A stretch of 64,000 nucleotides of DNA, taken from a bacterium. Lineage in GTDB: Bacteria; Patescibacteriota; Minisyncoccia; Phycocordibacterales; UBA5272. A model generated the notes under the pieces. The model made no database searches, had not been told where the DNA came from, and saw only the letters and a program-made list of their open reading frames with translations. The position numbers and the translations under genes were made by a program. Numbering within the stretch: position 1 is the first letter of the stretch; every line of letters starts with the position of its first letter. Where the stretch lies: the NCBI GenBank assembly GCA_043771335.1, contig JAYVHM010000003.1, forward strand, positions 29,268-93,267. Direction: 5' to 3'. Positions 1 through 64,000 of the stretch are shown piece after piece.

Positions 1-747
1 CATCTTGATATTATCGTAGATAGAATGAAGAGAGAGTTCAACGTTGAAGCAAATACAGGCAAGCCACAAGTTGCTTTCCGTGAGACCATACAAGGAGAAG
101 CAGAGGCAGAAGGTAAGCATGTGAAGCAGTCAGGAGGACGTGGTCAATTTGGACATGTTCGTATTAAAATCAAGCCAATAGATTACACTGTATTAGACGA
201 AGACTTGCCAAAGAATACAAAGAGATATGATCACTTTGAATTTATAAATAGCATTAAAGGTGGAGCAGTCCCTCAAGAGTTTATACCAGCAGTAGAAAAA
301 GGATTAAAAGAAGCATTAGACCGTGGTGTCCTAGCAGGATTTAAAATGGTTGACGTTTCTTGTGAGCTTTATGATGGATCATATCATGATGTGGACTCTT
401 CGGAAATCGCCTTCAAATTAGCAGCCAGTATGGCCCTAAAAGAAGCGGTATCAAGAGCGAAAGCAGCAATCTTAGAACCAATCATGAAAGTAGAAGTAGT
501 TACTCCAGACAAGTTCTATGGAGATGTGACAGGAAGTCTATCAAGTAAACGTGGACAGATAGAGGGTATGGATGATCGTGGTATGGATAAAGTTGTAAAA
601 GCAATGGTTCCATTATCAGAGATGTTCGGATACGCGACTAATCTGCGCTCTATGACTGAGGGACGTGCGACATTTACTATGGAATTTGGAAAGTATGATG
701 TAGTTCCTAATAATATAGCAAAGGAAATACAAGAATCTAGAAAATAA
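1..747 (+). CDS. fusA: Elongation factor G, C-terminal part (5' end cut by window edge)
   Basis: Frame 1 from nt 1 reads [13 protein letters not shown]..., the typical EF-G domain IV/V sequence ending ...[18 protein letters not shown]. Confidence 0.9.
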
Positions 748-785
748 TTTCTAAATAAACTAAAACAAATTTTAGAAAATACAAC

Positions 786-818
786 AAAAATACGCTTATA
801 AGTAAGCGTATTTTTGTT
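786..818 (+). terminator. Rho-independent terminator after fusA
   Basis: Hairpin aatacgcttataagtaagcgtatt followed by a T-run. Confidence 0.6.
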
Positions 819-887
819 GCATAGAATAAGTGAAAGCAAACTAATCGAATCATGTTATAATTATAGTATTAAAAACAAAATAAATAT

Positions 888-1313
888 ATGGAAATAATAA
901 TTAATTATTGGGCTTTATTAGGGGTTAGTGTACTTTCTTTTATTATAGGAGCGGTATGGTATTCGCCACTTATGTTTGGTAATATTTGGATGAAAATTAT
1001 GGGAGGGCGTGACAAATATACAAAAGAAGAAATGGAAAAATTGCAAAAAGAAATGACGAAGTTTTATTTTTTACAATTGCTTCTGACTTTTATTACAATG
1101 TTTGTCCTGTATATGAATGTGATTTGGCAAGCAAAAGATGCGGGCATGTATCTTGCTTTCTTTATGTGGCTGGGGTATGTAATGCCAACTCAAGTGGCTG
1201 GAGTTATATGGGGGAACACTGAAAAGAAATATTGGTGTAAACAAATATCCATAATGCTTGGCTGTCAGCTGGTTATTATGTTATTGGCGGGGTATATTTT
1301 TTCTAATTTATAG
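888..1313 (+). CDS. Small integral membrane protein (DUF1761-like)
   Basis: 141 aa, four hydrophobic segments, N-terminus IGAVWYSPLMFGNIWMKIMG. Preceded by TGTTATAAT at about 852-860. Confidence 0.5.
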   Translation: MEIIINYWALLGVSVLSFIIGAVWYSPLMFGNIWMKIMGGRDKYTKEEMEKLQKEMTKFYFLQLLLTFITMFVLYMNVIWQAKDAGMYLAFFMWLGYVMPTQVAGVIWGNTEKKYWCKQISIMLGCQLVIMLLAGYIFSNL

Positions 1314-1379
1314 TCTTTAGAACATAGATAATAAATAAAATAAAGATACACGCAATTACGTGTATCTTTATTTTATTTA

Positions 1380-1388
1380 TGATATAAT
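1380..1388 (+). promoter_or_regulatory. Extended -10 promoter (TGATATAAT) driving an ORF-less transcript
   Basis: TGATATAAT with no ORF longer than 10 aa downstream before a strong terminator. Confidence 0.4.
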
Positions 1389-1394
1389 ATTTAT

Positions 1395-1598
1395 GGGTAC
1401 ATATAACTTCATAATCTTATGTAAGCAGTACACTCGCCACCCAGATAATCCTGACGTTAAACTTTACATAAACAGTCTTGGGGATACTGGAAGCGTACAT
1501 TAAATTAGTCGGACACGTATAATTCGATACCTATGTTACGGCTTCGTCAGCCTAAGAGCTGATATAACTCAAGAGCACACATTTGTGCTCTTTTTTTT
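1395..1598 (+). ncRNA. Candidate structured small RNA (about 200 nt), unknown family
   Basis: Own promoter and own GC hairpin terminator (agagcacacatttgtgctc + T8 at 1572-1598). Nested helices include ctgacg/cgtcag, gaagcgta/tacggcttc, cagt/actg and gtat/atac. No coding potential. Confidence 0.3.
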
Positions 1599-1626
1599 AT
1601 TCATGCTATAATGTTAAAAATAACAT

Positions 1627-1923
1627 ATGAAATCACCAATAGGGCAATACAAAGTAAAATACAAAATCTTAAGTGAGTTAAGGAATGTTCCTGGTATCGG
1701 AAAAGTAATTTGTCATGACCTGTATGACATAAAGATACGTAGCATAGACGACCTTAAGAGGCTGCGCGCAGAAAAACTTTATGAGATGCATAATAAGTTT
1801 AGGGGGGAAGTTCAAGACAAATGCATGTTATATACTTTTAGGTGTGCGGTAGACTATGCTAATAAGAATGAAGTAGAAAGAAAAAATTATAAGAAAAATT
1901 GGTGGGATTTTAAAGATAAATAA
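1627..1923 (+). CDS. Helix-hairpin-helix DNA-binding domain protein
   Basis: LRNVPGIGKVICHDLYD is an HhH motif. Own promoter TGCTATAAT at 1604-1612 with TTGTGC at the -35 position. Confidence 0.45.
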   Translation: MKSPIGQYKVKYKILSELRNVPGIGKVICHDLYDIKIRSIDDLKRLRAEKLYEMHNKFRGEVQDKCMLYTFRCAVDYANKNEVERKNYKKNWWDFKDK

Positions 1924-1929
1924 AGTAAA

Positions 1930-1953
1930 AATAGGCGCCCGAAGGGCGCCTAT
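1930..1953. terminator. Bidirectional terminator between convergent genes
   Basis: aggcgcccgaagggcgcct hairpin flanked by A- and T-runs. Confidence 0.6.
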
Positions 1954-1955
1954 TT

Positions 1956-2507
1956 TTACTTTCTACTCTTATTATAAGCAAAGTAGCTGATTATAATAAA
2001 AGGCACAAATACACATATACTCATAAAAGGTATGGTCACAAATCCAAATACAGCACCTATCGGAGATTCACTACAGGCTATGCCTTCCGCATCACAAGGT
2101 AGTGATATCAGGTCATTTTTTACGTATTTAAGATAATGGTAATAATAATGACCACTAGCAATGTATAGACCAAAAGCTCCTATCGTAAGTATATAATAAT
2201 GTGCTAATTTATCCTTAATCAAGATACTAATAGCAGATATGATACCAATACTGTAAATAAGCATACGTTGTTGCCAACACAGAGGGCAGACAGGAGTGTT
2301 ATAGTATTCCTGATAAATTATAGCTCCAAATATACTAATTAGAAAAATAATAAAAATACTTTTCATAAAAACATTGTAATCAAGGCTAAGTATATTATTC
2401 TTTATTTTTTTGTTAGCAAAATAAAAAAACAAGACAAGTAAAGATAATATTAATAAAGTGAGACATCCCAGAGAGACGATTATTGAAAAGTTTTCTTGAG
2501 TTAACAT
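1956..2507 (-). CDS. Disulfide bond formation protein B-like membrane oxidoreductase (DsbB/BdbC family)
   Basis: Multi-TM protein with a CPLCWQQR motif (C-x-L-C-x-x-QR as in BdbC/DsbB) and a second Cys pair CDAEGIAC in a later loop. Confidence 0.55.
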   Translation of the reverse strand: MLTQENFSIIVSLGCLTLLILSLLVLFFYFANKKIKNNILSLDYNVFMKSIFIIFLISIFGAIIYQEYYNTPVCPLCWQQRMLIYSIGIISAISILIKDKLAHYYILTIGAFGLYIASGHYYYHYLKYVKNDLISLPCDAEGIACSESPIGAVFGFVTIPFMSICVFVPFIIISYFAYNKSRK

Positions 2508-2576
2508 GTTCTAATTATATCATGTTTTTTTAGACCCAGCTACTAATATTTACATTTATTTTAATGTTTTTCATGT

Positions 2577-2593
2577 AAAGTAAACTTTACTTT
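2577..2593. promoter_or_regulatory. Perfect 8-1-8 palindrome AAAGTAAAcTTTACTTT overlapping the -35 region of the XRE regulator promoter
   Basis: Exact inverted repeat. It lies 17 nt upstream of TATAAT (2609-2614) of the leaderless HTH gene, in the divergent region shared with the DsbB-like gene. Confidence 0.4.
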
Positions 2594-2620
2594 ATAAAAA
2601 GTGTATAGTATAATATTAAT

Positions 2621-2830
2621 ATGCAAGCAGAGCTAAAAAACAAAGTAAAAGATTTTAGAAATGAACTAGGGCTGACTCAAGAAGATCTTGCAGAAAAGAT
2701 TAGTGTTACTCGCCAGACAATTATCTCAATAGAGAAGGGCGTATATGCACCAAGTGTCACACTAGCTATTTTGTTATGTAAGACTTTGAAAAAAGAAGTG
2801 GAACAAGTTTTTAGTGTGAGCAAAAAATAA
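2621..2830 (+). CDS. XRE-family (Cro/C1-type) HTH transcriptional regulator
   Basis: 69 aa. LGLTQEDLAEKISVTRQTIISIEKG is the canonical XRE HTH. Confidence 0.8.
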   Translation: MQAELKNKVKDFRNELGLTQEDLAEKISVTRQTIISIEKGVYAPSVTLAILLCKTLKKEVEQVFSVSKK

Positions 2831-2862
2831 ATTAAAATCTATAATAAATATTAATAATAAAT

Positions 2863-3240
2863 ATGCAAAAAATAATAACAAATAAAGTAAAAATAAATAA
2901 CAACACAAAAGAATATATCTTAGGATTCTCAATATTAACCACTTTTGTAATTTACTATTTTGATTTACTGAAAGATGGAATGGTAATGAGTGGATTAATC
3001 GCAGTATTGGTAATGCTATACATCAGTGTATTATGGAATGAGAACGTGAATGATGAGCGTGATGAATATATCAGAAGTAAAGTAGATAGGTATTTATATA
3101 TTATAACTATGAGTTTATTTTTGATGGACATAATATATAAAACATTCTCACATCAGAGTTATATGAGTGAGATTATAATATTAACTATTTTAGCTTTATC
3201 TAAAATATTTTTATCAAAATTAGTTAAGAGCAATAATTAA
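2863..3240 (+). CDS. Hypothetical membrane protein
   Basis: 125 aa with 3-4 hydrophobic helices. Confidence 0.45.
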   Translation: MQKIITNKVKINNNTKEYILGFSILTTFVIYYFDLLKDGMVMSGLIAVLVMLYISVLWNENVNDERDEYIRSKVDRYLYIITMSLFLMDIIYKTFSHQSYMSEIIILTILALSKIFLSKLVKSNN

Positions 3241-3263
3241 GAATATAAAATAAGTATAAAAAT

Positions 3264-3722
3264 ATGCAAGAAGAAAATAAAACACAAGATAATAATAATC
3301 TACAAGGTAGTGTAGAAAAACCAAAATATAATATTACTTTTGCGCAGCCTCAAAAGTTTAACTTCAAAGATTTATTAAAAGTTTCTAGCATTCCAGTTTT
3401 TATCGCTTCACTCTGCTGTTTGTCGCCTATTATATTGTTATCATTAGGATTAGTCACGCTCAGTGCTGCCAGTGAGCTGGCTGATGTTTTTTATGGTACA
3501 TACAGGTGGATTTTTCGTGCTGTTGGTCTCGTCTCCCTGATCATTGCTTTTACTTTTTATCTGCGTAGAGCAGGAGTATGTACACTAGACGATGTCAAAA
3601 AAAGAAGAAATGAAATATTAAATAAGTTAGTCTTAACATTAATTGTTGGAGTCCTGAGCTATGTATTTTTCCTATACGTAGTAGTGCATTATATAGGAGT
3701 ATTTTTAAATGTTTGGAAATAA
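3264..3722 (+). CDS. Hypothetical membrane protein
   Basis: 152 aa, polar N-terminus then three hydrophobic helices. Confidence 0.45.
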   Translation: MQEENKTQDNNNLQGSVEKPKYNITFAQPQKFNFKDLLKVSSIPVFIASLCCLSPIILLSLGLVTLSAASELADVFYGTYRWIFRAVGLVSLIIAFTFYLRRAGVCTLDDVKKRRNEILNKLVLTLIVGVLSYVFFLYVVVHYIGVFLNVWK

Positions 3723-3741
3723 TTTATAAAGCAGAAAGTTA

Positions 3742-3775
3742 TACACATAACAAATGTAAAGAATACTTTACATTT
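3742..3775 (+). terminator. AT-rich palindrome aaatgtaaag-aata-ctttacattt plus T-run (terminator or operator)
   Basis: Perfect 10-bp inverted repeat followed by atttttttat. Confidence 0.4.
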
Positions 3776-3852
3776 ATTTTTTTATAGAGTATACTTTAAA
3801 TATGAGTGAAAGCTCTGTGTAAGTTTTTAAAAATTAACAGTTAAGTAAAAAT

Positions 3853-4254
3853 ATGAAATTAAATAAATTAGGAGCAGGTATTTTATTAGCAGGAATCATC
3901 ACTGGTTCATCTTTTGCTATGGAGATGATGGCAACAGGCACAATGATGAATCATGATGGGATGAAAGCAAGTGGCACCATGATGAAGCATTCTGATATGC
4001 TTATGGAAATAAAAGACACAATGGTAAAATGTTTAGATGAGAAAAAAGCAACAAGATTAGAAATTAAGAAATTTCAAAAAGAAAATGGTCTAGATCAGGC
4101 TGGGGTTATAGGTAAGAAAACAAAAGCTAAATTAGTAAAATTAGGATGTATAAAAGAGATGAAAACAGAGATGATGGATATGAAAAAAGACACAATGATG
4201 AAAAAAATGGATGACAAAATGATGAAGGCTTCTACGACTATGATGCATAATTAG
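3853..4254 (+). CDS. Secreted methionine-rich protein (about 20% Met) with GTMM(N/K)H(D/S)xM repeats and a central peptidoglycan-binding-like segment
   Basis: Signal peptide [22 protein letters not shown]. The mature part has at least 23 Met in about 111 aa ([52 protein letters not shown]). The segment [23 protein letters not shown] resembles a PG_binding_1 core. Confidence 0.6.
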
Positions 4255-4266
4255 TTTTGATATATA

Positions 4267-4297
4267 AAGTAAATATCTATAAAGATATTTACTTTAT
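4267..4297 (+). promoter_or_regulatory. Hairpin aagtaaatatc-tataaa-gatatttactt immediately upstream of the msrAB ATG
   Basis: 11-bp inverted repeat ending 4 nt before the ATG at 4299. Weak terminator, attenuator or operator. Confidence 0.3.
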
Positions 4298-4298
4298 T

Positions 4299-5498
4299 AT
4301 GTTAAAAATAAACATAAAATATATATTATTAATAACATTATTTGGCTTTGGCTTTTTTGTATTATATAATACTTACAAGAGAGCTCACTCGCCACAATAT
4401 AAAAGAGAAATAAATATGCAAGAAGAAATAAATACAAAAATAAATAATGGAGAATATCAAAAGGTAGTTTTTGCTGGTGGGTGTTTTTGGTGCACTGAGT
4501 CAGAGTTCAACCATGCGACAGGTATTATATCTGCTGTGTCAGGTTACGCAGACAGTAGAAAAGAGAACCCGACTTATGAAGAAGTTAGTAGTGAAAAAGT
4601 TAAAGCTCGTGAAGCAGTAGAGGTTATCTATGATCCTACAAAAATAACTTTTGAAAATCTACTTCAGAAATATTGGACACACATCGATCCAGCTGATGAG
4701 GGTGGTCAATTTGGAGACAGAGGATATCAGTACACTTCTGCTATATATTACACTGCAGATGAGCAAAAGTCTTTGTCAGAAAAAAGTAAGAATAAAATAG
4801 AAGAAATTAAAAAAATAAAAGTAGCAACAGAAATATTGCCTTTTAATAATTTTTATCCAGCTGAAGAATATCATCAAGATTATAAAGACAAGAATCCTAT
4901 AAGGTATAATACCTACAGAGAAGGGTCAGGTAGAAATAGCTATATCAGACTTCATTGGCAAGATGGTAGCACTACGACAAAATCTATTTTTCTTGAAGAC
5001 AATATATTAAATATAAAGAATAAAAATGAAAACAAAAGAGAGATTAAAACTTGGCTTAATTTTGATTCAAAAATAAAAGAAGAAAAATTAAAAAACCTTA
5101 CACCTCTTCAATATGATGTAACACAAAAAGAGGGCACAGAAAAATCTTTTCAAAATGAATACGAAGCAAACAAAGAAGTTGGCATATACGTAGACATAGT
5201 AAGCGGAGAGCCACTCTTTCTGTCAAAAGATAAGTATGATAGTGGTACGGGCTGGCCAAGCTTTAGTTTGCCGATTAATGAATCAGCACTGACATTACAC
5301 ATTGATAATGGTATATTTACAAGCAGGACAGAAGTTAGGAGTAAGATAGCTGATTCACATCTGGGACATGTATTTGATGATGGGCCAAAAGATAGAGGAG
5401 GTAAGAGATACTGTATGAACTCAGCCAGTATGAGATTTATAAAGTTGATAGACATGGAAACAGAGGGATATTTGGAATATATAGAGCTTTTAAAATAA
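4299..5498 (+). CDS. msrAB: Membrane-anchored bifunctional peptide methionine sulfoxide reductase MsrA-MsrB
   Basis: N-terminal TM anchor ([23 protein letters not shown]). MsrA active site GGCFWCTE, then MsrB domain with [10 protein letters not shown] and RYCMNSAS. The track ORF begins at an upstream TTG; the first ATG is at 4299. Confidence 0.85.
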
Positions 5499-5517
5499 AA
5501 AATACAAATACAAAACC

Positions 5518-5546
5518 TAAAAACACTCGCATAGCTGAGTGTTTTT
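5518..5546 (+). terminator. Terminator after msrAB overlapping the next promoter
   Basis: Hairpin aaaacactcgcatagctgagtgtttt. Its T-run runs into TGTTATAAT (5545-5553) for the next gene. Confidence 0.55.
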
Positions 5547-5584
5547 TGTTATAATATACAGATAATAATAATACGCTAAAAAAA

Positions 5585-6175
5585 ATGACAGAAAATACAA
5601 ATACAAATATATTAATAATTACCGCCCACCCGTCATCAACAGGATTTACACACAAAATAGCTGTTGCTTATAAGCAAGGAGCAGAGAAAAAAGGTTACAA
5701 AGTAGAGGTTTTAGATCTCTACAAAACAGATTTAAAGCAAGGGTATTTTTGTTTTGAATACGATGATCAGAATATTTGTGACAAAGAATTAGCTACAAGA
5801 AAAATAATGCAAGACAAGATAATGTTAGCTAATGAGATAGTTTTTGTGGCACCAATGTGGTGGGGGACAGTGCCAGCTATTATGAAGAATTGGATAGACA
5901 TGAATTTCACTTCACATTTTTCTCACAAATATGTAGATGGAAAATTAGTAAAGATGCTACATGAAAAATCAGCCAGAGTGTATATGACTAGTGACGCTCC
6001 AGCATTTGTGTATTGGTTTGCTTTCAATCCATATGCTAGAATATTTTCGTTTAATCTATTTGATTTTGTAGGTATGAAAAATAACGGGATAAAATTATTT
6101 GGTAATTTTAGAAAAAGAACAGAAGAAGAAAAAGAAAAGTATTTAGAGAGTATAAGAGAAGAGGCTTCTAAATAG
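5585..6175 (+). CDS. Flavodoxin-like fold NAD(P)H-dependent oxidoreductase
   Basis: ILIITAHPSSTGFTHKIAVAYKQGAEKKGYKVEVLDLYK matches the Flavodoxin_2 / NAD(P)H dehydrogenase (quinone) pattern. Confidence 0.6.
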   Translation: MTENTNTNILIITAHPSSTGFTHKIAVAYKQGAEKKGYKVEVLDLYKTDLKQGYFCFEYDDQNICDKELATRKIMQDKIMLANEIVFVAPMWWGTVPAIMKNWIDMNFTSHFSHKYVDGKLVKMLHEKSARVYMTSDAPAFVYWFAFNPYARIFSFNLFDFVGMKNNGIKLFGNFRKRTEEEKEKYLESIREEASK

Positions 6176-6187
6176 ATATTAAACATT

Positions 6188-6220
6188 AAAAATCACTCCT
6201 TAGGGAGTGATTTTTGTTTT
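6188..6220. terminator. Bidirectional terminator
   Basis: aaatcactccttagggagtgattt hairpin plus T-run between convergent genes. Confidence 0.6.
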
Positions 6221-6222
6221 CA

Positions 6223-7191
6223 CTACTTTGTGTGTAATGTCTTATATATATCTTCTACAGCACGCACAGCATCACCGCTGGCGATGTTATTTTGATGATA
6301 TAGTATATTGGTGCAGTCACCAGCGGCCCATACATTATTCATATCTTTTCCTTCAGTGTCTACACATTTTTGTGACCAAGGATTAATTTTCACTTTTCCA
6401 TATTCATCCAGAGTCACAACTTCCTTACACCAAGAAGTCGCAGGTATTTGTCCTATTTCTACAAAGACGCCACCAACTTCTAATTTTACCACTTCATTCC
6501 CAGTAGAATAACTAAGACCATTTAAGAACTTTTCGCCATGTATTTCTGTGGGTATTGCATTTGTTATTAATTTGAACTTTGTATTTGATTTTAACTTATC
6601 TATTGTTATCTGGTCCGCACGAGGCTCTGTGCGTGAGAGCAGGGTTACACTCTTACAATAAGCCAGTAGCTGAGCCGCTGATTCAAAGCCAGCATTGCCT
6701 CCACCGACAACAACAACATCCATATCAGTGTAGAATGGTCCATCACAAGTAGCACAGTATGTTAACCCCTTATGGTCATATTCTGCAGCACCAGCAACTT
6801 CTAATTTTCTTCTTATAGATCCTGTTACAACGAGTAACCCTTTTCCTGTAAACACTTCACCATTTTCTAATTTAATTTTTGTAACTTCTTCATCATTCTC
6901 TACTCTTATTTTCTCGGCGCTTATAACATTGTTACCTGTTTTTATCGTTAGGAACTCACCAGCGTATTCCTCAGTGTGAGTTTTAAAACTCTTAGCCAGG
7001 TCAGCACCACTGATGTGTGGAGTTCCTATCCAGTTTTGTATATCATCTGAGACTACGCTTTGTCCTCCCCATTCTTTTAATACGAGCAGTGTCTTTAGTC
7101 TTTTTCTGGCTGCGTATACGCTAGCACTGGCTCCTGCTGGCCCACCACCAACTATTATTAGGTCGTATATATTTTGTGTATTTTCTTGCAT
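6223..7191 (-). CDS. trxB: Thioredoxin-disulfide reductase
   Basis: FAD motif DLIIVGGGPAGASASVYAARK, redox-active CATCDG, second Rossmann VVVVGGGNAGFESA. Length 322 aa. Confidence 0.85.
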   Translation of the reverse strand: MQENTQNIYDLIIVGGGPAGASASVYAARKRLKTLLVLKEWGGQSVVSDDIQNWIGTPHISGADLAKSFKTHTEEYAGEFLTIKTGNNVISAEKIRVENDEEVTKIKLENGEVFTGKGLLVVTGSIRRKLEVAGAAEYDHKGLTYCATCDGPFYTDMDVVVVGGGNAGFESAAQLLAYCKSVTLLSRTEPRADQITIDKLKSNTKFKLITNAIPTEIHGEKFLNGLSYSTGNEVVKLEVGGVFVEIGQIPATSWCKEVVTLDEYGKVKINPWSQKCVDTEGKDMNNVWAAGDCTNILYHQNNIASGDAVRAVEDIYKTLHTK

Positions 7192-7212
7192 ATTTTTATT
7201 ATGTATATTATA

Positions 7213-7242
7213 ACAAAAATCACTCGTGATTACGAGTGATTT
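7213..7242 (-). terminator. Terminator downstream of ftsZ
   Basis: aaatcactcgtaatcacgagtgattt hairpin on the minus strand followed by a T-run. Confidence 0.55.
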
Positions 7243-7262
7243 TGATTGTATTTTTAAAAGTA

Positions 7263-8528
7263 TTACTTCTTTTTATTCCTCATAAGGAATGGTGGAAGTG
7301 ATCCCCAGTCATCATCTTCATCTTCATCAACCGTTGCAGCTTTTGTTTTTTTATCTTCTACATAATTTGCGACTTTCTCATCTTTTTCATTCGTAGCTAA
7401 TGCAGAACTTTCTTCTACTTCATGTTCTATTCTTTTTGATTCTTCAGTTTTTCTTAGACTAAAAAGTTTTGCAGGTTTTTCTTCTTCCACTTCTGCTTCT
7501 CTTTCGCCCATTCTTCTTATCGTTTCTTCTTTCGCATAAGCACTTCCAGCTTCACGATTAGACCTTAGTGAAGAGGGGAAGCCTGTTGCTATTACAGTTA
7601 CTTTTATTTCATCTTTTTTAAGAGTGTCATCATTGTAAATACCGTAAATTATCTTAGCTTCATCACTTACTGATTCTGTGATTATGCGACTAGCATCAGC
7701 TGTCTCGAGCAATGTTAAGTCTTCATTACCGAATATAACGTATAAGAGACCTGTCGCGTTATTAATAGAAACATCTAATAGAGGATTAGATATTGCAGCA
7801 TTAGCGGCATCTATGGCACGATTCTCACCAGCAGCCTTACCCATACCAAATAATGCAGTTCCAGAATCTTTTAATATTCTACGTATGTCGTTAAAGTCTA
7901 GATTCATCTTTCCAGAAAATCTAATAATTTCTGAGATTCCTTCTACTGCTTGTTTTAGTATTTCGTCACACATAGCAAAAGCTTGGGTAACTGTAGTGTT
8001 TTTGTCAACAACAGATAATACGCGATCGTTTGGAATCGTGATTAATGCATCTACTTCTGCTTCTAATTCAGCTAATCCTTTTTCAGCTAATTTCATTCTC
8101 TGAGCTCCTTCAAAAAAGAATGGCTTTGTAGCAACAGCAACTGTTAATATGCCTTCATTTTTACAAATAGCAGCAACAACAGGAGCAGCTCCGGTAAATG
8201 TTCCACCACCACAACCTCCTACTATAAATACCATATCAGCACCTTTTATGGCTTCCATTATTTCTTCTCTTGTTTCTTCGGCAGAACGCTTACCAACTTC
8301 TGGGTCCATACCAGCCCCAAGACCACGAGTAAGATTTTTACCAATGTGTATTTTTTTCTCAGCCAGACAGTTGTGCAGGTCCTGAGTGTCAGTGTTAATA
8401 GCGATGTAGTCAACACCTTTTAATTTTGCTTCTATGATGTGGTTCAAAGCATTTTTTCCAGAACCACCGATACCGATTACTTTTATATTTGCTGCGGTTT
8501 CTACAGACAGGTTGTTTATTTTGGCCAT
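7263..8528 (-). CDS. ftsZ: Cell division protein FtsZ
   Basis: IKVIGIGGSGKNALNHI and tubulin-like GGGTFTG signature. Acidic/basic C-terminal tail. Confidence 0.9.
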   Translation of the reverse strand: MAKINNLSVETAANIKVIGIGGSGKNALNHIIEAKLKGVDYIAINTDTQDLHNCLAEKKIHIGKNLTRGLGAGMDPEVGKRSAEETREEIMEAIKGADMVFIVGGCGGGTFTGAAPVVAAICKNEGILTVAVATKPFFFEGAQRMKLAEKGLAELEAEVDALITIPNDRVLSVVDKNTTVTQAFAMCDEILKQAVEGISEIIRFSGKMNLDFNDIRRILKDSGTALFGMGKAAGENRAIDAANAAISNPLLDVSINNATGLLYVIFGNEDLTLLETADASRIITESVSDEAKIIYGIYNDDTLKKDEIKVTVIATGFPSSLRSNREAGSAYAKEETIRRMGEREAEVEEEKPAKLFSLRKTEESKRIEHEVEESSALATNEKDEKVANYVEDKKTKAATVDEDEDDDWGSLPPFLMRNKKK

Positions 8529-8606
8529 AAGTTTCTATATATTTTTTTAACTATATACATTATAGCAAATTATCTATATAAAATAAAAGATTGACTTTGT
8601 CTGTCT

Positions 8607-9791
8607 TTATGGCAAGTATTTTTTGATTTTAGAGAAAATAGTTTTGTATATTTTATTTACATATTCAAAATATATACTAGACTCATAGCTTTTGTCATAG
8701 AGCATGGCTATGCCGTAGCTTCTAATATTTTCAGGTGTTAAAAAGTTTCTAAGATTCGGACTCGTAAGATCTTCTATTTTTCTGGTTGATAGACTCGTAG
8801 GTATTTTTAAATCATAACGCATGTATTGGTCTATTTTTGACAGTCCGCTAGTGCCGCCACTAATCACGAGACCACCAGGTAACAGTTCGGACCTCTTAAC
8901 CCTCTTAAGTTCTTCATTTATTTTATTATTCAAATAATTTATTCTGGCTTCTATTATTTCTTCTACTCTTCTTTTACCAGACTCACTTTTTGAAACTCCC
9001 TTTTTTATCTCTTCTGCTTCAACGTAACTCATACGAAGACCGAGAGATAAGTCGCTGGTAATATTTTCTCCTCCCCCAGAAATAATAGAGCAGAGCATAG
9101 GGTAGTTATTCTCATAGACAACTAATGAAGTATTGGAGAGTCCCACATTAATACTGCATGTGCCTAGCCTCATATCTTTTTTATTTAAAGCGACAAGACT
9201 TTCTGCAAATGGCCCAGAAACCACCTGGTCCAAGCTAATGCCAAGCCTGTCAAAAACATCATATATTATTTTTTGATTTTTCCTATCTTCATATATGAAT
9301 AAAACTTTTAATTCTATTTTATAGCCTTTCAATCCAGACATTTCTCCATATATGATATTATCATCTACTATTTTTTTTATGATAAGAGTGTGTATTATCT
9401 CACAATTTTTATTTATATCTATTTTTTGTTTTGCCTTTTTTATACACTCATCTATGTCATTCTCAAGTATAAGGCCATCACTCCTACCTGTTATGATATT
9501 ACCCGAGGCAGATACAGAGTTTTGCATTCTAGTACTAATACCTGTGACGATTTTTTTTGGGACAAAGCCCAGTGAGCTATTTACCTTTAAAAGTAACTCC
9601 ATAAGATCCTCTTCAAAAATAGCTGCCTCGGTCACATAGCCATTTTGTACGCCACTACTAGTTACTTCAAAAGTTCCTAAAATATTTTTACCAGAAGTGA
9701 TACAAGCTCTCAAATGAGCTGACCCTATATCAATACCTAAAACAGCATTTTCGTTTTTATTTGTTTTTCCAGTATTTGGATGTGAGTTCAT
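8607..9791 (-). CDS. ftsA: Cell division protein FtsA
   Basis: Actin-like ATPase: VLGIDIGSAHLRAC N-terminus and ISGGGENITSDL phosphate-2-like region. Lies immediately upstream of ftsZ. Confidence 0.8.
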   Translation of the reverse strand: MNSHPNTGKTNKNENAVLGIDIGSAHLRACITSGKNILGTFEVTSSGVQNGYVTEAAIFEEDLMELLLKVNSSLGFVPKKIVTGISTRMQNSVSASGNIITGRSDGLILENDIDECIKKAKQKIDINKNCEIIHTLIIKKIVDDNIIYGEMSGLKGYKIELKVLFIYEDRKNQKIIYDVFDRLGISLDQVVSGPFAESLVALNKKDMRLGTCSINVGLSNTSLVVYENNYPMLCSIISGGGENITSDLSLGLRMSYVEAEEIKKGVSKSESGKRRVEEIIEARINYLNNKINEELKRVKRSELLPGGLVISGGTSGLSKIDQYMRYDLKIPTSLSTRKIEDLTSPNLRNFLTPENIRSYGIAMLYDKSYESSIYFEYVNKIYKTIFSKIKKYLP

Positions 9792-10167
9792 TTTCTAATT
9801 GTATCATATAATCCAAATCTTTTTTAGTGTCATGTTTAAAACCTTTTAAATGAAGGCATCCGTGAACTATCAAAAGGGTTAAATATTTATTATAAGACAT
9901 AGAAAACTCAGTGTGTTGAGTGCGGGCAATGCCGCGTGAGATGTATATCTCTCCCTCGTTTTTAGATATTGGAAAAGTTAGAATATTTGGTATATAATCC
10001 TTTGATCTGTATTTTTTGTTTAGTTCCAGATTTTTTTCTTTACTGGTGTATATAATAGTTAATTCAAAATCTTTACCCATTAATTCATTTTTAATTTTCA
10101 AAAAAGGCAAATCTGGTAATTTGCCTTTTTCTGCTATTATACTAAGATTTTTTAATTCTAGTCTCAT
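9757..10167 (-). CDS. ybeY: rRNA maturation endoribonuclease YbeY
   Basis: HGCLHLKGFKHD is the H-G-x-L-H-L-x-G-x-x-H metal site. Start taken at the in-frame ATG (MRLELKN); the track extension begins at TTG. Confidence 0.75.
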   Translation of the reverse strand: MRLELKNLSIIAEKGKLPDLPFLKIKNELMGKDFELTIIYTSKEKNLELNKKYRSKDYIPNILTFPISKNEGEIYISRGIARTQHTEFSMSYNKYLTLLIVHGCLHLKGFKHDTKKDLDYMIQLENELTSKYWKNK

Positions 10168-10180
10168 TATGTTTTGGATA

Positions 10181-10441
10181 TTATTTTTTAAATCCCTTTT
10201 TTCTCTCAACTAATGCACCTAATCTTTTTAGTCTGTTGTATTCTATGCCACCCTTTAACTTTTTAAGTTTACCGTTTTTAACCTTTAGGTCAGATAGAGG
10301 GCGCACAGCATACTTGATAGCACGAACACGAGGCATTATACCTGATTCTTGAGTTTTCTTTTGAAATCTGCGGAGCAGTGATAATCCTGGCTCTGTATTG
10401 TTTTTTGTTACCTTTACATTTATTGTATTTTTCATTTGCAT
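10181..10441 (-). CDS. rpsU: 30S ribosomal protein S21 (probable)
   Basis: V.V..N...LRRFQKK....G.....R.I.YAVRP pattern resembles S21 (ALRRFKR...EFYEKP). Basic, 86 aa. Confidence 0.55.
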   Translation of the reverse strand: MQMKNTINVKVTKNNTEPGLSLLRRFQKKTQESGIMPRVRAIKYAVRPLSDLKVKNGKLKKLKGGIEYNRLKRLGALVERKKGFKK

Positions 10442-10585
10442 ATAATAACATATATTTTTCCCTTTTGCAAAGGAATGGGAAATTTACTACCACTTGAAAA
10501 AAACTCAAAAATGTAGTATAGTGTGTATATAAAAGTTCTGACTTAAGATTATAAATAAAATACCAGCTAGAACAAAAATAAATAT

Positions 10586-11209
10586 ATGACATTCAATTTA
10601 AATATTACAAATAGAAACAAAGGAGATAAGATAGCAGCCGGAACAATGCCAGCTGTAATGTATGGTGCTCACGCCAATACTACATCCATATTAGTAAATA
10701 AGATAGATTTTAAGAAGATTCTAAGTAAAGCGGGTGAGACAGCTATTGTTAGCTTAACAGGTGACAGCACTGAGAATGTTTTGATACACGACGTGCAAAT
10801 GGATCCAGTTTCTTGTGAACCTATACACGCTGATTTATACGTAGTAGAAAAAGGGCAAAAAGTTCATGTTAACTTACCTCTACGTTTTGTTGGTGATGCA
10901 CCAGCAATAAAGTTAAATGCTAACGTTATAAAAGCAATGCACGAATTATCATTAGAAGCAGACCCATCTAAGTTGCCTCATGATATAGAAGTAGACCTGA
11001 CAAAATTAGTAGACACTCACTCTGTTATTACTGTTGCTGATTTAAAATTACCAGCAGGTGCAGTTCTGTTCCATGTTACAGAGTCTGATGTAGTTGCGAG
11101 TGTTGTAGCTCAATCAGAAGAAGATCTAGATGCTGCAGTAGAGCAGGTAGATATGGAGGCTGTTGCTCGTGATGAGAAAGTTAAAGCTGAAGAAGTTGCT
11201 GCTGAGTAA
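10586..11209 (+). CDS. rplY: 50S ribosomal protein L25 / general stress protein Ctc
   Basis: 207 aa, L25 N-domain (KGDKIAAGTMPAVMYG...) plus the acidic C-terminal Ctc-type extension. Confidence 0.8.
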   Translation: MTFNLNITNRNKGDKIAAGTMPAVMYGAHANTTSILVNKIDFKKILSKAGETAIVSLTGDSTENVLIHDVQMDPVSCEPIHADLYVVEKGQKVHVNLPLRFVGDAPAIKLNANVIKAMHELSLEADPSKLPHDIEVDLTKLVDTHSVITVADLKLPAGAVLFHVTESDVVASVVAQSEEDLDAAVEQVDMEAVARDEKVKAEEVAAE

Positions 11210-11286
11210 TCTGTTTTAACACAGTAAATAAAAACTCTGAATAAGAAAAGTCACATATTGTGACTTTTTCTGTTATAATACATAAG

Positions 11287-12606
11287 ATGAAAGTTTTTAT
11301 TAAAAGTTTTTTTATTTTGACACTGATAGTATCTGGAGCCTTTTTTTCTTATGCACAAGCTATAGACAAGGCTCAGCTAGAAAGTGAATTGAAACAATTA
11401 GAATCTGAAATGGAAATGCATAAAAAAAGTATACAAGACAAGCAAAAAGAAGCAAAAACCTATCAGAGAGATATTAGTATATTAGACACAAAAATAAAAA
11501 AAACAGAAACTGAAATAAAGTTACGTAGTAAAAACATACAAAATATTTCTTATAACATACAAGATAAGAGTAAAAAAATAGAAACCCTTAGTGAAAAGAT
11601 AACAAGAGAGAGGGGAGTGATGTTGGGTGTTTTAAAAAGCATAGACAGTCAATCAAAAGCCAATCTCATACTGTCTATCTTGTCGGACAGATCCATCTCT
11701 TCTTCTGTAGATAATTTGTACAATATTAATAATTTAAAAGCTTCTCTAGTATCTTCGGTTGAAGCTATTAGAAAAAATAAAAATGTTTTAGAAGATGTAA
11801 AATTAGAATTAGAAGATACAAAAGAAGAGGAAGAGAGTTTAAAATCAAGGCAAGTAGTACAGAAAATAGAAATAGAAGATACGAAAACAGAAAAGAAAAC
11901 AATTTTAAAAGAAACTAAAGGTCAGGAAAAAGCTTATCAAGAATTACTTAAAAATACAGAAAAAAGAGCAAAAGACATAAGGGCAGTTTTGTTTTCTTTT
12001 AAAGATGGAACACAAGTTAATTTTGGTAATTTATATGATTATGCAAAACAAGCTGGATCAGCCACTGGCGTGCGTCCAGAGTTTATATTGGCAATATTAG
12101 AGCAAGAGTCTGCTTTTGGTAGTAATGTAGGTCAGTGTTATGTTTCTGATGTTTCCGGAGCACTTGTTAGTATAACTTCCGGAAAAGCAAAAGGTTCTAT
12201 GAAGCCAGATAGTTTACAACCATTCCTAGACATAACCTCTTCTCTTGGTCGTGATCAATTTAAGACACGCGTGTCTTGCTCTCTATCTTATGGTTATGGA
12301 GGGGCGATGGGTATGAGTCAGTTTATGCCAGCTACTTGGGTCGGTTACAAAAATAGAATACAGTCAGCGACAGGAGCCTCTGTAGCTGATCCGTGGAATG
12401 CTTTCCACTCTATAACAGGAACAGCCTATCTATTAAAAGACAATAAAGCGGGTAGTCAAAATTATACAGATGAGAGAAATGCGGCCTGCAAATATTACTC
12501 TGGGAGCAGCTGTATCAAGTCTTCAAATGCTGCTAATTATGGTAATCAGGTGATGGCCAGAATAAGTGGCATACAAGCAAAAATAGAGGTCTTGAAAAAT
12601 AATTAA
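11287..12606 (+). CDS. Secreted coiled-coil protein with C-terminal lytic transglycosylase (SLT) domain
   Basis: Signal peptide, about 230 aa coiled coil, then EQESAFGSNVGQCY...GGAMGMSQFMPATW (SLT catalytic Glu and GLMQ-like motif). Leaderless start 7 nt after TGTTATAAT (11271-11279). Confidence 0.6.
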   Translation: MKVFIKSFFILTLIVSGAFFSYAQAIDKAQLESELKQLESEMEMHKKSIQDKQKEAKTYQRDISILDTKIKKTETEIKLRSKNIQNISYNIQDKSKKIETLSEKITRERGVMLGVLKSIDSQSKANLILSILSDRSISSSVDNLYNINNLKASLVSSVEAIRKNKNVLEDVKLELEDTKEEEESLKSRQVVQKIEIEDTKTEKKTILKETKGQEKAYQELLKNTEKRAKDIRAVLFSFKDGTQVNFGNLYDYAKQAGSATGVRPEFILAILEQESAFGSNVGQCYVSDVSGALVSITSGKAKGSMKPDSLQPFLDITSSLGRDQFKTRVSCSLSYGYGGAMGMSQFMPATWVGYKNRIQSATGASVADPWNAFHSITGTAYLLKDNKAGSQNYTDERNAACKYYSGSSCIKSSNAANYGNQVMARISGIQAKIEVLKNN

Positions 12607-12640
12607 AAGTGTAGTATAATACAAGAAATAAAACAATATT

Positions 12641-12850
12641 ATGAAAGCAGACATACACCCAAAATACAACACATCATCAGCAACAACCTGTATTTGTGGA
12701 GCTACATTTTCTTTTGGATCTATTAACAAAGAGACAAAAATTGAAATCTGTTCACAATGCCACCCTTTTTATACAGGACAAGAGAAATCTTTGGATACTA
12801 CAGGACGTGTAGATAGATTCAAGAAGAGAATGGAAAAAGCTACAAAATAG
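12641..12850 (+). CDS. rpmE: 50S ribosomal protein L31
   Basis: MKADIHPKY...CICGA...CSQCHPFYTG...GRVDRFKKR matches L31 with four Zn-binding Cys. Confidence 0.85.
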   Translation: MKADIHPKYNTSSATTCICGATFSFGSINKETKIEICSQCHPFYTGQEKSLDTTGRVDRFKKRMEKATK

Positions 12851-12861
12851 TAAAGTCAAAA

Positions 12862-12900
12862 AATAAAACACGCGACCTTCGGTCGCGTGTTTTATTTTTT
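12862..12900. terminator. Bidirectional GC hairpin terminator
   Basis: aaaacacgcgaccttcggtcgcgtgtttt plus T-run. Confidence 0.7.
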
Positions 12901-12904
12901 AATT

Positions 12905-13345
12905 CTAAATTTTTATTTTATATTTTATATTTTTCTCACCCCAAAGCTCCACTTCTTCTTTATTTTTTAGCTCCATAAAGTAAATACAGTCACTTTTTAT
13001 GTTTTTATTTTGCTCGGCAGAGTTAATTATTTTTAATTTCCAGGTGTCTTTTTCATATATACCAATATTACCCAAAGTCTCAACACAAATTATATCTCCA
13101 TTTTCTAATTCTTTTACGTCTTCTATGTTGGCCAAGTATCCATCACTATCTAACATTTTTTCTAATTTTAATTCTGCAAATCTAATCTCGTTGGGTTCAT
13201 TTTTATTTTTACTATCACTTTTTATTTCTATTATTTTTATCATCCCATCTTCACCTGCAAGTAGAATGTTTCCATCACCCAAAACAATCTGACAGTTTAT
13301 CTGTGCATTATATCCTTTTTCATCAATGAGCGAGAGAGTAGGCAT
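12905..13345 (-). CDS. Hypothetical protein
   Basis: 146 aa ORF with no recognised motif. Overlaps the comF end by 23 nt. Confidence 0.35.
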   Translation of the reverse strand: MPTLSLIDEKGYNAQINCQIVLGDGNILLAGEDGMIKIIEIKSDSKNKNEPNEIRFAELKLEKMLDSDGYLANIEDVKELENGDIICVETLGNIGIYEKDTWKLKIINSAEQNKNIKSDCIYFMELKNKEEVELWGEKNIKYKIKI

Positions 13346-14039
13346 AAATATTTTTTTCTATTATACCATATTCCACTAATGCTCTGCGAGCCTCGTAAAA
13401 TGTGGCACCGGTAGTAGTAATATCGTCTATTAAAATAAAAATAGAATTTCTATTTATTTTAAAATCATCCCTCACAGACATTGTGCATCTCATTTCTTCT
13501 AGTCTATTTTCTATACCAAAAATATCTTTTAATTTACTCGTCTCTTTCCTACTTAAAATAGTTACTATTTTTATTTTTGTATTCATTTTATTTTTGCTTC
13601 TTTTTAAAATGCCATCAGCTATGTATTTGGTTTGATTATACCCTCTTTGTTTTAGCCTCTCTTTTGATATTGGTATCGGCACTAAAAATATGTCTTGTGT
13701 TTTATCTTCTATTTTTATTTTACTTATTATATTATTAAAGATAATCTCAAAAGAGTGTTCTCCTAGAGTGACACCTAGTTCTGGATGATGATTGTATTTT
13801 ATGGCATATTCTATTTTCTTTAGCTTCTTATTTTTATATTTATATTTAGAATATATCCAAGCATTTATTTTATCTTTAGATAATTCTAATTTGTTTTCAC
13901 ATTCACCACAGAGATAAACCCCATCCTTTTTGCATAAAATACACATTACAGGAAAAACTAAATTAGAAATAAAGTTAAAAAACTTATAAAAATTACTATA
14001 TAAAATATTTTTCATGTTTCTTTTTGTGTATAGATACAT
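13323..14039 (-). CDS. comF: ComF-family protein (double zinc ribbon + phosphoribosyltransferase domain)
   Basis: CILCKKDGVYLCGECE zinc ribbon and FILIDDITTTGATF PRTase motif. Confidence 0.7.
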   Translation of the reverse strand: MYLYTKRNMKNILYSNFYKFFNFISNLVFPVMCILCKKDGVYLCGECENKLELSKDKINAWIYSKYKYKNKKLKKIEYAIKYNHHPELGVTLGEHSFEIIFNNIISKIKIEDKTQDIFLVPIPISKERLKQRGYNQTKYIADGILKRSKNKMNTKIKIVTILSRKETSKLKDIFGIENRLEEMRCTMSVRDDFKINRNSIFILIDDITTTGATFYEARRALVEYGIIEKNIYAYSLAH

Positions 14040-14084
14040 TTTAACACATATAAAAAGTATGCTTTAAACATAGATCACAAAATA

Positions 14085-14117
14085 AAAAAGCCAGGGTTTT
14101 CCTGGCTTTGTTTTTTA
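14085..14117. terminator. Bidirectional terminator
   Basis: aaagccagggttttcctggcttt hairpin plus T-run. Confidence 0.6.
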
Positions 14118-14134
14118 CTCCTTACTCACAGACA

Positions 14135-14623
14135 TTAGCGAGTATTTTCGTTAAAAGTTTTGTCGAGAAAAGTTTTTAAATCCTTCTCATGATTATTCTC
14201 ATCTATATCAAATGCGAGTGGTGTCTCAGAAAGTAGCAACATAATTTCTTTTGTGAGATGAGTACTTTTTTCCTTACCTTCTTCCTTTAGGCACTTGATA
14301 ACAAATTCAGCAGTAACGCCCTTTCGGAATGTTAGATGAAAATGATGGAGGCCCTGCATCTTATGTTTTGCTATTTCTTCTGGAGCTGCAAAGCTCTCAG
14401 ACTTTCTTTCTGTGCGGAGCAGGGTAATTGAAAACAGTATTGATCCATCTTTTGCTAGGATGTCATACTTCATTTTTACTGACTCATCAGTGAGAAGTGT
14501 TCTACTTCTTTTAAAAAAAGAATTAGATAAGTCTAACTTTTTATAAAAAATAGAAAAGACACCTTCATTAGTTAAGAAAGTAACTTGACCTATTGGTGCT
14601 GCTATCAGAAAAGTTTCACTCAT
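14135..14623 (-). CDS. Hypothetical protein
   Basis: 162 aa, no recognised motif. Confidence 0.35.
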   Translation of the reverse strand: MSETFLIAAPIGQVTFLTNEGVFSIFYKKLDLSNSFFKRSRTLLTDESVKMKYDILAKDGSILFSITLLRTERKSESFAAPEEIAKHKMQGLHHFHLTFRKGVTAEFVIKCLKEEGKEKSTHLTKEIMLLLSETPLAFDIDENNHEKDLKTFLDKTFNENTR

Positions 14624-14790
14624 GTTTTTACCTCATTTTAATAAAAAGAACGATTTATAGACTTTATTTACTTATAAATTAAGAGTCTTAATAATACTAC
14701 TTTTATTAGAATAAGTCAAGGACTGTTTCTTTTCTATAAATAAAAAAAGCCAAGAGTTTATTCTTGGCTTTTGAGCGCTATTATTGATAT

Positions 14791-15321
14791 TTATCGCCCC
14801 TCTTCAAAACGTGTATTTTTGAAATATGAAGGCAGTCCCTCTAAAGATATTTCTTTTTTATTAGAGTCTACACAATAAAGAGTTATATTTCCCCAAGCAA
14901 GTTTTAATTCGTTTTGAATTTGTTGAGTATCCTTACTGCGTATTGTTTTTCTATAAGCTTGATCACTTATTTTGGTCAATGTCACAATAATATTCTCATC
15001 AGTCCTTTTTACATTTTCCCAGAACTCGCACACTTTATCTTTTCTTGTTTTCCCATCTTTGTCATATTTGCTTTCAAAAATTGAAAGAGAGTAGGTGTTT
15101 TGATACATCATTCTCGCCATTTCAAAAGTTAGAAAGAGTGCGAATAAAAGTGTGAAAATAATAAAACAAACTAATAAAGCTTTGTAATCTGATTTCAAGG
15201 AAAAGTACCATGACAAATGTGCAAAGAGTGCAGTCATGAGAATAATAAGATTATAAACATGATTTCTTTTTGGCTTAAAGCCAAGTTGATGATTGGTTAA
15301 TCTAACAGTTTTAACTTCCAC
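14791..15321 (-). CDS. Hypothetical membrane protein
   Basis: 176 aa, two TM helices near the N-terminus. Confidence 0.4.
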   Translation of the reverse strand: MEVKTVRLTNHQLGFKPKRNHVYNLIILMTALFAHLSWYFSLKSDYKALLVCFIIFTLLFALFLTFEMARMMYQNTYSLSIFESKYDKDGKTRKDKVCEFWENVKRTDENIIVTLTKISDQAYRKTIRSKDTQQIQNELKLAWGNITLYCVDSNKKEISLEGLPSYFKNTRFEEGR

Positions 15322-15479
15322 GGTAACTCCTTAATTTAAAATGAGCGTATAAGTAAAAAGACTTTACGTCTATTTAGATGAGAAGCTAATATTACTATAT
15401 TATTAAAAATAAAGCAAATACAACAAATCATGCTTTACTGTCAAGATAAAAAGTTGAAAAATTATGCTATAATATACAA

Positions 15480-17993
15480 ATGTCAATTATAGAAAAGTTA
15501 CAAAATAATTTAGAAAAAGTATTTGGATCAGAAGATTCAAAGTTTATAAAAAAGTTAGAACCAACAGTTAAAAAAGTTTTTGACTTAGAAGATGAATTAA
15601 AAACTCTAACCGATGCAGAATTAAAAGAAAAATCTCTAAAATTAAGAGATGAAGTTAGAGCTGCTGGAAACATAGAAGGGTCAAACAAAATAAATGTAGA
15701 TGCAAGAGAGAAGAAATTAGAAGAGAATATTTCTCTAGCTTTTGCTCTTTGTCGTGAGGCATCTCGCCGCACATTACATATGATGCATTATAAAGTGCAA
15801 GTAATAGGAGGCATGCTAATACATAAGGGTCACATCGCCGAGATGAGAACTGGTGAAGGTAAGACATTGGTAGCAACTCTTCCAGCATATGCTAATGCAC
15901 TTGTTGGCTGTGGAGTGCACGTAGTAACAGTGAATGATTATCTTTCTCGTCGTGATGCTGTGTGGATGGGTCAGGTTTATAACATGCTCGGTATAACTGT
16001 GTCAGTTATCAATCATGAAAAATCTTTTCTATATAATGAGGTCATGAATGCAGAAGAAGACAGAGTTCGTGATGAAAAAGGTGAATACAAAATAGAATAT
16101 GATTACTTAAAAGCTTGTACTCGCATCGAGGCTTATACTGCCGACATAACGTACGGTACTAATAATGAATTTGGTTTTGATTATCTACGTGATAATTTGA
16201 TTTATTCAGAGACAGAGCTCAATCAGCGCAGGCATCACTTTGCTATTGTTGATGAGGTTGACTCTATTTTAATTGATGAGTCACGCACGCCACTTATTAT
16301 TTCTAATTCTAGTCGTGAGAGTGAACAGCTATATACAACTTTTGCAAAGCTTGCAGAAAAGATGACATTAGATGTTGATTATAAAGTTGATGAAAAGCAA
16401 CGTGCCGTGCAGATTACTGAAGATGGTATAACAAAAGCTGAGAGATCTCTCGGAGTATCTTCTCTTTACACTGCAGAGAATGTAAAGTTAATACATCATC
16501 TGGAGACTGCAGTGCGTGCAAAAGCCCTATTCACAATTGAAAAAGAATATGTGGTTAAGGATGGTGAAGTAATAATCGTAGATGAGTTCACTGGTCGCAT
16601 GCAGCCAGGACGCAGATGGTCAGATGGATTGCATCAAGCAGTAGAAGCAAAAGAAGGAGTAGAAGTAAATAAAGAATCAAGAACTGTAGCTAGTATTACT
16701 TTTCAGAATTATTTTAGATTCTACAAAAAATTAGCAGGTATGACTGGTACCGCAAAGACAAGCGCAGAAGAGTTATACAAAGTGTATGGACTCATAGTCA
16801 CTACTGTGCCAACACATAATGACATTAAGCGTCTTGACCATACTGACAATATTTTCCAGACAGAAAAAGGAAAGTTTAAAGCTCTTGCCAGAAAAGTAAA
16901 AGAGTTAAATGAAAAAGGTCAGCCAGTCTTAATCGGAACTATCTCTATTGAGAAGAATGAAAAGATTTCAGAATATTTGACTCGCGAGGGAGTAAGTCAT
17001 AAAGTTCTAAATGCTAAAAATCACGAAAGCGAAGGAGAGATAATCGCTGATGCGGGAAAGAAAAGTGCTGTTACTATCGCTACAAACATGGCGGGGCGTG
17101 GAGTTGACATTAAGCTTGGAGGAGTAAATGCTACTGATTCTGAACATGAAGCAGTTGAGAATCTTGGAGGATTATTTGTGATAGGAACAGAGCGTCATGA
17201 GGCGAGACGTATAGACAATCAGCTGCGTGGCCGTTCTGGTCGTCAAGGCGATAAAGGTGAGACACAATTCATGGTGTCGCTCGAAGATGATCTCATGCGT
17301 GTTTTTGCTAATGATAGCATTAAGACTATGATGGGTAAATTCGGCATTCCAGAAGACGAGCCAATACAATCTAAAATAGTATCTCGTGCCTTAGAATCAG
17401 CTCAAGAGAAAATAGAAGGTTTTCACTTTGATTCACGTAAGCATACATTACAATACGACGATGTTTTAAATCAGCAACGCACAAGTGTTTATGATAAGAG
17501 AAAAAAGATTTTATTAAATGATCAAGATTATTTTGCTGGTTTTTTAAAAGAGATAAGTAACAAATCAGAAGAGAATAAAAATCTAGTAAAAGATAAACAA
17601 GAAAAATACGGTGATGATTTTAAAAAAATGACACGTGCAGTGTTGTTGCAAATATACGATGTAGTTTGGATGGATCATCTAGAACATATGGAGAATCTTC
17701 GTGAGGCGGTCAGACTACGCTCTTATGGACAACGAGACCCTCTTGTGGAGTATAAGCGTGAAGGATTGATGATGTATAAGAACCTAGACAATAGGGTAAC
17801 TAATGACTTTGTAAACTTTATGATACATATGGATAGCGTAATCATGCAAATGAATGTAAAAGAAACCCAAGAGAATAAAAAAGAATTAGTTACTAGCGGC
17901 GTGGCTATCGGACGTAATGATCCTTGTCCATGTGGTAGTGGAAAAAAAGTTAAGAAGTGTGACTGTAAGGAATACGCATACCTTAGAAATTAG
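15480..17993 (+). CDS. secA: Preprotein translocase ATPase SecA
   Basis: 837 aa. MRTGEGKTLVATL Walker A, DEVDSILIDE, C-terminal zinc finger CPCGSGKKVKKC. Leaderless start 6 nt after TGCTATAAT. Confidence 0.95.
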   Translation: MSIIEKLQNNLEKVFGSEDSKFIKKLEPTVKKVFDLEDELKTLTDAELKEKSLKLRDEVRAAGNIEGSNKINVDAREKKLEENISLAFALCREASRRTLHMMHYKVQVIGGMLIHKGHIAEMRTGEGKTLVATLPAYANALVGCGVHVVTVNDYLSRRDAVWMGQVYNMLGITVSVINHEKSFLYNEVMNAEEDRVRDEKGEYKIEYDYLKACTRIEAYTADITYGTNNEFGFDYLRDNLIYSETELNQRRHHFAIVDEVDSILIDESRTPLIISNSSRESEQLYTTFAKLAEKMTLDVDYKVDEKQRAVQITEDGITKAERSLGVSSLYTAENVKLIHHLETAVRAKALFTIEKEYVVKDGEVIIVDEFTGRMQPGRRWSDGLHQAVEAKEGVEVNKESRTVASITFQNYFRFYKKLAGMTGTAKTSAEELYKVYGLIVTTVPTHNDIKRLDHTDNIFQTEKGKFKALARKVKELNEKGQPVLIGTISIEKNEKISEYLTREGVSHKVLNAKNHESEGEIIADAGKKSAVTIATNMAGRGVDIKLGGVNATDSEHEAVENLGGLFVIGTERHEARRIDNQLRGRSGRQGDKGETQFMVSLEDDLMRVFANDSIKTMMGKFGIPEDEPIQSKIVSRALESAQEKIEGFHFDSRKHTLQYDDVLNQQRTSVYDKRKKILLNDQDYFAGFLKEISNKSEENKNLVKDKQEKYGDDFKKMTRAVLLQIYDVVWMDHLEHMENLREAVRLRSYGQRDPLVEYKREGLMMYKNLDNRVTNDFVNFMIHMDSVIMQMNVKETQENKKELVTSGVAIGRNDPCPCGSGKKVKKCDCKEYAYLRN

Positions 17994-18011
17994 AGTAAAA
18001 GATATCAATAA

Positions 18012-18049
18012 ATAAAAATAAGCGGTGCCTTTAGCACCGCTTATTTTTA
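18012..18049 (+). terminator. Terminator after secA
   Basis: aagcggtgcctttagcaccgctt hairpin plus T-run, flowing into the next TGCTATAAT. Confidence 0.7.
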
Positions 18050-18094
18050 TGCTATAATATATACAAGAAAGTAGAATAAAGAAAGAAACAAAAC

Positions 18095-19414
18095 ATGAGA
18101 AAAATACTTAAGAAAATAATAGTTTATATACTATTTTTAGAATCAAAAATGATACTTAGAAAGTTTAATCCATACATCATAGGGGTGGTTGGGGCTGTAG
18201 GGAAAACGACAACAAAAGATTCTGTGGCTTCTATTTTTAAAAACATAAAAGATGAAAATGGCCATAATCTAAAATACATAGCCACCAAAAAAAGTCTCAA
18301 CAGTGAATTCGGAGTGCCACTAACTATAATAGGTGCTGATAGTGGCTGGGATAGTATTTTAGCTTGGCTTAAAATAATAATTAAGGGTATAAAAGTTTAT
18401 TTGAAAAAAGACTATGCTAAATATCTAATATTAGAAGTCGGCGCAGATCAGAAAGGAGATATAAAAAGTATTTCTGAATGGTTACACTGTGACGTCGTGA
18501 TTGTGACCGCATACGGTAATGTGCCAGTGCATGTAGAAAACTTTAAGAACAGAAATGAATTAATAAGAGAAGATGAGTACTTAGTAAAGTCTTTAAAAGA
18601 AAAAGGGGTTTTAATTTATAATGAAGACTGTGAGGATGCTTGTGATATTTCTGACAGACATACAAAAGAAAAGTCTACAAAAGAAAAATTAGCTTTTACT
18701 ATTAAAAATACAAAAAACACAGAGTGCAAGGCTAAGGCAATTTCTAATGACATTAGAAATAAAAAAGTCACAGCTCAGGTGTCTGTAAAAAATAATCTGT
18801 TTATTCTGGAGTGTGATGGTGTTGTGGGTGAAGCGGCCATCTCTTGTGCTCTTCCGGCTCTGATAGTTTCTAATTTGCTTGCTCTGGACATGAAAAATAG
18901 TATTAAGAATATAAAAGAAATGGAGAGGAGTCCAGGCAGGATGAGGGTCTTAGAAGGGAAGAACAGTTCTGCTGTAATTGACGACAGCTACAACTCTTCG
19001 CCTGTTGCCGTCAGTAGTGGGCTTAAAACTTTAAAATCTTTAACTGGTCACATGAGGAAAATAATAATTTTAGGTGATATGTTAGAGCTCGGCAAATATA
19101 CAAAAGAAGAACATTTAAAGATTGGTAAAGAGGCAGCAAGTTCTGGGAATATTTTAATTACTGTAGGTAATAGAGCAAAGTTCATAGCTGAGGGAGCTAG
19201 AGATTCTGGTATGGGGGCAGGCTGGATACTTGAGTGTGGTGATTCAGAATCAGCAGGTGAGGAGGTTTTAAATATTTTAAAAACAGGTGACATAGTGTAT
19301 GTAAAAGGTTCTCAGTCTATAAGATTAGAAAAAGCAGTAAAAATGCTAGTCTCTGAAAATGTAGATATTAAAAAAGACATAGTAAGACAAAGCTCTGAAT
19401 GGCTTGCGAGATGA
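18095..19414 (+). CDS. murF: Mur ligase family protein, MurF-like (UDP-MurNAc-tripeptide--D-Ala-D-Ala ligase) with short N-terminus
   Basis: P-loop GVVGAVGKTTTKD, IDDSYNSSP, ILGDMLELG and VYVKGSQS match MurF middle/C-terminal signatures. The real start may be the internal Met at 18149. Confidence 0.6.
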   Translation: MRKILKKIIVYILFLESKMILRKFNPYIIGVVGAVGKTTTKDSVASIFKNIKDENGHNLKYIATKKSLNSEFGVPLTIIGADSGWDSILAWLKIIIKGIKVYLKKDYAKYLILEVGADQKGDIKSISEWLHCDVVIVTAYGNVPVHVENFKNRNELIREDEYLVKSLKEKGVLIYNEDCEDACDISDRHTKEKSTKEKLAFTIKNTKNTECKAKAISNDIRNKKVTAQVSVKNNLFILECDGVVGEAAISCALPALIVSNLLALDMKNSIKNIKEMERSPGRMRVLEGKNSSAVIDDSYNSSPVAVSSGLKTLKSLTGHMRKIIILGDMLELGKYTKEEHLKIGKEAASSGNILITVGNRAKFIAEGARDSGMGAGWILECGDSESAGEEVLNILKTGDIVYVKGSQSIRLEKAVKMLVSENVDIKKDIVRQSSEWLAR

Positions 19415-19493
19415 TCCATAATCTGTGATGTTTTTGTATTGTTTATTTTAAATAAATGATATAATTAGTATAGATAAAATAAAAAATAAAAAT

Positions 19494-20009
19494 ATGCAAT
19501 CAGATAATAACAAAGTTAGCTTGAGAAATAATAAAAATATGCGCCTAGGTATGATAATCTTTTTGATGTTAGTAGTCGCTGTGCTTTATTTTAGAAATGT
19601 TAATACAGAGAATCTAACCACTGCAGATGGAATAAAGTCAGAGCTCGGAGGGCAGATGAAGCCTGACACTCTTGAGAAAAAAATTCTAATAGGTATTATG
19701 GGACTACTTGGAGTTGGGGCTGGTCTTGAGGCTAGCAATAATGACATAGACCTAGGTAAATTAATAGAAACAAAAAGTCTCAGCGCTTCAAAAGTCCTAC
19801 GTGATAGAGAGGGTAATGTTGTAAGTGAGGCAGAAGTAAAAGCTGGAGTAAAGACAGGAAAAGCTACCGACGAGTATAATTGTGATGATTTTAAAACTCA
19901 ACCAGAAGCACAAAAGTTTTTTATAAATGCTGGTGGAGTTAGTGGGGATACAAATAGATTAGACGGAAACAAGGATGGAGTAGCGTGTACAGCCTTGCCT
20001 CAGAAATAA
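19494..20009 (+). CDS. Membrane-anchored Excalibur (extracellular Ca-binding) domain protein
   Basis: N-terminal TM. C-terminus NCDDFKTQPEAQKFFINAGGVSGDTNRLDGNKDGVACT matches the Excalibur consensus (CxDF..Q.EAQ....D...LD.D.DG.ACE). Confidence 0.6.
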   Translation: MQSDNNKVSLRNNKNMRLGMIIFLMLVVAVLYFRNVNTENLTTADGIKSELGGQMKPDTLEKKILIGIMGLLGVGAGLEASNNDIDLGKLIETKSLSASKVLRDREGNVVSEAEVKAGVKTGKATDEYNCDDFKTQPEAQKFFINAGGVSGDTNRLDGNKDGVACTALPQK

Positions 20010-20071
20010 TAGTCCTAAAAATAATTTTTAGAATTTAAAATTAAAATAAAACTCAGAATAATTTCTGAGTT

Positions 20072-20725
20072 TTATTTTTTGGAGATGATTATTTTAGAAT
20101 CACCTGACACAGCTCCCTTGATCTCCTTTCCAAAAACTTGGGCTACCACTAAGTATTTTCCACCTTTAAAATCAGTAACTACATAAGCAGTTCCAACTTC
20201 TTCAAAGTCTCTGTAAAGAATGTTGTATCTGTGCCACTTACTTCCCATCCATGACTTTGTCACATCTACTTCACTTTCAAATTCTCCATAAGCCAGATTT
20301 TCTCCACGCCATTCATAGTTGTAAGAGGATGTTATGAGTAATTCATCTATGCCGTTCCCTGTTGGTGAGTCATGAGCAAAATAATTATTTTTTACCATAT
20401 CGTCGAGTCGGAGCTTGGCCAGTCTGTTTAATTCTACATTTTCTTTTAAAGTATTTAATTTCTTTTTTGTACGTTCTTTATTTATCTCTTTTAAAAAGTT
20501 TTTATTAGACCAAGAGTATTTTTGAATTTTTGATAATTTTGGAGCATTTGGAGTTTTGGGTAAATCAAATGAGTTGAGAGAATTTGTATTTGTTTGCGCA
20601 AAAGATTGACTTATTGCTACTAAAAAGAGTAGAGTAATTATCAAAAATAAACTTACAGATAATCTTAAGACACTTCTAGCGAAAGTGTTTTGTTCTATAT
20701 TTACTTTTACAAAACTTGTGTTCAT
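20072..20725 (-). CDS. Secreted CAP/SCP/PR-1 (YkwD-like) domain protein
   Basis: Signal anchor, then LNRLAKLRLDDMVKNNYFAHDSPTG...GENLAYG...WMGSKWHRYNILYRDFEEVGTAYV typical of the CAP domain. Confidence 0.6.
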   Translation of the reverse strand: MNTSFVKVNIEQNTFARSVLRLSVSLFLIITLLFLVAISQSFAQTNTNSLNSFDLPKTPNAPKLSKIQKYSWSNKNFLKEINKERTKKKLNTLKENVELNRLAKLRLDDMVKNNYFAHDSPTGNGIDELLITSSYNYEWRGENLAYGEFESEVDVTKSWMGSKWHRYNILYRDFEEVGTAYVVTDFKGGKYLVVAQVFGKEIKGAVSGDSKIIISKK

Positions 20726-20835
20726 TTGTAAACACTAACATATTAGATATTTATTGTCAAATCTATGTAAAAATAAAAATAGGCTAGTTAAATAATTATT
20801 TAACTAGCCTAAGGGTCCATGTTAATCTTTTTAGA

Positions 20836-21666
20836 TTAATTTATTTTCTCAAAAATATAACAGGTGTACATGTTATTTGGTTCATCATGAAGCTCTCTTA
20901 TATATTTGGTGATCTGGTTTTTATTAGCCAAACATTCATTATTAGGATGATAATAAATATTAACTGATTCTAATTTGAACTTATTTTTTGATAAAGAGCA
21001 TAAGTTTTCACCCGCTTCCATCTCATAAAAGAATGCTGGCATTTTTTCTGGTCTATATACCAGCTTAGCTGTGCATAAATTAGTGTTCCCAATCCTCAAA
21101 ACTTCTTCTATTTCAAAAGTTTTATCAGTTAAACTCAAGGCTTCTGTTTTTACTTTTTTACATCTTTTGATATGGTTTTCATATGCTGAAGAATATAATT
21201 TTTCACATTTGTTTTCAGCAAAGACCTTCGTGTAATCATTTTTGTATGTCCCAAAATCAAAAGAAAAGTTTGAGAAAAGTGAGAACACAATAGACACAAA
21301 AACAGCGAGCCCAATAATAAGCCTTGCAGAATGATCTAACTCAAGTTTCTTGAATGTAGATTCTTTTATGCGCTTAAATATGAAGAATGACAAAAATAGC
21401 TGAATAGTAAAAACTGTCACAGTTGACCAGAATGTCGTATAGCTATAAGACCAGTACTTACCATTATGATTTAAGAGCAGAAAAGCAGGATAAGAGAACC
21501 AGATTATGAAGTACAGAGAGAAAGCCATAAAAGCTAATTTCTCAGTACTTATATTTTTTGGTTCCAGTTTTTTCCAGACAAATGCAATAGGTTTTAGAAA
21601 GAAAATAATTATTTTGACTGTAAAAATAAGTGCACTTGACCAAAAGCCTGAACTTTTTGTTTCCAT
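20836..21666 (-). CDS. Hypothetical membrane protein with C-terminal soluble domain
   Basis: 276 aa, about 4 TM helices then a Cys-containing soluble domain. Confidence 0.4.
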   Translation of the reverse strand: METKSSGFWSSALIFTVKIIIFFLKPIAFVWKKLEPKNISTEKLAFMAFSLYFIIWFSYPAFLLLNHNGKYWSYSYTTFWSTVTVFTIQLFLSFFIFKRIKESTFKKLELDHSARLIIGLAVFVSIVFSLFSNFSFDFGTYKNDYTKVFAENKCEKLYSSAYENHIKRCKKVKTEALSLTDKTFEIEEVLRIGNTNLCTAKLVYRPEKMPAFFYEMEAGENLCSLSKNKFKLESVNIYYHPNNECLANKNQITKYIRELHDEPNNMYTCYIFEKIN

Positions 21667-21811
21667 TTTTATCTCCTAATAGGTTGAAAGAATAAATAAC
21701 AGGAATCTGTTATCACTTTCAGATAATACAATACTTTTTAAGTAAAAGCAAGTTTCTAATTTTGTTAATTATATTGAAAATAAAAATATTATAAGTGTTA
21801 TTATTATAAGT

Positions 21812-23356
21812 ATGAAAGTGTCTAGAGTATATAGCGCTCAGGTGTCAGGCCTTAGCGGTGTGCCAATTAGCGTTGAGACTGATGTGACTAGTGGGGTTTA
21901 CAGCTTCACTATTGTTGGCCTGCCTGATCAGTCAGTAGCAGAGAGTAAGGAACGTGTGCATGCAGCGCTCAAGAATAGTGACTATGACAGTCCAAAAAGT
22001 AGAAATCATAAGTTAACAGTCTCTCTTGCTCCGGCTGATATTAGAAAAGAGGGTCCAGTCTTTGACCTTGCTATCGCCATATCATACTTAGTTTCAGTTG
22101 GTGATATAAAGAGGGAAGATATTGAGGATTTTGTTTTCGTTGGTGAGTTGTCCCTCGTAGGTGAATTACAGCCGATGAAGGGTGCACTCGCTATCGCTCG
22201 CGCCGTATCCGAAATATCAAAAAAGAAAAATAAGAAAATAAAATTATTTTTACCAAAAGAGAATTCCTTTGAGGCAGCATTAATAAAAGAAATAGAAGTT
22301 TTTGGAGTTAATAATATAAAAGAAGTAGTAGAATATCTTAAAAATAATTTAGAATTAAAAGCGGTGCCAATGCAAGAGATAAAAAAGAAAGAAAACTTTT
22401 ATCCGGATATTGGTGAGGTGAGGGGACAGGCGCTCGCGAAGCGAGCGCTAACTATAGCCGCCGCAGGCGGACATAACATATGTCTCTATGGACCACCAGG
22501 CACAGGTAAGACAATGCTTGCTAAGGCCTTCACTGGGATATTGCCCACTCTCTCATTTGAAGAGAGTCTCGAAGTTACAGGCATACACTCTATAGCTGGT
22601 GCTGACAGAGATATTATAACTCATCCGCCACTGCGGGCTCCGCATCACACCAGTAGTTACGTTTCCATTATTGGTGGTGGTAGTGTACCAAAACCCGGTG
22701 AGATAACACTCGCTCATCGTGGTGTATTATTCTTGGACGAATTCCCCGAGCATGATAGTAAGACTCTGGAGGCCATGCGTGAGCCACTTGAAGATGGAAT
22801 AGTTAGAATCTCAAGAGCGAGGGGTAGCGAGGTCTTCCCAGCTGAGTTCATTTTACTCGCTGCCATGAACCATTGTCCATGTGGATATATGGGTAGTAAA
22901 GTAAAAGACTGCACATGTAAGTCTCATGACATAGAGAGGTATCAGAGGAAAATCTCAGGTCCGATAATGGACCGTATTGATCTTTGGGTTTTTGTCCAGA
23001 ACATTGCCTATGAGGAATTATCTAAAAAGAGTGACGATATAAAAATATCACCAAAACTACGCGATGCAATAGTCTCAGCTCGCAACTTTTCAGAGAATAG
23101 AAATCAAAATCTTAAAATTAAAAATAAATTAAATAAAAATTACACAGGAAAAGAGTTGCATACAGTGGCTGGACTAGGCGAAGTAGAAGTTGCAACACTT
23201 AATAGATTAGCTAATCAGTTCAACATATCACCCCGCGCATATCATAGAGTGCAGAGAGTGGCGAGAACTATTGCTGACCTAGAGGGCATGGATAAAATAA
23301 ATGAAGGTCACATATTAGAAGCTTTTCAATACAGACCAAAATTAAATGTTCAATAA
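21812..23356 (+). CDS. YifB/ComM-family Mg-chelatase-like AAA+ ATPase
   Basis: 514 aa. Walker A GPPGTGKTM, Walker B VLFLDEF, C-terminal HRVQRVARTIADLEG typical of YifB. Confidence 0.85.
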   Translation: MKVSRVYSAQVSGLSGVPISVETDVTSGVYSFTIVGLPDQSVAESKERVHAALKNSDYDSPKSRNHKLTVSLAPADIRKEGPVFDLAIAISYLVSVGDIKREDIEDFVFVGELSLVGELQPMKGALAIARAVSEISKKKNKKIKLFLPKENSFEAALIKEIEVFGVNNIKEVVEYLKNNLELKAVPMQEIKKKENFYPDIGEVRGQALAKRALTIAAAGGHNICLYGPPGTGKTMLAKAFTGILPTLSFEESLEVTGIHSIAGADRDIITHPPLRAPHHTSSYVSIIGGGSVPKPGEITLAHRGVLFLDEFPEHDSKTLEAMREPLEDGIVRISRARGSEVFPAEFILLAAMNHCPCGYMGSKVKDCTCKSHDIERYQRKISGPIMDRIDLWVFVQNIAYEELSKKSDDIKISPKLRDAIVSARNFSENRNQNLKIKNKLNKNYTGKELHTVAGLGEVEVATLNRLANQFNISPRAYHRVQRVARTIADLEGMDKINEGHILEAFQYRPKLNVQ

Positions 23357-23423
23357 TAAATTAAAAACAAAATAAAAACTCTTATTTTTAAAAATAAGAG
23401 TTTTTATTTAAGTTGCTTTGTTA

Positions 23424-24053
23424 TTAATTTATTTCTACGAAAATATCTTCTTTTGATTTTCTTACTTTTTTACTGTTAGCTGATAAATCATCAACGCTTC
23501 TATATCCTACTGGTAAGACTACAGAGGCAGTGATACCCATCGCAGTTAGTCCAAGTATCTCATCATATTTTGTCGCATCGAAACCCTCCATGGCACAGCA
23601 GTCTACATCCATATCAGCACAAGTACTCATCATGAATCCAAGAGCTAAGTATACTTGCTTTGCCATCCAAGCTTCTTGATCTGGACGAGGCACTACATTA
23701 CCTATCATCATGCCTTTGTATCCATCTAATGCAGTCAGGTCAGTCATGTCTTTTGCGGCACCAACTTCTTGTATGTATTTTGTTACATATTCTTCGTCAA
23801 CTTTATTTTGCCTACAAAGTATAAAGAGGTGTGAGGCTTCGGTTATTTGAGGTTGACCCCAAGAAGCTTCTTTTAGTTTTTCTCTTGTTACTTCATTTTT
23901 TATTAAAAGCAATTTCCATGGTTGTAATCCATAAGAAGAAGGGGATAATCTAAAAGATTCTATAATATCTGTTACTTGCTCTTCGCTTAATTTTCTTTTT
24001 TTATCGAAACTTTTTGTAGCATATCTCCAATTTAATTTTTGTATTAGACTCAT
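23424..24053 (-). CDS. Nitroreductase-family NAD(P)H oxidoreductase
   Basis: N-terminus RYATKSFDKKRKLSEEQVTDIIESFRLSPSSYGLQPWKLLLI fits the nitroreductase fold. Confidence 0.65.
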   Translation of the reverse strand: MSLIQKLNWRYATKSFDKKRKLSEEQVTDIIESFRLSPSSYGLQPWKLLLIKNEVTREKLKEASWGQPQITEASHLFILCRQNKVDEEYVTKYIQEVGAAKDMTDLTALDGYKGMMIGNVVPRPDQEAWMAKQVYLALGFMMSTCADMDVDCCAMEGFDATKYDEILGLTAMGITASVVLPVGYRSVDDLSANSKKVRKSKEDIFVEIN

Positions 24054-24126
24054 ATTTTTTTAATTTAATTTTTATATATGCTAATTATAGCACAAATGCC
24101 TAGACTCTTCTTTATTTTTATTTTAT

Positions 24127-24155
24127 TTGACTAAAATACAAAATTAGTATAGTAT
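24127..24155 (+). promoter_or_regulatory. Promoter TTGACT-N17-TAGTAT for the Clp-N gene (leadered, SD-containing)
   Basis: -35/-10 hexamers with a 17-nt spacer. 43-nt leader with AAGGAG 8 nt before the ATG at 24199. Confidence 0.35.
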
Positions 24156-24198
24156 GTTACCTGTATAGTGTTTGTGCTCATTTTTTAAGGAGTTAAGT

Positions 24199-24879
24199 AT
24201 GATATCACGAGAATTAGAAGTTAGCTTACATGCATGTTTTGTTGACGCTCGTAAAAAGCGCCATGAATTTGTAACTGTCGAGCACTTATTACTTTGCTTA
24301 CTGGATAATCCAAGCGCAAAAGCCACTCTTTTAGCTTGCAGTGAAAACATAGATAGTGTAGAAGTGCTTAGAAAATCTCTGGAAGATTTTATAAAAAATA
24401 ATACTCCAACAGTCGTAGAAAATGGAATAGAAGTCGACACTCAACCCACTCTTGGTTTTCAGCGTTGTGTGCAGCGTGCAATTATGTGGATTAAAGATAT
24501 TAAAAAGGAGGTTTCTGGTGCAGAAGTTTTGCTTGCAATATTTGGCGAGAGAGATTCTCATGCTGTATCTTTTCTTCATGAACAAAATATAATTCGTCTC
24601 GACGTGGTTAGCTATATATCTCACGGTATTAGAAAAGATGGCAAGCTTGAGAATGATCTGCAGTCAATGTCAGTTTTTCAATTTTTTATGAAATTAAAAG
24701 ACGGAGAAGTTGATCCGAGATATGTTAAGCTTGTCAAAAAGTTCAAGGCTTTAATTAATAAAGAAGGTGGCGGTTTTGGATCAACACAAAAAATGACCTT
24801 CCCTGATTTCCTGTCCTCAGACAAGGTGGCCTTATCTAGTTCTGTAGAAAAAAGCAAAGTGACTCTTCGAAAAAAATAA
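24199..24879 (+). CDS. Stand-alone Clp N-terminal (double Clp_N repeat) domain protein
   Basis: MISRELEVSLHACFVDARKKRHEFVTVEHLLLCLLDN... and a second repeat AIMWIKDIKKEVSGAEVLLAIFGERDSHAVSFL, as in ClpA/ClpB N-domains. No AAA+ module follows. Confidence 0.7.
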   Translation: MISRELEVSLHACFVDARKKRHEFVTVEHLLLCLLDNPSAKATLLACSENIDSVEVLRKSLEDFIKNNTPTVVENGIEVDTQPTLGFQRCVQRAIMWIKDIKKEVSGAEVLLAIFGERDSHAVSFLHEQNIIRLDVVSYISHGIRKDGKLENDLQSMSVFQFFMKLKDGEVDPRYVKLVKKFKALINKEGGGFGSTQKMTFPDFLSSDKVALSSSVEKSKVTLRKK

Positions 24880-25061
24880 AACAAGACAGTCTGCCAACCC
24901 ATACAATAATTTGTATGGGTTTTTATTTGTCTGATTTGCAAAAAAGAGTATATAATGTTATTATATTTTTAATACCCCGCGGGGTGTTTTAATTTGGAAA
25001 AAAGAGTATAATTAGTTCATAAGAAACTTATTAAGAAAGTATAAAATAAAAATTTAAAAAT

Positions 25062-25241
25062 ATGCAAATCACAAAATTTATCAGAGACGTTAGAAACGAA
25101 ATGACACATGTAAGATGGCCAACAAGAAAGATGATAATAGGATCAACTATCGCCGTGCTTGTTATATCATTCCTTACTGCCATTTACCTTGGTGGTGAAG
25201 ATGTTTTGTTACAAAAATTATTAACCAAATTTGTAAAATAA
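25062..25241 (+). CDS. secE: Preprotein translocase subunit SecE (59 aa, below the ORF-track cutoff)
   Basis: MQITKFIRDVRNEMTHVRWPTRKMIIGSTIAVLVISFLTAIYLGG... matches SecE (VxWPTRKE + TM helix). Immediately precedes nusG. Confidence 0.75.
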   Translation: MQITKFIRDVRNEMTHVRWPTRKMIIGSTIAVLVISFLTAIYLGGEDVLLQKLLTKFVK

Positions 25242-25242
25242 T

Positions 25243-25962
25243 ATGTCAGAAGAAATAATTAACGAAGATATTGTGGTAGACAATGTCCCAGAAATAATAG
25301 AGTCTGTTATAGATACAAAAATAGAAGAAGTAAAAAATGAGGTAGCAGAAGCGAGACCAATGACTAATATGCTTGGTGATTTTGATTTAAATAATGATTC
25401 TGAGTCTTTGAATATAAATCTAAAACAAATAGGTAATAACGAGCGTGCTTGGTATGCAGTACATACATACAGTGGTTATGAAAATGCTGTTCAGAAAAAT
25501 CTAAAACAACGTATAGACTCACTTGATGTGTCAGATACTATCTTTGATGTGGTAGTGCCAATAGAAAAGAAAATAAAAGTAAAAGCTGGTAAGCGTGTAG
25601 AGGTAGAAGAAAAAGTTTATCCAGGATATGTATTAGTAGACATGATAGTTAATGATGATACATGGTACATAGTTCGTAACACACCACGTGTTACTGGCTT
25701 CGTAGGTGCTGGTAATATGCCTGTGCCATTAACTCCAAAAGAAGTATCCTACTTACTAGGTAAAATGCAATCAGCGACAGTAACTCATGAATTAGAGGTG
25801 GCCCAAGGTGAGATGGTAATAGTAAATGAAGGACCATTTAAAGATTTTGAAGGTAGAGTAGATAATGTTGATAAGGTTCGTGGTAAGTTAAATGTACTAG
25901 TAAATATGTTCGGACGTGAGACTCCGGTAGAATTAGACTTCTTGCAAGTTAGGAAGATTTAG
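25243..25962 (+). CDS. nusG: Transcription antitermination factor NusG with about 60-aa acidic N-terminal extension
   Basis: NGN domain WYAVHTYSGYENAVQKNL... and KOW domain GEMVIVNEGPFKDFEGRV. Confidence 0.9.
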   Translation: MSEEIINEDIVVDNVPEIIESVIDTKIEEVKNEVAEARPMTNMLGDFDLNNDSESLNINLKQIGNNERAWYAVHTYSGYENAVQKNLKQRIDSLDVSDTIFDVVVPIEKKIKVKAGKRVEVEEKVYPGYVLVDMIVNDDTWYIVRNTPRVTGFVGAGNMPVPLTPKEVSYLLGKMQSATVTHELEVAQGEMVIVNEGPFKDFEGRVDNVDKVRGKLNVLVNMFGRETPVELDFLQVRKI

Positions 25963-26040
25963 TGTATTATATACAAGCTTCTAAACAAAATATAAAAACA
26001 AATATGAACTTGTTTTTATAAAACTAATTAAAATAAAAAT

Positions 26041-26469
26041 ATGAATCCAACTAAAAAAGTAAGTAAGAAAGTAAAGGTGCAGATAATGGCAGGTAAGGCA
26101 ATTCCTGCTCCGCCACTTGGTCCCGCCCTCGGACAGGCTGGTGTAAACATCGCAGACTTTACTAAAAAGTTCAACGATGCTACAAAAGACATGAAAGGTT
26201 TACTTTCTGTAAAGATCTATGCTTACGAGGATAGAACTTATGACTTTGTAGCTAAATCAGCGACAACAACAAGTATGATAAAAGAAGTTCTTGGCATGAA
26301 AAGCTTAAGTGCAAAACCAGGTATAACCAAAGCTGGTAAAATCACAAAAGCTCAAATCAAAGCAATAGCTGAGCATAAGATGGCTGACATGACTGCAAAT
26401 GATATCGCCGGAGCTATGAAAATAGTAGAAGGATCAGCAAGATCAATGGGTCTAGATATTGTGGCTTAA
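26041..26469 (+). CDS. rplK: 50S ribosomal protein L11
   Basis: AGKAIPAPPLGPALGQAGVNIADFTKKFN matches L11. rplA, normally next, is absent. Confidence 0.9.
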   Translation: MNPTKKVSKKVKVQIMAGKAIPAPPLGPALGQAGVNIADFTKKFNDATKDMKGLLSVKIYAYEDRTYDFVAKSATTTSMIKEVLGMKSLSAKPGITKAGKITKAQIKAIAEHKMADMTANDIAGAMKIVEGSARSMGLDIVA

Positions 26470-26489
26470 TATTTATAATATTTTTAGCA

Positions 26490-26530
26490 AAATAAAAGCG
26501 ACACCTTCGGCGTCGCTTTTATTTTGTGAT
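26490..26530 (+). terminator. Terminator after rplK overlapping the next promoter
   Basis: aaagcgacaccttcggcgtcgcttt hairpin; the T-run continues into TGATATAAT (26528-26536). Confidence 0.7.
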
Positions 26531-26541
26531 ATAATATACAA

Positions 26542-27048
26542 ATGAAAATAGAAGATATAAAAAATAATTTTACCCCATTAGATATTAATACTGGTCCTGG
26601 AGAAGATGCTTATGTTGACGGCGCAGAAATAGTAGAGAGGAATAACGTAGCATTAATAATAAAACACCCCACAGAAGAAAAGTATCTTATTTCAAAATGG
26701 AAACAAGTAGACTGGTCAGGATTTTTAACTGGTGGTATAGATGATGGTGAAAGCAAGGAAGACACTGCGAGAAAAGAATTAAAAGAAGAAAGCGGTTTTA
26801 AGAATATTAGGAATATAAAAGATATGAACTTTGCTTCGCACGGACTTTTCTATCAAGTAATAAAAAAACAAAATAGATTAGCTCATTATAATTTGGTTTT
26901 TATAGAGCTTGAAAATCTGGAACAAAATGAGGTGAGCGAAGAAGAGAAATTGATTTGTGATTTTATTTGGATAGACAAAGATGAGGTGATGGATAATCTT
27001 AAAAGAGATGATATGAAAAGTATTTGGGCATATTATCTTACGAATTAG
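26542..27048 (+). CDS. NUDIX hydrolase
   Basis: Nudix box GGIDDGESKEDTARKELKEESG (G-x5-E-x7-REuxEExGu). Leaderless start. Confidence 0.7.
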   Translation: MKIEDIKNNFTPLDINTGPGEDAYVDGAEIVERNNVALIIKHPTEEKYLISKWKQVDWSGFLTGGIDDGESKEDTARKELKEESGFKNIRNIKDMNFASHGLFYQVIKKQNRLAHYNLVFIELENLEQNEVSEEEKLICDFIWIDKDEVMDNLKRDDMKSIWAYYLTN

Positions 27049-27134
27049 ATTTATTTTTATAAAATCTAAATAAAATAAACCCTCATACGTAAGTATGCTG
27101 GTTTTGTCTTTTGTGATATAATATAGAAAAATAT

Positions 27135-27824
27135 ATGGCATTATCAGATAAAAAAATACTAGAATATAAAAAAGTTGGAGACATAATGATCGAGCCTTTT
27201 AAGGCTGATAACTTGGCAACTAGTAGCTACGATGTGACTCTTGGTGAATATTATTACAGAGAGCAAAGACCAGAGAGATACAATCATGACATATTCAATA
27301 TTTATTCTGAAAGAGACATGAATCATGTATGGAAGGCTGGAGAATTTAAAAAAGCAAAAAAGGCAAGTGAAGTTTTTAAAAATTATAAATTTGATTTTGT
27401 AGGTATTGAACCTAATGATAAGGTTATATTATTAAAACCAGGAGAAACAATATTAGCACACACTAATGAATATATAGGAGGTAAAAATCACATCACAACA
27501 ATGATGAAAGCAAGAAGTAGTATGGGAAGAAGTTTTATAGAAGTGTGTAAGTGTGCAGGTTGGGGAGATGTCGGATACATGAATAGATGGACCATGGAAA
27601 TCACAAATAATTCTAGGAATTACTCTATACCACTAGTCGTCGGCCGTCGCATAGCACAAATAGTATTTTTTGAAACAGGACAAATCAACGGCATAGATTA
27701 TTCAGAGATAAAAACTAGTAAGTATGCATCTAGTACAGATATAAAAATATTAAAGAAAAACTGGAAACCAACAGACATGTTGCCAAAACTCTATAAAGAC
27801 AGAGATATAAAAAACAAAAACTAA
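27135..27824 (+). CDS. dcd: dCTP deaminase / dUTPase-superfamily protein
   Basis: MALSDKKILEYKKVGDIMIEPF...SYDVTLG N-terminus typical of Dcd. 229 aa. Confidence 0.6.
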   Translation: MALSDKKILEYKKVGDIMIEPFKADNLATSSYDVTLGEYYYREQRPERYNHDIFNIYSERDMNHVWKAGEFKKAKKASEVFKNYKFDFVGIEPNDKVILLKPGETILAHTNEYIGGKNHITTMMKARSSMGRSFIEVCKCAGWGDVGYMNRWTMEITNNSRNYSIPLVVGRRIAQIVFFETGQINGIDYSEIKTSKYASSTDIKILKKNWKPTDMLPKLYKDRDIKNKN

Positions 27825-27826
27825 AC

Positions 27827-29656
27827 ATGTTAAAAGACTTAGAAAAAAAGCTATGTAATTGTTTTGGGGTTAATGAGGTCAATCTATCTTTTATAGAAGA
27901 TACTAGATTTGGCGATGTTACAACTAGTCTCGCCATGATAAATGCAAAATCTCAAAATGATAACCCTGTAGCTTTGGCTAAAAAGTATGTAGATATTTAT
28001 AATAATGACATAGAGTTAAAAACTATTTTCAAAAAAGTGGAAGTGGCTGGGCCTGGATTTATTAATTTTACTTTTACAGATAATTTTTTATTAGAAAATT
28101 TAAAAATAGATTTAGAAAAAGTTAAGAAAGATATAAAAGAAGAAAGTGAATACTTTAATAAGTTGGTTTTAGTAGAGTATACTGACCCTAATCCATTTAA
28201 AGTTTTTCATATTGGCCACCTCATGACAAATATTATAGGGGAGTTTGTGGCGAACGCCTATGAAGTGGAGGGTGCAGATGTGAAGAGGGTGAATTATCAA
28301 GGTGATGTTGGTCGCCACATAGCGATTAATATATATGCTATTTTAAAATCAGAGAATAGAAAATACTTTGAAGAGCTAAAAAATTCTAAACAAAGTCTAA
28401 AAGAGAAAGTTACTTGGCTGGGACAAATGTATGCAGAGGGTTTTGCTGATTTTGATACCGAAAATAGCGATGAGACAATAAATAAAGAAGAAAAGGCAAT
28501 AGTAAAAAAAGTAGAAGAAATAAATAAAAAAATATATGTTAGGGGCGATGAGGAAGTGAATGCTATTTATGATATTGGTAGAGCTTGGAGTCTTGAGTAT
28601 TTTGAAAGTCTCTACACATTACTTGGTACCAAGTTCGACAAGTATATATTCGAAAGTGAATGCGCAGAAATAGGTAAAAATACAGTTCTGAAAAATATGA
28701 AAAGTGAAGAAGGTGGTACTCCTATTTTTGAGGTTGGCGAAGAGGGAGCTATTATTTATGATGGAGAAAAAGAAGGGCTCCACAAAAGAGTATTTATAAA
28801 CAAGAATGGACTGCCTACATATGAAGCAAAAGACCTAGGTAATATGCAAATCAAAAAAGAAACTTTTCCTAACCTTTTTGAAAGCTTTGTGATTACAGCC
28901 AGTGAGCAAAATGACTACTTTAAAGTTCTGTACAGTGTAATAGGAAAACTTTATCCAGAATTAAAAAATAATCTAAAGCATGTGGGTCATGGCATGATGC
29001 GTTTTGCTGATGGTAAGATGAGTAGCAGAAAAGGAAATATTATAGCTGGTGATGAGTTAATAGAAAATGTAATGGATAGCTTGCGAGCGAGATTTGAGAA
29101 TAGTAGAGTTAGCGACAAAGAGGAAAAAGAATTTCTGATAGAAAAAGTTTCTATAGCAGCTATAAAATATTCCATATTAAAGCAAGCCATAGGAAAAGAT
29201 ATTATTTTCGATATGGAAAAGGCGATAAATGTAGAAGGTGATAGCGGTCCATATTTGCAATACACGCATGCTCGCATCAACGGAATACTTTTGAAGACAA
29301 ATGAAATAAATAGTAAAAGTTTTGTAAATAAAATATTAAGTATTTTTAAAAAAGAAATAAAAGTAAATCCAAATTATGAAGAAATTGGAAATAAAGATAC
29401 TGATTTGAATGAAGTTAAGAAATCTCTAATTTTAAATGTATTAAAATACGAAAAAGTTTTACAGGAGAGTGCAAGAGAAAAATCCCCACAAAAAATGGCA
29501 ACTTATTTGATTAACTTGGCTCACTCTTTTAACGCTTTTTACAATAAAGAAAAAATAGAAGGTAATGACGAGAATATATTTCTGGCCAGTAAAGTAAAAG
29601 ATATATTAAAAGACGGACTAAGTCTGCTGGGAATATACGCACCTGAAAAGATGTAA
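27827..29656 (+). CDS. argS: Arginyl-tRNA synthetase
   Basis: ArgS N-domain (RFGDVTTSLAMINAK), class I HIGH motif FHIGHLMTNIIGEF, KMSSRKGN (KMSKS-like). 609 aa. Start 2 nt after the dcd stop. Confidence 0.8.
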   Translation: MLKDLEKKLCNCFGVNEVNLSFIEDTRFGDVTTSLAMINAKSQNDNPVALAKKYVDIYNNDIELKTIFKKVEVAGPGFINFTFTDNFLLENLKIDLEKVKKDIKEESEYFNKLVLVEYTDPNPFKVFHIGHLMTNIIGEFVANAYEVEGADVKRVNYQGDVGRHIAINIYAILKSENRKYFEELKNSKQSLKEKVTWLGQMYAEGFADFDTENSDETINKEEKAIVKKVEEINKKIYVRGDEEVNAIYDIGRAWSLEYFESLYTLLGTKFDKYIFESECAEIGKNTVLKNMKSEEGGTPIFEVGEEGAIIYDGEKEGLHKRVFINKNGLPTYEAKDLGNMQIKKETFPNLFESFVITASEQNDYFKVLYSVIGKLYPELKNNLKHVGHGMMRFADGKMSSRKGNIIAGDELIENVMDSLRARFENSRVSDKEEKEFLIEKVSIAAIKYSILKQAIGKDIIFDMEKAINVEGDSGPYLQYTHARINGILLKTNEINSKSFVNKILSIFKKEIKVNPNYEEIGNKDTDLNEVKKSLILNVLKYEKVLQESAREKSPQKMATYLINLAHSFNAFYNKEKIEGNDENIFLASKVKDILKDGLSLLGIYAPEKM

Positions 29657-29716
29657 AACTTATTAACACTTAGAAAAAGTATTCTATGATATAATGTATA
29701 TAATAAAGAAATTATT

Positions 29717-30823
29717 ATGAAAAAAAATATATTAATAACAGGATGTAGCGGTTATGTGGGGGCGATGTTAGTGGATCAATTTCTTCATAATGACGAAGTG
29801 GGAACGATAGTAGCAATAGATAAAGAGCCATTAGAAGAGCTCGTAATGGACGATAAGAATACCGCACTCAGATCAGAGAAATTAATTTTCATAAATAAAA
29901 ATCTTAGCGATAAGGCCTGGATGGGTGAAGCCTTACACAAATTATCTACAAAAAAAGCTGATAATAAGAACTTTGACATAGTAATACACACTGCATGGCA
30001 AATACGTGAGATGTATGGCAAGAAGAATCTTCAGTGGGCCTGGAACGTAGATGGCAGTGATAATGTTTTTGATTTTGTTTTTAATAATAAAATAAAGAAG
30101 CTAGTGCATTTTTCTACTGTTGCTAGTTATGGAGCTTTTGCGAGTAATAGCATCTCTCACTATTTTAAAGAAGATGAAAAGTTTAGAAAGACAGATTATC
30201 TTTACGCTGAAGAGAAGAGGGTGGTTGAGGAGAATCTAGAAAAGAAATACGCAGATGCAGTGCGTCACGGATATGACGGTCAGGTTGTAGTTATAAGACC
30301 AGCAGCCATATCTGGACCACGTGGCCGCCTTGGTCGTATTCGTTTTGGCTTACAGTCAGCATTATCAGGCTCACTTAAAGGAGAAAAAAGTATTGCTTAT
30401 ACTGTTGTCGCAGCAATGACAAAGTTCACTCCAGTTACAGAGAAGTGGCTAAGGCAATTTGTTCATGAGGACGATATCGTTGACCTTGTGATAAAAAGTG
30501 CGACCACTAAGATGCCTAAAAATTATGAAGCCTTTAATGTATGTCCCCCAGGAGAATCAGTGATGGGTAGTGACATGGCAAAAGCAGTAAATAAAAAAGC
30601 TATAAAATTAAACCCGCAATTTATACGTTTTGTATTTTTCTGGATGTGGCACCTGACTCATGGTAAGATACCAACTAGTCGCGGTAGCTGGAAAGGGTAT
30701 TCATACCCCATAGCAGTAGATGGTTCACGTATTGCCAGTATTTTTAATCACACGTATAAAATGTCATGCCTTGAAGCTTTTACAAAAAATGAAGGCAGGT
30801 ATGCAGGGAGGTATGTAAAGTAA
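29717..30823 (+). CDS. NAD-dependent epimerase/dehydratase (SDR-family) protein
   Basis: MKKNILITGCSGYVGAMLVDQF Rossmann motif. 368 aa. Confidence 0.6.
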   Translation: MKKNILITGCSGYVGAMLVDQFLHNDEVGTIVAIDKEPLEELVMDDKNTALRSEKLIFINKNLSDKAWMGEALHKLSTKKADNKNFDIVIHTAWQIREMYGKKNLQWAWNVDGSDNVFDFVFNNKIKKLVHFSTVASYGAFASNSISHYFKEDEKFRKTDYLYAEEKRVVEENLEKKYADAVRHGYDGQVVVIRPAAISGPRGRLGRIRFGLQSALSGSLKGEKSIAYTVVAAMTKFTPVTEKWLRQFVHEDDIVDLVIKSATTKMPKNYEAFNVCPPGESVMGSDMAKAVNKKAIKLNPQFIRFVFFWMWHLTHGKIPTSRGSWKGYSYPIAVDGSRIASIFNHTYKMSCLEAFTKNEGRYAGRYVK

Positions 30824-30832
30824 GGTTGGTAT

Positions 30833-30861
30833 TTGTAAAAGTCTTCTAAAAATGTTAGTCT
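30833..30861 (+). promoter_or_regulatory. Promoter TTGTAA-N17-(TGt)TAGTCT of small-gene cluster gene A
   Basis: Conserved 45-nt block tttgTaaaagtCttCtaaaaatgttagtCttacat shared with 32523-32560. Confidence 0.4.
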
Positions 30862-30870
30862 TACATAGTA

Positions 30871-30888
30871 ATTCGTAACAATACGAAT
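30871..30888 (+). promoter_or_regulatory. 5'-proximal stem-loop ATTCGTA-acaa-TACGAAT in the gene A leader
   Basis: 7-bp perfect stem starting 2-3 nt after the predicted TSS. AGGAG SD at 30904-30908. Confidence 0.4.
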
Positions 30889-30914
30889 CCTTGTATTCTA
30901 AATAGGAGTCTTGT

Positions 30915-31643
30915 ATGCATAATTTGTTTGAACTACTTCGTAAATTAACAAAAAATGAAAGTAGAAAAAGTGGATTTTGGTCAGCTATTAAACTTATAAT
31001 TATTGCATTTTTAGCAATTGTATTAGCTACTTTTACTTTTTCTTTTATAATTCTATTTTCTTTTCTCTTCTTACTTCCTTGGCTACTTTTTAGTGGAAGG
31101 GGTAAGGTGCAGAATCTAAAAATGTTTTTTATTAATAAGGGTTGGGTGCAATTAAAAGATATTGTAAAGTTTTTGAATCTGAGTAAATGGGAAACTAAGA
31201 TGGTTCTCCATTACTCTCTTCTACACAGTGGTGCACAAATAAAATACACTGTTAGTGAGAAATTTTTTAAGGATATTTCAATCAAGGAACTAGAAGAGTT
31301 TACAATATTAAGATCAGTGCGTACCTATAATGTGCCTACTCCTTTTGAAAAAGGTAAAGTATTTAAGCTCATTTTTCATGAAAAATATGAACAGGGTAAA
31401 ACTTTTAACATAAATTATGTAGATTACAGCGAATATGTTTTAGATGTAGATACAAATTTTTCTGTAAAGAAATTTTTTTATCGAGACCTTATAGGCTACA
31501 TGGTAGATAATCCTGACAAGGATGTCACCTTGGAAAAACTTGGGTTTTCAATTGAGATTTTTGTACCTACAAAAATAAAAGGTAAAAAGATTAAAAAAGA
31601 AAAAAGTAAGTTTAGTTTTGGTTCTGTTTTCGGATATAGATAA
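30915..31643 (+). CDS. Hypothetical membrane-anchored protein (cluster gene A)
   Basis: 242 aa, two N-terminal TM helices then a soluble domain. Strong SD AGGAG 7 nt upstream. Confidence 0.5.
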   Translation: MHNLFELLRKLTKNESRKSGFWSAIKLIIIAFLAIVLATFTFSFIILFSFLFLLPWLLFSGRGKVQNLKMFFINKGWVQLKDIVKFLNLSKWETKMVLHYSLLHSGAQIKYTVSEKFFKDISIKELEEFTILRSVRTYNVPTPFEKGKVFKLIFHEKYEQGKTFNINYVDYSEYVLDVDTNFSVKKFFYRDLIGYMVDNPDKDVTLEKLGFSIEIFVPTKIKGKKIKKEKSKFSFGSVFGYR

Positions 31644-31671
31644 GTAACATAGAAGGAAGTTGTTAAAACAA

Positions 31672-31703
31672 TTTCCAAAGCGCGACCAAAGGTCGCGCTT
31701 TAT
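31672..31703 (+). terminator. Terminator after gene A
   Basis: aagcgcgaccaaaggtcgcgctt plus T-run. Confidence 0.6.
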
Positions 31704-31732
31704 TTTACTAAAAATATCTGTTTAGTCTTTTT

Positions 31733-31761
31733 GCAAAAATAATTATTTTGTGTTAATCTAA
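31733..31761 (+). promoter_or_regulatory. Promoter TTGCAA-N17-(TGt)TAATCT of gene B
   Basis: Same TTGCAA -35 type as the others in the cluster. Short 5' hairpin cttac-cgtttta-gtaag directly downstream. Confidence 0.3.
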
Positions 31762-31812
31762 GTATTCAACTTACCGTTTTAGTAAGCTCAGTTCTTTAAA
31801 CAGGAGAAGATA

Positions 31813-32097
31813 ATGGCTACATTAAACAGCCGAATACATGTGTCTTTTGTCGATGTACACACACCAACTGTTAATATTAACTTAGAAAAAGCTTTTAAGT
31901 TAATCAGGACAAATGGTAGGAGGGGTGCTTTTAAGCATTTAACCAGAAAACAATCATATTTTACAGCAAAGATTTTTGTTGCTAATTTAAATTTGAGAAA
32001 TGTTCCCCTCGCTTTCCAAAAAGATTTCTGCAAATTATGTTTAAAAACAAATATTAAGCCAGGATCTTTCAGGCAGCTAGATACATCTAATCTGTAA
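31813..32097 (+). CDS. Hypothetical small basic protein (cluster gene B)
   Basis: 94 aa, SD CAGGAGAAGATAATG. Contains KLIRTNGRRG. Preferred over the antisense ORF 31788..32150, which has F/L/K-rich antisense-type composition. Confidence 0.4.
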   Translation: MATLNSRIHVSFVDVHTPTVNINLEKAFKLIRTNGRRGAFKHLTRKQSYFTAKIFVANLNLRNVPLAFQKDFCKLCLKTNIKPGSFRQLDTSNL

Positions 32098-32131
32098 GTT
32101 TTAGTTTTTTTAAAAAAGAGGGAAAAGTTAG

Positions 32132-32479
32132 ATGATTGCACAAAAAACAAAAATCACAAAAGTTAAAATGGATGAAGTAAGAATGGAGATTCTCTATTTT
32201 GTCAGCCCAAATGGCTCGGTGCAGGCGAATGGAATACTGCAACAGTATGTCGATGACCAAGACATGCGAAAGGGTCTTAAGACTGTTGCTGGCGAAGTTG
32301 TAAAAGCTTATCAAATCAAAAGAGAGCTTATTAAATTAATAAGAACTAACAGAAACCTAAAAGATGTTGTAAAGTTTTATTCTCAACATTCAGAACAGCC
32401 TTTAAGAGATTTTGTTTTTATGAAAAGGAAAATCATACCAAAATCAAAAACTGAATTAAGAAAAATGCTCTCGAAGTAA
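32132..32479 (+). CDS. Hypothetical small protein with basic C-terminus (cluster gene C)
   Basis: 115 aa, SD AGAGGGAAAAGTTAGATG. Contains KLIRTNRNLK (shares KLIRTN with B). Probably co-transcribed with B. Confidence 0.45.
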   Translation: MIAQKTKITKVKMDEVRMEILYFVSPNGSVQANGILQQYVDDQDMRKGLKTVAGEVVKAYQIKRELIKLIRTNRNLKDVVKFYSQHSEQPLRDFVFMKRKIIPKSKTELRKMLSK

Positions 32480-32492
32480 TCCTCAGTGAGGT

Positions 32493-32525
32493 TAAGTAGC
32501 GTGAACCGCAGGTTCGCGCTTTTTA
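32493..32525 (+). terminator. Terminator after gene C
   Basis: agcgtgaaccgcaggttcgcgct plus T-run. Confidence 0.6.
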
Positions 32526-32526
32526 T

Positions 32527-32555
32527 TTGCAAAAGTATTTTAAAAATGTTAGTGT
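32527..32555 (+). promoter_or_regulatory. Promoter TTGCAA-N17-(TGt)TAGTGT of gene D
   Basis: About 45-nt block near-identical to 30829-30866. Confidence 0.4.
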
Positions 32556-32565
32556 TACATCATAA

Positions 32566-32586
32566 CTCACGAACGGTTCGTGAGTC
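32566..32586 (+). promoter_or_regulatory. 5'-proximal stem-loop ACTCACGAAC-g-GTTCGTGAGT in the gene D leader
   Basis: 10-bp perfect stem at the same offset from the promoter as the gene A hairpin but with different sequence. AAGGAG SD at 32597-32602. Confidence 0.4.
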
Positions 32587-32607
32587 TTAATTTACAAGGA
32601 GAAGATT

Positions 32608-32985
32608 ATGTACGCAAGAGATTTTTGTTACTGGTTACAGGGAGCTATTGAGCTTGGCGGACTAGACGAGAAAGCTTTTTCTGAAAATGTAAAAGTGGAC
32701 ATGATAGAAAATCATCTAAATATGGTTTCTCTCATGGATGAAAAAGATGAAAGTAGAGATGCTCGTAACTTTTGCCTTTTTCTAAAAGGGGCAATCGGAA
32801 TGAGAGACTCTTTTCCAGTTTCTTATGAAGATGTAAAAGCAAGACTGCATGGTGTATTTGAACACGAAATAGACCCAAGCTTTCCGGCAGAAAAAGCAAA
32901 ACAGTTAGATACAGCTCACAATCCAGTGAGTGCACAAAACAATCACCACGATATTGGAAGTTCCCATATTATTATTAAGTGTTAA
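32608..32985 (+). CDS. Hypothetical acidic protein with internal FC(Y/L)(W/F)L(Q/K)GAI repeat and His/Cys-rich C-terminus (cluster gene D)
   Basis: 125 aa. Repeats DFCYWLQGAIELGG and NFCLFLKGAIGMRD. C-terminal ...NNHHDIGSSHIIIKC. Confidence 0.5.
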   Translation: MYARDFCYWLQGAIELGGLDEKAFSENVKVDMIENHLNMVSLMDEKDESRDARNFCLFLKGAIGMRDSFPVSYEDVKARLHGVFEHEIDPSFPAEKAKQLDTAHNPVSAQNNHHDIGSSHIIIKC

Positions 32986-33007
32986 AAATTAGTTAAAAGT
33001 TATAGTT

Positions 33008-33048
33008 AAGCGCGCGCGAGGGACAAAGTCCCGAGCGCGCTTTTGATT
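33008..33048 (+). terminator. GC-rich terminator after gene D
   Basis: aagcgcgcgcgagggacaaagtcccgagcgcgctttt. Confidence 0.6.
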
Positions 33049-33094
33049 TAGTAAAATCACCTACTGGGTATTTAAGTAATTTCATTTGATATTT

Positions 33095-33123
33095 TATAGG
33101 TTTTGTGTTATAATCTGAAGTAT
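33095..33123 (+). promoter_or_regulatory. Promoter TTGATA-N17-TATAAT (extended TG) about 200 nt upstream of tuf
   Basis: Canonical hexamers. No ORF between it and tuf. Confidence 0.4.
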
Positions 33124-33323
33124 TCGCTTAGTGTCTGTGTATCCATTACATACGCACTATGACTTTACATGTTCTATGTATATGCGAAGGTCCTCTAATC
33201 ACGTTACGAATAGATGTAACGGGTAAATGACCGGTCAAAATCAGACCTAAACATTAAGACAGAATAGTCTTTAAAATTAACGCTTATTTAACAAAATTAA
33301 CTAAAACTAAAATATAAAAATAT

Positions 33324-34520
33324 ATGGCAGCAGAAGCTTTTAATCGTAATAAACCACATATAAATGTAGGTACAATCGGACACGTAGACCATGGAAAGAC
33401 AACTCTTACCGCTGGTATCCTTAACGTTCTTCACTTAACTAATCCTAATATTAAAGTAAAAGGAATAGATGAGATTGACAAGGCTCCTGAGGAAAAAGCT
33501 CGTGGAATCACAATTTCACTTTCTCACTCAGAGTATGAGACAGACGCTCGTCACTATGCGCATATCGATGCGCCTGGTCACGCGGACTACATTAAAAACA
33601 TGATCACTGGTGCAGCTCAGATGGACGGTGCGATACTTGTTATTGCAGCGACAGATGGTCCTATGCCACAAACTCGTGAGCACGTTATTCTTGCTAAGCA
33701 AGTAGGTGTGCCTAAGATGGTAGTGTTCCTTAACAAATGTGATATGGTTGATGATCCAGATATGATCGAGCTAGTAGAAGAAGAGATCCGTGAGATCTTA
33801 ACTAAAAATGGTTTTGATGGTGTTAACACTCCAATCATCCGTGGTTCAGGACTTAAGGCTTCAGAAGCTACTGATATTAACGACCCTTGGGCTGTTAAAA
33901 TCACAGAGCTAATGACAGCATTAGACACTTGGATTCCAACTCCAGAACGTGATACAACAAAACCATTCCTAATGCCTGTAGAGGATATCTTTACAATCGA
34001 AGGACGTGGTACTGTGGTAACAGGTAAAATCGAGCGTGGTATAGTAAAATTAAATCAAGAAATTGAAATAGTTGGACTAAAAGATACAGTAAAAACAACG
34101 GTAACTGGTATTGAAATGTTCAACAAGAACCTAAGTGAAGGACTTGCTGGAGATAATGCTGGTATCTTAGTTCGTGGTATTAAAAAAGAAGATATAGAGC
34201 GTGGACAAGTTTTATGTGCCGTAGGTACAGTAAAACCACACACAGACTTTGAGTGTGAAGTTTATATCTTAAAGAAAGAAGAAGGTGGACGCCACTCTCC
34301 ATTCTTTAATGGTTACAAACCACAATTCTATGTGCGTACAACTGACGTAACAGGAGATTGTGTATTACCTGCAGGAACAGAAATGGTAATGCCAGGAGAC
34401 ACAGTTAAATTAACAGTAAAACTTATCAAACCTATCGCTCTTGAAGAACAAGGCAGATTCGCTATCCGTGAAGGAGGTAAAACTGTAGGTGCGGGAGTTG
34501 TAACAAAAATAATCGCTTAG
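33324..34520 (+). CDS. tuf: Elongation factor Tu
   Basis: [24 protein letters not shown], and a full-length 398 aa match to EF-Tu. Confidence 0.95.
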
Positions 34521-34577
34521 TTTTCGAAAGAAATTTAATAGATTTAAAACTTATTGCACATTAAAATAATTATTAAC

Positions 34578-34916
34578 ATGGCTACAAAGCAAACAAAAAA
34601 GAGTGTAGATACACCAAAGATTAGAATACGCGTTCGCGCTTATGAATCAAAAGCATTAGATCAGTCTGCAAAATTAATTGTGGATACTGCAAAGAGGTTA
34701 GAGGCAACAGTAATGGGGCCTGTACCACTTCCAACAGAATTTACAAAGTATACAGTACTTCGTTCTACTTTTGTTTATAAAAACGCTCGTGAGCAATTCG
34801 AGATGAGAGTGCATAAGCGCCTTATCGAAATAGAAAGCCCTAGTCAAAAAGTTATCGAAGCTCTCACCAACCTCTCACTTCCCTCTGGAGTCGATGTTGA
34901 TGTAAAGATACAATAA
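34578..34916 (+). CDS. rpsJ: 30S ribosomal protein S10
   Basis: [40 protein letters not shown]. Start at MATKQ (the track ORF starts upstream). Confidence 0.9.
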
Positions 34917-34925
34917 TCTACAAAT

Positions 34926-35537
34926 ATGAAATTCCAATTAGCAGAGAAATTGCAAATGTCGCAAGCTTTTGATGATGCGGGTAATGTACACGCTGTCACC
35001 ATATTGCGTGCGCCAGGAGTAATAGTCACGAGTCTCAAGACCAATGAACGTGACGGATACCAAGCCATACAGGTTGGTATGGATGAACAAAAAAAACAAA
35101 GAGTTACAAAAGCAGAACTCGGTCATTTTGAAGGAACTGGTTACAAGACTGTGCGTGAGTTCAGAACTGAAACAGGTGATTTACAAAAAGGCGCTACTAT
35201 AAAAGCTGACATCTTTAATGCTGGTGATATAGTGCAAGTTGCTGGTCTGTCAAAAGGTAAAGGTTTCCAAGGTGGAGTAAAACGCCACGGTATGAGCGGA
35301 GGCTGGAATCAACACGGTCAGAAACACTCTCATAGAGAAGTTGGTTCTATCGGTTCTACAGGACAACAAAGAGTTAACAAGGGTAAGCGCATGCCAGGAC
35401 GCATGGGTGGTAATCGTGTTAGCGTTAAAAATCTTAGTATATTTTCAGTTGACGCAGTCAATGGATTTATATTAATCAAAGGTGCCGTGCCAGGTCGTCG
35501 CGGGACAGTAATAGAGATAATATCAAAATCTAATTAA
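34926..35537 (+). CDS. rplC: 50S ribosomal protein L3
   Basis: [16 protein letters not shown]... typical of L3. Confidence 0.9.
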
Positions 35538-35545
35538 GCACAAAT

Positions 35546-36202
35546 ATGAAAACAAATGTATACAATCAATCAGGTGAAAAAGCCGGAGATGTAGAATTAA
35601 ATGAAGGAGTATTTAATTACGCTTGGAATGGAGATTTGGTGCATCAAGTATTACAGTCTCAGATGAGTAATCAACGTGCGAACACCGCCCACACAAAAGA
35701 TAGATCAGAAGTGCGTGGAGGTGGAGCAAAGCCATGGGCCCAAAAAGGTACAGGACGCGCTCGTCACGGATCTTCTCGTTCTCCAATCTGGAGACACGGA
35801 GGAGTTACACACGGTCCTCGTAATGACAGAAACTATAAAGAGGTTATCCCTCGTGTTATGAAAAATAGAGCATTATTTGCACTACTTTCTCAGAAACTTC
35901 GTGATGGAAAATTACTCTTCGTAGATAATGTAGAGATAGAAGGAAAAACCAAAGACGCTAATAACGTTATGATTAACCTACAAAAGGTCGACGGATTCAA
36001 AACTATCAACTGGAGAAAACATAACAATGCAGTAATCTTTTCTGGTAACGCTACTAAGAAAACTTACCAAGCATTTCGTAATCTTCCAAATGTTAGATTT
36101 GAAAATATGGATCAGATGAATCCACTAACTATTGCTAATACTCGCTACGTTGTAGTTAGTAATCCTGCAATCATTAGTGAATATTTATCTGAGAAGGCAT
36201 AA
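35546..36202 (+). CDS. rplD: 50S ribosomal protein L4
   Basis: [29 protein letters not shown] typical of L4. Confidence 0.9.
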
Positions 36203-36225
36203 ACTATATATTCTAAAATAAAAAT

Positions 36226-36546
36226 ATGAAAAAAACAGAAATAAAAAAAGAAGAATCTACAACCAAAGTGGTAGAAGCTAAAAAATATATAGTAAAGCCT
36301 AGAATTACAGAGAAAGCTAGTTTACAGTCAAATGTAAATGCTTATACTTTTGTAGTGACTACAGACGCTACTAAACTTAACTTAATAAGCGAGTTAAAAA
36401 GAGAGCACAATGTTACTCCTATAAAAGTAAATATTTCTAATTTACCATCAAAGCGTGTATTCGTGCGTGGTAAAAAAGGAGTAAAATCTGGAATCAAAAA
36501 AGCTACTGTGTTTCTTAAAAAAGGTGACACAATAAAGCTAAGCTAA
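36226..36546 (+). CDS. rplW: 50S ribosomal protein L23
   Basis: Position between L4 and L2. YIVKPRITEKAS...YTFVV pattern. Confidence 0.85.
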   Translation: MKKTEIKKEESTTKVVEAKKYIVKPRITEKASLQSNVNAYTFVVTTDATKLNLISELKREHNVTPIKVNISNLPSKRVFVRGKKGVKSGIKKATVFLKKGDTIKLS

Positions 36547-36556
36547 AATAGAACAT

Positions 36557-37411
36557 ATGAAAACATATAAACCAACAACACACTCGCGTAGATCAATGAC
36601 TACAGTAGATTACAGAGGTGTATTAACAACAAATGAACCATACAAACCACTTACTAATGGATTTAGAAGAGGTTCTGGACGTAATGCATTTGGTCGTATC
36701 ACAACTAGACACAAAGGTGGAGGTCATAAAAGATCTTACCGTGAAATAGATTGGAAATTCGACAAGATGAATATCCCAGCAAAACTGCAAACAGTAGAGT
36801 ATGATCCAAACAGAACTGGATTCATAGCGCTTCTTGCTTATGCTGATGGTCACAAAGCTTACACACTACTACCTGGTTCGCTAAAGGTTGGTGATACTAT
36901 TATCACTGCTGAAAAAGCTGACATACAAACAGGTAACAGAATGATGCTTAAAAATATTCCAGTAGGAACAAATGTTTACAATATCGAAGTTAAACCTCTC
37001 GGTGGCGCTAAGCTAGTTCGCTCTGCAGGTAATTATGCTCAGGTGGTAGCTCATGATGGAGGCTTTGCTTCTATCAAGCTTCCTTCTACAGAAATTAGAA
37101 AGATCCAAGATACTGCTTTTGCATCTATCGGAGAAGTTTCTAACAATGAACATCATCTAGAAGTACTAGGTAAAGCTGGTAGAAATAGATGGATGGGAGT
37201 AAGACCAACAACACGTGGTTCTGCCATGAACGCCGTAGACCATCCTTATGGTGGAGGTGAAGGTAAACAACGTCGTGGTACTAAGAGACCTAAGACAAAG
37301 TGGGGTAAAACAACAGGTGGACACAAGACTCGTAAAGGAAAGAAATATTCTAATGTGCATATTGTGGCTCGCAGGTCGAATGGTATTAGAAACAGGGATT
37401 CTAAACTCTAA
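36557..37411 (+). CDS. rplB: 50S ribosomal protein L2
   Basis: GGGHKRSYREIDW..., VAHDGG..., HPYGGGEGK typical of L2. Extra basic C-terminal tail. Confidence 0.95.
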   Translation: MKTYKPTTHSRRSMTTVDYRGVLTTNEPYKPLTNGFRRGSGRNAFGRITTRHKGGGHKRSYREIDWKFDKMNIPAKLQTVEYDPNRTGFIALLAYADGHKAYTLLPGSLKVGDTIITAEKADIQTGNRMMLKNIPVGTNVYNIEVKPLGGAKLVRSAGNYAQVVAHDGGFASIKLPSTEIRKIQDTAFASIGEVSNNEHHLEVLGKAGRNRWMGVRPTTRGSAMNAVDHPYGGGEGKQRRGTKRPKTKWGKTTGGHKTRKGKKYSNVHIVARRSNGIRNRDSKL

Positions 37412-37430
37412 AAATAAACATTAGAATTAT

Positions 37431-37775
37431 ATGTCAAGATCATCATACAAAGGTCCATATGTGGACGAGAGAGTATTAAAAAAAGTAATAGGTAAAAAAC
37501 CAGAAGATACAGGTGTTATAAAAACATGGTCAAGATCATGTGATATCGCTCCTGAGATGATAGGATTCACCTTTGGAGTGCACAATGGAAAAACTCACAC
37601 CGAAGTCCTAATTGAAGAAGACATGGTTGGTCATAAACTCGGAGAGTTTTCATTAACTCGCAAATTCACCCGTCATGGAGGTAAGATGCAAAAAGAGATA
37701 GACCAGAAAAAGAAGCAATCTGAAATAGATGCTGCAAAATCTGTAAAAGCTACAGCTGATACAAAAAAGAAATAA
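37431..37775 (+). CDS. rpsS: 30S ribosomal protein S19 with Lys-rich C-terminal extension
   Basis: [15 protein letters not shown]...[23 protein letters not shown] typical of S19. Confidence 0.9.
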
Positions 37776-37827
37776 GTTATAAATAAAATAATTTATAATA
37801 ACTTATAAAATCAAAAACAAAAATTAT

Positions 37828-38157
37828 ATGAAAGCCTTATTAAAAAATTATCGCCAAAGTCCAAGAAAGGTACGTCTAATAGCTAGCCTCATACAGGGGA
37901 AGAGCGTAAACGTTGCGATGAATCAACTAGAACACTATATCAAGCGTGGCGCATTACCAATGAAAAAATTGGTAGCATCTGCGGTTGCTAATAGTGGTAA
38001 AAACCCAGACACTCTTATGATTAAATCAGCAAGAGTAGATAAGGGTATGGTGATGAAGAGACAAATGCCTCGTGCATTTGGTCGTGCATCACAGATATTA
38101 AAAAAATGTTCTCACATCATCGTCGAGCTGGGAGATATAACCACAACAAGCAAATAA
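37828..38157 (+). CDS. rplV: 50S ribosomal protein L22
   Basis: YRQSPRKVRLIASLIQGKSVNVAMNQL typical of L22. Confidence 0.9.
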   Translation: MKALLKNYRQSPRKVRLIASLIQGKSVNVAMNQLEHYIKRGALPMKKLVASAVANSGKNPDTLMIKSARVDKGMVMKRQMPRAFGRASQILKKCSHIIVELGDITTTSK

Positions 38158-38161
38158 AAAT

Positions 38162-39016
38162 ATGACACACGTCGCAAATCCATTTTCACAGCGCTTAGGT
38201 ATCATCCGTGACTGGAGAAGTCGCTGGTATGTAGGTAATGCTGGAGGAACACAATATGTAAATGCACTTCGCGGTGATGTTTTACTACGTGAGTATTTTA
38301 AAAAAGCTCTTCGTGGTATGTATATCGCTGACGTTATTATGGAGAGAAGTAAAGATATGTATCGTATAGCTATACACACATCACGTCCTGGTATGTTAAT
38401 AGGGAAAGGTGGTGATGGTATAGAAAAATTACGTGCGAATATTTTAAAAGAAGCAAAAAGAAAAAAGATTATAATCCCAACTAATTTCAAATTAGATATT
38501 ATTGAGGTTGCTAGTCCAGAATCTTCTGCTGCTATTGTAGGCTATATGATAGCTGAAGCTCTTGAAAAACGTCTTCCATTTAGAAGAGTTTTAAAATCAA
38601 CAGCTGAAAAAGTTATGGCTTGCCGTGACGTACAAGGTGTGCGTATCGGTATCGGAGGTCGTCTCGGTGGTGCCGAAATGGCACGTCGTGAGGAACTTCG
38701 TAAAGGTAATGTTCCACTACAGACATTACGTGCTGACGTAGACTTTGCAAAAGAGCGCGCCAACATGACATACGGTGTTATTGGTATCAAGGTGTGGATA
38801 TACAAGGGTATGAAGTTTGATGGTATAGAAGCAGACAAAAAATCAGAGCGTGCTCCAAGATTCGAAAGAGCAGGAGGACGTGATGGGTCTGACAGACCAC
38901 GTAGACCATATACTCCACGTGATCCATCAAAACCATACACTCCACGTGCACCACGTGCCGAGGGAGCAGTAGATACAGTAGGTCGTAATTACAGAACAAG
39001 CAGTGCTGCTAAATAG
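38162..39016 (+). CDS. rpsC: 30S ribosomal protein S3 with Arg/Pro-rich C-terminal extension
   Basis: KH domain IHTSRPGMLIGKGGDGIEKL, GIGGRLGGAEMARRE, PLQTLRADVDF. Tail ...RPRRPYTPRDPSKPYTPRAPRAEG. Confidence 0.9.
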   Translation: MTHVANPFSQRLGIIRDWRSRWYVGNAGGTQYVNALRGDVLLREYFKKALRGMYIADVIMERSKDMYRIAIHTSRPGMLIGKGGDGIEKLRANILKEAKRKKIIIPTNFKLDIIEVASPESSAAIVGYMIAEALEKRLPFRRVLKSTAEKVMACRDVQGVRIGIGGRLGGAEMARREELRKGNVPLQTLRADVDFAKERANMTYGVIGIKVWIYKGMKFDGIEADKKSERAPRFERAGGRDGSDRPRRPYTPRDPSKPYTPRAPRAEGAVDTVGRNYRTSSAAK

Positions 39017-39045
39017 TACTAATAAAATAATAAATAAAAAAATAT

Positions 39046-39471
39046 ATGTTATTTCCAAAAAAAGTAAAATTCAGAAAGTGGCAGACTGCTCGCCTAAAAG
39101 GTGACAGACTAAATAGAGCAGACACAAAAGGTGTTGACGTTAACTTCGGATCATTTGCTCTAAAGGCAATGTCACAAGCCAGAGTTCTCTCTAATCAAAT
39201 AGAATCAGCAAGACGCGCTATGCAAAGAAAAGCAGGTAAAACTGCTCAGGTATGGATACGTATTTTCCCTGATCGTCCTATTACTAAAAAAGCTGCCGAA
39301 GTGCCGATGGGTAAAGGTAAGGGTAATCCAGAAGCATTTTGTTTCGAGGTTAGACCAGGACGTATACTATTTGAAATAGACGGAGTAGACGAGGCAACAG
39401 CCAGAGAAGCTCTCCGCAAAGCTGGCACAAAATTACCAGTTAAAACAAAAATAGTAGCACGTGCTAACTAA
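39046..39471 (+). CDS. rplP: 50S ribosomal protein L16
   Basis: [19 protein letters not shown]... typical of L16. Confidence 0.9.
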
Positions 39472-39487
39472 TCAAAATTATAAAATT

Positions 39488-39742
39488 ATGCAAACAGTAA
39501 AAAGACAATTAAAAGGTGTAGTTACTAGTGATAAGATGGACAAGACAGTAACTGTCAAAGTAGACAGATACGTTAAACATCCAAAATACGGTAAATACTA
39601 TACAACTTCAAAAAAATACAAAGCTCATGATGAAGCTAACGCTTTTAAGATCGGTGATGTGTTAATAATAGAAGAATCTAAACCAATATCAAAAGATAAA
39701 TCACATGTGGTTATCGAAAAGGTTGGTGAAGGAAAACAATAA
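39488..39742 (+). CDS. rpsQ: 30S ribosomal protein S17
   Basis: [30 protein letters not shown] typical of S17. No room for rpmC (L29) between rplP and rpsQ. Confidence 0.85.
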
Positions 39743-39772
39743 TTATTAAAAAATATTTAATACAATAAATAT

Positions 39773-40153
39773 ATGATACAAGCAGGAACTAATGTAAAAA
39801 TAACAGACAATTCAGGAGCTAAGATGGGACGTGTCTTCAAGGTTTTAAAAGGATCAAAACGAAGATATGCTCGCATCGGAGATCTTGTTGTGTTGTCTGT
39901 AAAAGTCGCAGAACCTCGTAAACAAGTCAAAAAGAAAGACGTTGTATACGGAGTTGTTGTTAGACAAGTGCAACCAATGCGTCGCGCTGATGGTTCTTAT
40001 ATACGCTTTGACGATAATGCTGTGGTAATAGTTGACAAGGTCAAATTAGAACCAAAAGCAGGACGTGTCTTTGGGCCAATCCCAAGAGAGATGTCCGAGA
40101 TGGGTATCGACGGCTATAAAAAGATAGCATCACTAGCACCAGAAATTATTTAA
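39773..40153 (+). CDS. rplN: 50S ribosomal protein L14
   Basis: MIQAGTNVKITDNSGAK...GDLVVLSVK typical of L14. Confidence 0.9.
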   Translation: MIQAGTNVKITDNSGAKMGRVFKVLKGSKRRYARIGDLVVLSVKVAEPRKQVKKKDVVYGVVVRQVQPMRRADGSYIRFDDNAVVIVDKVKLEPKAGRVFGPIPREMSEMGIDGYKKIASLAPEII

Positions 40154-40176
40154 ACTTAATAACCAAAAACAAAAAT

Positions 40177-40416
40177 ATGACAACAAAAAAAATTGGAAGT
40201 ATGCATGTAAAAAAAGGTGATAAAGTAAAAGTAATCACTGGTAAAAATAAAGGTACAGAAGGAGTAATATTAAAAGCTTTTCCAGCTACTAACAGAGTAG
40301 CTATAGAAGGGGTTAATCTTATGAAAAAAAATATCAAAGCTACACGCCCAGGTCAAAAAGGGAGTGTAATAGAGGTAAATGTGCCAATAGATGCAAGTAA
40401 TGTAAAAAAGATTTAG
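40177..40416 (+). CDS. rplX: 50S ribosomal protein L24
   Basis: KOW motif KKGDKVKVITGKNKGTEGVILK. Last ribosomal gene before a terminator. Confidence 0.85.
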   Translation: MTTKKIGSMHVKKGDKVKVITGKNKGTEGVILKAFPATNRVAIEGVNLMKKNIKATRPGQKGSVIEVNVPIDASNVKKI

Positions 40417-40452
40417 TCTCTAAGTCAAAGTTTTTACATAAAAAACAAAAAT

Positions 40453-40487
40453 AAAAGAGAGGCGCCCTACGGGTGCCTCTCTTTTAT
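40453..40487 (+). terminator. Strong terminator ending the ribosomal cluster after rplX
   Basis: aaagagaggcgccctacgggtgcctctcttt plus T-run. Confidence 0.7.
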
Positions 40488-40533
40488 TTCGACTTGCAAA
40501 AAGTGTATTTCTATACATTTAAGTGTTAGTACC

Positions 40534-43500
40534 ATGTTATACTTTATATTAAGTATGGAAGATAAATTAAACATGACAACAGAAGAAGTTAAAGAAGAAA
40601 AGAATCCTTCAGAGTCCCAAACTCCCCACTACCTTTATGGATTACTTTTTTTACTTTTTTTCATCTTGCTTATCCCTTTTGTTTTTACTAATTTTAAAGC
40701 TATATATAACAAAGATCTCAAGAATATCAGTAAGACAATTACCGGTATTAAGACAGAAATACAAGATCTAAATACAAAATATGTAAAAATGTCAGAGAAA
40801 ATAATTAACAACGCTACCACCACCACTACTACTGTAATAATCAAAGAGACACAGGCTCAGTATATACAAAAAGATACATCTCAAAATGTATTAACTGGCC
40901 TTAATAGAGACATTAATTCTAATACATTACTAAGTAGTGTGTCTAATGTTCCTCCTCCTTTGTTTGATGTTTCAAGTAGTAAAATAACTTATCAGTATAT
41001 ACCAGTAAGTAACGGATCCTCAGTAGGGGGAGCAACTGGTGCCACAGGAGCATCAGGAGCTGATGGAGTTGGCATTGCCAGCATCGCAACAACTTCTACT
41101 TCAACAATATTTACTTTGACAAATGGATCCACTACTCTTGTTTCTAGCTTAGAGGGGGCAACTTCTAGTGATTTTATTTATGCTACTGCAACTAATTTTA
41201 TATCATCTAATGCAAATATTACTAACTTCACAAATCAAAATGCTACCAGTGATATACTTTTTGCCACTTCATCTAACTTTGTTAATGCTACTTCTAGTAA
41301 TTTATTTACATATATTTTTCGCGCTTTGACTTCTTATTTTACAGATATCTTTACTATAAATTTGAATGCCTCTAACACCATAACTAATAATTTAATCTCA
41401 GCTTCATCAACACTTAATGGTACTACTACTATTGCCACTGCTTCTATTGGTAACTTCTATCAATTATTACAAAACTTTACAACAAACTTATTCTCTTCTG
41501 CAACGAACACTATATACTCTACAGTAAATGGAGTAGCAACATCAACAAACATCATTAACGCAAATACAATAAGTTTTGCTACGGCTACAAGTATTCTAAC
41601 TTCAAGTATAAATGGCATAATTTCTACAACATCTCTCTCTTTTTCAGTTCCCACATCATCGTCTGGGGGCCTGTATTACAAAGAGTCAACAGTTGCGCCA
41701 ACTACAGCACCAACAGCAACAGGAGTTAAGGCAGTGGCTATTGGTGACGGGGCACAAGCATCAGGACAAAGTTCTTCTGCTTTTGGATATGGAAGTATTG
41801 CCTCAGGGACAAATTCTCTCGCAATAGGATATATGAACATTGCAAGAGAAGAAGAATCTTATGTTTTTGGACGTAACAATGAGGCTTCGTGGTATGCTAT
41901 GGCAGTTGGTGCTTACAATTATGCTTTAGGTACGGACTCATTTGCTTTTGGTAACTTCAATACTGCATCAGCCATAAATTCGTCTGCTTTTGGGTATGAC
42001 AATGACTCTTCAGGTTATTACTCAATGTCTTTTGGTTACAGCAATGATACTTTAGGGATGTACTCTTCTTCTTTTGGAAGAAGCAATATCTCTTCAGGAC
42101 TTTACTCTAATGCTTTTGGTCTTAGTAACACTGCTTCAGGGACGGCTTCCATGTCTTTTGGATATTTAAATGTAGCAACAGGTGATAGTTCTATTGCTTT
42201 TGGGTACGTTAACAATTCTTCTGGAGAAGTCTCTTCTGCTTTTGGGGCACAAAATTTTGCTACAGCATATCATTCTTCTGCTTTTGGATATTTTAATTCT
42301 GCTGCAGCTACAAATTCTTCTGCCTTTGGATTCACAAACACAGCATCTGCCTCAGGGGCATCAGCTTTTGGGTCTAATATAACAAACAATATCACAAACT
42401 CAACAATGATAGGACCGTCTAACACTGCAAAGTTAACCATACTTTCTTCTGGCTTCATGGGTATAGGAACAACAACTCCTACAAATAGATTAACTATTTA
42501 TGCTGCTTCAGCAGACACTTCAGGACTTAGGTTAGAGAGATTAAAACCTTCATCAGCCGTAGCTACAACTACAGCTACTAAAATGTTAACAGTAGACACT
42601 AACGGTGACGTAGTTTTAACCAGTCTCAATGGTTCCTCATGGACATTAACAGGGAATAGTGGAACTAATGCTAACACTAGCTTTATAGGAACTACAGATG
42701 CTATTGACCTCAACTTCAGAGTGAATAATATATCTAACGGATCACTACAAGGCGTAAGTAAAAACACACTCTTTGGAGAAAGTGCTGGCCGCTCACTAGC
42801 CTCTACTACTGCAAGTAAATACAATGTAGGTATTGGTTATCAAGCATTTGGAACTACAACAGTTTCGAATACGGGAACTAATAATGTTGCTATTGGGAGA
42901 CTTTCATCATTTGATAATACATCGGGAAGTAATAATGTTGCTATTGGATACCAAGCAGGTAATGTCATTACAACAGGATCTAACAACCTAACCCTTGGTA
43001 ACAACGCCCAAGTCCCGACCTCTACTGCTTCTAACCAAATCCGTCTCGGAGATACCGCCATCACCTATGCTGGAATACAAGTAGCTTGGACTATAACCTC
43101 AGACTCTAGATTAAAAGAAAATATCAATACTATACCACTGGGCCTTTCATTCCTTAATACACTTCGTCCAGTAGAATATCACAGAATAAATAACATAAAC
43201 CCAGAGAAAGAATTCGGCTTCATAGCCCAAGAACTAGAGCAGTCACTAGCCTCATCTTCTTTCTCAGGATCAGGATTAGTTAACACCGATAGTAATGGCA
43301 TGAAATCAGTAAGATACAATGATTTATTCTCACCTATAGTAAAAGCTATACAAGAACTAGATGCAAAAGTAACTAATAATACTTTATCCACCACCACCAT
43401 TACTAACTTATTAGCTCTTGCTTCTACCACCAACTTAATAGGAGGTAATGTGGCTTATGCTACAGACATTGATATGCAAAATTATTCTATATTAAATGTT

Positions 43501-43815
43501 AAGGCTATAAGTAACTCAAATGGAAAGTGGAGTATTAGTGAGGAGGGGAGGATAGTGGCGAGGGAAGTGTGTCTGACTGATGACATCGGCACAGTGTGTG
43601 TGAACGCTAGTGACTTACGTCAGAAAAGTATGGGGACAAGTATAGATAATGTTGTGAATGTAGTCATCAGCACAAGTACAGCAACAACAACCTCAAGTAC
43701 CACCACAATATCAACTATTGAAAGTTGTGCTCTAACTAATCAAATATTAGACATTACAGTTATTCCAAATATGTGTATTGCTTCAGTCTCTGACCAAGTG
43801 TTAATTACTCCGTAA
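40534..43815 (+). CDS. Giant membrane-anchored fibre protein: collagen-like G-x-T stretch, YadA/Hep_Hag-like SxAFG repeats, phage tail-fibre-type C-terminal intramolecular chaperone (Peptidase_S74-like) domain
   Basis: N-terminal TM (LLFLLFFILLIPFVF). GATGATGASGADG. About 14 tandem repeats of x-S-S-A-F-G-Y-x-N (41.76-42.39 kb). GIGTTTPTNRLTI. SDSRLKENINTIPLGLSFLNTLRPVEYHRI...GFIAQELEQ...VRYNDLFSPIVKAIQELDAKV matches the autoproteolytic chaperone domain of endosialidase/tail-spike proteins. Real start may be an internal Met (40555 or 40573). Confidence 0.75.
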   Translation: MLYFILSMEDKLNMTTEEVKEEKNPSESQTPHYLYGLLFLLFFILLIPFVFTNFKAIYNKDLKNISKTITGIKTEIQDLNTKYVKMSEKIINNATTTTTTVIIKETQAQYIQKDTSQNVLTGLNRDINSNTLLSSVSNVPPPLFDVSSSKITYQYIPVSNGSSVGGATGATGASGADGVGIASIATTSTSTIFTLTNGSTTLVSSLEGATSSDFIYATATNFISSNANITNFTNQNATSDILFATSSNFVNATSSNLFTYIFRALTSYFTDIFTINLNASNTITNNLISASSTLNGTTTIATASIGNFYQLLQNFTTNLFSSATNTIYSTVNGVATSTNIINANTISFATATSILTSSINGIISTTSLSFSVPTSSSGGLYYKESTVAPTTAPTATGVKAVAIGDGAQASGQSSSAFGYGSIASGTNSLAIGYMNIAREEESYVFGRNNEASWYAMAVGAYNYALGTDSFAFGNFNTASAINSSAFGYDNDSSGYYSMSFGYSNDTLGMYSSSFGRSNISSGLYSNAFGLSNTASGTASMSFGYLNVATGDSSIAFGYVNNSSGEVSSAFGAQNFATAYHSSAFGYFNSAAATNSSAFGFTNTASASGASAFGSNITNNITNSTMIGPSNTAKLTILSSGFMGIGTTTPTNRLTIYAASADTSGLRLERLKPSSAVATTTATKMLTVDTNGDVVLTSLNGSSWTLTGNSGTNANTSFIGTTDAIDLNFRVNNISNGSLQGVSKNTLFGESAGRSLASTTASKYNVGIGYQAFGTTTVSNTGTNNVAIGRLSSFDNTSGSNNVAIGYQAGNVITTGSNNLTLGNNAQVPTSTASNQIRLGDTAITYAGIQVAWTITSDSRLKENINTIPLGLSFLNTLRPVEYHRINNINPEKEFGFIAQELEQSLASSSFSGSGLVNTDSNGMKSVRYNDLFSPIVKAIQELDAKVTNNTLSTTTITNLLALASTTNLIGGNVAYATDIDMQNYSILNVKAISNSNGKWSISEEGRIVAREVCLTDDIGTVCVNASDLRQKSMGTSIDNVVNVVISTSTATTTSSTTTISTIESCALTNQILDITVIPNMCIASVSDQVLITP

Positions 43816-43889
43816 AGAATATCAAATCTGTTAAAAAGTTATGAGATTAGACATATTATTATGTTATAATTAAGTATATAAAAATAAAT

Positions 43890-45434
43890 ATGAAAAACTT
43901 ACAAATCTTACGTAGAATTACTAATTACATGTTGCTGGCTTCACCAATACTCGTCTCATCTTTTTTTGCATATGCTTCAAAATATCCAGCCTGGGCTAAT
44001 ACTTTACTTTTAATAAGCTTATTTGCAGTATTGTTTTCATTTTTATTTTACACTAATTACAAAAACAAAAAAGAAGCCACTTTATTAGAGGTATCATTAC
44101 TTGTATTGTCTTTACTTTCTGCTATTGTATTTACTTTTTCTAGCTCCTCATCTTTTGTCTTTAATTTATTTGGAAAGGGGATACAGGAGTGGAGCGCTTC
44201 TTCTATTTTGGTTCTATTTTTAGCGGCTGCCTTCTTCATTTCTCTAAAAGGCAAATTAAACAAAATAGCCATAATAGCTTCTCTATCTGTCCTAACCTAT
44301 ACTGTAATTAATTACATACTTGTTAAAAATGGTGTAAGTATTGCGAATTATACAGCTTATATAAATATACCAATGCTTTCTTTTGCAAAGTTAATTAACT
44401 TACCTTTTGTTTTTACAATAGTTACTTTGCTTTTTTCACTTATTTCTTTTTACATAGAAAAGAAAAGCTTAATTTTTACTAAAATAGAAAATAAAAAATG
44501 GTATACAGTTATTCTGCTTTTGATATTATTACTAACTTCTTGTCTTTTGATTAGGAATGTTTTGAGATATGTGGCAGCAAATAATTATCTAAATGCATCT
44601 CAAGCTTTTTCAGAAAATAAAGTTTCTGAAGCTAAGACAAGCCTCAACAGGGCGATAAGTATAGCGCCTTTTGACGAGTATTATCTGGGTAGAATAGAAA
44701 TAACAACATCAGAAATAAATAATTTACTCGCTAGTAAATCTACTAACACAGCTGAATTACAAAATAATTACAAGACATTAGTAGAGTCTCAAATAAATGA
44801 TGCTCAAAAAGCGATAGCTTATGATAATAAAAATCCTAGAAATTATATGGCCCTAGGTCTCGCTTATGAGCGCTCTATGTTGCTATCAAAAGAAGATGGT
44901 TATACAAAATCTATCGAGGCTTATGAAAAAGCAAGAGAGCTTGCCAGTGATAAGGATTATGTGGATGTTGTAAAAGCAAAACTTTCTTTTGGAGTAGAAA
45001 AAGAATCTGAAGCATTGAAATATATAGATAATGCATTAAAATATAATTCATCGTCTTCACCGGCACTCTTCATATCTTCTCAGTATTATGCTTCTAAGAA
45101 TAATTTTAAATCAGCTATAGAGTATGGAGAAAAAGCAGTAATGACATCACCACAAGCAACAGATGCACGCCTTTCACTTGGTCTTTTATATCTACAAGAC
45201 AAGAGATATGATGCTGCAATACAGATGTTTGGCTCAGTATTACAGTTAACTAAGGGTGAAAATCTAGGAGCAATGTATTATCTTGGTGCAGCTTATAAAG
45301 CAAAAGGAGACATAGCTAATCTAAAATTAGTCATAGCAGAGCTAGACAAAAGAGTGGACCCAAATAGTAAAGAGATGAAAGATCTGAGAAGCGGTATTGG
45401 AGAATCTGAAGCAGAGAGCATTATAAAAAAGTAA
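43890..45434 (+). CDS. Polytopic membrane protein with C-terminal TPR repeats
   Basis: About 8 TM helices in the first 220 aa, then TPR-like A/Y/L periodicity (ALGLAYERS..., AIEYGEKAV..., YYLGAAYKAKGD). Confidence 0.5.
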   Translation: MKNLQILRRITNYMLLASPILVSSFFAYASKYPAWANTLLLISLFAVLFSFLFYTNYKNKKEATLLEVSLLVLSLLSAIVFTFSSSSSFVFNLFGKGIQEWSASSILVLFLAAAFFISLKGKLNKIAIIASLSVLTYTVINYILVKNGVSIANYTAYINIPMLSFAKLINLPFVFTIVTLLFSLISFYIEKKSLIFTKIENKKWYTVILLLILLLTSCLLIRNVLRYVAANNYLNASQAFSENKVSEAKTSLNRAISIAPFDEYYLGRIEITTSEINNLLASKSTNTAELQNNYKTLVESQINDAQKAIAYDNKNPRNYMALGLAYERSMLLSKEDGYTKSIEAYEKARELASDKDYVDVVKAKLSFGVEKESEALKYIDNALKYNSSSSPALFISSQYYASKNNFKSAIEYGEKAVMTSPQATDARLSLGLLYLQDKRYDAAIQMFGSVLQLTKGENLGAMYYLGAAYKAKGDIANLKLVIAELDKRVDPNSKEMKDLRSGIGESEAESIIKK

Positions 45435-45481
45435 ATTCAAAAAAGAATTAAGGAATAAAAGAGCTTTTGTGGATTTTTAGC

Positions 45482-45509
45482 TTGCAAAAGTTTCTATTTG
45501 TGATATAAT
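45482..45509 (+). promoter_or_regulatory. rpoB promoter TTGCAA-N13-TGATATAAT
   Basis: Canonical -35 and extended -10 about 107 nt upstream of the rpoB ATG. Confidence 0.45.
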
Positions 45510-45521
45510 ACGGGAACGCTA

Positions 45522-45597
45522 AAAGATTGTGTACTGACCTAGCGATTAACAATCTTTAATAATTATTATCTTTAAAAGAGATAATAATTATTTTTTA
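45522..45597 (+). promoter_or_regulatory. rpoB leader with two hairpins; the second is terminator-like (candidate attenuator)
   Basis: Hairpin 1 aaagattgt...acaatcttt (9-bp stem, 18-nt loop). Hairpin 2 ataattattatcttt/aaagagataataattat followed by TTTTTT. Confidence 0.4.
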
Positions 45598-45622
45598 TAC
45601 CAATACTTTTTAAACTTCAAAT

Positions 45623-48600
45623 ATGTCACAGGCCAAAAATAATAAAAGTGCTAACATTTCTGTAGCACTTTTACCAAAAAAGACTTTCAAAAAATATAGA
45701 AAGCCACTTATAGATTTACCAAATCTTGTCGAGAATCAACTAGCTTCATACAGATCTTTAGTTGACAAAGAGATGCCTGAAATCTTCAAAGAGTTCAGTC
45801 CTATATCAGACTATTCTGCAAAGAAATTCGACCTTGAGTTCCTATCTTTTGATATAGGGGCTCCAAAATACGATGAAGTGTACGCAAAAGAAAACAAGCT
45901 TTCTTATGAAGCTCCTATGCGTGGAAAGATTAGGCTTACTAACAAAACTTTAAATACCAAAAAAGAACAAGAAATATTCTTGGCTGATTTCCCTGTAATG
46001 ACTGTGCATGGAACGTTTATCGTGAATGGTGTAGAGCGTGTAGTGGTGCCTCAGCTCGCTCGTTCATTTGGTGTGTTTTTTGATACAGAAGAAGTAAAAG
46101 GTAAAAGATATTTTATCGCAAAGGTTATACCAAGTCGTGGTTCATGGTCAGAAGTTCTGTCAGAACCAGAAGATAATATCAGTGTCAGAATAGACAAGAA
46201 AAGAAAGTTCGGAATGATAACTCTGTTACGTGCTTTTGGATTTTCTACAGATGAGGCAATATTAAAAGCTTTTTCAGAAGAGACAAGAGATTTTGTAAAA
46301 GCAATGATTGATCGTGAGCATGTAAAAACTGTGACTGAAGCTTATGTAGAAATCTACAAAAAACTTCGTGATGGTGATATGGCAACTCCTGAAAATGCAA
46401 AAGAGTATTTTGATGGACTTTTTTCAAAAGAGAGATATGACATTTCTCCCGTTGGTCGTTTTCGTTTTAATAAGAGATTCAATCTTCCAAATGATGCTAA
46501 GAATGCTTCAAAGAACTTAACTAAGGAGGATGTTGTAAAAATAGTAGAAGAGATAATTAGATTAAACAGAAATCCAGAAAGTAAAGCTGATGATATAGAC
46601 CATTTAGGCTCTAGACGTGTTCGTTTTGTGGGAGAGATGATGGCACAACAAGTTCGTAAGGGTATGTTACAAATGAAGAGAAATATACAAGACAAGATGT
46701 CTGTTATTGACATTGAAACTACTTTACCTATTACTGTTGTAAATCAACGCCCATTACAAGCTCGTATTAAGGAGTTCTTTACAGTAAATCAACTTTCACA
46801 ATTCATGGATCAGGAGAATCTTCTTTCTGAAATCGAGAACTTAAGAACTCTCTCAGCCTTAGGTCCCGGAGGTTTAACTCGTGAGCGTGCAGGTTTTGAA
46901 GTGCGTGACGTGCACACATCACATTATGGTCGTGTATGTCCTATTCAGACACCAGAAGGTCCAAATATTGGTCTTATTTTGAGACAGGCTAATTATGCTC
47001 GTATCAACGAGTTTGGTATTATCGAGACACCGTACGCCAAAGTTAAAAATGGTAAGATTACTACTGAAGTAGTATACATGAACGCTTTTGAAGAAGAGAG
47101 ACATGTTATAGCTCCTCTTTCTGTAAATTACGGAAAAGATATGAAGATAACCGGTGAGCGTATAGCTGCTAGAAAATATGCGCAACCAGCAATAGTGGGA
47201 ATAGATGAAATAGAGTTCGTAGAAGTTTCTACCAATCAAGCATACAGTATAGCAACATCTATGATTCCATTTTTAGAGCATAATGACGCCAACCGTGCGC
47301 TGATGGGTAGTAACATGCAGAGACAGGCTGTGCCACTAATGTGTCCAGATGCTCCACTAGTATCAACTGGCATGGAGGCAGAAGCTGCAAAGTTTTTAGG
47401 ACGTCTAGTGTACGCTAAAAATGAAGGAGAGGTAAAATACGTTGATGCTAAAAAAGTTATTATAAGAGTCGGAAAGAAAGATGAAGAGTATCCACTTATT
47501 ACTTTTTCAAAAACAAATGTATTTAACATGTTCCATCACAGACCAGTAGTTAATGTTGGCGATGTTGTAAAAGTTGGTGACCTATTAGCTGATGCGTCAA
47601 CATCAATAGATGGACAAATAGCTCTTGGTCAAAATGCTCTTGTTGCCTTCATGGCGTGGAATGGCAGTAACTATGAGGACGCTATTATACTCTCTGAGAG
47701 ATTAGTAAAAGACTCAAAGTTTTCATCTATACACATAGAAGAGTTCATATGTAATGTACGCGATACAAAGCTAGGTGCCGAAGTAACAACACATGACATA
47801 CCTAATGTAAGCGAGAATAAATTACGTAATCTTGATGAAGATGGAGTAATTAGAATCGGTGCTGAAGTATTGCCAGGTGATATATTGGTAGGTAAAATCA
47901 CACCAAAGGGTGAGACAGAGCTTTCACCAGAAGAAAGATTACTTAGAAGTATTTTTGGAGAAAAAGTTCGTGATGTAAAAGATTCATCATTAAGATTAGA
48001 TAATGGAAAACGTGGACGTATTATAGGTATCAAAATATTTAGTCGTGAGAGAGGTGATAATCTTGAGTCTGGTATCATAAAGAGAATACACATAGAAGTA
48101 GCACAAATCAGAAACATTACAGTAGGTGATAAGCTCGCTGGTCGCCACGGTAACAAAGGTGTTATCAGTCGCGTATTGCCAGTAGAGGAGATGCCATACA
48201 TGGCTGATGGTACACCGGTAGACATATTACTTACTCCACTTGGTATTCCTTCTCGTATGAATCTAGGGCAGATACTTGAAATGCATTTAGGTTATGCTGC
48301 TGACAAGCTTGGCTATCAAGCAGTGGTGCCAGCATTCCAAGGTGCGAGCGTAGAGGAGATACAAGAAGAATTAGTAAAAGCAGGAATGGATAAATCGGGA
48401 ACGACTACATTATTTGACGGTCGTACTGGTGAGGCTTTTGAAAATCCTATTGCAGTCGGACAAATGTACATGTTAAAACTCCATCACATGGTAGAAGATA
48501 AACTTCATCAACGCTCTATAGGTCCATACTCATTAATCACTCAGCAACCACTAGGAGGTAAGGCTCAGGGTGGAGGACAGAGATTTGGAGAGATGGAGGT

Positions 48601-48877
48601 CTGGGCACTCGAGGGTTACGGAGCTGCTCACACCCTGCGCGAGATGTTAACTGTAAAATCAGACGATATAGAAGGACGCTCTGCAACATATGATGCAATT
48701 ATAAAAGGCACAGAAATGGAAGAGCCAGGTACACCAGCATCATTTGTGGTGATGTTAAACAATCTTCGTGGTCTTGGTCTTGATGTTACTCCTATTAATA
48801 GTAAAGCCGGAGAAGAAGGAGAAGAGTTAATCGGAGATGGAATTATAAATGAGCAAGTAAGAGAAGATAGAAGATAA
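45623..48877 (+). CDS. rpoB: DNA-directed RNA polymerase subunit beta
   Basis: 1084 aa with conserved blocks GRHGNKGVISRVLP, NMQRQAVPL, PSRMNLGQ. Confidence 0.95.
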   Translation: MSQAKNNKSANISVALLPKKTFKKYRKPLIDLPNLVENQLASYRSLVDKEMPEIFKEFSPISDYSAKKFDLEFLSFDIGAPKYDEVYAKENKLSYEAPMRGKIRLTNKTLNTKKEQEIFLADFPVMTVHGTFIVNGVERVVVPQLARSFGVFFDTEEVKGKRYFIAKVIPSRGSWSEVLSEPEDNISVRIDKKRKFGMITLLRAFGFSTDEAILKAFSEETRDFVKAMIDREHVKTVTEAYVEIYKKLRDGDMATPENAKEYFDGLFSKERYDISPVGRFRFNKRFNLPNDAKNASKNLTKEDVVKIVEEIIRLNRNPESKADDIDHLGSRRVRFVGEMMAQQVRKGMLQMKRNIQDKMSVIDIETTLPITVVNQRPLQARIKEFFTVNQLSQFMDQENLLSEIENLRTLSALGPGGLTRERAGFEVRDVHTSHYGRVCPIQTPEGPNIGLILRQANYARINEFGIIETPYAKVKNGKITTEVVYMNAFEEERHVIAPLSVNYGKDMKITGERIAARKYAQPAIVGIDEIEFVEVSTNQAYSIATSMIPFLEHNDANRALMGSNMQRQAVPLMCPDAPLVSTGMEAEAAKFLGRLVYAKNEGEVKYVDAKKVIIRVGKKDEEYPLITFSKTNVFNMFHHRPVVNVGDVVKVGDLLADASTSIDGQIALGQNALVAFMAWNGSNYEDAIILSERLVKDSKFSSIHIEEFICNVRDTKLGAEVTTHDIPNVSENKLRNLDEDGVIRIGAEVLPGDILVGKITPKGETELSPEERLLRSIFGEKVRDVKDSSLRLDNGKRGRIIGIKIFSRERGDNLESGIIKRIHIEVAQIRNITVGDKLAGRHGNKGVISRVLPVEEMPYMADGTPVDILLTPLGIPSRMNLGQILEMHLGYAADKLGYQAVVPAFQGASVEEIQEELVKAGMDKSGTTTLFDGRTGEAFENPIAVGQMYMLKLHHMVEDKLHQRSIGPYSLITQQPLGGKAQGGGQRFGEMEVWALEGYGAAHTLREMLTVKSDDIEGRSATYDAIIKGTEMEEPGTPASFVVMLNNLRGLGLDVTPINSKAGEEGEELIGDGIINEQVREDRR

Positions 48878-48926
48878 ATTATAAACTCAGATCCTTTAAA
48901 GCTCTAAAAACAAAAACATAAAAAAT

Positions 48927-51900
48927 ATGAAAACAATAGATACAAAAAATTTCGATTCTCTCTCAATAAAAATCGCTTCTCCAGAAGCTATTAGATCTTG
49001 GAGTTTTGGTGAAGTAACAAAGCCAGAAACTATAAATTATAGAACAGGACGCAGTGAACGTTATGGACTTTTTGATGAGAAAATCTTTGGTCCAGAAAAG
49101 GACTATGAATGTTATTGCGGTAAATACCGTCGTATTCGTTATAAAGGTATTATCTGTGAAAAATGTGGAGTAGAAGTATGTAAAAGTATAGTTCGTCGTG
49201 AGCGTATGGGTCACATTGAACTTGCTGTTCCTGTGTCACATATATGGTTCCTTCGTAATGTACCATCACGTATCGCTATGATACTCGGTTCAACTCTTTC
49301 TGATGTAGAAAAAGTTGTATACTTTGCAGGTTACATTATTACTCATGTTAATCAAGAGGAAAAGAAAAATGTAATTAGTAGTTTAGAATCAGAGTTCAAA
49401 TCAAAAATAAAATCAGCACAAGACGATAAGACAAAAGACAGACTGAATGAATTAATGAAAGAAGCAAAAGACGAGATAGACAATATCAAGCCTTGGAAAA
49501 TCCTAGATGAGATGGTGTATCACAGATATGCTATGAAGTATGGATCATGTTTTGATGCAAAGATAGGTGCTGAGGCAGTGCATGAAGTATTTTCAAAAAT
49601 AGACCTTGCGGTATTAGAAGCTGAGCTAGTGGAAAGACTGGCAAATAGTGGAGCTACAGAGCGTGAGAAATTAGAAAAGAGATTGTCACTAGTAAAAGCT
49701 TTTCGTAATGCAGGAATCAGACCAGAGTGGATGTTCATCAAGGCATTGCCTGTAACTCCTCCTGGCATTAGACCTATGGTTGCGCTTGAAGGTGGACGCC
49801 ACGCAACGTCTGACGTTAATGATTTATACAGAAGGGTCATCAACAGAAACACTCGTCTTAAAAAATTAATGGAAATAGATGCGCCAGATGTTATTCTTAG
49901 AAATGAAAAACGTATATTACAAGAGGCTATAGATGCATTGATTGATAACAGTGCTCGCCATGGTGATGCTGCTGTTGCCTTAACAGGACAAAAGAGAGTT
50001 TTAAAATCACTTTCTGACTCACTAAAAGGAAAGTCAGGACTTCTTCGTGGTAACCTTTTGGGTAAACGTGTTGATTATTCTGCTCGTTCGGTTATTGTGG
50101 TTGGTCCAGAGCTAACTCTTGAGGAGTGTGGACTTCCAAAGTTCATGGCCCTTGAATTATTCAAGCCATTCGTAATTTCAAAATTAATAGCTAGAGAGTT
50201 TACTTATAATATTCGTGGAGCAAACAAATTAATAGAAGATAGTATACCAGAAGTGTGGGCAATATTAGAAGAGGTGATACAAGATAAGTATGTATTACTC
50301 AACCGTGCGCCAACACTACACAGATTAGGTATACAAGCTTTTAAGCCAAGACTAATAGAGGGACGTGCCATACAACTTCATCCACTTGTGTGTGAGGCAT
50401 TCAACGCTGATTTTGACGGAGACCAGATGGCAGTACATTTACCGCTTTCTCCTCTCGCTCAAAAGGAGGCTCGTGAATTGATGGCGGCGCACAGAAACTT
50501 ATTAAAACCAGGATCAGGACAACCAATTGTAAATCCTCGTATGGATATGGTTCTAGGTATGTACTGGATGACTAAGATGGTAGCAGGTGAAAAAGGTGAA
50601 GGTAAATTCTTTGCTAGTGCTAATGAGGCTATTACTGCGCGTGATTTTGATGCTGTATCACTTCGTGCCAGCATAAAAATAATGCCAAGTGACAAGGAGA
50701 AATATGTAGCCTTTGAAGGAAAAATATTTGACACTACAGTAGGTAGACTATTATTCAACTCTATATTCCCAGCAAGTTACCCATACATCAATGAAGTTGT
50801 TGATAAGAAGAAAATCAACACTATCATGGAGGATATATTTGCAAAATATGGTGTAGAAGAAGCTCCAAAGATAATCGACAAGATGAAAGCTTTTGGATTC
50901 AAGTACGCTGGAGTATCAGGAACAACTTGGAACTTAACAGCTGTTGAGGTGCCAGTAGAAAAAGATGCTTTGATACAAAAAGGATGGGATAAAGTAAGTC
51001 AAATCAATGATGACTTTAACGAAGGTCTACTTTCTAACGATGAGAGATATGGTAAAACTATAGATAATTGGCAAGTAATTAGAAAGGAGATTGAGGTTGT
51101 CTTACAAAAAGATTTGGATACTAACAAATCTTCTTCGGTTAATGACCTTATAACTTCTGGTGCTCGTGGATCAATGTCACAGTTAATTCAGTTAGCGGGT
51201 ATGAAGGGTATAATCGTGAATAATTCAGGAGGTCAATCAGACTTCCCAGTTATCGCCTCTAACATTGAGGGCTTGTCTCCAGTTGAATACTTTATTACAA
51301 CTTACGGTGCTCGTAAAGGTAACTCGGACACGGCACTTAAAACTGCTCAGGCAGGATACCTTACTCGTCGTCTAGTTGACGTAGCCCAAGATGCTATTAT
51401 TACTGAGGATGATTGTAAGACTGAAAACTTTAAAACATTCAGAAGACAAAATGTTCTAGGTCAAAATGCTTCTATATCAAAAGGTGTGAGAGGTAGAATC
51501 TTAGCAAAAGATGTAACTTGTGGTGACGTGTCTTATAAAAAAGGACAGTTAATAACAACAAAAGAAGGAGAGCAGATGGAAGCTTCAAGTATCACAGAAG
51601 TATCTGTATTCACCCCTATGTACTGTAATTCTGTGCACGGTGTATGTAAAAAATGTTATGGACTAGACATGGGCCGTAACAACATGGTGAAGATGGGTGA
51701 GGCAGTAGGTATCGTCGCAGCGCAGGCTATCGGTGAGCCAGGAACTCAGCTAACTATGCGTACATTCCACTCTGGAGGTGTGGCAGGTACTGACATCACT
51801 CAGGGTCTCCCTCGTATCGATGAGATCTTTGAGAGAAGAGCTCCAAAATCACCAGCGAATATCGCACATGAAAATGGAGAAGTTTTTGATGTTAGAAATG

Positions 51901-52514
51901 AAAATGGAGAGAAGACTATTGTAATCCTAATGGACGAGAATGAATCTAAGGGTAATAAAAAAGGTAAGATGGTAGAATATACAGTATTGCCTCGTCGTTC
52001 TGTTTTAGTTAAAAAAGGAGACAAGATTGTGAAGGGTCAGATCATGACTGACGGATCGTGTGATATTGAGGAGGTGTTTAAAAATGCTGGACGTGAAGCT
52101 GCTGAGGATTATGTAGTATCAGAAATCTTAAAAGTGTATGAGCTCCAAGGTGCGGCTATTTCTAGAAAGCATATTGAGATCATCATCAAGCAAATGATGG
52201 GACGTGTTAAAATCACAAAGGGTGGCTCAACAAGATTCTCTCAAGGAGATACGGTTGAGATATCAACTCTTCGTAATGAGAACACTATCGCTCTTGATAA
52301 TGCAGGCACAGCAGCCGAGTATAACAGTGTGATGATGGGTATATCAGACGTAGCCTTAACGACTACATCATGGTTATCATCTGCATCATTCCAAAACACT
52401 ACTCGCGTGCTTATCGCAGCGTCTACTCGTGGACAGATAGATAATCTGATGGGATTAAAAGAAAATGTAATCATTGGTAAGTTAATACCAGCTGGTACAG
52501 GAAAAGTTTCTTAA
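48927..52514 (+). CDS. rpoC: DNA-directed RNA polymerase subunit beta'
   Basis: 1195 aa. Zinc finger CYCGKYRRIRYKGIICEKCGVEV, NADFDGDQMAVHLP catalytic motif. Confidence 0.95.
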   Translation: MKTIDTKNFDSLSIKIASPEAIRSWSFGEVTKPETINYRTGRSERYGLFDEKIFGPEKDYECYCGKYRRIRYKGIICEKCGVEVCKSIVRRERMGHIELAVPVSHIWFLRNVPSRIAMILGSTLSDVEKVVYFAGYIITHVNQEEKKNVISSLESEFKSKIKSAQDDKTKDRLNELMKEAKDEIDNIKPWKILDEMVYHRYAMKYGSCFDAKIGAEAVHEVFSKIDLAVLEAELVERLANSGATEREKLEKRLSLVKAFRNAGIRPEWMFIKALPVTPPGIRPMVALEGGRHATSDVNDLYRRVINRNTRLKKLMEIDAPDVILRNEKRILQEAIDALIDNSARHGDAAVALTGQKRVLKSLSDSLKGKSGLLRGNLLGKRVDYSARSVIVVGPELTLEECGLPKFMALELFKPFVISKLIAREFTYNIRGANKLIEDSIPEVWAILEEVIQDKYVLLNRAPTLHRLGIQAFKPRLIEGRAIQLHPLVCEAFNADFDGDQMAVHLPLSPLAQKEARELMAAHRNLLKPGSGQPIVNPRMDMVLGMYWMTKMVAGEKGEGKFFASANEAITARDFDAVSLRASIKIMPSDKEKYVAFEGKIFDTTVGRLLFNSIFPASYPYINEVVDKKKINTIMEDIFAKYGVEEAPKIIDKMKAFGFKYAGVSGTTWNLTAVEVPVEKDALIQKGWDKVSQINDDFNEGLLSNDERYGKTIDNWQVIRKEIEVVLQKDLDTNKSSSVNDLITSGARGSMSQLIQLAGMKGIIVNNSGGQSDFPVIASNIEGLSPVEYFITTYGARKGNSDTALKTAQAGYLTRRLVDVAQDAIITEDDCKTENFKTFRRQNVLGQNASISKGVRGRILAKDVTCGDVSYKKGQLITTKEGEQMEASSITEVSVFTPMYCNSVHGVCKKCYGLDMGRNNMVKMGEAVGIVAAQAIGEPGTQLTMRTFHSGGVAGTDITQGLPRIDEIFERRAPKSPANIAHENGEVFDVRNENGEKTIVILMDENESKGNKKGKMVEYTVLPRRSVLVKKGDKIVKGQIMTDGSCDIEEVFKNAGREAAEDYVVSEILKVYELQGAAISRKHIEIIIKQMMGRVKITKGGSTRFSQGDTVEISTLRNENTIALDNAGTAAEYNSVMMGISDVALTTTSWLSSASFQNTTRVLIAASTRGQIDNLMGLKENVIIGKLIPAGTGKVS

Positions 52515-52536
52515 TTATTTCTCTTAAAAAGTTAAT

Positions 52537-52586
52537 AAAAAACGAAAACAAATAACAAAAAACACTTTATTTATAAAGTGTTTTTT
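52537..52586. terminator. 50-nt perfect palindrome (23-bp arms, ttta loop) plus T-run after rpoC
   Basis: aacaaataacaaaaaacacttta / taaagtgttttttgttatttgtt exact inverted repeat. Runs into TGTTATAAT for dnaG. Confidence 0.6.
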
Positions 52587-52630
52587 GTTATTTGTTATTA
52601 TGTTATAATATAAAGAAGGGATAGATTTTT

Positions 52631-54262
52631 ATGGACAATATACAAGAAATAAAATCAAAAATAAGTATACTCGAAGTTGTGAGTGGTTATGTTCGTGTTG
52701 AAAAGTCTGGTAGTCAATACAAAGCTAGATGTCCATTCCATAATGAAAAGACACCGAGTTTTTATGTCTCACCCGCTCGCTCGTCATATCATTGTTTTGG
52801 TTGTGGTGAGAGTGGTGACATATTCAAATTCGTAGAAAAGATGGAAAGCTTAGAATTCAAAGACGCTCTAAAAATACTAGCCGACAGGGCAGGAGTGACA
52901 TTAAGTAAAATGAGAAAAGAAGATGACAGTAGAATGCTATCACTTATGGAATCAGCAAGGCAGTTTTTTGAAATCAGCTTAACAGAAAGCATAGAAGCTA
53001 AAAAGTATTTACACGGCCGAGGATTAACAGATGAAAGCATTAACACTTTTAAAATAGGTTATACCAAAAAGGATTGGCGATTACTTTTTGTGAACCTTAT
53101 GATGTTAGGTTTTACGGATGATGAATGTGTCGAGAGTGGTCTCATAATCAAAACTGATGATAATAAATACTACGATAGATTTAGGGGTCGTATCATGTTT
53201 CCGATTAGGAATATTTCAGGTGCTACTGTCGGGTTCACTGGTCGCATTATGCCTGAGTATGATGATGGGAAAAGTGGTAAGTACGTGAATACTCCCGAGA
53301 CAAAGCTGTATCACAAATCTAAAATACTTTTCAATTATGATTACGCCAGAAAGTATATTGCAGACACGAGGGAGGTGATACTTGTCGAGGGGCAGATGGA
53401 TGTGATTATGAGTAATCAAGCTGGCATTAAAAATGTTATCGCTGTGAGCGGTACGGCATTTACTGAGGAGCAGGTAAATATTATAAAAAGATTAGCTGAT
53501 AATGTAGTGCTTGCTTTTGATAATGACTCAGCAGGTAAGAAAGCATCTGAGAGAGCAGCCATCATGTGCGCATATGGTGGACTAGTAATTATGACTGTAG
53601 ACATAAAAGAAAAAGACATAGCTGACATGGTGCAAAATGATACAAATGAATGGAAAAAGGTCTATGAGAAAAAGACACCATACATAGAGTTTTTAGCTAA
53701 AAACTTTTTAGACTTAAAAGAAGAAAGAGAAAAGATAAATTATACAAAAGAAAAAGTGGTTACATATTTAAAGGCCATATCTTCACCCCTTGAGCGTGAC
53801 TTTGCTATTACTAATTTTTGTAGAATAACTGGGATTAGTAATGAGGCTATAAAAAGTGAAGTAGACAAAAACTTACAAATAGATAACTTTAAGAATGTTA
53901 ATCCTGAAAATGTTAATGTTGTAAATGCTGAATATGGTGACGGTGTTGAAGTTAAAATAAAAGTTAGTAAAAAAGAAAAAGTAATATTAGACTTGTTTGT
54001 ACTTAAAAAAGAATTAGACATAACACCCGAAAATATAAGTGAAGAAATATTAAATCAAGACATTCCAGATGATATAATAATAAAGAGATTACATGAATTA
54101 GAGCGAGAACACTTACTGACTTTGGATTATTACAATGATTTGAAAAAAGAATATGAAAAAGTAGTTTATGATGAGGAACACAGAAAAATAATAGAGAAGA
54201 TAAACATGGGAGACGCTAATGCATTGCAAGAGTTACAGAACCTTGTAAAGAAAAAGAAATAA
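52631..54262 (+). CDS. dnaG: DNA primase
   Basis: Zinc-binding CPFHNEKTPSFYV...CFGCGESGD, TOPRIM region EGQMDVIM...DND. Confidence 0.9.
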   Translation: MDNIQEIKSKISILEVVSGYVRVEKSGSQYKARCPFHNEKTPSFYVSPARSSYHCFGCGESGDIFKFVEKMESLEFKDALKILADRAGVTLSKMRKEDDSRMLSLMESARQFFEISLTESIEAKKYLHGRGLTDESINTFKIGYTKKDWRLLFVNLMMLGFTDDECVESGLIIKTDDNKYYDRFRGRIMFPIRNISGATVGFTGRIMPEYDDGKSGKYVNTPETKLYHKSKILFNYDYARKYIADTREVILVEGQMDVIMSNQAGIKNVIAVSGTAFTEEQVNIIKRLADNVVLAFDNDSAGKKASERAAIMCAYGGLVIMTVDIKEKDIADMVQNDTNEWKKVYEKKTPYIEFLAKNFLDLKEEREKINYTKEKVVTYLKAISSPLERDFAITNFCRITGISNEAIKSEVDKNLQIDNFKNVNPENVNVVNAEYGDGVEVKIKVSKKEKVILDLFVLKKELDITPENISEEILNQDIPDDIIIKRLHELEREHLLTLDYYNDLKKEYEKVVYDEEHRKIIEKINMGDANALQELQNLVKKKK

Positions 54263-54271
54263 TGTTACTAT
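54243..54271 (+). promoter_or_regulatory. Promoter TTGTAA-N17-(TGt)TACTAT inside the dnaG 3' end, driving an SD-led small membrane gene
   Basis: Same architecture as the 30833 and 32527 promoters. 45-nt leader with AAGGAG at 54312-54317. Confidence 0.35.
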
Positions 54272-54324
54272 GATGTTTCGACGTTCTTTCTTTTAATTTT
54301 AATTTCAAATCAAGGAGTATCATT

Positions 54325-54651
54325 ATGAGTTTCCCACACAAGACATCTTTGATTGTTTGTATCTTGATGGCAACCATCTCTGCTTTTATAGCTTCACTTG
54401 GAGTGAAGAGTTGGATGTTCCTCATTCCTTATTTGATATTGTCTTATGTGGCAGTGCAGACAGTGAGTGATTTATTTTTTGGCACTAGTTATATACCAAA
54501 ACTAGTCTGGGTCATCTTATTTGGACTGTCTTATGCCGTCTCTTGGGACCATGGATACTCAAAGATGGCCTTTGCTACTGGCTGTGTATTTCTCTTTGCT
54601 GATGTTGTTTATCAGGTGTATAAAAAAGTAATAAAGCCAAGATTTGGATAA
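54325..54651 (+). CDS. Small hypothetical membrane protein (3 TM) between dnaG and rpoD
   Basis: 108 aa. SD CAAGGAGTATCATTATG resembles the SD context of cluster genes B and D. Confidence 0.45.
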   Translation: MSFPHKTSLIVCILMATISAFIASLGVKSWMFLIPYLILSYVAVQTVSDLFFGTSYIPKLVWVILFGLSYAVSWDHGYSKMAFATGCVFLFADVVYQVYKKVIKPRFG

Positions 54652-54737
54652 TTTTTTCAAAAGTGTAATATGTGTATAATGTGTATTGCACTTTTTTTAT
54701 TTGCTAAAAAATATTAATAATGTTATTATATCAGTCT

Positions 54738-56213
54738 ATGGCGGCAAAAAAAGTAGTTAGTAAAACAGTTTCTAAAAAAGCTGTTAAAAATCTTTCAAAA
54801 AAATCAGTACAATCAAATAAAAAAACCACTGCATCAAAAAATGCAAAGACAAAAATTTTAAATAATAAGACAGTTAAAAAAACTTCTACAAAAAAATCAG
54901 TAGAAAAAAAACCAGCCAAAAAAGTAATTTCTAAAAAAGTTTTAAAAGAAAAAGTAAATAAAAGCAAAACTAACAAAACCAATAAAGTTGTTAGTAAAAA
55001 AGTTGCGCCCAAAAAAGCTGTAAAAGCAGTTAAAAAAGTTTCACCTAAAAAAGCTATAAAAGAGAAAGCTGTTAAAAATAAAACATCTAAAACTGTAATC
55101 AAAAAACCTTCTACAAAAAAAACAAAAGAAGAATTAGTAGAGCATAGAAAAAAAAGTGCGCATGAGCATGCTTATAATGAGCTTTTTACCAAGGGGCGTG
55201 AGAGAGGGTTCATAACTTATGACGAGCTAATTAAGTCTTTTCCAAACATAGAGCAACATTTAGAACTTCTAGAAGAAATATATGAAAAGTTCGCAGAAGC
55301 AAGGATAGACATATTAGAAAGTGGAAATATTTTAGATCTAGATAACAGCGATGTAAGTAAAATGGTAAAAGAGAATGACGGTGGTGATAGTATACAGATA
55401 TACTTAAAAGAAATAGGTCGTTACCCACTTATAGATAGTGAAGAAGAGATGATGCTCGCTAAGAAAATCTTAGAAGGAGATGCTGAAGCTAAAAATATTT
55501 TAGCAAAGTCTAATCTCCGTCTGGTGGTTTCTATAGCCAAAAAGTATACAGGTAGATCAGCTGATTTGTCACTGCTAGACTTAGTACAAGAGGGTAATAT
55601 TGGACTCTTTAAGGCTGTAGAAAAGTTCGACTTTACAAAAGGTTTCAAGTTCTCGACATATGCCACATGGTGGATAAGACAGGCCATCACTCGCGCTCTC
55701 GCAGATCAGTCACGCACTATCCGTATACCGGTGCATATGGTGGAGACTATCGCTAAGTATAAGCAGGTATTTAGAAGATTATCTCAGGACCTCGGTCGTG
55801 AGCCATTATCAGAAGAGATAGCAGTAGAGATGGATCTCGATATTGAAAAAGTTCACATGATAGAAAGCATAAATCAAGATACTGTCTCATTAGAAAAACC
55901 GATAGGTGATGATGATGATAAGTCTACTCTTGGTGAGTTCGTAGCTGATGATAAGATACTTTCCCCAGATCAAGAATCGTCGAGAAGAATCTTAAGAGAT
56001 CAAATAGAAGAGATACTTGCAGCTCTCTCAGACAAGGAGCGTGAGATAGTCGAGATGCGTAATGGTCTCGGTCCTCATGATGGATATCAGCATACATTAG
56101 AAGAGGTAGGGGCGAGATTCGGAGTTACTCGTGAGCGTATCAGACAGATTGAAGCAAAGGTCCATGAAAAAATCCGCAATCATCCAAAAGCAGATAGGCT
56201 AAGAAATTTTTAA
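54738..56213 (+). CDS. rpoD: RNA polymerase sigma-70 factor RpoD with about 140-aa lysine-rich histone-H1-like N-terminal extension
   Basis: Regions 2-4: [63 protein letters not shown]-terminus of KKxxSKK / [10 protein letters not shown] repeats. Likely leaderless start at 54738 (MAAKK) after TTGCTA-N17-TATTAT. Confidence 0.9.
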
Positions 56214-56253
56214 TATTTAAAAAATAATTAGAAAAATAAAATTAAATAGTAAA

Positions 56254-56288
56254 AAAGCCATGAACATAGTTCATGGCTTTTGTTTTAA
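56254..56288. terminator. Bidirectional terminator
   Basis: aaagccatgaacatagttcatggcttt plus T-run between convergent genes. Confidence 0.65.
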
Positions 56289-56300
56289 TAATATTTTTTA

Positions 56301-56861
56301 TCAAAGTGTGCAAATATAGGTTATTACTTTATAGCTTCCTATTTCTTCAGAACCCCACCAATGTTTTTTAGCTATGGGTCCAGTTATATATTCTCTATAA
56401 TTTATTTCAGCTTTTGCTTCTGATGCTCCACGATATGCTAAGTATCCAAAAACTGCAGCATTTTTAGAAGAATCTTTTATGCATGTATACAGAGTCTTTT
56501 GATTTGGTACTGTTACGACATCTCCTACTTTAAATTTCCTCGTCTCATTTTCTATTAACTTTGTACTATCCTTGTTATCTTCATGCTTAGAGCAAGAGAA
56601 AGGGAACACTAAAAATAGTATAGTCGCAACACTAAATAAGATTATCTTAAGAGGTATCAAGCTGACCCACTTCATAGTGTGGCCATTATTGTCTCCATTA
56701 GGACTTTTTTTATAAGTTATTTTATGGTATGAGTTTTCTATTTTTAAGAATGCTATAAAACAAATAGTCATGAGGATAAAGCATAGAGCGAATAGATTGT
56801 GATATTTATATCCAAAAAACTCGAACAGGTATTCATTTATACCGTAAAGAAATTCTAACAT
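56301..56861 (-). CDS. Hypothetical membrane protein
   Basis: 186 aa, 3 TM helices then a soluble C-terminal domain. Confidence 0.4.
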   Translation of the reverse strand: MLEFLYGINEYLFEFFGYKYHNLFALCFILMTICFIAFLKIENSYHKITYKKSPNGDNNGHTMKWVSLIPLKIILFSVATILFLVFPFSCSKHEDNKDSTKLIENETRKFKVGDVVTVPNQKTLYTCIKDSSKNAAVFGYLAYRGASEAKAEINYREYITGPIAKKHWWGSEEIGSYKVITYICTL

Positions 56862-56966
56862 TTTGTTTTCTCCTGTTGTTGAAAATATGCTTTATACTAA
56901 CATATAATATGTGATTTAGCAACATATTTTCTTTGTGTTATAATGGTAATAATTAAAAATATTTAT

Positions 56967-58022
56967 ATGATTTTTTTCGACAATCTTAAAAATAAATTCT
57001 CAAATGAAATAGGCATAGACCTAGGTACTGCGAACACTCTCGTATATGTTCGTGGTGTAGGTATAGTTATAAACGAGCCATCGGTAGTTGCAGTGAATGT
57101 AAAGACAGACAGAATAGTGGCCATAGGAGAAGCAGCAAAACAAATGATGGGACGCACACCAACACATATAAAATGTGTACGTCCATTAGTTGATGGCGTG
57201 ATTAGTGATTATGAGGTAACAGAGGAGATGCTTAGCTATTTGATTAACAAAGCCAACAGCATACACAAGAAAATATTAAGACCAAGAGTAGTAGTAGGTG
57301 TCCCAGTTGGTATTACGAACGTTGAGACACGCGCGGTGTATGATGCTGCGCGCGCCGCAGGCGCGCGCGAAGTATACATTATAGAGGAACCTATGGCAGC
57401 AGCTATTGGTATAAAGATGCCAGTGCATGATGCAGAAGGGTCAATGATAGTAGATATAGGAGGAGGGACAACAGACGTTGCCGTCATATCTCTTTCTGGT
57501 ATAGTTAAGGCTAAATCACTTAAAATAGCAGGAGATAAAATAAGTAGTGATATTATCTCTTATTTAAAAGATGAATACAAAATACAAATAGGAGAAAAAA
57601 CAGCTGAAGAGATAAAAGAGCAAATAGGTTCAGCCATGCCAATAGGAGAACCGGTAGAAGTCAGTATCAAAGGTCGTGACATGGTAAGCGGATTACCAAA
57701 AGAAATATTTGTGAGCGATAGTGATATTAGAAAAAGTATGTATTCATCTATATCTCAAATCATAGACTGTGTACGTGAAGTTATAGAGATGACACCTCCA
57801 GAGGTTCTAACAGATATTATGAGAAAGGGTATCACTTTGTCGGGTGGTGGAGCTTTGATTCGTGGACTGGACGAGTTGATGCGCATACAATTAAAAGTGC
57901 CAGTTAATATTTGTGATGACCCATTAACAGCTGTGGCGCGTGGTTGTGGTATAATCTTAGAAGACGTAAGTAAATACAAAGATGTATTAATAAAAGACCA
58001 TGAAGAGATCTCATACAGATAA
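56967..58022 (+). CDS. mreB: Rod shape-determining protein MreB
   Basis: IGIDLGTANTLVYVRG, DIGGGTTDVAVISL, actin-fold ATPase. Start at the second Met, 21 nt after TGTTATAAT. Confidence 0.9.
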   Translation: MIFFDNLKNKFSNEIGIDLGTANTLVYVRGVGIVINEPSVVAVNVKTDRIVAIGEAAKQMMGRTPTHIKCVRPLVDGVISDYEVTEEMLSYLINKANSIHKKILRPRVVVGVPVGITNVETRAVYDAARAAGAREVYIIEEPMAAAIGIKMPVHDAEGSMIVDIGGGTTDVAVISLSGIVKAKSLKIAGDKISSDIISYLKDEYKIQIGEKTAEEIKEQIGSAMPIGEPVEVSIKGRDMVSGLPKEIFVSDSDIRKSMYSSISQIIDCVREVIEMTPPEVLTDIMRKGITLSGGGALIRGLDELMRIQLKVPVNICDDPLTAVARGCGIILEDVSKYKDVLIKDHEEISYR

Positions 58023-58815
58023 TAATAAAATAGGTTTGCTTATAATATCCTTTTTGATTATTCTTGGTATTACTTTTACTGTTTCTAGATTTTATAAAAA
58101 CTTTTTTGTAAATATTTTTTCAAATACAATAATATTCTTGTCACCAAATGATGAAGAGCTTAGTATAGCCAAAAATGAAAATGAGACCTTGAAAAATGAA
58201 ATAGACAGATTACGTATAATAATAACAGAAAAAGACATAAAAGAAGAAGAGATAGGTAGTGGCTTAACTGATATGATAAAAGCTGAAAAAATAAGTTTTG
58301 ATATTTTAAATACAGATATAATTTATTCTGATATTATTTTAAGTAAAGGCAGTAACAATGGAGTTAGTTTGGGAAGTAAAGTATATTTGTCTGGGATGAG
58401 ACTTGTCGGCGAAGTTGTGGAAGTTTTTGAAAACACTTCTAAGTTACGTCTCTTTTCTTCTGATAATCTAGAGACAGAATTAATAATCAAAAACTCTTTG
58501 CAAAGTGTTGGAGATATAGAAATAAATACAGAGTCCTCATCTGCAAAAATAGAAGAAGGTACAAGTCTAGATTTTAAGAATTTAAAAGATTACGCTTTTT
58601 CTGGTTTTGGTGATGGGGCATTTGGCATACAAGTAAAAGTTCCAGAAAAGCTTAGTGTAAAAGTCGGAGAAGCCGTATTTCTAAGGGGTGATACTTCTCA
58701 CAGCATAGGAACAGTGCAAGAGATAAAAAACATCACTAGTCAAAAAGAAAAATTACTTTTTATAAAAACTAATTATTCAAAAGGTGAAGGTTCTAGTTTT
58801 TATATATTAAAATAA
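58000..58815 (+). CDS. mreC: Rod shape-determining protein MreC-like
   Basis: N-terminal TM, coiled coil (LKNEIDRLRIIITEKD), then beta-rich domain. Position directly after mreB, overlapping it by 23 nt. Confidence 0.55.
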   Translation: MKRSHTDNNKIGLLIISFLIILGITFTVSRFYKNFFVNIFSNTIIFLSPNDEELSIAKNENETLKNEIDRLRIIITEKDIKEEEIGSGLTDMIKAEKISFDILNTDIIYSDIILSKGSNNGVSLGSKVYLSGMRLVGEVVEVFENTSKLRLFSSDNLETELIIKNSLQSVGDIEINTESSSAKIEEGTSLDFKNLKDYAFSGFGDGAFGIQVKVPEKLSVKVGEAVFLRGDTSHSIGTVQEIKNITSQKEKLLFIKTNYSKGEGSSFYILK

Positions 58816-58817
58816 AT

Positions 58818-58970
58818 ATGAAAGATATTTTGATAAAGTTTCTATTGATTTTTGTTCCAAGCGTTAGCTTGTTGTTAGATATCATATATACAAAAAACAT
58901 ACCGGTTTACAGTCTGCTCATATTAATGTTATTATCTATATATTATGTTATTTCTTCTAAAGTCAGGTAA
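58818..58970 (+). CDS. Possible 50-aa two-helix membrane micro-protein at the position where mreD is expected
   Basis: MKDILIKFLLIFVPSVSLLLDIIYTKNIPVYSLLILMLLSIYYVISSKVR. Starts 3 nt after the mreC stop and overlaps the PBP2 start in another frame. Confidence 0.25.
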   Translation: MKDILIKFLLIFVPSVSLLLDIIYTKNIPVYSLLILMLLSIYYVISSKVR

Positions 58971-60651
58971 AAAAAATAGCCACGAGATACATCCAGAAGA
59001 GATATTTATAGATTCTACAAATATTTCAAATCTAGATAGCGATAGCTTTGAAGGTAGATTTGAGAAAAATATAAATGTGATTATATTTATAATTTTTGGT
59101 GTCATATCTGCCTTCCTTTTTTCTTTTTTTATTTACAAGTTATATATGCATCAGGTTTATAAGTATGATTATTGGAATAATTTTGCTATGAATAATTACA
59201 TAAAAAAGAGTCCCATTTTTCCAGCACGAGGTATAATAAAAGATAGAAATGGTGAGACTATAGCCTGGAATGAGGACCCTGAGATGGCAACAAGTAGTAT
59301 ACCAAAAAGATTTTACATAACAAGTGCAGGACTGTCATCCACTCTCGGATATATGTCTTATCCTAAAAAAGATAAGTCAGGAGTTTTCTGGCAAGATACT
59401 TATAAAGGTCAATCAGGATTAGAAAAGCAATACAATGATTTGCTCTCTGGAGTGCGTGGGGAAAAGATTTATGAAGTGTCTGTAAATGGAAAAATTACAA
59501 ATGACAATATAGCAAAAGAAGCAAAAGATGGAGCAGATCTAGAGACATATATAGATATTAATATACAAAAAGCTTTTTATAAATATTTAAAAGAAGTTGT
59601 CGACGCTCAGAGTTTTTCTGGGGGAGCGGGTATTATGATGGACGTTAACAGTGGTCAGGTTCTGGCTCTCGCGTCATACCCTGATTATGACAATAATCTT
59701 TTTTCTAATGCCGAGACAGAAGAAGAGAAGGATAAGAAAAATAATTACTTAACTAGTAAAAAAACTCCAATGCTTAACAGGGCAGTTAGCGGAGTGTATG
59801 TGCCAGGCTCAGTGGTTAAGCCCTTTATGGCCTATGCCGCACTGAACGAAGGGGTAATAGATCAGTATCAGAATATTTTCTCAAGCGGTAAATTAGTAAT
59901 TAAAAATAAATATGATGGACCAGATACTATTTTTCGCGACTGGAAGGCTCATGGTTATGTTGATGCGAGGCACGCCATAGCAGTTAGTAGTGATGAATAT
60001 TTTTATCAAGTCGGTGGTGGTTATGGGGATCAAAAAGGATTAGGAATAGACAGAATAGAAAAGTATATGAAAGGATTTGGATTCGCATCTTCAACTGGTA
60101 TTGATTTACCATTAGAAAAAATAGGAGTAGTGCCGAGTAAAGCTTGGAAAGAGAAGAGCTTTGAAGAAGGGACATGGCTGCTCGGTAATACTTATCATAC
60201 TGCTATAGGTCAATACGGTTTTCAGACTTCACCCATATCTCTCGCTCGCTCTGTGGCCATAATAGCTAATGGTGGTAAGATTATAATTCCAAAAATAGCC
60301 AGCACCACTGAGAATAACAAAGTAAAAGACTATGTAGATTTAAAATTAAATAAAGATTTCTTAAAAGTCTCACGTGAAGGCATGGCCCTATCTGCAAGTG
60401 AGATAGGTACAGCGCATTATTTTAATGATTTGCCATTTACTGTAGCTGCAAAGACAGGTACGGCTCAGCTGGGATTACATAATGAGAGGGTTAATTCATG
60501 GAGCGCTGGATATTTTCCAAGAGAGAATCCAAAATATGTCTTTGTTTTTATGATGGAGGGTGGTCCAGCTACTAATAAGGTGGGGGCGAGTAAGATGATG
60601 AGAAAAGTCTTTTCAGATATATTAGAAAAAGAACCAGACTTTTGGAAATAA
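58945..60651 (+). CDS. mrdA: Penicillin-binding protein 2 (elongasome transpeptidase)
   Basis: N-terminal TM. SxxK (PGSVVKPF), SxN-like SSDEY, KTGTAQ box. 568 aa after mreBC. Confidence 0.8.
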   Translation: MLFLLKSGKKNSHEIHPEEIFIDSTNISNLDSDSFEGRFEKNINVIIFIIFGVISAFLFSFFIYKLYMHQVYKYDYWNNFAMNNYIKKSPIFPARGIIKDRNGETIAWNEDPEMATSSIPKRFYITSAGLSSTLGYMSYPKKDKSGVFWQDTYKGQSGLEKQYNDLLSGVRGEKIYEVSVNGKITNDNIAKEAKDGADLETYIDINIQKAFYKYLKEVVDAQSFSGGAGIMMDVNSGQVLALASYPDYDNNLFSNAETEEEKDKKNNYLTSKKTPMLNRAVSGVYVPGSVVKPFMAYAALNEGVIDQYQNIFSSGKLVIKNKYDGPDTIFRDWKAHGYVDARHAIAVSSDEYFYQVGGGYGDQKGLGIDRIEKYMKGFGFASSTGIDLPLEKIGVVPSKAWKEKSFEEGTWLLGNTYHTAIGQYGFQTSPISLARSVAIIANGGKIIIPKIASTTENNKVKDYVDLKLNKDFLKVSREGMALSASEIGTAHYFNDLPFTVAAKTGTAQLGLHNERVNSWSAGYFPRENPKYVFVFMMEGGPATNKVGASKMMRKVFSDILEKEPDFWK

Positions 60652-60721
60652 AAAGTATTTTTAAGAATTAGTCAATAGTGATAAAAATTACAAAAAATGG
60701 TATAATGTCATTAATAAAAAT

Positions 60722-61189
60722 ATGCAAGAAAAAGAATATATTACTTTAGAAAAAAAAGCTTCACTCGAGGCTGAGCTTAATGAATTAGTAACTCTTAAAA
60801 GACCTGAGATAGCAGCAGCTCTCGAGTATGCAAAATCTCTCGGTGACCTCTCTGAAAATGCAGAATATCACCAATCAAGAGAGGATCAAGCTCACCTAGA
60901 AGACAGAATAAAGGAAATAGAGCACATACTCAGAAATGCTGAGATATCAGAACGTCATCATGCTGACATTGTCGAGTTAGGTGCTACAGTATCAGTAAAG
61001 AAAAAAGGAGACAAAGAAGTCAAAAAGTTTTTTATAGTAGGTAGCGAAGAGGCCGATGTTCAAGACGGTAAAATATCAAATGAATCACCACTAGGAAAAG
61101 CATTACTAGGTAAAAAAGAAAAAGATGAAGCAACTTTTAATAATCCAAAAGGAGACGAGGTTACTTATGTTGTGGTTGCTATAGATTAG
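60722..61189 (+). CDS. greA: Transcription elongation factor GreA
   Basis: N-terminal coiled-coil ITLEKKASLEAELNEL...LSENAEYHQSRE, C-terminal FKBP-like domain. 155 aa. Confidence 0.9.
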   Translation: MQEKEYITLEKKASLEAELNELVTLKRPEIAAALEYAKSLGDLSENAEYHQSREDQAHLEDRIKEIEHILRNAEISERHHADIVELGATVSVKKKGDKEVKKFFIVGSEEADVQDGKISNESPLGKALLGKKEKDEATFNNPKGDEVTYVVVAID

Positions 61190-61264
61190 TTATTTTTTAA
61201 ATAAATTAAAAACTCTAATTAATTAGAGTTTTTAATTTACTATTATTTTTGCTATAATACAAAT

Positions 61265-63127
61265 ATGAAAACCTTAAACGAAGTAAGAAAAATATACCTA
61301 GACCACATGAAAAACCATGCGATATATCCGCACGTGGTGATAGGTAGTAGTGCGCTAGTGCCGGACAATGACCCTACTACTCTTTTTACTGGCTCAGGTA
61401 TGCAGCCGATGTTGCCATACTTGCTAGGTCAAAAGCATCCGCTCGGCGTGCGTATCGCAGACAGTCAAAAATGTTTCCGCTCGCAAGATATAGAGGAGGT
61501 GGGGGACAACAGACATACGACATTTTTTGAGATGCTCGGCAATTGGTCACTTGGCGACTATTTCAAAGAGGAGCAGATAGACATCATGTGGGACTTCCTC
61601 ATAAACAAGCTCGAACTCGACCCTGCGAGACTATATATCTCTGTATATGCTGGCAATGAGTCGCTAGGTATCACTCGCGATGAGGTGGCGATAAGTAAGT
61701 GGACAGAAAAGTTCGCGAGCCTTGGCATGGATGCAAAAGATAAAATATTTGAATACCCTGATAAGAAAAATTGGTGGAGCAGATCTGGTGTCCCAGAGAA
61801 CATGCCAGTAGGTGAGCCAGGAGGTCCAGACACTGAGATGTTTTATGATTTTGATCCAAAAAATGAAAACAAGATACATGAGAAGAGTGTATGGATGGAA
61901 GAAGAATGTCATATCAACTGCGATTGTGGTAGATATGTAGAGATAGGAAACAATGTGTTCATGCAGTACAAAAAAACAGAGACTGGAGTAGAAGAACTCG
62001 CCCAGAAAAATGTTGACTTTGGTGGAGGTCTAGAGCGTATGGCAGCAGCAGTGCGTGATGACAGTGATGTTTTTAATCTGGATGTATTTGAAAATGCAAA
62101 AAGTATAATCAAAAATATCTCAAATCAAAACTACGAAGGTGAAAATGTATATGCCTATAGAGTGATGCTAGACCATTTGCGTGCAGCGACATTTCTCATC
62201 GGCGATGGAGTATATCCTGGCAACAAAGATCAACAATACTTTGTGAGGAGACTCATCAGGCGTGCGGTAAGATTTGCGAAGAAGTTAAATATCAATGATA
62301 ACTTCACCAGAGAAGTCTCAAAGACTTTTATAGATTATTATAAAAACGAATATACCAATCTCAGTGAAAAAGAAACAGATATATTAAAAATAATGGAAGA
62401 TGAGGAAGTGAAATTTAGAAAGACTCTCGAGAATGGTTTGAAAGAATTTGAAAAGATTTCAAAAAATACTAATTGGGAAGTAAATGGAGTACAGGACAAA
62501 AATTTTATATCTGGGGAAGAAGCTTTTAACTTAGCGCAAAGTTTTGGATTTCCAATAGAGCTTACTGAAGAATTGGCAAAAGAAAAAGGTTTAGCAGTCG
62601 ATATGGAGAGTTTTAAAATCTTAAAAGATGCGCATAGTGAAGCTAGTCGTACAGCGTCAGCTGGTAAGTTCAAAGGTGGTATGGGTGGTGACGGCGAGAT
62701 AGAGACCAAGTATCACACAGCAACACATATGCTGCACGAGGCACTACGCCAAACGCTCGGTGAGCATGTGTCTCAAAAAGGGAGTAACATCACGAGCGAG
62801 AGACTGCGCTTTGACTTTTCTCACGATAACAAAATGACTGATGAAGAAAAGAAAAAAGTAGAAGACATAGTGAATGCAGAGATAAAAGCAAATCTAAAAG
62901 TAACTCGCGAAGAGGTGAGTTATGACAAAGCACGTGAGATGGGGGCTATAGGAGTATTTGATAATAAATACGGTGAGATGGTGAGCGTGTATCATGTCGG
63001 AGACTTTTCTCTCGAGTTCTGTGGTGGTCCGCATGTGGAGCATACAGGTGACATGGGAACTTTTAAAATATTAAAAGAAGAAGCAGTATCAGCTGGTGTC
63101 CGCCGTATAAAAGCAGAACTATACTAA
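61265..63127 (+). CDS. alaS: Alanyl-tRNA synthetase, short form lacking C-terminal C-Ala domain
   Basis: TLFTGSGMQP, HTTFFEMLGNWSLGDYFK (class II AlaRS catalytic core), editing-domain HTATHMLHEAL. Only 620 aa. Confidence 0.85.
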   Translation: MKTLNEVRKIYLDHMKNHAIYPHVVIGSSALVPDNDPTTLFTGSGMQPMLPYLLGQKHPLGVRIADSQKCFRSQDIEEVGDNRHTTFFEMLGNWSLGDYFKEEQIDIMWDFLINKLELDPARLYISVYAGNESLGITRDEVAISKWTEKFASLGMDAKDKIFEYPDKKNWWSRSGVPENMPVGEPGGPDTEMFYDFDPKNENKIHEKSVWMEEECHINCDCGRYVEIGNNVFMQYKKTETGVEELAQKNVDFGGGLERMAAAVRDDSDVFNLDVFENAKSIIKNISNQNYEGENVYAYRVMLDHLRAATFLIGDGVYPGNKDQQYFVRRLIRRAVRFAKKLNINDNFTREVSKTFIDYYKNEYTNLSEKETDILKIMEDEEVKFRKTLENGLKEFEKISKNTNWEVNGVQDKNFISGEEAFNLAQSFGFPIELTEELAKEKGLAVDMESFKILKDAHSEASRTASAGKFKGGMGGDGEIETKYHTATHMLHEALRQTLGEHVSQKGSNITSERLRFDFSHDNKMTDEEKKKVEDIVNAEIKANLKVTREEVSYDKAREMGAIGVFDNKYGEMVSVYHVGDFSLEFCGGPHVEHTGDMGTFKILKEEAVSAGVRRIKAELY

Positions 63128-63179
63128 CGTTAGATAGTATGCTAGTATTAGAGTGTCTTTAATTAAAAAGGAGTTCCTT

Positions 63180-63719
63180 GTGAATGAAAAACAGTTTCAG
63201 TTTCTATATATAAAGCACCCTTTACTAGGCAGTCTTTACAATAAAGCTTATAATTTATTTGGTTTACCATACAGGGTATTAATTTGTAAAAAGTATATTG
63301 ATGCTTATAGAAAAACAGCAGCAAAGTTCAGTGTTGGGGATGTGGTTATTTTAAAAGACATACCAGCAAAAGGTAAAGTAAAAATTATGTTAGCCCCAGC
63401 AGTACAAGAGACTCTTGGTGTTCCAGAACATAAACAAGATGAAGGAAATTCAGTAGAAATGGAATTACCTACATCGCAAAAAGGTACACTTGTGCATTCT
63501 TTTTTTGAAGATAGGGACCCGTGGGTCATCGAATCTTTTACCGATTTGAATTTTAAAAACTGGATGCATGGTAAGGTTGTGCGTGGGTATAGTAATAGTA
63601 TACCTGGTTCTGCAGTAATACGCCCACTAGATGAATCTAAGATCTTGTGGCCAGAAAAAACTTATCTTGGACTAAACAAGATATGTATCCCTCTGAGTCT
63701 TTTTGAGAAGGTTGAATAA
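63180..63719 (+). CDS. Hypothetical protein (GTG start, SD-led)
   Basis: AAAAAGGAG 7 nt upstream of GTG at 63180. About 179 aa, no recognised motif. Confidence 0.4.
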   Translation: MNEKQFQFLYIKHPLLGSLYNKAYNLFGLPYRVLICKKYIDAYRKTAAKFSVGDVVILKDIPAKGKVKIMLAPAVQETLGVPEHKQDEGNSVEMELPTSQKGTLVHSFFEDRDPWVIESFTDLNFKNWMHGKVVRGYSNSIPGSAVIRPLDESKILWPEKTYLGLNKICIPLSLFEKVE

Positions 63720-63821
63720 TTTTAATTCATAGCCAGCGCTTGCGCTGGATATTTTTATTTGTCTTTAAAAAACATCTGTGTTAGTATTAAAATATCCAAA
63801 CAGATAAAGGCTTAAAACATT

Positions 63822-64000
63822 ATGAACAAAAAAGACTCTTGTATTATCATAGATTTTGATGGTACCATCACTAAGAAAAATGTGATGGGGGGGGTAGTGC
63901 CTTCGATAATCTCTACACTTCGAAGCGAAGGACATCTTGGTTCTGCTTACAGTGAGGCTGCTTATGCTCTCGAGGCAAAGTATAGACCGATGGAGATTAG
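63822..64000 (+). CDS. HAD-superfamily hydrolase, N-terminal fragment (3' end cut by window edge)
   Basis: DFDGTIT motif (HAD motif I DxDGT) near the N-terminus. Confidence 0.4.
   Translation, partial: MNKKDSCIIIDFDGTITKKNVMGGVVPSIISTLRSEGHLGSAYSEAAYALEAKYRPMEI

Follow-up and report, generated by a model that had tools for sequence, protein, structure and literature searches.

A methionine-rich secreted protein encoded beside a membrane-anchored MsrA-MsrB fusion in a CPR bacterium: a candidate sacrificial methionine buffer

The CPR/Patescibacteria are very small episymbiotic bacteria, most of them uncultured, that live on a minimal metabolism. In the 64-kb window analyzed here (the whole stretch of DNA under study), one such genome encodes a small secreted protein that is unusually rich in methionine, directly upstream of a fused methionine sulfoxide reductase, MsrA-MsrB. 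What would such a protein do at the cell surface, and is it a partner of the neighboring reductase? An earlier note on this DNA had offered two mechanisms, a sacrificial methionine sink served by the reductase and an envelope protein that binds Cu(I) through Met and His. The features of the locus are collected in Table 1.

Table 1. Coordinates of features at the metRich-msrAB locus, numbered from the first nucleotide of the window
Feature	Coordinates	Strand	Remarks
Candidate operator 1, TGTAAAGTAAACTTTACT	2574-2591	+	palindrome, one mismatch to TGTAAAG-N4-CTTTACA
Xre-type HTH_3 regulator	2621-2830	+	69 aa; Pfam HTH_3 E 1.4e-15
DUF6773-like multi-pass membrane protein	2863-3240	+	125 aa; Pfam DUF6773 E 3.2e-5, below gathering
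MerT-like three-TM protein	3264-3722	+	152 aa; Pfam MerT 28.9 bits, below gathering 32.9
Candidate operator 2, TGTAAAGAATACTTTACA	3755-3772	+	perfect palindrome; arms reach 3749-3778
Met-rich ORF	3853-4254	+	ATG start, 133 aa, stop codon included
Signal peptide, Sec-type	3853-3918	+	residues 1-22; predicted cut between SFA and ME, before MEMM
N-terminal Met-rich segment	3919-4023	+	residues 23-57; predicted disordered, AF2 pLDDT <50
Core mini-domain	4024-4146	+	residues 58-98; C-terminal half of PG_binding_1 (PF01471)
C-terminal Met-rich segment and stop codon	4147-4254	+	residues 99-133; end conserved in family
msrAB	4299-5498	+	ORF opens at TTG 4257; likely start ATG 4299 (MLKINIK...), 44 nt past Met-rich ORF
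MsrAB N-terminal TM	~4311-4367	+	single hydrophobic segment
MsrA domain	4461-4910	+	GCFWC
MsrB domain	5097-5441	+	RYCMNS; SGTGWPSF, no recycling Cys
GC-containing hairpin, then T-run	5519-5546		after msrAB; likely terminator of metRich-msrAB transcript
Low-Mr thioredoxin reductase	6223-7191	-	CATC; likely ultimate NADPH-linked electron source

The methionine-rich protein and its reductase

Methionine accounts for 23 of the 133 residues of the precursor (17.3%) and for 22 of the 111 residues left after removal of the predicted signal peptide (19.8%), and 35% of the mature protein is charged. By comparison, Met averages 2.5% and never exceeds 4.8% in the window's 44 ORFs of 150 aa or more, which gives the excess a binomial tail probability of about 4e-13. 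When the size limit is lowered to 70 aa (66 non-overlapping ORFs), the runner-up reaches 9.2%. The repeats are GTMMNHDGM at residues 29-37, GTMMKHSDM at 41-49 and MMKKM at 115-119. Inspection of the N-terminus reveals an n-region (MKLNK), an h-region and a c-region (SSFA), and the cleavage junction, xxA followed by M(E/D)M, is kept throughout the family of related proteins. The earlier note therefore described this ORF, its export signal and its repeats accurately, and its figure of about 20% Met is right for the mature form.

Between its two Met-rich segments, the protein carries a core that resembles the second half of the PG_binding_1 modules found in lytic enzymes and L,D-transpeptidases (FQKxNGLxxxGxxGxxTxAKL). 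The Met-rich protein differs from those enzymes in having no catalytic domain and in placing the module between Met-rich arms. Unlike the canonical domain, which has about 57 residues and three helices, the window copy is halved and bracketed by two cysteines, Cys60 and Cys98, both of which are invariant in the alignment of this short subfamily. The Pfam match (E 7.9e-4, 20.0 bits against a gathering threshold of 23) spans model positions 29-57 only, and wall binding by this copy is therefore uncertain. Full-length PG_binding_1 domains that score above gathering (40-52 bits) occur in relatives P0008, P0168, P0185, P0220 and P0268. A profile of the Met-rich family, searched exhaustively, also retrieves thousands of PG_binding_1 repeats, including those of multi-PG_binding_1 proteins, and matches peptidoglycan-binding domains in the PDB; its best 150 matches are exclusively CPR-type Met-rich proteins and PG_binding_1 proteins. 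An AF2 model built from a 12-sequence alignment places two helices in the core (residues 68-77 and 88-96, pLDDT ~65-70), but its overall quality (mean pLDDT 51, pTM 0.28) is too poor for a fold search. The peptidoglycan-binding-like segment that had been read in the center of the protein is thus genuine, although in this copy it matches only half of PG_binding_1 and does so below gathering.

The downstream gene probably starts at ATG 4299, as do its orthologues. NCBIfam and Pfam both support an MsrA-MsrB fusion, with each Pfam domain above threshold (PMSR, PF01625, E 1.7e-53, 181 bits; SelR, PF01641, E 1.2e-44, 151 bits), and PDB entry 7e43 matches at E 3e-74. Both domains have their catalytic Cys, and the GCFWC and RYCMNS motifs are conserved in relatives, 28 of which were compared for their Cys pattern. 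The N-terminal TM segment is present in all 27 relatives, most of which have K/R-rich N-tails; the window protein has two Lys before the segment and four Lys/Arg after it, which leaves the positive-inside rule ambiguous. We nevertheless infer that the catalytic domains lie outside the membrane, since the partner protein is secreted, thioredoxin is fused to a secreted protein in one relative and CcdA-redoxin genes occur in the same context. The claim of an extracytoplasmic, membrane-anchored fusion is thus borne out for the fusion and its anchor, and the outside orientation is suggested by gene context.

Conservation of the module and its candidate operator

Across 23 family members, Met makes up 15-24% of the mature protein despite identities of 39-83% and many indels. 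All 13 contigs that extend far enough carry a family member on the msrAB strand, no more than about 2.5 kb ahead of that gene. The Met-rich gene immediately precedes msrAB in the window and in L001, L003, L012 and L069, and it comes first in the order MetRich-HTH-DUF6773-(CcdA-redoxin)-msrAB in L005, L006, L009, L011, L018, L022, L028 and L030. Approximately half of the related msrAB loci have no Met-rich gene, and applying genetic code table 25 to these loci uncovered no extra family members. Therefore, the Met-rich gene is an accessory rather than an obligate partner of msrAB. No Met-rich neighbor was found at proteobacterial loci with TM-anchored MsrA (L029 and L031-L064, from Micavibrio and Bdellovibrionales).

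Two further lines of evidence connect the family to thiol-redox chemistry. The P0268/P0281 fusion consists of a signal peptide, a Met-rich segment, PG_binding_1, a second Met-rich segment and a thioredoxin domain (WCPTC), and its gene is followed by those for HTH and DUF6773. In L006, L030, L069 and L071, the module itself includes genes for CcdA/DsbD_TM-redoxin proteins. By the standard of the earlier note, a Met-rich ORF that was missing or not conserved beside msrAB would have refuted the pairing, and this outcome was not observed; the linkage just described, a common palindrome, the thioredoxin fusion and the CcdA/redoxin neighbors all tie the envelope protein to the adjoining reductase.

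The HTH gene adjoins DUF6773 and msrAB in 11 loci, and the DUF6773-like gene is conserved in 13 loci, always paired with HTH. The DUF6773-like product possibly acts as a sensor in the membrane or assists the regulator as a partner. An 18-bp palindrome, TGTAAAG-N4-CTTTACA, stands upstream of essentially every Met-rich family member. In 345 kb, it has 21 matches with at most one mismatch, whereas 60 control palindromes of matched composition average 0.12 matches and have at most 2. Almost all matches fall just upstream of Met-rich, HTH or VTT genes, often as pairs 28 bp apart, and the palindrome precedes the Met-rich gene in each checked locus of an independent set (L065-L067, L069-L071). Because it is confined to loci with HTH/DUF6773 genes, we regard the palindrome as a candidate operator, which the HTH regulator would bind.

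Both copies in the window are positioned for such a role. TGTAAAGTAAACTTTACT sits 30 nt upstream of the HTH gene and overlaps a -35-like TTTACT, and TGTAAAGAATACTTTACA sits 81 nt upstream of the Met-rich gene and overlaps the -35 element of a promoter-like pair (TTTACA 3767-3772, TATACT 3790-3795). These -35/-10 assignments are only suggestive, because a scan for sigma-70-type promoters returned 24 matches against 22.5 expected by chance, with no overall excess. An Rfam scan of positions 2400-5700 gave no match at E up to 1; the leaders therefore contain no SAM/Met riboswitch or T-box.

Candidate routes for reducing power

An extracytoplasmic MsrAB would need electrons from the cytoplasm. Neither CcdA/DsbD nor an exported thioredoxin is encoded within the 64-kb window, and electron supply here consequently rests on an uncharacterized MerT-like protein. 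Two features of this protein are invariant, the motif ASLCCLSP in TM1 and a lone Cys in a loop (GxCTxD..RRNE). It has more than 741 homologues, all of them unnamed, and its gene adjoins msrAB in 16 of 30 CPR loci. We consider it a candidate transmembrane thiol relay for MsrAB. It occupies the slot that is held by a CcdA-redoxin fusion in L006, L030 and L069. Some other loci have genes for a DedA/VTT protein and a class-I flavoprotein disulfide reductase after msrAB instead. The thioredoxin reductase gene adjoins the module in several loci, an arrangement that may partly reflect synteny with ftsZ.

Like the MerT/MerF transporters, the window protein is predicted to have three TM segments with a vicinal Cys-Cys pair in TM1, and it shows weak profile similarity to them. 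It differs in having one cytoplasmic-loop Cys rather than two, in its linkage to msrAB rather than merA/merP/merR, and in sub-threshold scores, including 33.6 bits against a cutoff of 150 for the NCBIfam MerT model. No mer genes are present, and the protein does not qualify as a MerT mercuric transporter. The top homologues were also inspected for a fusion of a MerT-like protein to thioredoxin; no such fusion turned up, and P0044, which alone is longer, owes its length to an over-extended start.

Function of the methionine-rich arms

The composition, export signal, domain content, gene linkage, conserved operator and thiol-redox fusions and neighbors are features of the sequences themselves. 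As to what they amount to, our preferred reading, which we hold with modest confidence, is a wall-tethered sacrificial methionine buffer that is recycled by extracytoplasmic MsrAB. After export by Sec, the protein would be held in the cell wall by its PG_binding_1-derived core, leaving two flexible Met/Lys/Asp-rich arms exposed. Reactive oxygen or chlorine species may oxidize these arms to methionine sulfoxide at the cell surface, and co-transcribed MsrAB, with both domains outside, would restore Met from both S and R sulfoxides. Because the arms would be regenerated, the pair would act catalytically, as a renewable sink for oxidants that shields the envelope. Electrons would pass from cytoplasmic NADPH and thioredoxin reductase across the membrane, through the CcdA-redoxin fusion in sister genomes and presumably through the MerT-like 3-Cys protein in the window. 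The module would be inducible, with the HTH repressor and its DUF6773 partner acting at palindromes that overlap the -35 boxes of the HTH operon and the metRich-msrAB operon.

This buffer would be a functional analogue of MrpX-MsrP. MrpX is a secreted protein with a signal peptide, 20% Met and 44% charged residues, which is oxidized by HOCl and regenerated by periplasmic Msr (Melnyk et al. 2015, PMC4436054). Found in Azospira suillum and other Proteobacteria with YedYZ/MsrPQ, it is likewise small and highly charged and is encoded in the operon of a methionine sulfoxide reductase that works outside the cytoplasm, under the control of a dedicated stress regulator, so the same logic of sacrificial oxidation and enzymatic regeneration is proposed for both. 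The likeness drawn here is one of composition and gene context. The window reductase is a thiol MsrA-MsrB fusion, in contrast to the molybdoenzyme MsrP/YedY with its heme partner MsrQ/YedZ, and no YedY/YedZ gene was found in the related loci examined. Moreover, the CPR protein has a peptidoglycan-binding core and is presumably wall-tethered rather than soluble; its regulator is an Xre-HTH with DUF6773 and a palindromic candidate operator instead of SigF/NrsF; and its host is a monoderm-like CPR bacterium.

Surface MsrAB systems of other bacteria offer a second comparison. In Bacillus cereus, recycling of exoprotein Met residues by MsrAB is antioxidant (PMC5526929). The canonical electron route for surface MsrAB runs through CcdA and a redoxin, as seen in Streptococcus pneumoniae with CcdA-Etrx-MsrAB2 (PMC3914529) and in Fusobacterium nucleatum with Trx-CcdA-MsrAB-ModRS (PMC9239216). 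Like the window protein, the reductases of these last two species, which act outside the membrane, have one N-terminal TM anchor, and their genes are clustered with a regulator and with genes that supply electrons. Neither system includes a gene for a dedicated Met-rich substrate, however, and the window differs further in having the MerT-like protein in the position of CcdA or Etrx, an MsrB domain with no recycling Cys and a different regulator.

We considered whether the arms might instead serve some specific purpose other than scavenging, one that oxidation switches and MsrAB resets, which we judge unlikely. The arms could carry an extracellular redox signal read by DUF6773/HTH, or form a Met "bristle" binder or holdase for hydrophobic ligands similar to Ffh-M or Hsp21. 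The strictly conserved N- and C-terminal motifs of the family, the latter reading ...MMKA[ST]DTMM, point to recognition of something specific and away from scavenging in bulk. The arms differ greatly in length and sequence and retain their composition, as is typical of a bulk property. The Met-rich gene nearly always accompanies HTH-DUF6773 (11 of 13 such loci) rather than msrAB alone, and P0010/P0178 are fused to fasciclin, an adhesion domain, yet a signaling ligand of this kind would be without precedent. Met pairs recur with a regular periodicity of 6-7 residues, but the helical hydrophobic moment of the C-terminal segment is no greater than that of shuffled sequences (p = 0.4), and we rejected an amphipathic bristle helix for this arm.

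Somewhat less probable still is the second mechanism of the earlier note, binding of Cu(I) by the arms, or of another soft metal in a wider form of the idea; the protein would serve as a wall buffer or chaperone, and MsrAB would only maintain its thioether ligands in the reduced state. Cu(I) is bound by Met-rich tracts in Ctr1, CueO, PcoA/CopA and CopM, and the window copy has two MMxHxxM-like motifs. However, about one-third of the family has no His at all, Trp is absent, and the Met-Met spacings typical of Cu(I)-binding Mets motifs (MxM and MxxM, spacings 2 and 3) are under-represented (0.53x and 0.43x, respectively), the prevailing spacings being 1 and 6-7. The Pfam and NCBIfam models for CusF, CopC, PcoC and HMA, a search suggested at the outset, gave no match. 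Met-rich DUF305/CopM-like proteins are encoded near the module in two related loci (L001 1249-1698, L018 7506-8006), and these Met/His-rich periplasmic proteins resemble ours in being secreted with a Met-rich N-terminal tract; the window protein lacks both the DUF305 domain and conserved His. No copA, copZ or csoR gene recurs in 30 loci, and no copper gene belongs to the module. By extension, the upstream MerT-like protein could be a cognate metal transporter. The gene order recalls merT-merP and the alternative partner oxidoreductase resembles MerA/RclA, but the MerT-like and Met-rich genes occur independently of each other, and the domain fused to the family is thioredoxin rather than a metal domain. 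The lack of conserved His and the shortage of MxM/MxxM spacings make the case for Cu(I) weak, and of the two original mechanisms we favor the sacrificial sink, or dedicated Msr substrate.

Finally, a functionless low-complexity ORF arising from ATG/AAA-rich simple sequence is conceivable in an AT-rich genome (34.5% GC) with a short 12-nt tandem repeat at 4189-4225, but conservation of frame, signal peptide, core and position in more than 20 divergent genomes, behind a dedicated conserved candidate operator, effectively refutes it.

Literature searches that combined Met-rich proteins with peptidoglycan binding and Msr found nothing, and those for MerT-like proteins with Msr, or for a characterized Msr system in Patescibacteria, returned only unrelated work, in agreement with the earlier statement that no such pair is known from reduced-genome lineages. 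To our knowledge, the sacrificial-methionine strategy has so far been proven only for MrpX-MsrP. If the proposed buffer is real, this strategy arose independently outside the Proteobacteria, with a different enzyme class and in wall-anchored form. The module also offers putative natural Met-rich substrates for MsrAB, a candidate operator for an orphan Xre/DUF6773 pair, and two candidate routes for moving reducing power across the membrane without CcdA/DsbD, one through the MerT-like protein and one through DedA with a flavoprotein. More tentatively, the whole may constitute a hitherto undescribed, self-contained envelope antioxidant regulon of CPR bacteria, composed of a peptidoglycan-tethered Met-rich shield, a three-Cys surface MsrAB, an Xre/DUF6773 sensor-repressor with its operator and a MerT-like conduit. 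In that case, MerT-like proteins would serve to shuttle thiol electrons, not to transport metals.

The Met-rich protein and its family

The earlier note described a 133-aa secreted protein encoded directly upstream of a membrane-anchored MsrA-MsrB fusion, and the ORF, its Sec signal and the Pfam domains bear this out. The signal is of textbook form, with a basic n-region, a hydrophobic core of 13 residues and small residues at -3/-1, and no lipobox is present. The Met content of about 20% given in that note applies to the protein minus its predicted signal peptide (22/111 residues, 19.8%) and not to the precursor (23 Met, 17.3%), which also contains 24 Lys. Against a mean Met content of 2.5% (maximum 4.8%) in window ORFs of 150 aa or longer, this enrichment has a binomial tail probability of 4e-13, and the Met-rich protein is the single outlier among 66 ORFs compared. 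The second-highest Met content of the window ORFs, 9.2%, belongs to a DUF1761 membrane protein encoded 2.5 kb upstream of the module.

The only Pfam match is to PG_binding_1, and it is weak (residues 66-94, E 7.9e-4, 20 bits versus a gathering threshold of 23). The peptidoglycan-binding-like segment of the earlier note is therefore present, but as half a domain, spanning model positions 29-57 only. The AF2 model has disordered arms around a core of two helices, with modest confidence.

A word-indexed search yielded 12 relatives, and a profile search run exhaustively over 1.84 billion representatives gave 889 matches. Almost all are common wall proteins with several PG_binding_1 repeats, which align through the core alone (profile positions ~67-100); some 14 representative clusters align end to end and are rich in Met. 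The Met-rich protein is thus a member of a small, real family. Every full-length member has a signal-peptide junction in which xxA is followed by M(E/D)M, and all share a Met/Lys/Asp-rich arm, a PG_binding_1 core and a second Met-rich arm, which often ends in ...MMKA(S/T)DTMM. Mature Met content stays at 15-24% in nearly all members despite identity down to 39% and variable arm length; the exceptions are the L018 member (~10%, signal peptide left on) and P0010 (7.7%), which, like P0178, is fused to a fasciclin domain. A complete PG_binding_1 domain that passes the Pfam threshold (40-52 bits) is present in several relatives, the L009 member has two copies, and the window subfamily retains just the second half. 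In this subfamily C60 and C98 are invariant and flank the half-domain, whereas the full-domain members lack both, and the pair can reasonably be read as a putative stabilising disulfide. A DsbB-like membrane protein (CPLC) is encoded divergently from the HTH operon in the window, was not seen in other loci, and may form this disulfide.

Linkage to msrAB and a candidate operator

Of 64 loci fetched with the MsrAB query (L001-L064), 29 are of CPR origin, and 11 of these, plus the window, encode a member detected by the family HMM. The gene lies either immediately 5' of msrAB or in a tight same-strand MetRich - HTH(Xre) - DUF6773 - msrAB array. Contexts retrieved independently through Met-rich relatives agree with this linkage; L069, for example, reads HTH - DUF6773 - DsbD_TM-redoxin - VTT - flavoprotein - MetRich - msrA. 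The earlier note named non-conservation of the pairing in related genomes as an observation that would count against it. We found the pairing to be conserved: msrAB lies within ~2.5 kb downstream of the Met-rich gene on the same strand in all 13 contigs of sufficient extent. The note's remark on a reduced-genome lineage also holds: among GTDB genomes, the msrAB loci nearest to that of the window are all from Patescibacteria/CPR MAGs (with the labels Paceibacterota, Parcubacteria, 'Saccharibacteria' and Gracilibacteria). Window GC is 34.5%. The reverse is not true, since roughly half of CPR msrAB loci have neither the Met-rich gene nor the HTH/DUF6773 pair. The Met-rich gene is thus accessory to msrAB and accompanies a regulated version of the msrAB module.

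A perfect palindrome upstream of the Met-rich gene overlaps the -35 element of a promoter-like site. Of 27 matches with two or fewer mismatches in the whole 725 kb of fetched DNA, 26 lie directly 5' of a Met-rich, HTH or VTT gene, and sites are often paired, 28 bp apart. With at most one mismatch, 21 matches occur in 345 kb of CPR loci, compared with a mean of 0.12 and a maximum of 2 for 60 control palindromes with permuted half-sites in the same DNA. All 13 loci with the HTH/DUF6773 pair carry the palindrome and none of the 17 without it do; those loci of the set L065-L067 and L069-L071 that were checked likewise have it 5' of the Met-rich gene. The palindrome is a candidate operator of this otherwise uncharacterised regulator pair. 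The 69-aa Xre protein would bind it and co-regulate its own operon (HTH - DUF6773 - MerT-like) together with the metRich-msrAB operon. An Rfam scan of the leaders found no riboswitch or other Rfam element. In VTT-type loci (L006-L009, L028), a divergent EVE-domain gene recurs directly upstream of the Met-rich/HTH genes.

Positions of module features in the window and related loci
Feature	Locus	Position	Strand	Remarks
DUF1761 membrane protein	window	888-1313	+	
DsbB-like protein	window	1956-2507	-	
Palindrome, one mismatch	window	2574-2591		30 nt 5' of HTH gene
Xre-type HTH regulator	window	2621-2830		
DUF6773 protein	window	2863-3240		multi-pass membrane protein
MerT-like protein	window	3264-3722	+	3 TM; between DUF6773 and Met-rich genes
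Palindrome, perfect	window	3755-3772 (arms to 3749-3778)		TGTAAAGAATACTTTACA; intergenic
Met-rich ORF	window	3853-4254	+	signal peptide, first 22 aa; mature, 111 aa
MsrA-MsrB fusion	window	from TTG 4257		ATG 4299 favoured by orthologues; one N-terminal hydrophobic segment
YNTYxRAxSP region	window	4311-4400		
Hairpin and T-run	window	5519-5546		3' of msrAB
Flavodoxin_2-like gene	window	5585-6175	+	between msrAB and trxR
Terminator hairpin	window	6187-6216		perfect, bidirectional; 3' of Flavodoxin_2-like gene
TrxR	window	6223-7191		proposed source for MerT-like relay
Met-rich gene immediately 5' of msrAB	window, L001, L003, L012			
MetRich - HTH - DUF6773 - msrAB	L005, L006, L009, L011, L018, L022, L028, L030			
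Palindrome-bearing loci	window, L001, L005, L006, L008, L009, L011-L013, L018, L022, L028, L030, L065-L067, L069-L071			
Palindrome of VTT/flavoprotein pair	L006; L018	1358; 2661		pair's own copy
VTT/DedA and flavoprotein pair	L006-L009, L013, L015, L018, L022, L024, L028			3' of msrAB
VTT/DedA and flavoprotein pair	L069	3974-6005		
P0268/P0281 fusion genes	L065; L066	367-1182; 2260-3099		
Secreted DUF305/CopM-like protein	L001	1249-1698		near module; Met-rich N-terminal tract; 16% Met
Secreted DUF305/CopM-like protein	L018	7506-8006		near module; Met-rich N-terminal tract; 9% Met
MsrA-only gene	L018	6885-7472		extra copy

MsrAB orientation and candidate electron donors

The fusion has clear MsrA (PMSR, E 1.7e-53) and MsrB (SelR, E 1.2e-44) domains. 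The Cys pattern is the same in all 28 CPR MsrABs: the MsrA motif GCFWC includes a resolving Cys of CxxC type, RYC(M/L)NS holds the MsrB catalytic Cys, and SGTGWPSF stands where many MsrBs carry a recycling Cys, with three Cys in total in most. Every CPR MsrAB keeps the N-terminal TM, usually behind a short, K/R-rich, signal-anchor-like tail; the charge balance around the window TM is ambiguous. The YNTYxRAxSP motif right after the anchor, conserved in most CPR orthologues, could be a docking site for an electron donor.

Thiol redox partners recur around the module. The relatives P0268 and P0281 are natural fusions, in which a signal peptide, a Met-rich arm, PG_binding_1 and a second Met-rich arm are followed at the C-terminus by a thioredoxin domain (WCPTC; Pfam Thioredoxin, E 4e-9); two palindromes precede their genes, and HTH and DUF6773 genes follow. 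A CcdA/DsbD_TM-redoxin fusion lies within the module in L069, L006 and L030, and L071 has DsbD_2 and redoxin/Thioredoxin_10 genes 5' of the Met-rich gene. Considering the thioredoxin fusion, CcdA-redoxin neighbours, Cys pattern and TM as a whole, our best reading is that MsrAB would face outward.

The window MsrAB is a bona fide fusion of the same membrane-anchored kind as that of S. pneumoniae, where electrons are known to reach surface-exposed MsrAB2 through CcdA and an exported Trx (PMC3914529); in F. nucleatum, CcdA/Trx shows genetic linkage to msrAB (PMC9239216). The 64-kb window contains no CcdA or exported Trx gene. In L069, L006 and L030 the CcdA-redoxin fusion occupies the slot held elsewhere by the MerT-like gene, which directly adjoins msrAB in 16 of 30 CPR loci (the window and loci within L001-L025). 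In 10 others msrAB is followed by a VTT/DedA protein of ~182 aa and a ~475-aa class-I flavoprotein disulfide reductase (DLD/MerA/RclA-like); the two options are nearly mutually exclusive, co-occurring in L012 only. TM1 of the MerT-like protein contains ASLCCLSP, and its cytoplasmic loop GxCTxD..RRNE a single Cys, both invariant; the family exceeds 741 members, all unnamed. The protein scores below the MerT thresholds and has no mer context. Speculatively, it could relay thiol electrons across the membrane as a so far uncharacterised carrier supplied by Trx/TrxR, and not transport metal. A further redox gene nearby, of Flavodoxin_2/NAD(P)H-dependent FMN reductase-like type, holds the same position in the window, L001 and L003.

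Proposed oxidant sink and alternative roles

The Met-rich protein and MsrAB would probably act together as a sacrificial oxidant sink, a reading we hold with only moderate confidence because all function is deduced from sequence and context. It is favoured by the redox links of the thioredoxin fusions, CcdA-redoxin neighbours and MsrAB Cys pattern and TM, by a promoter that the candidate operator suggests is inducible, and by arms that conserve composition, not sequence. As precedent, MrpX is secreted, contains 20% Met and 44% charged residues, is oxidised by HOCl and is regenerated by a periplasmic Msr (PMC4436054), and Met residues of B. cereus exoproteins, recycled by MsrAB, act as antioxidants (PMC5526929). 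Alternatively, the arms may have a specific redox-switched role, for instance in signalling to DUF6773/HTH or as a surface for binding, given that their termini are strictly conserved and that the gene associates tightly with the regulator pair.

Cu(I) binding, which is compatible with a sink, would fit the two MMxHxxM-like motifs of the window copy and the Met-rich DUF305/CopM-like proteins of L001 and L018. Against it, about one third of family members lack His and Trp is absent. Met pairs spaced by 2 or 3 residues are depleted (0.53x, 0.43x) and those spaced by 1 and 6-7 enriched (1.95x, ~1.8x), which differs from the MxM/MxxM of known Cu(I) sites. Copper-family profiles gave no match, and copper homeostasis genes are not recurrent in the loci. 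The DUF305/CopM-like proteins, whose L018 gene directly follows the MsrA-only gene, may represent another class of Met-rich protein linked to Msr, or a connection to copper.

The pair would resemble MrpX-MsrP in function. We do not file the Met-rich protein as an MrpX family member, however, because the defining context (MsrP/MsrQ, SigF/NrsF) is missing and homology to MrpX is not established. Four features are new, with no description of them returned by literature searches: a putative peptidoglycan-binding Met-rich partner, its occurrence in CPR bacteria, the candidate Xre/DUF6773 operator system and candidate electron partners other than CcdA.

What the first reader, a model, noticed from the sequence alone, without database searches (positions are those of the whole stretch)
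40534..43815. Membrane-anchored giant fibre with a phage tail-fibre intramolecular chaperone domain, inserted where the spc operon should continue
The 1093-aa protein has an N-terminal TM anchor and a short collagen-like G-x-T run. It has Thr/Ser/Asn-rich repeats and about 14 SxAFG(Y)xN repeats reminiscent of YadA/Hep_Hag head repeats. Its C-terminal SDSRLKEN...GFIAQELEQ...AIQELDAKV block matches the autoproteolytic intramolecular chaperone (Peptidase_S74-like) of phage tail spikes and endosialidases. About 230 aa lie beyond the predicted cleavage serine. No other phage gene (integrase, capsid, terminase) is nearby, and the protein is cell-anchored. This looks like a domesticated tail-fibre-type surface adhesin rather than a prophage. 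It sits directly after the rplX terminator, in place of rplE-rpsN-rpsH-...-secY. For a putative episymbiotic small-genome bacterium, such fibres are plausible host-attachment structures.
Basis: partly seen in the sequence, partly recalled or inferred. Interest (0 to 1): 0.7.

Follow-up and report, generated by a model that had tools for sequence, protein, structure and literature searches.

The report
Membrane-anchored phage-like surface fibre in Parcubacteria
A tiny, probably host-dependent bacterium encodes in its chromosome a long cell-anchored fibre built from adhesin-type and phage-tail-fibre-type parts, most likely for sticking to other cells; similar fibres are already known in the predator Bdellovibrio, so this is a new variant, not a new kind.

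Summary
ORF 40534-43815 encodes a 1093-aa protein. It has one N-terminal TM segment, 16-17 YadA-head-type 14-residue repeats (Pfam 63.5 bits) and a Peptidase_S74 intramolecular-chaperone domain (42.3 bits) with an intact S856/K861 dyad. No phage gene lies in the 64 kb. The organism is a Patescibacteria/Parcubacteria bacterium.

The spc story needs correcting. A sister genome (RpoB 98%) has the same rplX-TPR-rpoB junction without the fibre. Its orthologue (89% identity over the alignable 651 codons, same dS as rpoB) lies between typA and dnaB. So the operon break does not depend on the fibre, which is a clean 3.39 kb indel with no mobile-element marks. A 93% relative carries a differently built fibre upstream of the same TPR-rpoB pair.

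The gene is under purifying selection (dN/dS 0.125).

The 130 aa beyond S74 contain a separable module of about 60 aa with an invariant Cys pair. It occurs in 382 protein clusters, mostly without S74, has no Pfam model and no PDB fold match.

The closest known system is the Bdellovibrio MAT fibre family, in which S74 self-cleavage and prey binding were shown. Verdict: a new variant of a known kind.

The parts
40449..40489 (+). Intrinsic terminator of the S10-operon remnant after rplX: 19-nt arms, 3-nt loop, T-run
   Evidence: inverted repeat I2, 95% complementary. The sister genome has a different but equivalent hairpin at the same place.
40467..43858 (+). 3.39 kb segment (fibre gene plus short flanks) that is present here and replaced by 13 bp in the sister genome L087. 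BLAST boundaries are approximate because the terminator stems have diverged.
   Evidence: the flanks are colinear at 88-93% nt identity; no flanking direct or inverted repeats; no plasmid match.
40534..43815 (+). Fibre gene, 1093 aa
   Evidence: Exact protein is present in ENA and NCBI assemblies (P0001). Purifying selection, dN/dS 0.125.
40630..40692 (+). Single N-terminal transmembrane / signal-anchor segment (aa about 33-53)
   Evidence: The orthologue P0002 has a Lys-rich N-flank followed by a TM segment.
40693..41718 (+). Stalk region (aa 54-395): helical segment (aa about 54-115), Ser/Thr-rich linker, 5 G-x-x triplets (aa 166-180) and Thr/Ser/Asn-rich region. Fold unknown.
   Evidence: Searches give only weak helical-protein hits. 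There is no Pfam domain. At DNA level only the last part aligns with P0002.
41719..42423 (+). YadA-head-type repeats, 16-17 x 14 residues (aa about 396-630)
42424..42633 (+). Connector (aa 631-700) with the motif 'SNTAKLTILSSGFMGIGTTTP', shared with many relatives. It is the most constrained part (dN/dS 0.03).
42634..43098 (+). Second repeat region 'N-x-A-x-G...' (aa 701-855), directly before S74. Presumed trimeric beta-helix.
   Evidence: 50-64% identity to bacterial 'tail fiber domain-containing' proteins. PHROG tail spike and virion structural protein hits. Phage tblastn hits to aa 741-946.
43099..43428 (+). Peptidase_S74 / intramolecular chaperone auto-processing domain (aa 856-965). Predicted nucleophile S856 (43099-43101) and base K861 (43114-43116).
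   Evidence: Dyad definition from PMC3742443.
43456..43638 (+). Separable post-S74 module (aa about 975-1035): NVK-x-I...GKWSI...C-x8-C plus a short helix. Invariant W999, G1005, C1013 and C1022.
   Evidence: AF2 core pLDDT 79-95. No PDB fold match, no Pfam model and no phage match.
43639..43812 (+). Low-complexity Thr/Ser-rich C-terminal tail with a second Cys pair (C1065, C1081). Predicted disordered.
43890..45434 (+). Downstream multi-TM + TPR protein (514 aa). It is conserved upstream of rpoB in sister genomes whether or not the fibre is present, so it is probably not fibre-specific.

Best explanation
The gene encodes a chromosomal cell-envelope fibre of a Parcubacteria (CPR/Patescibacteria) bacterium, not a phage part.

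Proposed mechanism:
1. The protein is inserted through its single N-terminal signal-anchor, with the other roughly 1040 residues outside the cell.
2. Three chains are brought into register at their C-terminal ends by the S74 intramolecular chaperone domain.
3. This nucleates folding of the preceding beta-helical repeats and the YadA-type beta-roll head into a homotrimeric fibre.
4. Once trimerised, the S856/K861 dyad cuts the chain before S856. This releases a 238-aa fragment made of the chaperone, the Cys-pair module and the tail.
5. The mature fibre (aa 1-855) stays anchored in the membrane by its N-terminus.
6. The fibre binds surfaces of other cells (host or prey) or substrata.

The gene evolves by module duplication and swapping and changes its chromosomal location between close relatives, as expected of a host-interaction determinant.

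Shown: the domain identities, the intact catalytic motif, the non-phage context, purifying selection, the indel and relocation, and the modular variation. Inferred: the topology, trimerisation, cleavage and adhesion.
For: - Domains: YadA_head and Peptidase_S74 are above the curated cut-offs. There are PDB hits to TAA heads and to S74-containing fibres including MYRF ICA.
- Structure: the S74 fold model has pLDDT >90 and matches 3gw6, 3gud and 161 viral S74 proteins.
- Catalytic motif: S-D-x-R-x-K is in place in 118 of 127 relatives. S, D, R and K are nearly invariant. The dyad is defined in PMC3742443.
- Anchor: a single N-terminal TM segment. The orthologue P0002 has a positively charged N-flank followed by a TM segment, and other relatives have cleavable-looking signal peptides.
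- Extracytoplasmic location: the invariant Cys pair in the C-terminal module, together with a DsbB gene in the window, fits an extracytoplasmic location.
- Context: 64 kb of housekeeping genes with no phage genes or tRNA. Relatives also sit in housekeeping contexts.
- Functional gene: dN/dS is 0.125 overall and 0.03-0.22 per region. dS (0.54) equals that of rpoB and rpoC.
- Variability: the window has one head module and P0002 has two. L088 has a beta-propeller and an Ig-like end. Chromosomal position differs between genomes with 98% RpoB identity.
- Precedent: Bdellovibrio MAT fibres lie on the predator surface. Thirteen of 21 end in S74 with SDxxxK, self-cleavage was shown at S782 of Bd3182, and glycan binding was shown (PMC10769870).
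- Envelope: CPR-sized cells appear to lack an outer membrane and attach to hosts by filamentous appendages (PMC7906910).
Against: - Topology is not settled. In this protein the residues before the TM segment are net acidic and those after it are Lys-rich, so the positive-inside rule does not clearly favour N-in/C-out. No dedicated topology predictor was available.
- S74 domains can fold in the cytoplasm, as in phage fibres and MYRF, so the domain alone does not prove an external location.
- Relatives in this lineage carry conserved, selected sequence after S74: the module, and in L088, P0056 and P0301 an Ig-like domain. This is odd for a fragment that is simply discarded.
- No trimer model, no expression data and no binding data exist.
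- No convincing promoter was found upstream of the gene.
Confidence: 0.6

Rival explanations
1. The S74 domain acts here only as a permanent trimerisation clamp and does not cleave, or the cleaved fragment stays bound. The conserved Cys-pair module, plus the Ig-like domain in relatives, is then the functional distal tip or an envelope-attachment element of the fibre.
For: - The extension is under purifying selection (dN/dS 0.22).
- The module is found in 382 clusters, about 80% of them without S74. It always lies near the C-terminus of very large proteins.
- Relatives add a bacterial surface Ig-like domain after it.
- From Ser to the C-terminus is 238 aa here, against a median of 125 aa in relatives.
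Against: - The Ser/Lys dyad and the Arg are conserved in every module-bearing S74 relative examined: window, P0002, P0056, L088 and P0301.
- In every S74 protein tested experimentally the domain cleaves (PMC3742443; PMC10769870).
Confidence: 0.15
2. The protein is exported or anchored but is not a host adhesin. It forms a protective or structural coat, matrix or biofilm fibre. Alternatively, the N-terminal hydrophobic segment is a cleaved signal peptide and the fibre is released from the cell.
For: - Some relatives have cleavable-type signal peptides instead of anchors (P0013, P0006).
- Record names of related assemblies (GFS, BUSI22) suggest stream-biofilm metagenomes. That reading rests on the names alone.
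- Nothing here identifies a ligand.
Against: - YadA-type heads and S74-terminated fibres are, where studied, ligand-binding adhesins or receptor-binding proteins.
- Rapid architectural turnover between near-identical genomes fits a recognition role better than a bulk structural one.
Confidence: 0.15
3. It is the tail fibre of a prophage remnant, a tailocin, or an extracellular contractile injection system encoded elsewhere in the genome.
For: - PHROG hits to tail spike and virion structural protein families.
- S74 is typical of phage fibres.
- Extracellular contractile injection system fibres can carry S74, to judge from the term counts of a search hit that was not read (PMC12923769).
Against: - There are no phage or contractile injection system genes within 40 kb upstream or 20 kb downstream, nor near any homologue examined.
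- An N-terminal TM anchor is not a feature of virion fibres.
- dS equals that of the core genome, so the gene is vertically inherited.
- Only 6 of 50,697 phage records match, at about 35% identity.
- The C-terminal module is absent from all phage records.
Confidence: 0.05

Closest known systems
Bdellovibrio bacteriovorus MAT (mosaic adhesive trimer) fibre superfamily (Caulton et al. 2024, PMC10769870)
   Same: Both are chromosomal, non-phage, cell-surface fibres of a bacterium that lives on other bacteria. Both have a beta-helical region ending in an S74 domain with an SDxxxK motif. For the MAT protein Bd3182, self-cleavage was shown experimentally. Both have S74 and non-S74 subfamilies that share other parts, both are mosaic with swappable modules, and MAT proteins carry the same 'phage tail fibre / cell wall anchor' annotations.
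   Different: MAT proteins have a signal peptide followed by a conserved N-terminal beta-rich domain of about 130 aa for surface attachment. The window protein has a TM signal-anchor and a Ser/Thr-rich stalk. MAT S74 members terminate in S74, whereas this one has a further 130 aa containing a distinct Cys-pair module. The paper does not mention YadA-type repeats in MATs (0 occurrences of 'YadA'). Bdellovibrio is a diderm and CPR cells appear to lack an outer membrane. No sequence link to solved MAT fragments was found.
Phage tail fibres and tail spikes with a C-terminal intramolecular chaperone domain (K1F endosialidase 3GW6, GA-1 neck appendage 3GUD, T5 L-shaped fibre, T4-like gp37 tip 6F45)
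   Same: The S74 domain, the Ser/Lys dyad, its position after beta-helical repeats, and the predicted fold.
   Different: This protein is not in a phage genome. It carries an N-terminal membrane anchor in place of a virion-attachment domain. It has a TAA-type head. It has extra conserved sequence after the chaperone that is absent from phage records.
Trimeric autotransporter adhesins (YadA, UspA1, BpaC, CbpF; type Vc secretion)
   Same: 14-residue YadA-head repeats, with significant sequence similarity to solved heads.
   Different: There is no YadA_anchor beta-barrel, no YadA_stalk and no ESPR signal. Anchoring is at the N-terminus in the cytoplasmic membrane, not at the C-terminus in an outer membrane. 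Trimerisation is presumably driven by S74 and not by the anchor barrel.
MYRF (eukaryotic membrane-bound transcription factor with an ICA/S74 domain; PMC3742443, PMC8326128)
   Same: A cellular, membrane-anchored protein that uses the phage-type ICA domain with a Ser/Lys dyad. A profile hit to 7dc3 scores E 5.9e-7.
   Different: In MYRF the TM segment lies C-terminal to the ICA domain, so cleavage frees the N-terminal cargo from the membrane. Here the TM segment is N-terminal, so cleavage would leave the fibre anchored and free only the C-terminal fragment.
'Tail fiber domain-containing protein' genes of Bacteroidota and Ignavibacteria (PGAP annotation)
   Same: The beta-helix plus S74 block is 50-64% identical. 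Several also combine YadA_head with S74.
   Different: They are mostly short (150-450 aa) or have different N-terminal parts. They end about 100-150 aa after the Ser and lack the Cys-pair module.

Membership tests
[quoted passage not shown] | Match to the family HMM above the curated threshold | tested here: met
   PF13884 scores 42.3 bits against a cut-off of 22, E 9.6e-11. Profile hits to solved S74-bearing proteins: 6f45 at 4.4e-11, 8jov at 3.8e-10 and MYRF 7dc3 at 5.9e-7.
[quoted passage not shown] | Catalytic Ser and Lys five residues apart (SDxxxK), plus a conserved Arg | tested here: met
   S856-D-S-R859-L-K861. S, D, R and K are at least 90% conserved in a 67-sequence alignment. The motif is in place in 118 of 127 relatives. 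Definition from PMC3742443 and PMC10769870.
[quoted passage not shown] | Characteristic fold (short strands plus a long helix that forms a trimeric bundle) | tested here: met
   AF2 monomer model with pLDDT >90. The top PDB hits are 3gw6 (probability 0.99, but E 0.09) and 3gud. There are 161 BFVD hits at E<=1e-3, rmsd about 2-3 A over 100-130 residues. The trimer itself was not modelled.
[quoted passage not shown] | Autoproteolytic release of the C-terminal domain after trimerisation | not testable with these tools
   This needs expression of wild type against S856A or K861A.
Trimeric autotransporter adhesin (type Vc) | YadA-type head repeats | tested here: met
   PF05658 scores 63.5 bits in 8 stretches. 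PDB hits to TAA heads.
Trimeric autotransporter adhesin (type Vc) | C-terminal YadA_anchor 12-stranded beta-barrel in an outer membrane | tested here: not met
   There is no PF03895 hit at E<=1. The C-terminus is S74 plus module plus a disordered tail. True TAAs among the hits do carry PF03895.
Trimeric autotransporter adhesin (type Vc) | Coiled-coil YadA_stalk / neck elements | tested here: not met
   No PF05662 hit.
Bdellovibrio MAT fibre superfamily | Fibre ending in an S74 domain with SDxxxK (S74 subfamily), preceded by a beta-helix | tested here: inconclusive
   The motif and domain are present. However, the protein does not terminate in S74, and the upstream repeats were not modelled as a trimeric beta-helix.
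Bdellovibrio MAT fibre superfamily | Conserved beta-rich domain of about 130 aa immediately after the signal peptide | not testable with these tools
   No MAT N-terminal sequence or model was available here. The window protein instead has a TM segment, a helical segment and a Ser/Thr-rich stalk with no Pfam domain.
Collagen-like protein | Extended G-X-Y repeat tract detected by the Collagen model | tested here: not met
   Only 5 triplets (aa 166-180) and no PF01391 hit.
Prophage or phage-derived particle gene cluster | Neighbouring capsid, terminase, portal, tail or integrase genes, and attachment-site signatures | tested here: not met
   All neighbours over 64 kb are housekeeping or small unknown genes. 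There is no tRNA and there are no flanking repeats. The same holds for the loci of homologues.

The most novel reading that the evidence does not exclude
The roughly 60-aa Cys-pair module after S74 (NVK-x-I...GKWSI...C-x(4-8)-C-V...L, followed by a low-complexity tail) may be an undescribed C-terminal sorting, envelope-attachment or assembly tag shared by hundreds of giant surface proteins of CPR-type bacteria. In the S74-containing members, autoproteolysis would act as a built-in release step that separates the finished fibre from this tag. This would amount to a lineage-specific, sortase-independent surface-display pathway for organisms whose envelope biogenesis is essentially unknown.
Probability: 0.2. 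Interest if true: 0.75.

Novelty: new variant of a known kind. Interest (0 to 1): 0.55.

Why it matters
How Patescibacteria recognise and hold on to their hosts is largely unknown beyond type IV pili in Saccharibacteria. This locus gives a concrete, testable candidate in Parcubacteria. It is a self-assembling trimeric fibre that needs no dedicated secretion or chaperone partner, which suits a minimal genome. It is built like the prey-recognition fibres of Bdellovibrio and the receptor-binding proteins of phages.

Between genomes with 98% identical RpoB, the fibre changes its architecture and its chromosomal position. That marks it as a probable host-range determinant. The conserved C-terminal module, found in 382 protein clusters, offers a sequence handle for cataloguing the surface-protein repertoire of these organisms.

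Tried and rejected
1. **Collagen domain:** rejected. Only 5 triplets and no Pfam hit.
2. **True TAA:** rejected. No anchor or stalk domain.
3. **Prophage:** rejected on context.
4. **T9SS sorting domain after S74 in Bacteroidota-like relatives (P0005, P0022), as a parallel to the CPR module:** this came from reading the sequences. NCBIfam and the precomputed Pfam lists do not support it, so it was dropped.
5. **Functional linkage of the fibre to the downstream TPR membrane protein:** the TPR proteins near three of the four fibre genes examined are homologous. However, the sister genome keeps TPR-rpoB without the fibre, so linkage is not supported.
6. **Mobile-element signatures at the indel:** none, and no plasmid match.
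7. **Reference-genome scan with the whole fibre:** returned only one locus, the P0002 genome.
8. **Source names for the window's proteins and for module carriers:** none on record. The taxonomy of most module carriers therefore remains unverified. Only P0004 (Candidatus Yonathbacteria) and the window lineage are placed.
9. **afdb50 fold library:** unavailable.
11. **Promoter scan:** no convincing promoter for the fibre gene.
12. **Second fibre copy at the typA-dnaB site of the window genome:** could not be checked, because that region lies outside the window.


Full report
**1. The observation**

The ORF at 40534-43815 (+) is real and encodes 1093 aa. The identical protein is on record in ENA and NCBI assemblies. 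The window lies on a 115.6 kb metagenomic contig.

A hydropathy scan finds exactly one hydrophobic segment, at aa about 33-53. The protein is Thr/Ser/Asn-rich throughout. The 'collagen-like' run is only five G-x-x triplets (aa 166-180), and Pfam Collagen does not hit it.

The S-x-A-F-G motifs are part of 16-17 consecutive 14-residue repeats (aa 400-630) in almost perfect register. Residue autocorrelation is 0.41 at lag 14. The matching 42-nt DNA periodicity has only 61-78% identity, so the repeats are old.

Pfam YadA_head (63.5 bits against a cut-off of 25) and Peptidase_S74 (42.3 bits against 22; aa 856-905) are both significant. The head region also matches solved TAA heads by sequence: CbpF, YadA, BpaC and UspA1.

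A profile of the C-terminal block matches solved S74-bearing proteins. These include a T4-like long-tail-fibre tip, tail spikes and the MYRF ICA domain. An AlphaFold2 model of aa 840-1093 has pLDDT >90 across aa 856-964. Its best PDB matches are the endosialidase and GA-1 intramolecular chaperones. Its E-values are weak, as expected for a monomer model of an intertwined trimer. It also has 161 matches at E<=1e-3 among predicted viral S74/ICA proteins.

The sequence T-S856-D-S-R-L-K861 carries the Ser/Lys dyad five residues apart. S, D, R and K are at least 90% conserved among 67 aligned relatives. The motif is in place in 118 of 127 relatives.

**2. Context**

The whole 64 kb is ordinary chromosome: fusA, ftsZ/ftsA, secA, nusG-rplK, argS, tuf, rpsJ to rplX, rpoB/rpoC, dnaG, rpoD, mreBC, PBP2, greA and alaS. 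There is no tRNA. The unknown ORFs I scanned show no phage domains. GC content of the fibre gene (0.34-0.37) is within the window's range.

A strong hairpin and T-run follow rplX at 40449-40489.

Named RpoB relatives at 73-80% identity are all Patescibacteria, Parcubacteria, Paceibacterota or Nomurabacteria. One fibre relative is from Candidatus Yonathbacteria. The CPR assignment therefore holds.

**3. The spc-operon claim**

In all 37 related metagenomic loci with enough downstream sequence, rplN-rplX is followed by ORFs of about 185, 61, 130, 180 and 120 aa. The same is true of the closest short contigs. The first of these ORFs is L5 by Pfam in the three loci checked. The break after rplX is therefore specific to this lineage.

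The fibre, however, is not its cause. The sister genome GCA_043718735.1 (RpoB 98%, ribosomal proteins 96-100% identical) has tuf, the S10 operon, rplN, rplX, the TPR protein, rpoB, rpoC and dnaG in the same order, with nothing between rplX and the TPR gene.

The two genomes are colinear at 88-93% nucleotide identity, except that window 40467-43858 (3.39 kb) corresponds to 13 bp in the sister. The indel lies between the rplX terminator and the extended -10 promoter-like element of the TPR gene. It has no flanking direct or inverted repeats and matches no plasmid.

The sister's fibre gene (P0002, 1319 aa) is on another contig, between typA/bipA and dnaB. Over 651 alignable codons the two fibres are 89% identical, with dS 0.54. 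That falls within the genome's range: rpoB 0.61, rpoC 0.49, dnaG 0.92 and TPR 1.12. They therefore look like orthologues that now sit at different loci, not independent acquisitions.

A relative with 93% RpoB identity has a fibre homologue of at least 1681 aa upstream of the same TPR-rpoB pair. Its architecture differs: a beta-propeller-like domain, YadA head, S74, the same post-S74 module at 59% identity, and a C-terminal bacterial-surface Ig-like domain. That contig ends inside the gene, so linkage to rplX is unknown there. A 78% relative has neither a fibre nor a TPR gene upstream of rpoB. Two more distant fibre relatives lie next to pilin-like genes and tpiA/pgk, and upstream of a TPR protein and gyrA. 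None of these loci contains phage genes.

**4. Selection and variability**

dN/dS is 0.125 for the fibre, against 0.012-0.021 for rpoC and rpoB. By region it is 0.16 for the head, 0.03 for the connector, 0.10 for the beta-helix, 0.10 for S74 and 0.22 for the extension. The gene is functional throughout, including the part beyond the predicted cleavage site, but it is much less constrained than core genes.

Architecture changes between near-identical genomes. P0002 has two copies of the head-plus-connector module, the N-terminal 250 aa or so are not alignable, and L088 has other modules.

**5. Relatives of the parts**

The YadA_head + S74 combination recurs in at least 14 other protein clusters, some from Bacteroidota.

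The beta-helix + S74 block is 50-64% identical to chromosomal 'tail fiber domain-containing proteins' of Flavobacteriia, Ignavibacteria and others. Only 6 of 50,697 phage records match, at about 35% identity over aa 741-946. The block is therefore a cassette circulating among bacterial genomes. Derivation from a phage is plausible in the long run but is not demonstrated for this gene.

**6. The sequence beyond S74**

From the nucleophile Ser to the C-terminus, relatives have a median of 125 aa, and nearly all have 100-150. This protein has 238, P0002 about 264 and P0056 309.

The extra part contains a separable module (aa about 975-1035). P0145 and the Yonathbacteria protein P0004 have it without any S74 domain. 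A five-sequence profile run against 1.84 billion representative proteins finds 382 clusters at E<=1e-3 and 37 at 1e-10. The module nearly always lies 60-200 aa from the C-terminus of large proteins of up to 4158 aa.

Only 30 of the 151 proteins checked (the listed hits plus five already-known carriers) also have S74. In most of the non-S74 carriers I inspected the module follows a beta-rich domain of about 130 aa and precedes a Pro/Glu/Thr-rich tail. Six carriers have no Pfam hit at all.

The invariant Cys pair, together with a DsbB gene in the window, suggests a disulfide and hence an extracytoplasmic location.

**7. Mechanism proposed**

The protein is inserted by its N-terminal signal-anchor. 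The three C-terminal S74 domains associate and template folding of the upstream beta-structures into a trimer. The assembled Ser/Lys sites then cut before S856. The fibre (aa 1-855) remains membrane-anchored, and the C-terminal fragment leaves or stays loosely bound.

This follows the established behaviour of S74/ICA domains. The dyad and an oxyanion Arg become active only after trimerisation (PMC3742443). It also follows the Bdellovibrio MAT fibres, where 13 of 21 surface fibres end in S74, Bd3182 self-cleaves at S782, and one MAT binds prey glycans (PMC10769870).

CPR-sized cells appear to lack an outer membrane and attach to hosts through filamentous appendages (PMC7906910). Giant membrane proteins with adhesion domains have already been proposed as host-interaction factors in other Patescibacteria (PMC13059738).

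Topology, trimerisation, cleavage and ligand binding are all inferences here.

The main weak points are two:
- The charge distribution around the TM segment is ambiguous in this particular protein, although its orthologue has a classical positively charged N-flank.
- Conserved, selected sequence after a supposedly disposable chaperone is unexplained.

**8. Classification**

The protein contains a bona fide S74/ICA domain and bona fide YadA-head repeats. It is not a trimeric autotransporter, because it has no anchor barrel and no stalk. It is not a collagen-like protein and not a phage gene.

Functionally and architecturally it is closest to the MAT fibres. It differs from them in its anchor, its head and its C-terminal extension. 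Membership of that superfamily could not be tested for the defining N-terminal domain.

I found no paper linking S74 domains to CPR bacteria. I rate it a new variant of a known kind.

**9. Scores**

Interest is 0.55. It is a solid and biologically meaningful candidate host-recognition fibre in a poorly understood phylum, and it comes with an undescribed, widespread C-terminal module. The general principle, phage-type self-processing fibres on bacterial surfaces, is already established.

Noticed in passing
window 39471-39488 (between rplP and rpsQ): There is no room for rpmC (L29). The L16-S17 gap is 16 nt here and at most 16 nt in 5 of 64 related loci, including the closest (L007, L015). The other 59 loci have a gap of 177-616 nt that could hold L29. 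L29 may be lost or relocated in this sublineage.
   Followed up: partly
window 25243-27048 and 45623-52514: nusG-rplK is followed by a NUDIX hydrolase and dcd, not by rplA-rplJ-rplL. rpoB-rpoC lie 19 kb away, behind the truncated S10 operon. The usual rplKAJL-rpoBC and S10-spc clusters are both rearranged. No rplA is seen in the window.
   Followed up: no
window 43890-45434; L087:8282-9829; L088:5190-6746; L005:4827-7205: A multi-TM + TPR protein is conserved directly upstream of rpoB in the close relatives. A homologous TPR protein (E 9e-18) follows the fibre gene in a Yonathbacteria genome. Its function is unknown, and it is not specifically linked to the fibre.
   Followed up: partly
P0319, P0324, P0327, P0343, P0312 (module carriers of 2069-3563 aa): Several giant proteins that carry the C-terminal Cys-pair module start with a conserved HTH-like sequence, 'ISL.EA.K.SGY(S/T)AEY.R.LCV.GK..G.KIGKSW'. 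A DNA-binding-like N-terminus on a giant surface-type protein is odd.
   Followed up: no
P0004 aa about 1230-1360, P0145 aa 1-95, and many module carriers: [quoted passage not shown] Its motif is 'GVVST.PG...PVAL.GRVPVKV..ENG.I..GD.LT.S..PG.AMKA...G.ALE...ILVFVNL'. P0327 has both S74 and this domain. There is no Pfam hit in the carriers scanned.
   Followed up: partly
window 1956-2507 (-); L002:16662-17219 (-): DsbB-family genes are present in the window (PF02600, E 4e-8) and near the sister's fibre gene. These small-genome bacteria keep an extracytoplasmic disulfide-forming system, which is consistent with Cys pairs in their surface proteins.
   Followed up: no
window 58000-58815 against L087:21766-22590: MreC is only 74-75% identical between the two genomes (dN/dS 0.17), while MreB next to it is 98.6% identical. 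This is unusually fast evolution for a cell-shape protein.
   Followed up: no
L089:11042-12259: An HNH_5 endonuclease gene (405 aa) is inserted between dnaG and rpoD in one contig of the 93% relative. It is absent from the otherwise identical L088 arrangement. This is strain-level indel variation.
   Followed up: no
L016:1292-2178; L018:11447-12127: In two of the closer Parcubacteria relatives, non-ribosomal ORFs follow rplE inside the spc operon. Interruptions of this cluster seem to recur in the group.
   Followed up: no
window 11260-12606, 19494-20009, 20072-20725: Other probably secreted proteins lie in the window: a coiled-coil + SLT lytic transglycosylase, an Excalibur Ca-binding domain protein and a CAP-family protein. 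They could be further envelope or host-interaction factors.
   Followed up: no
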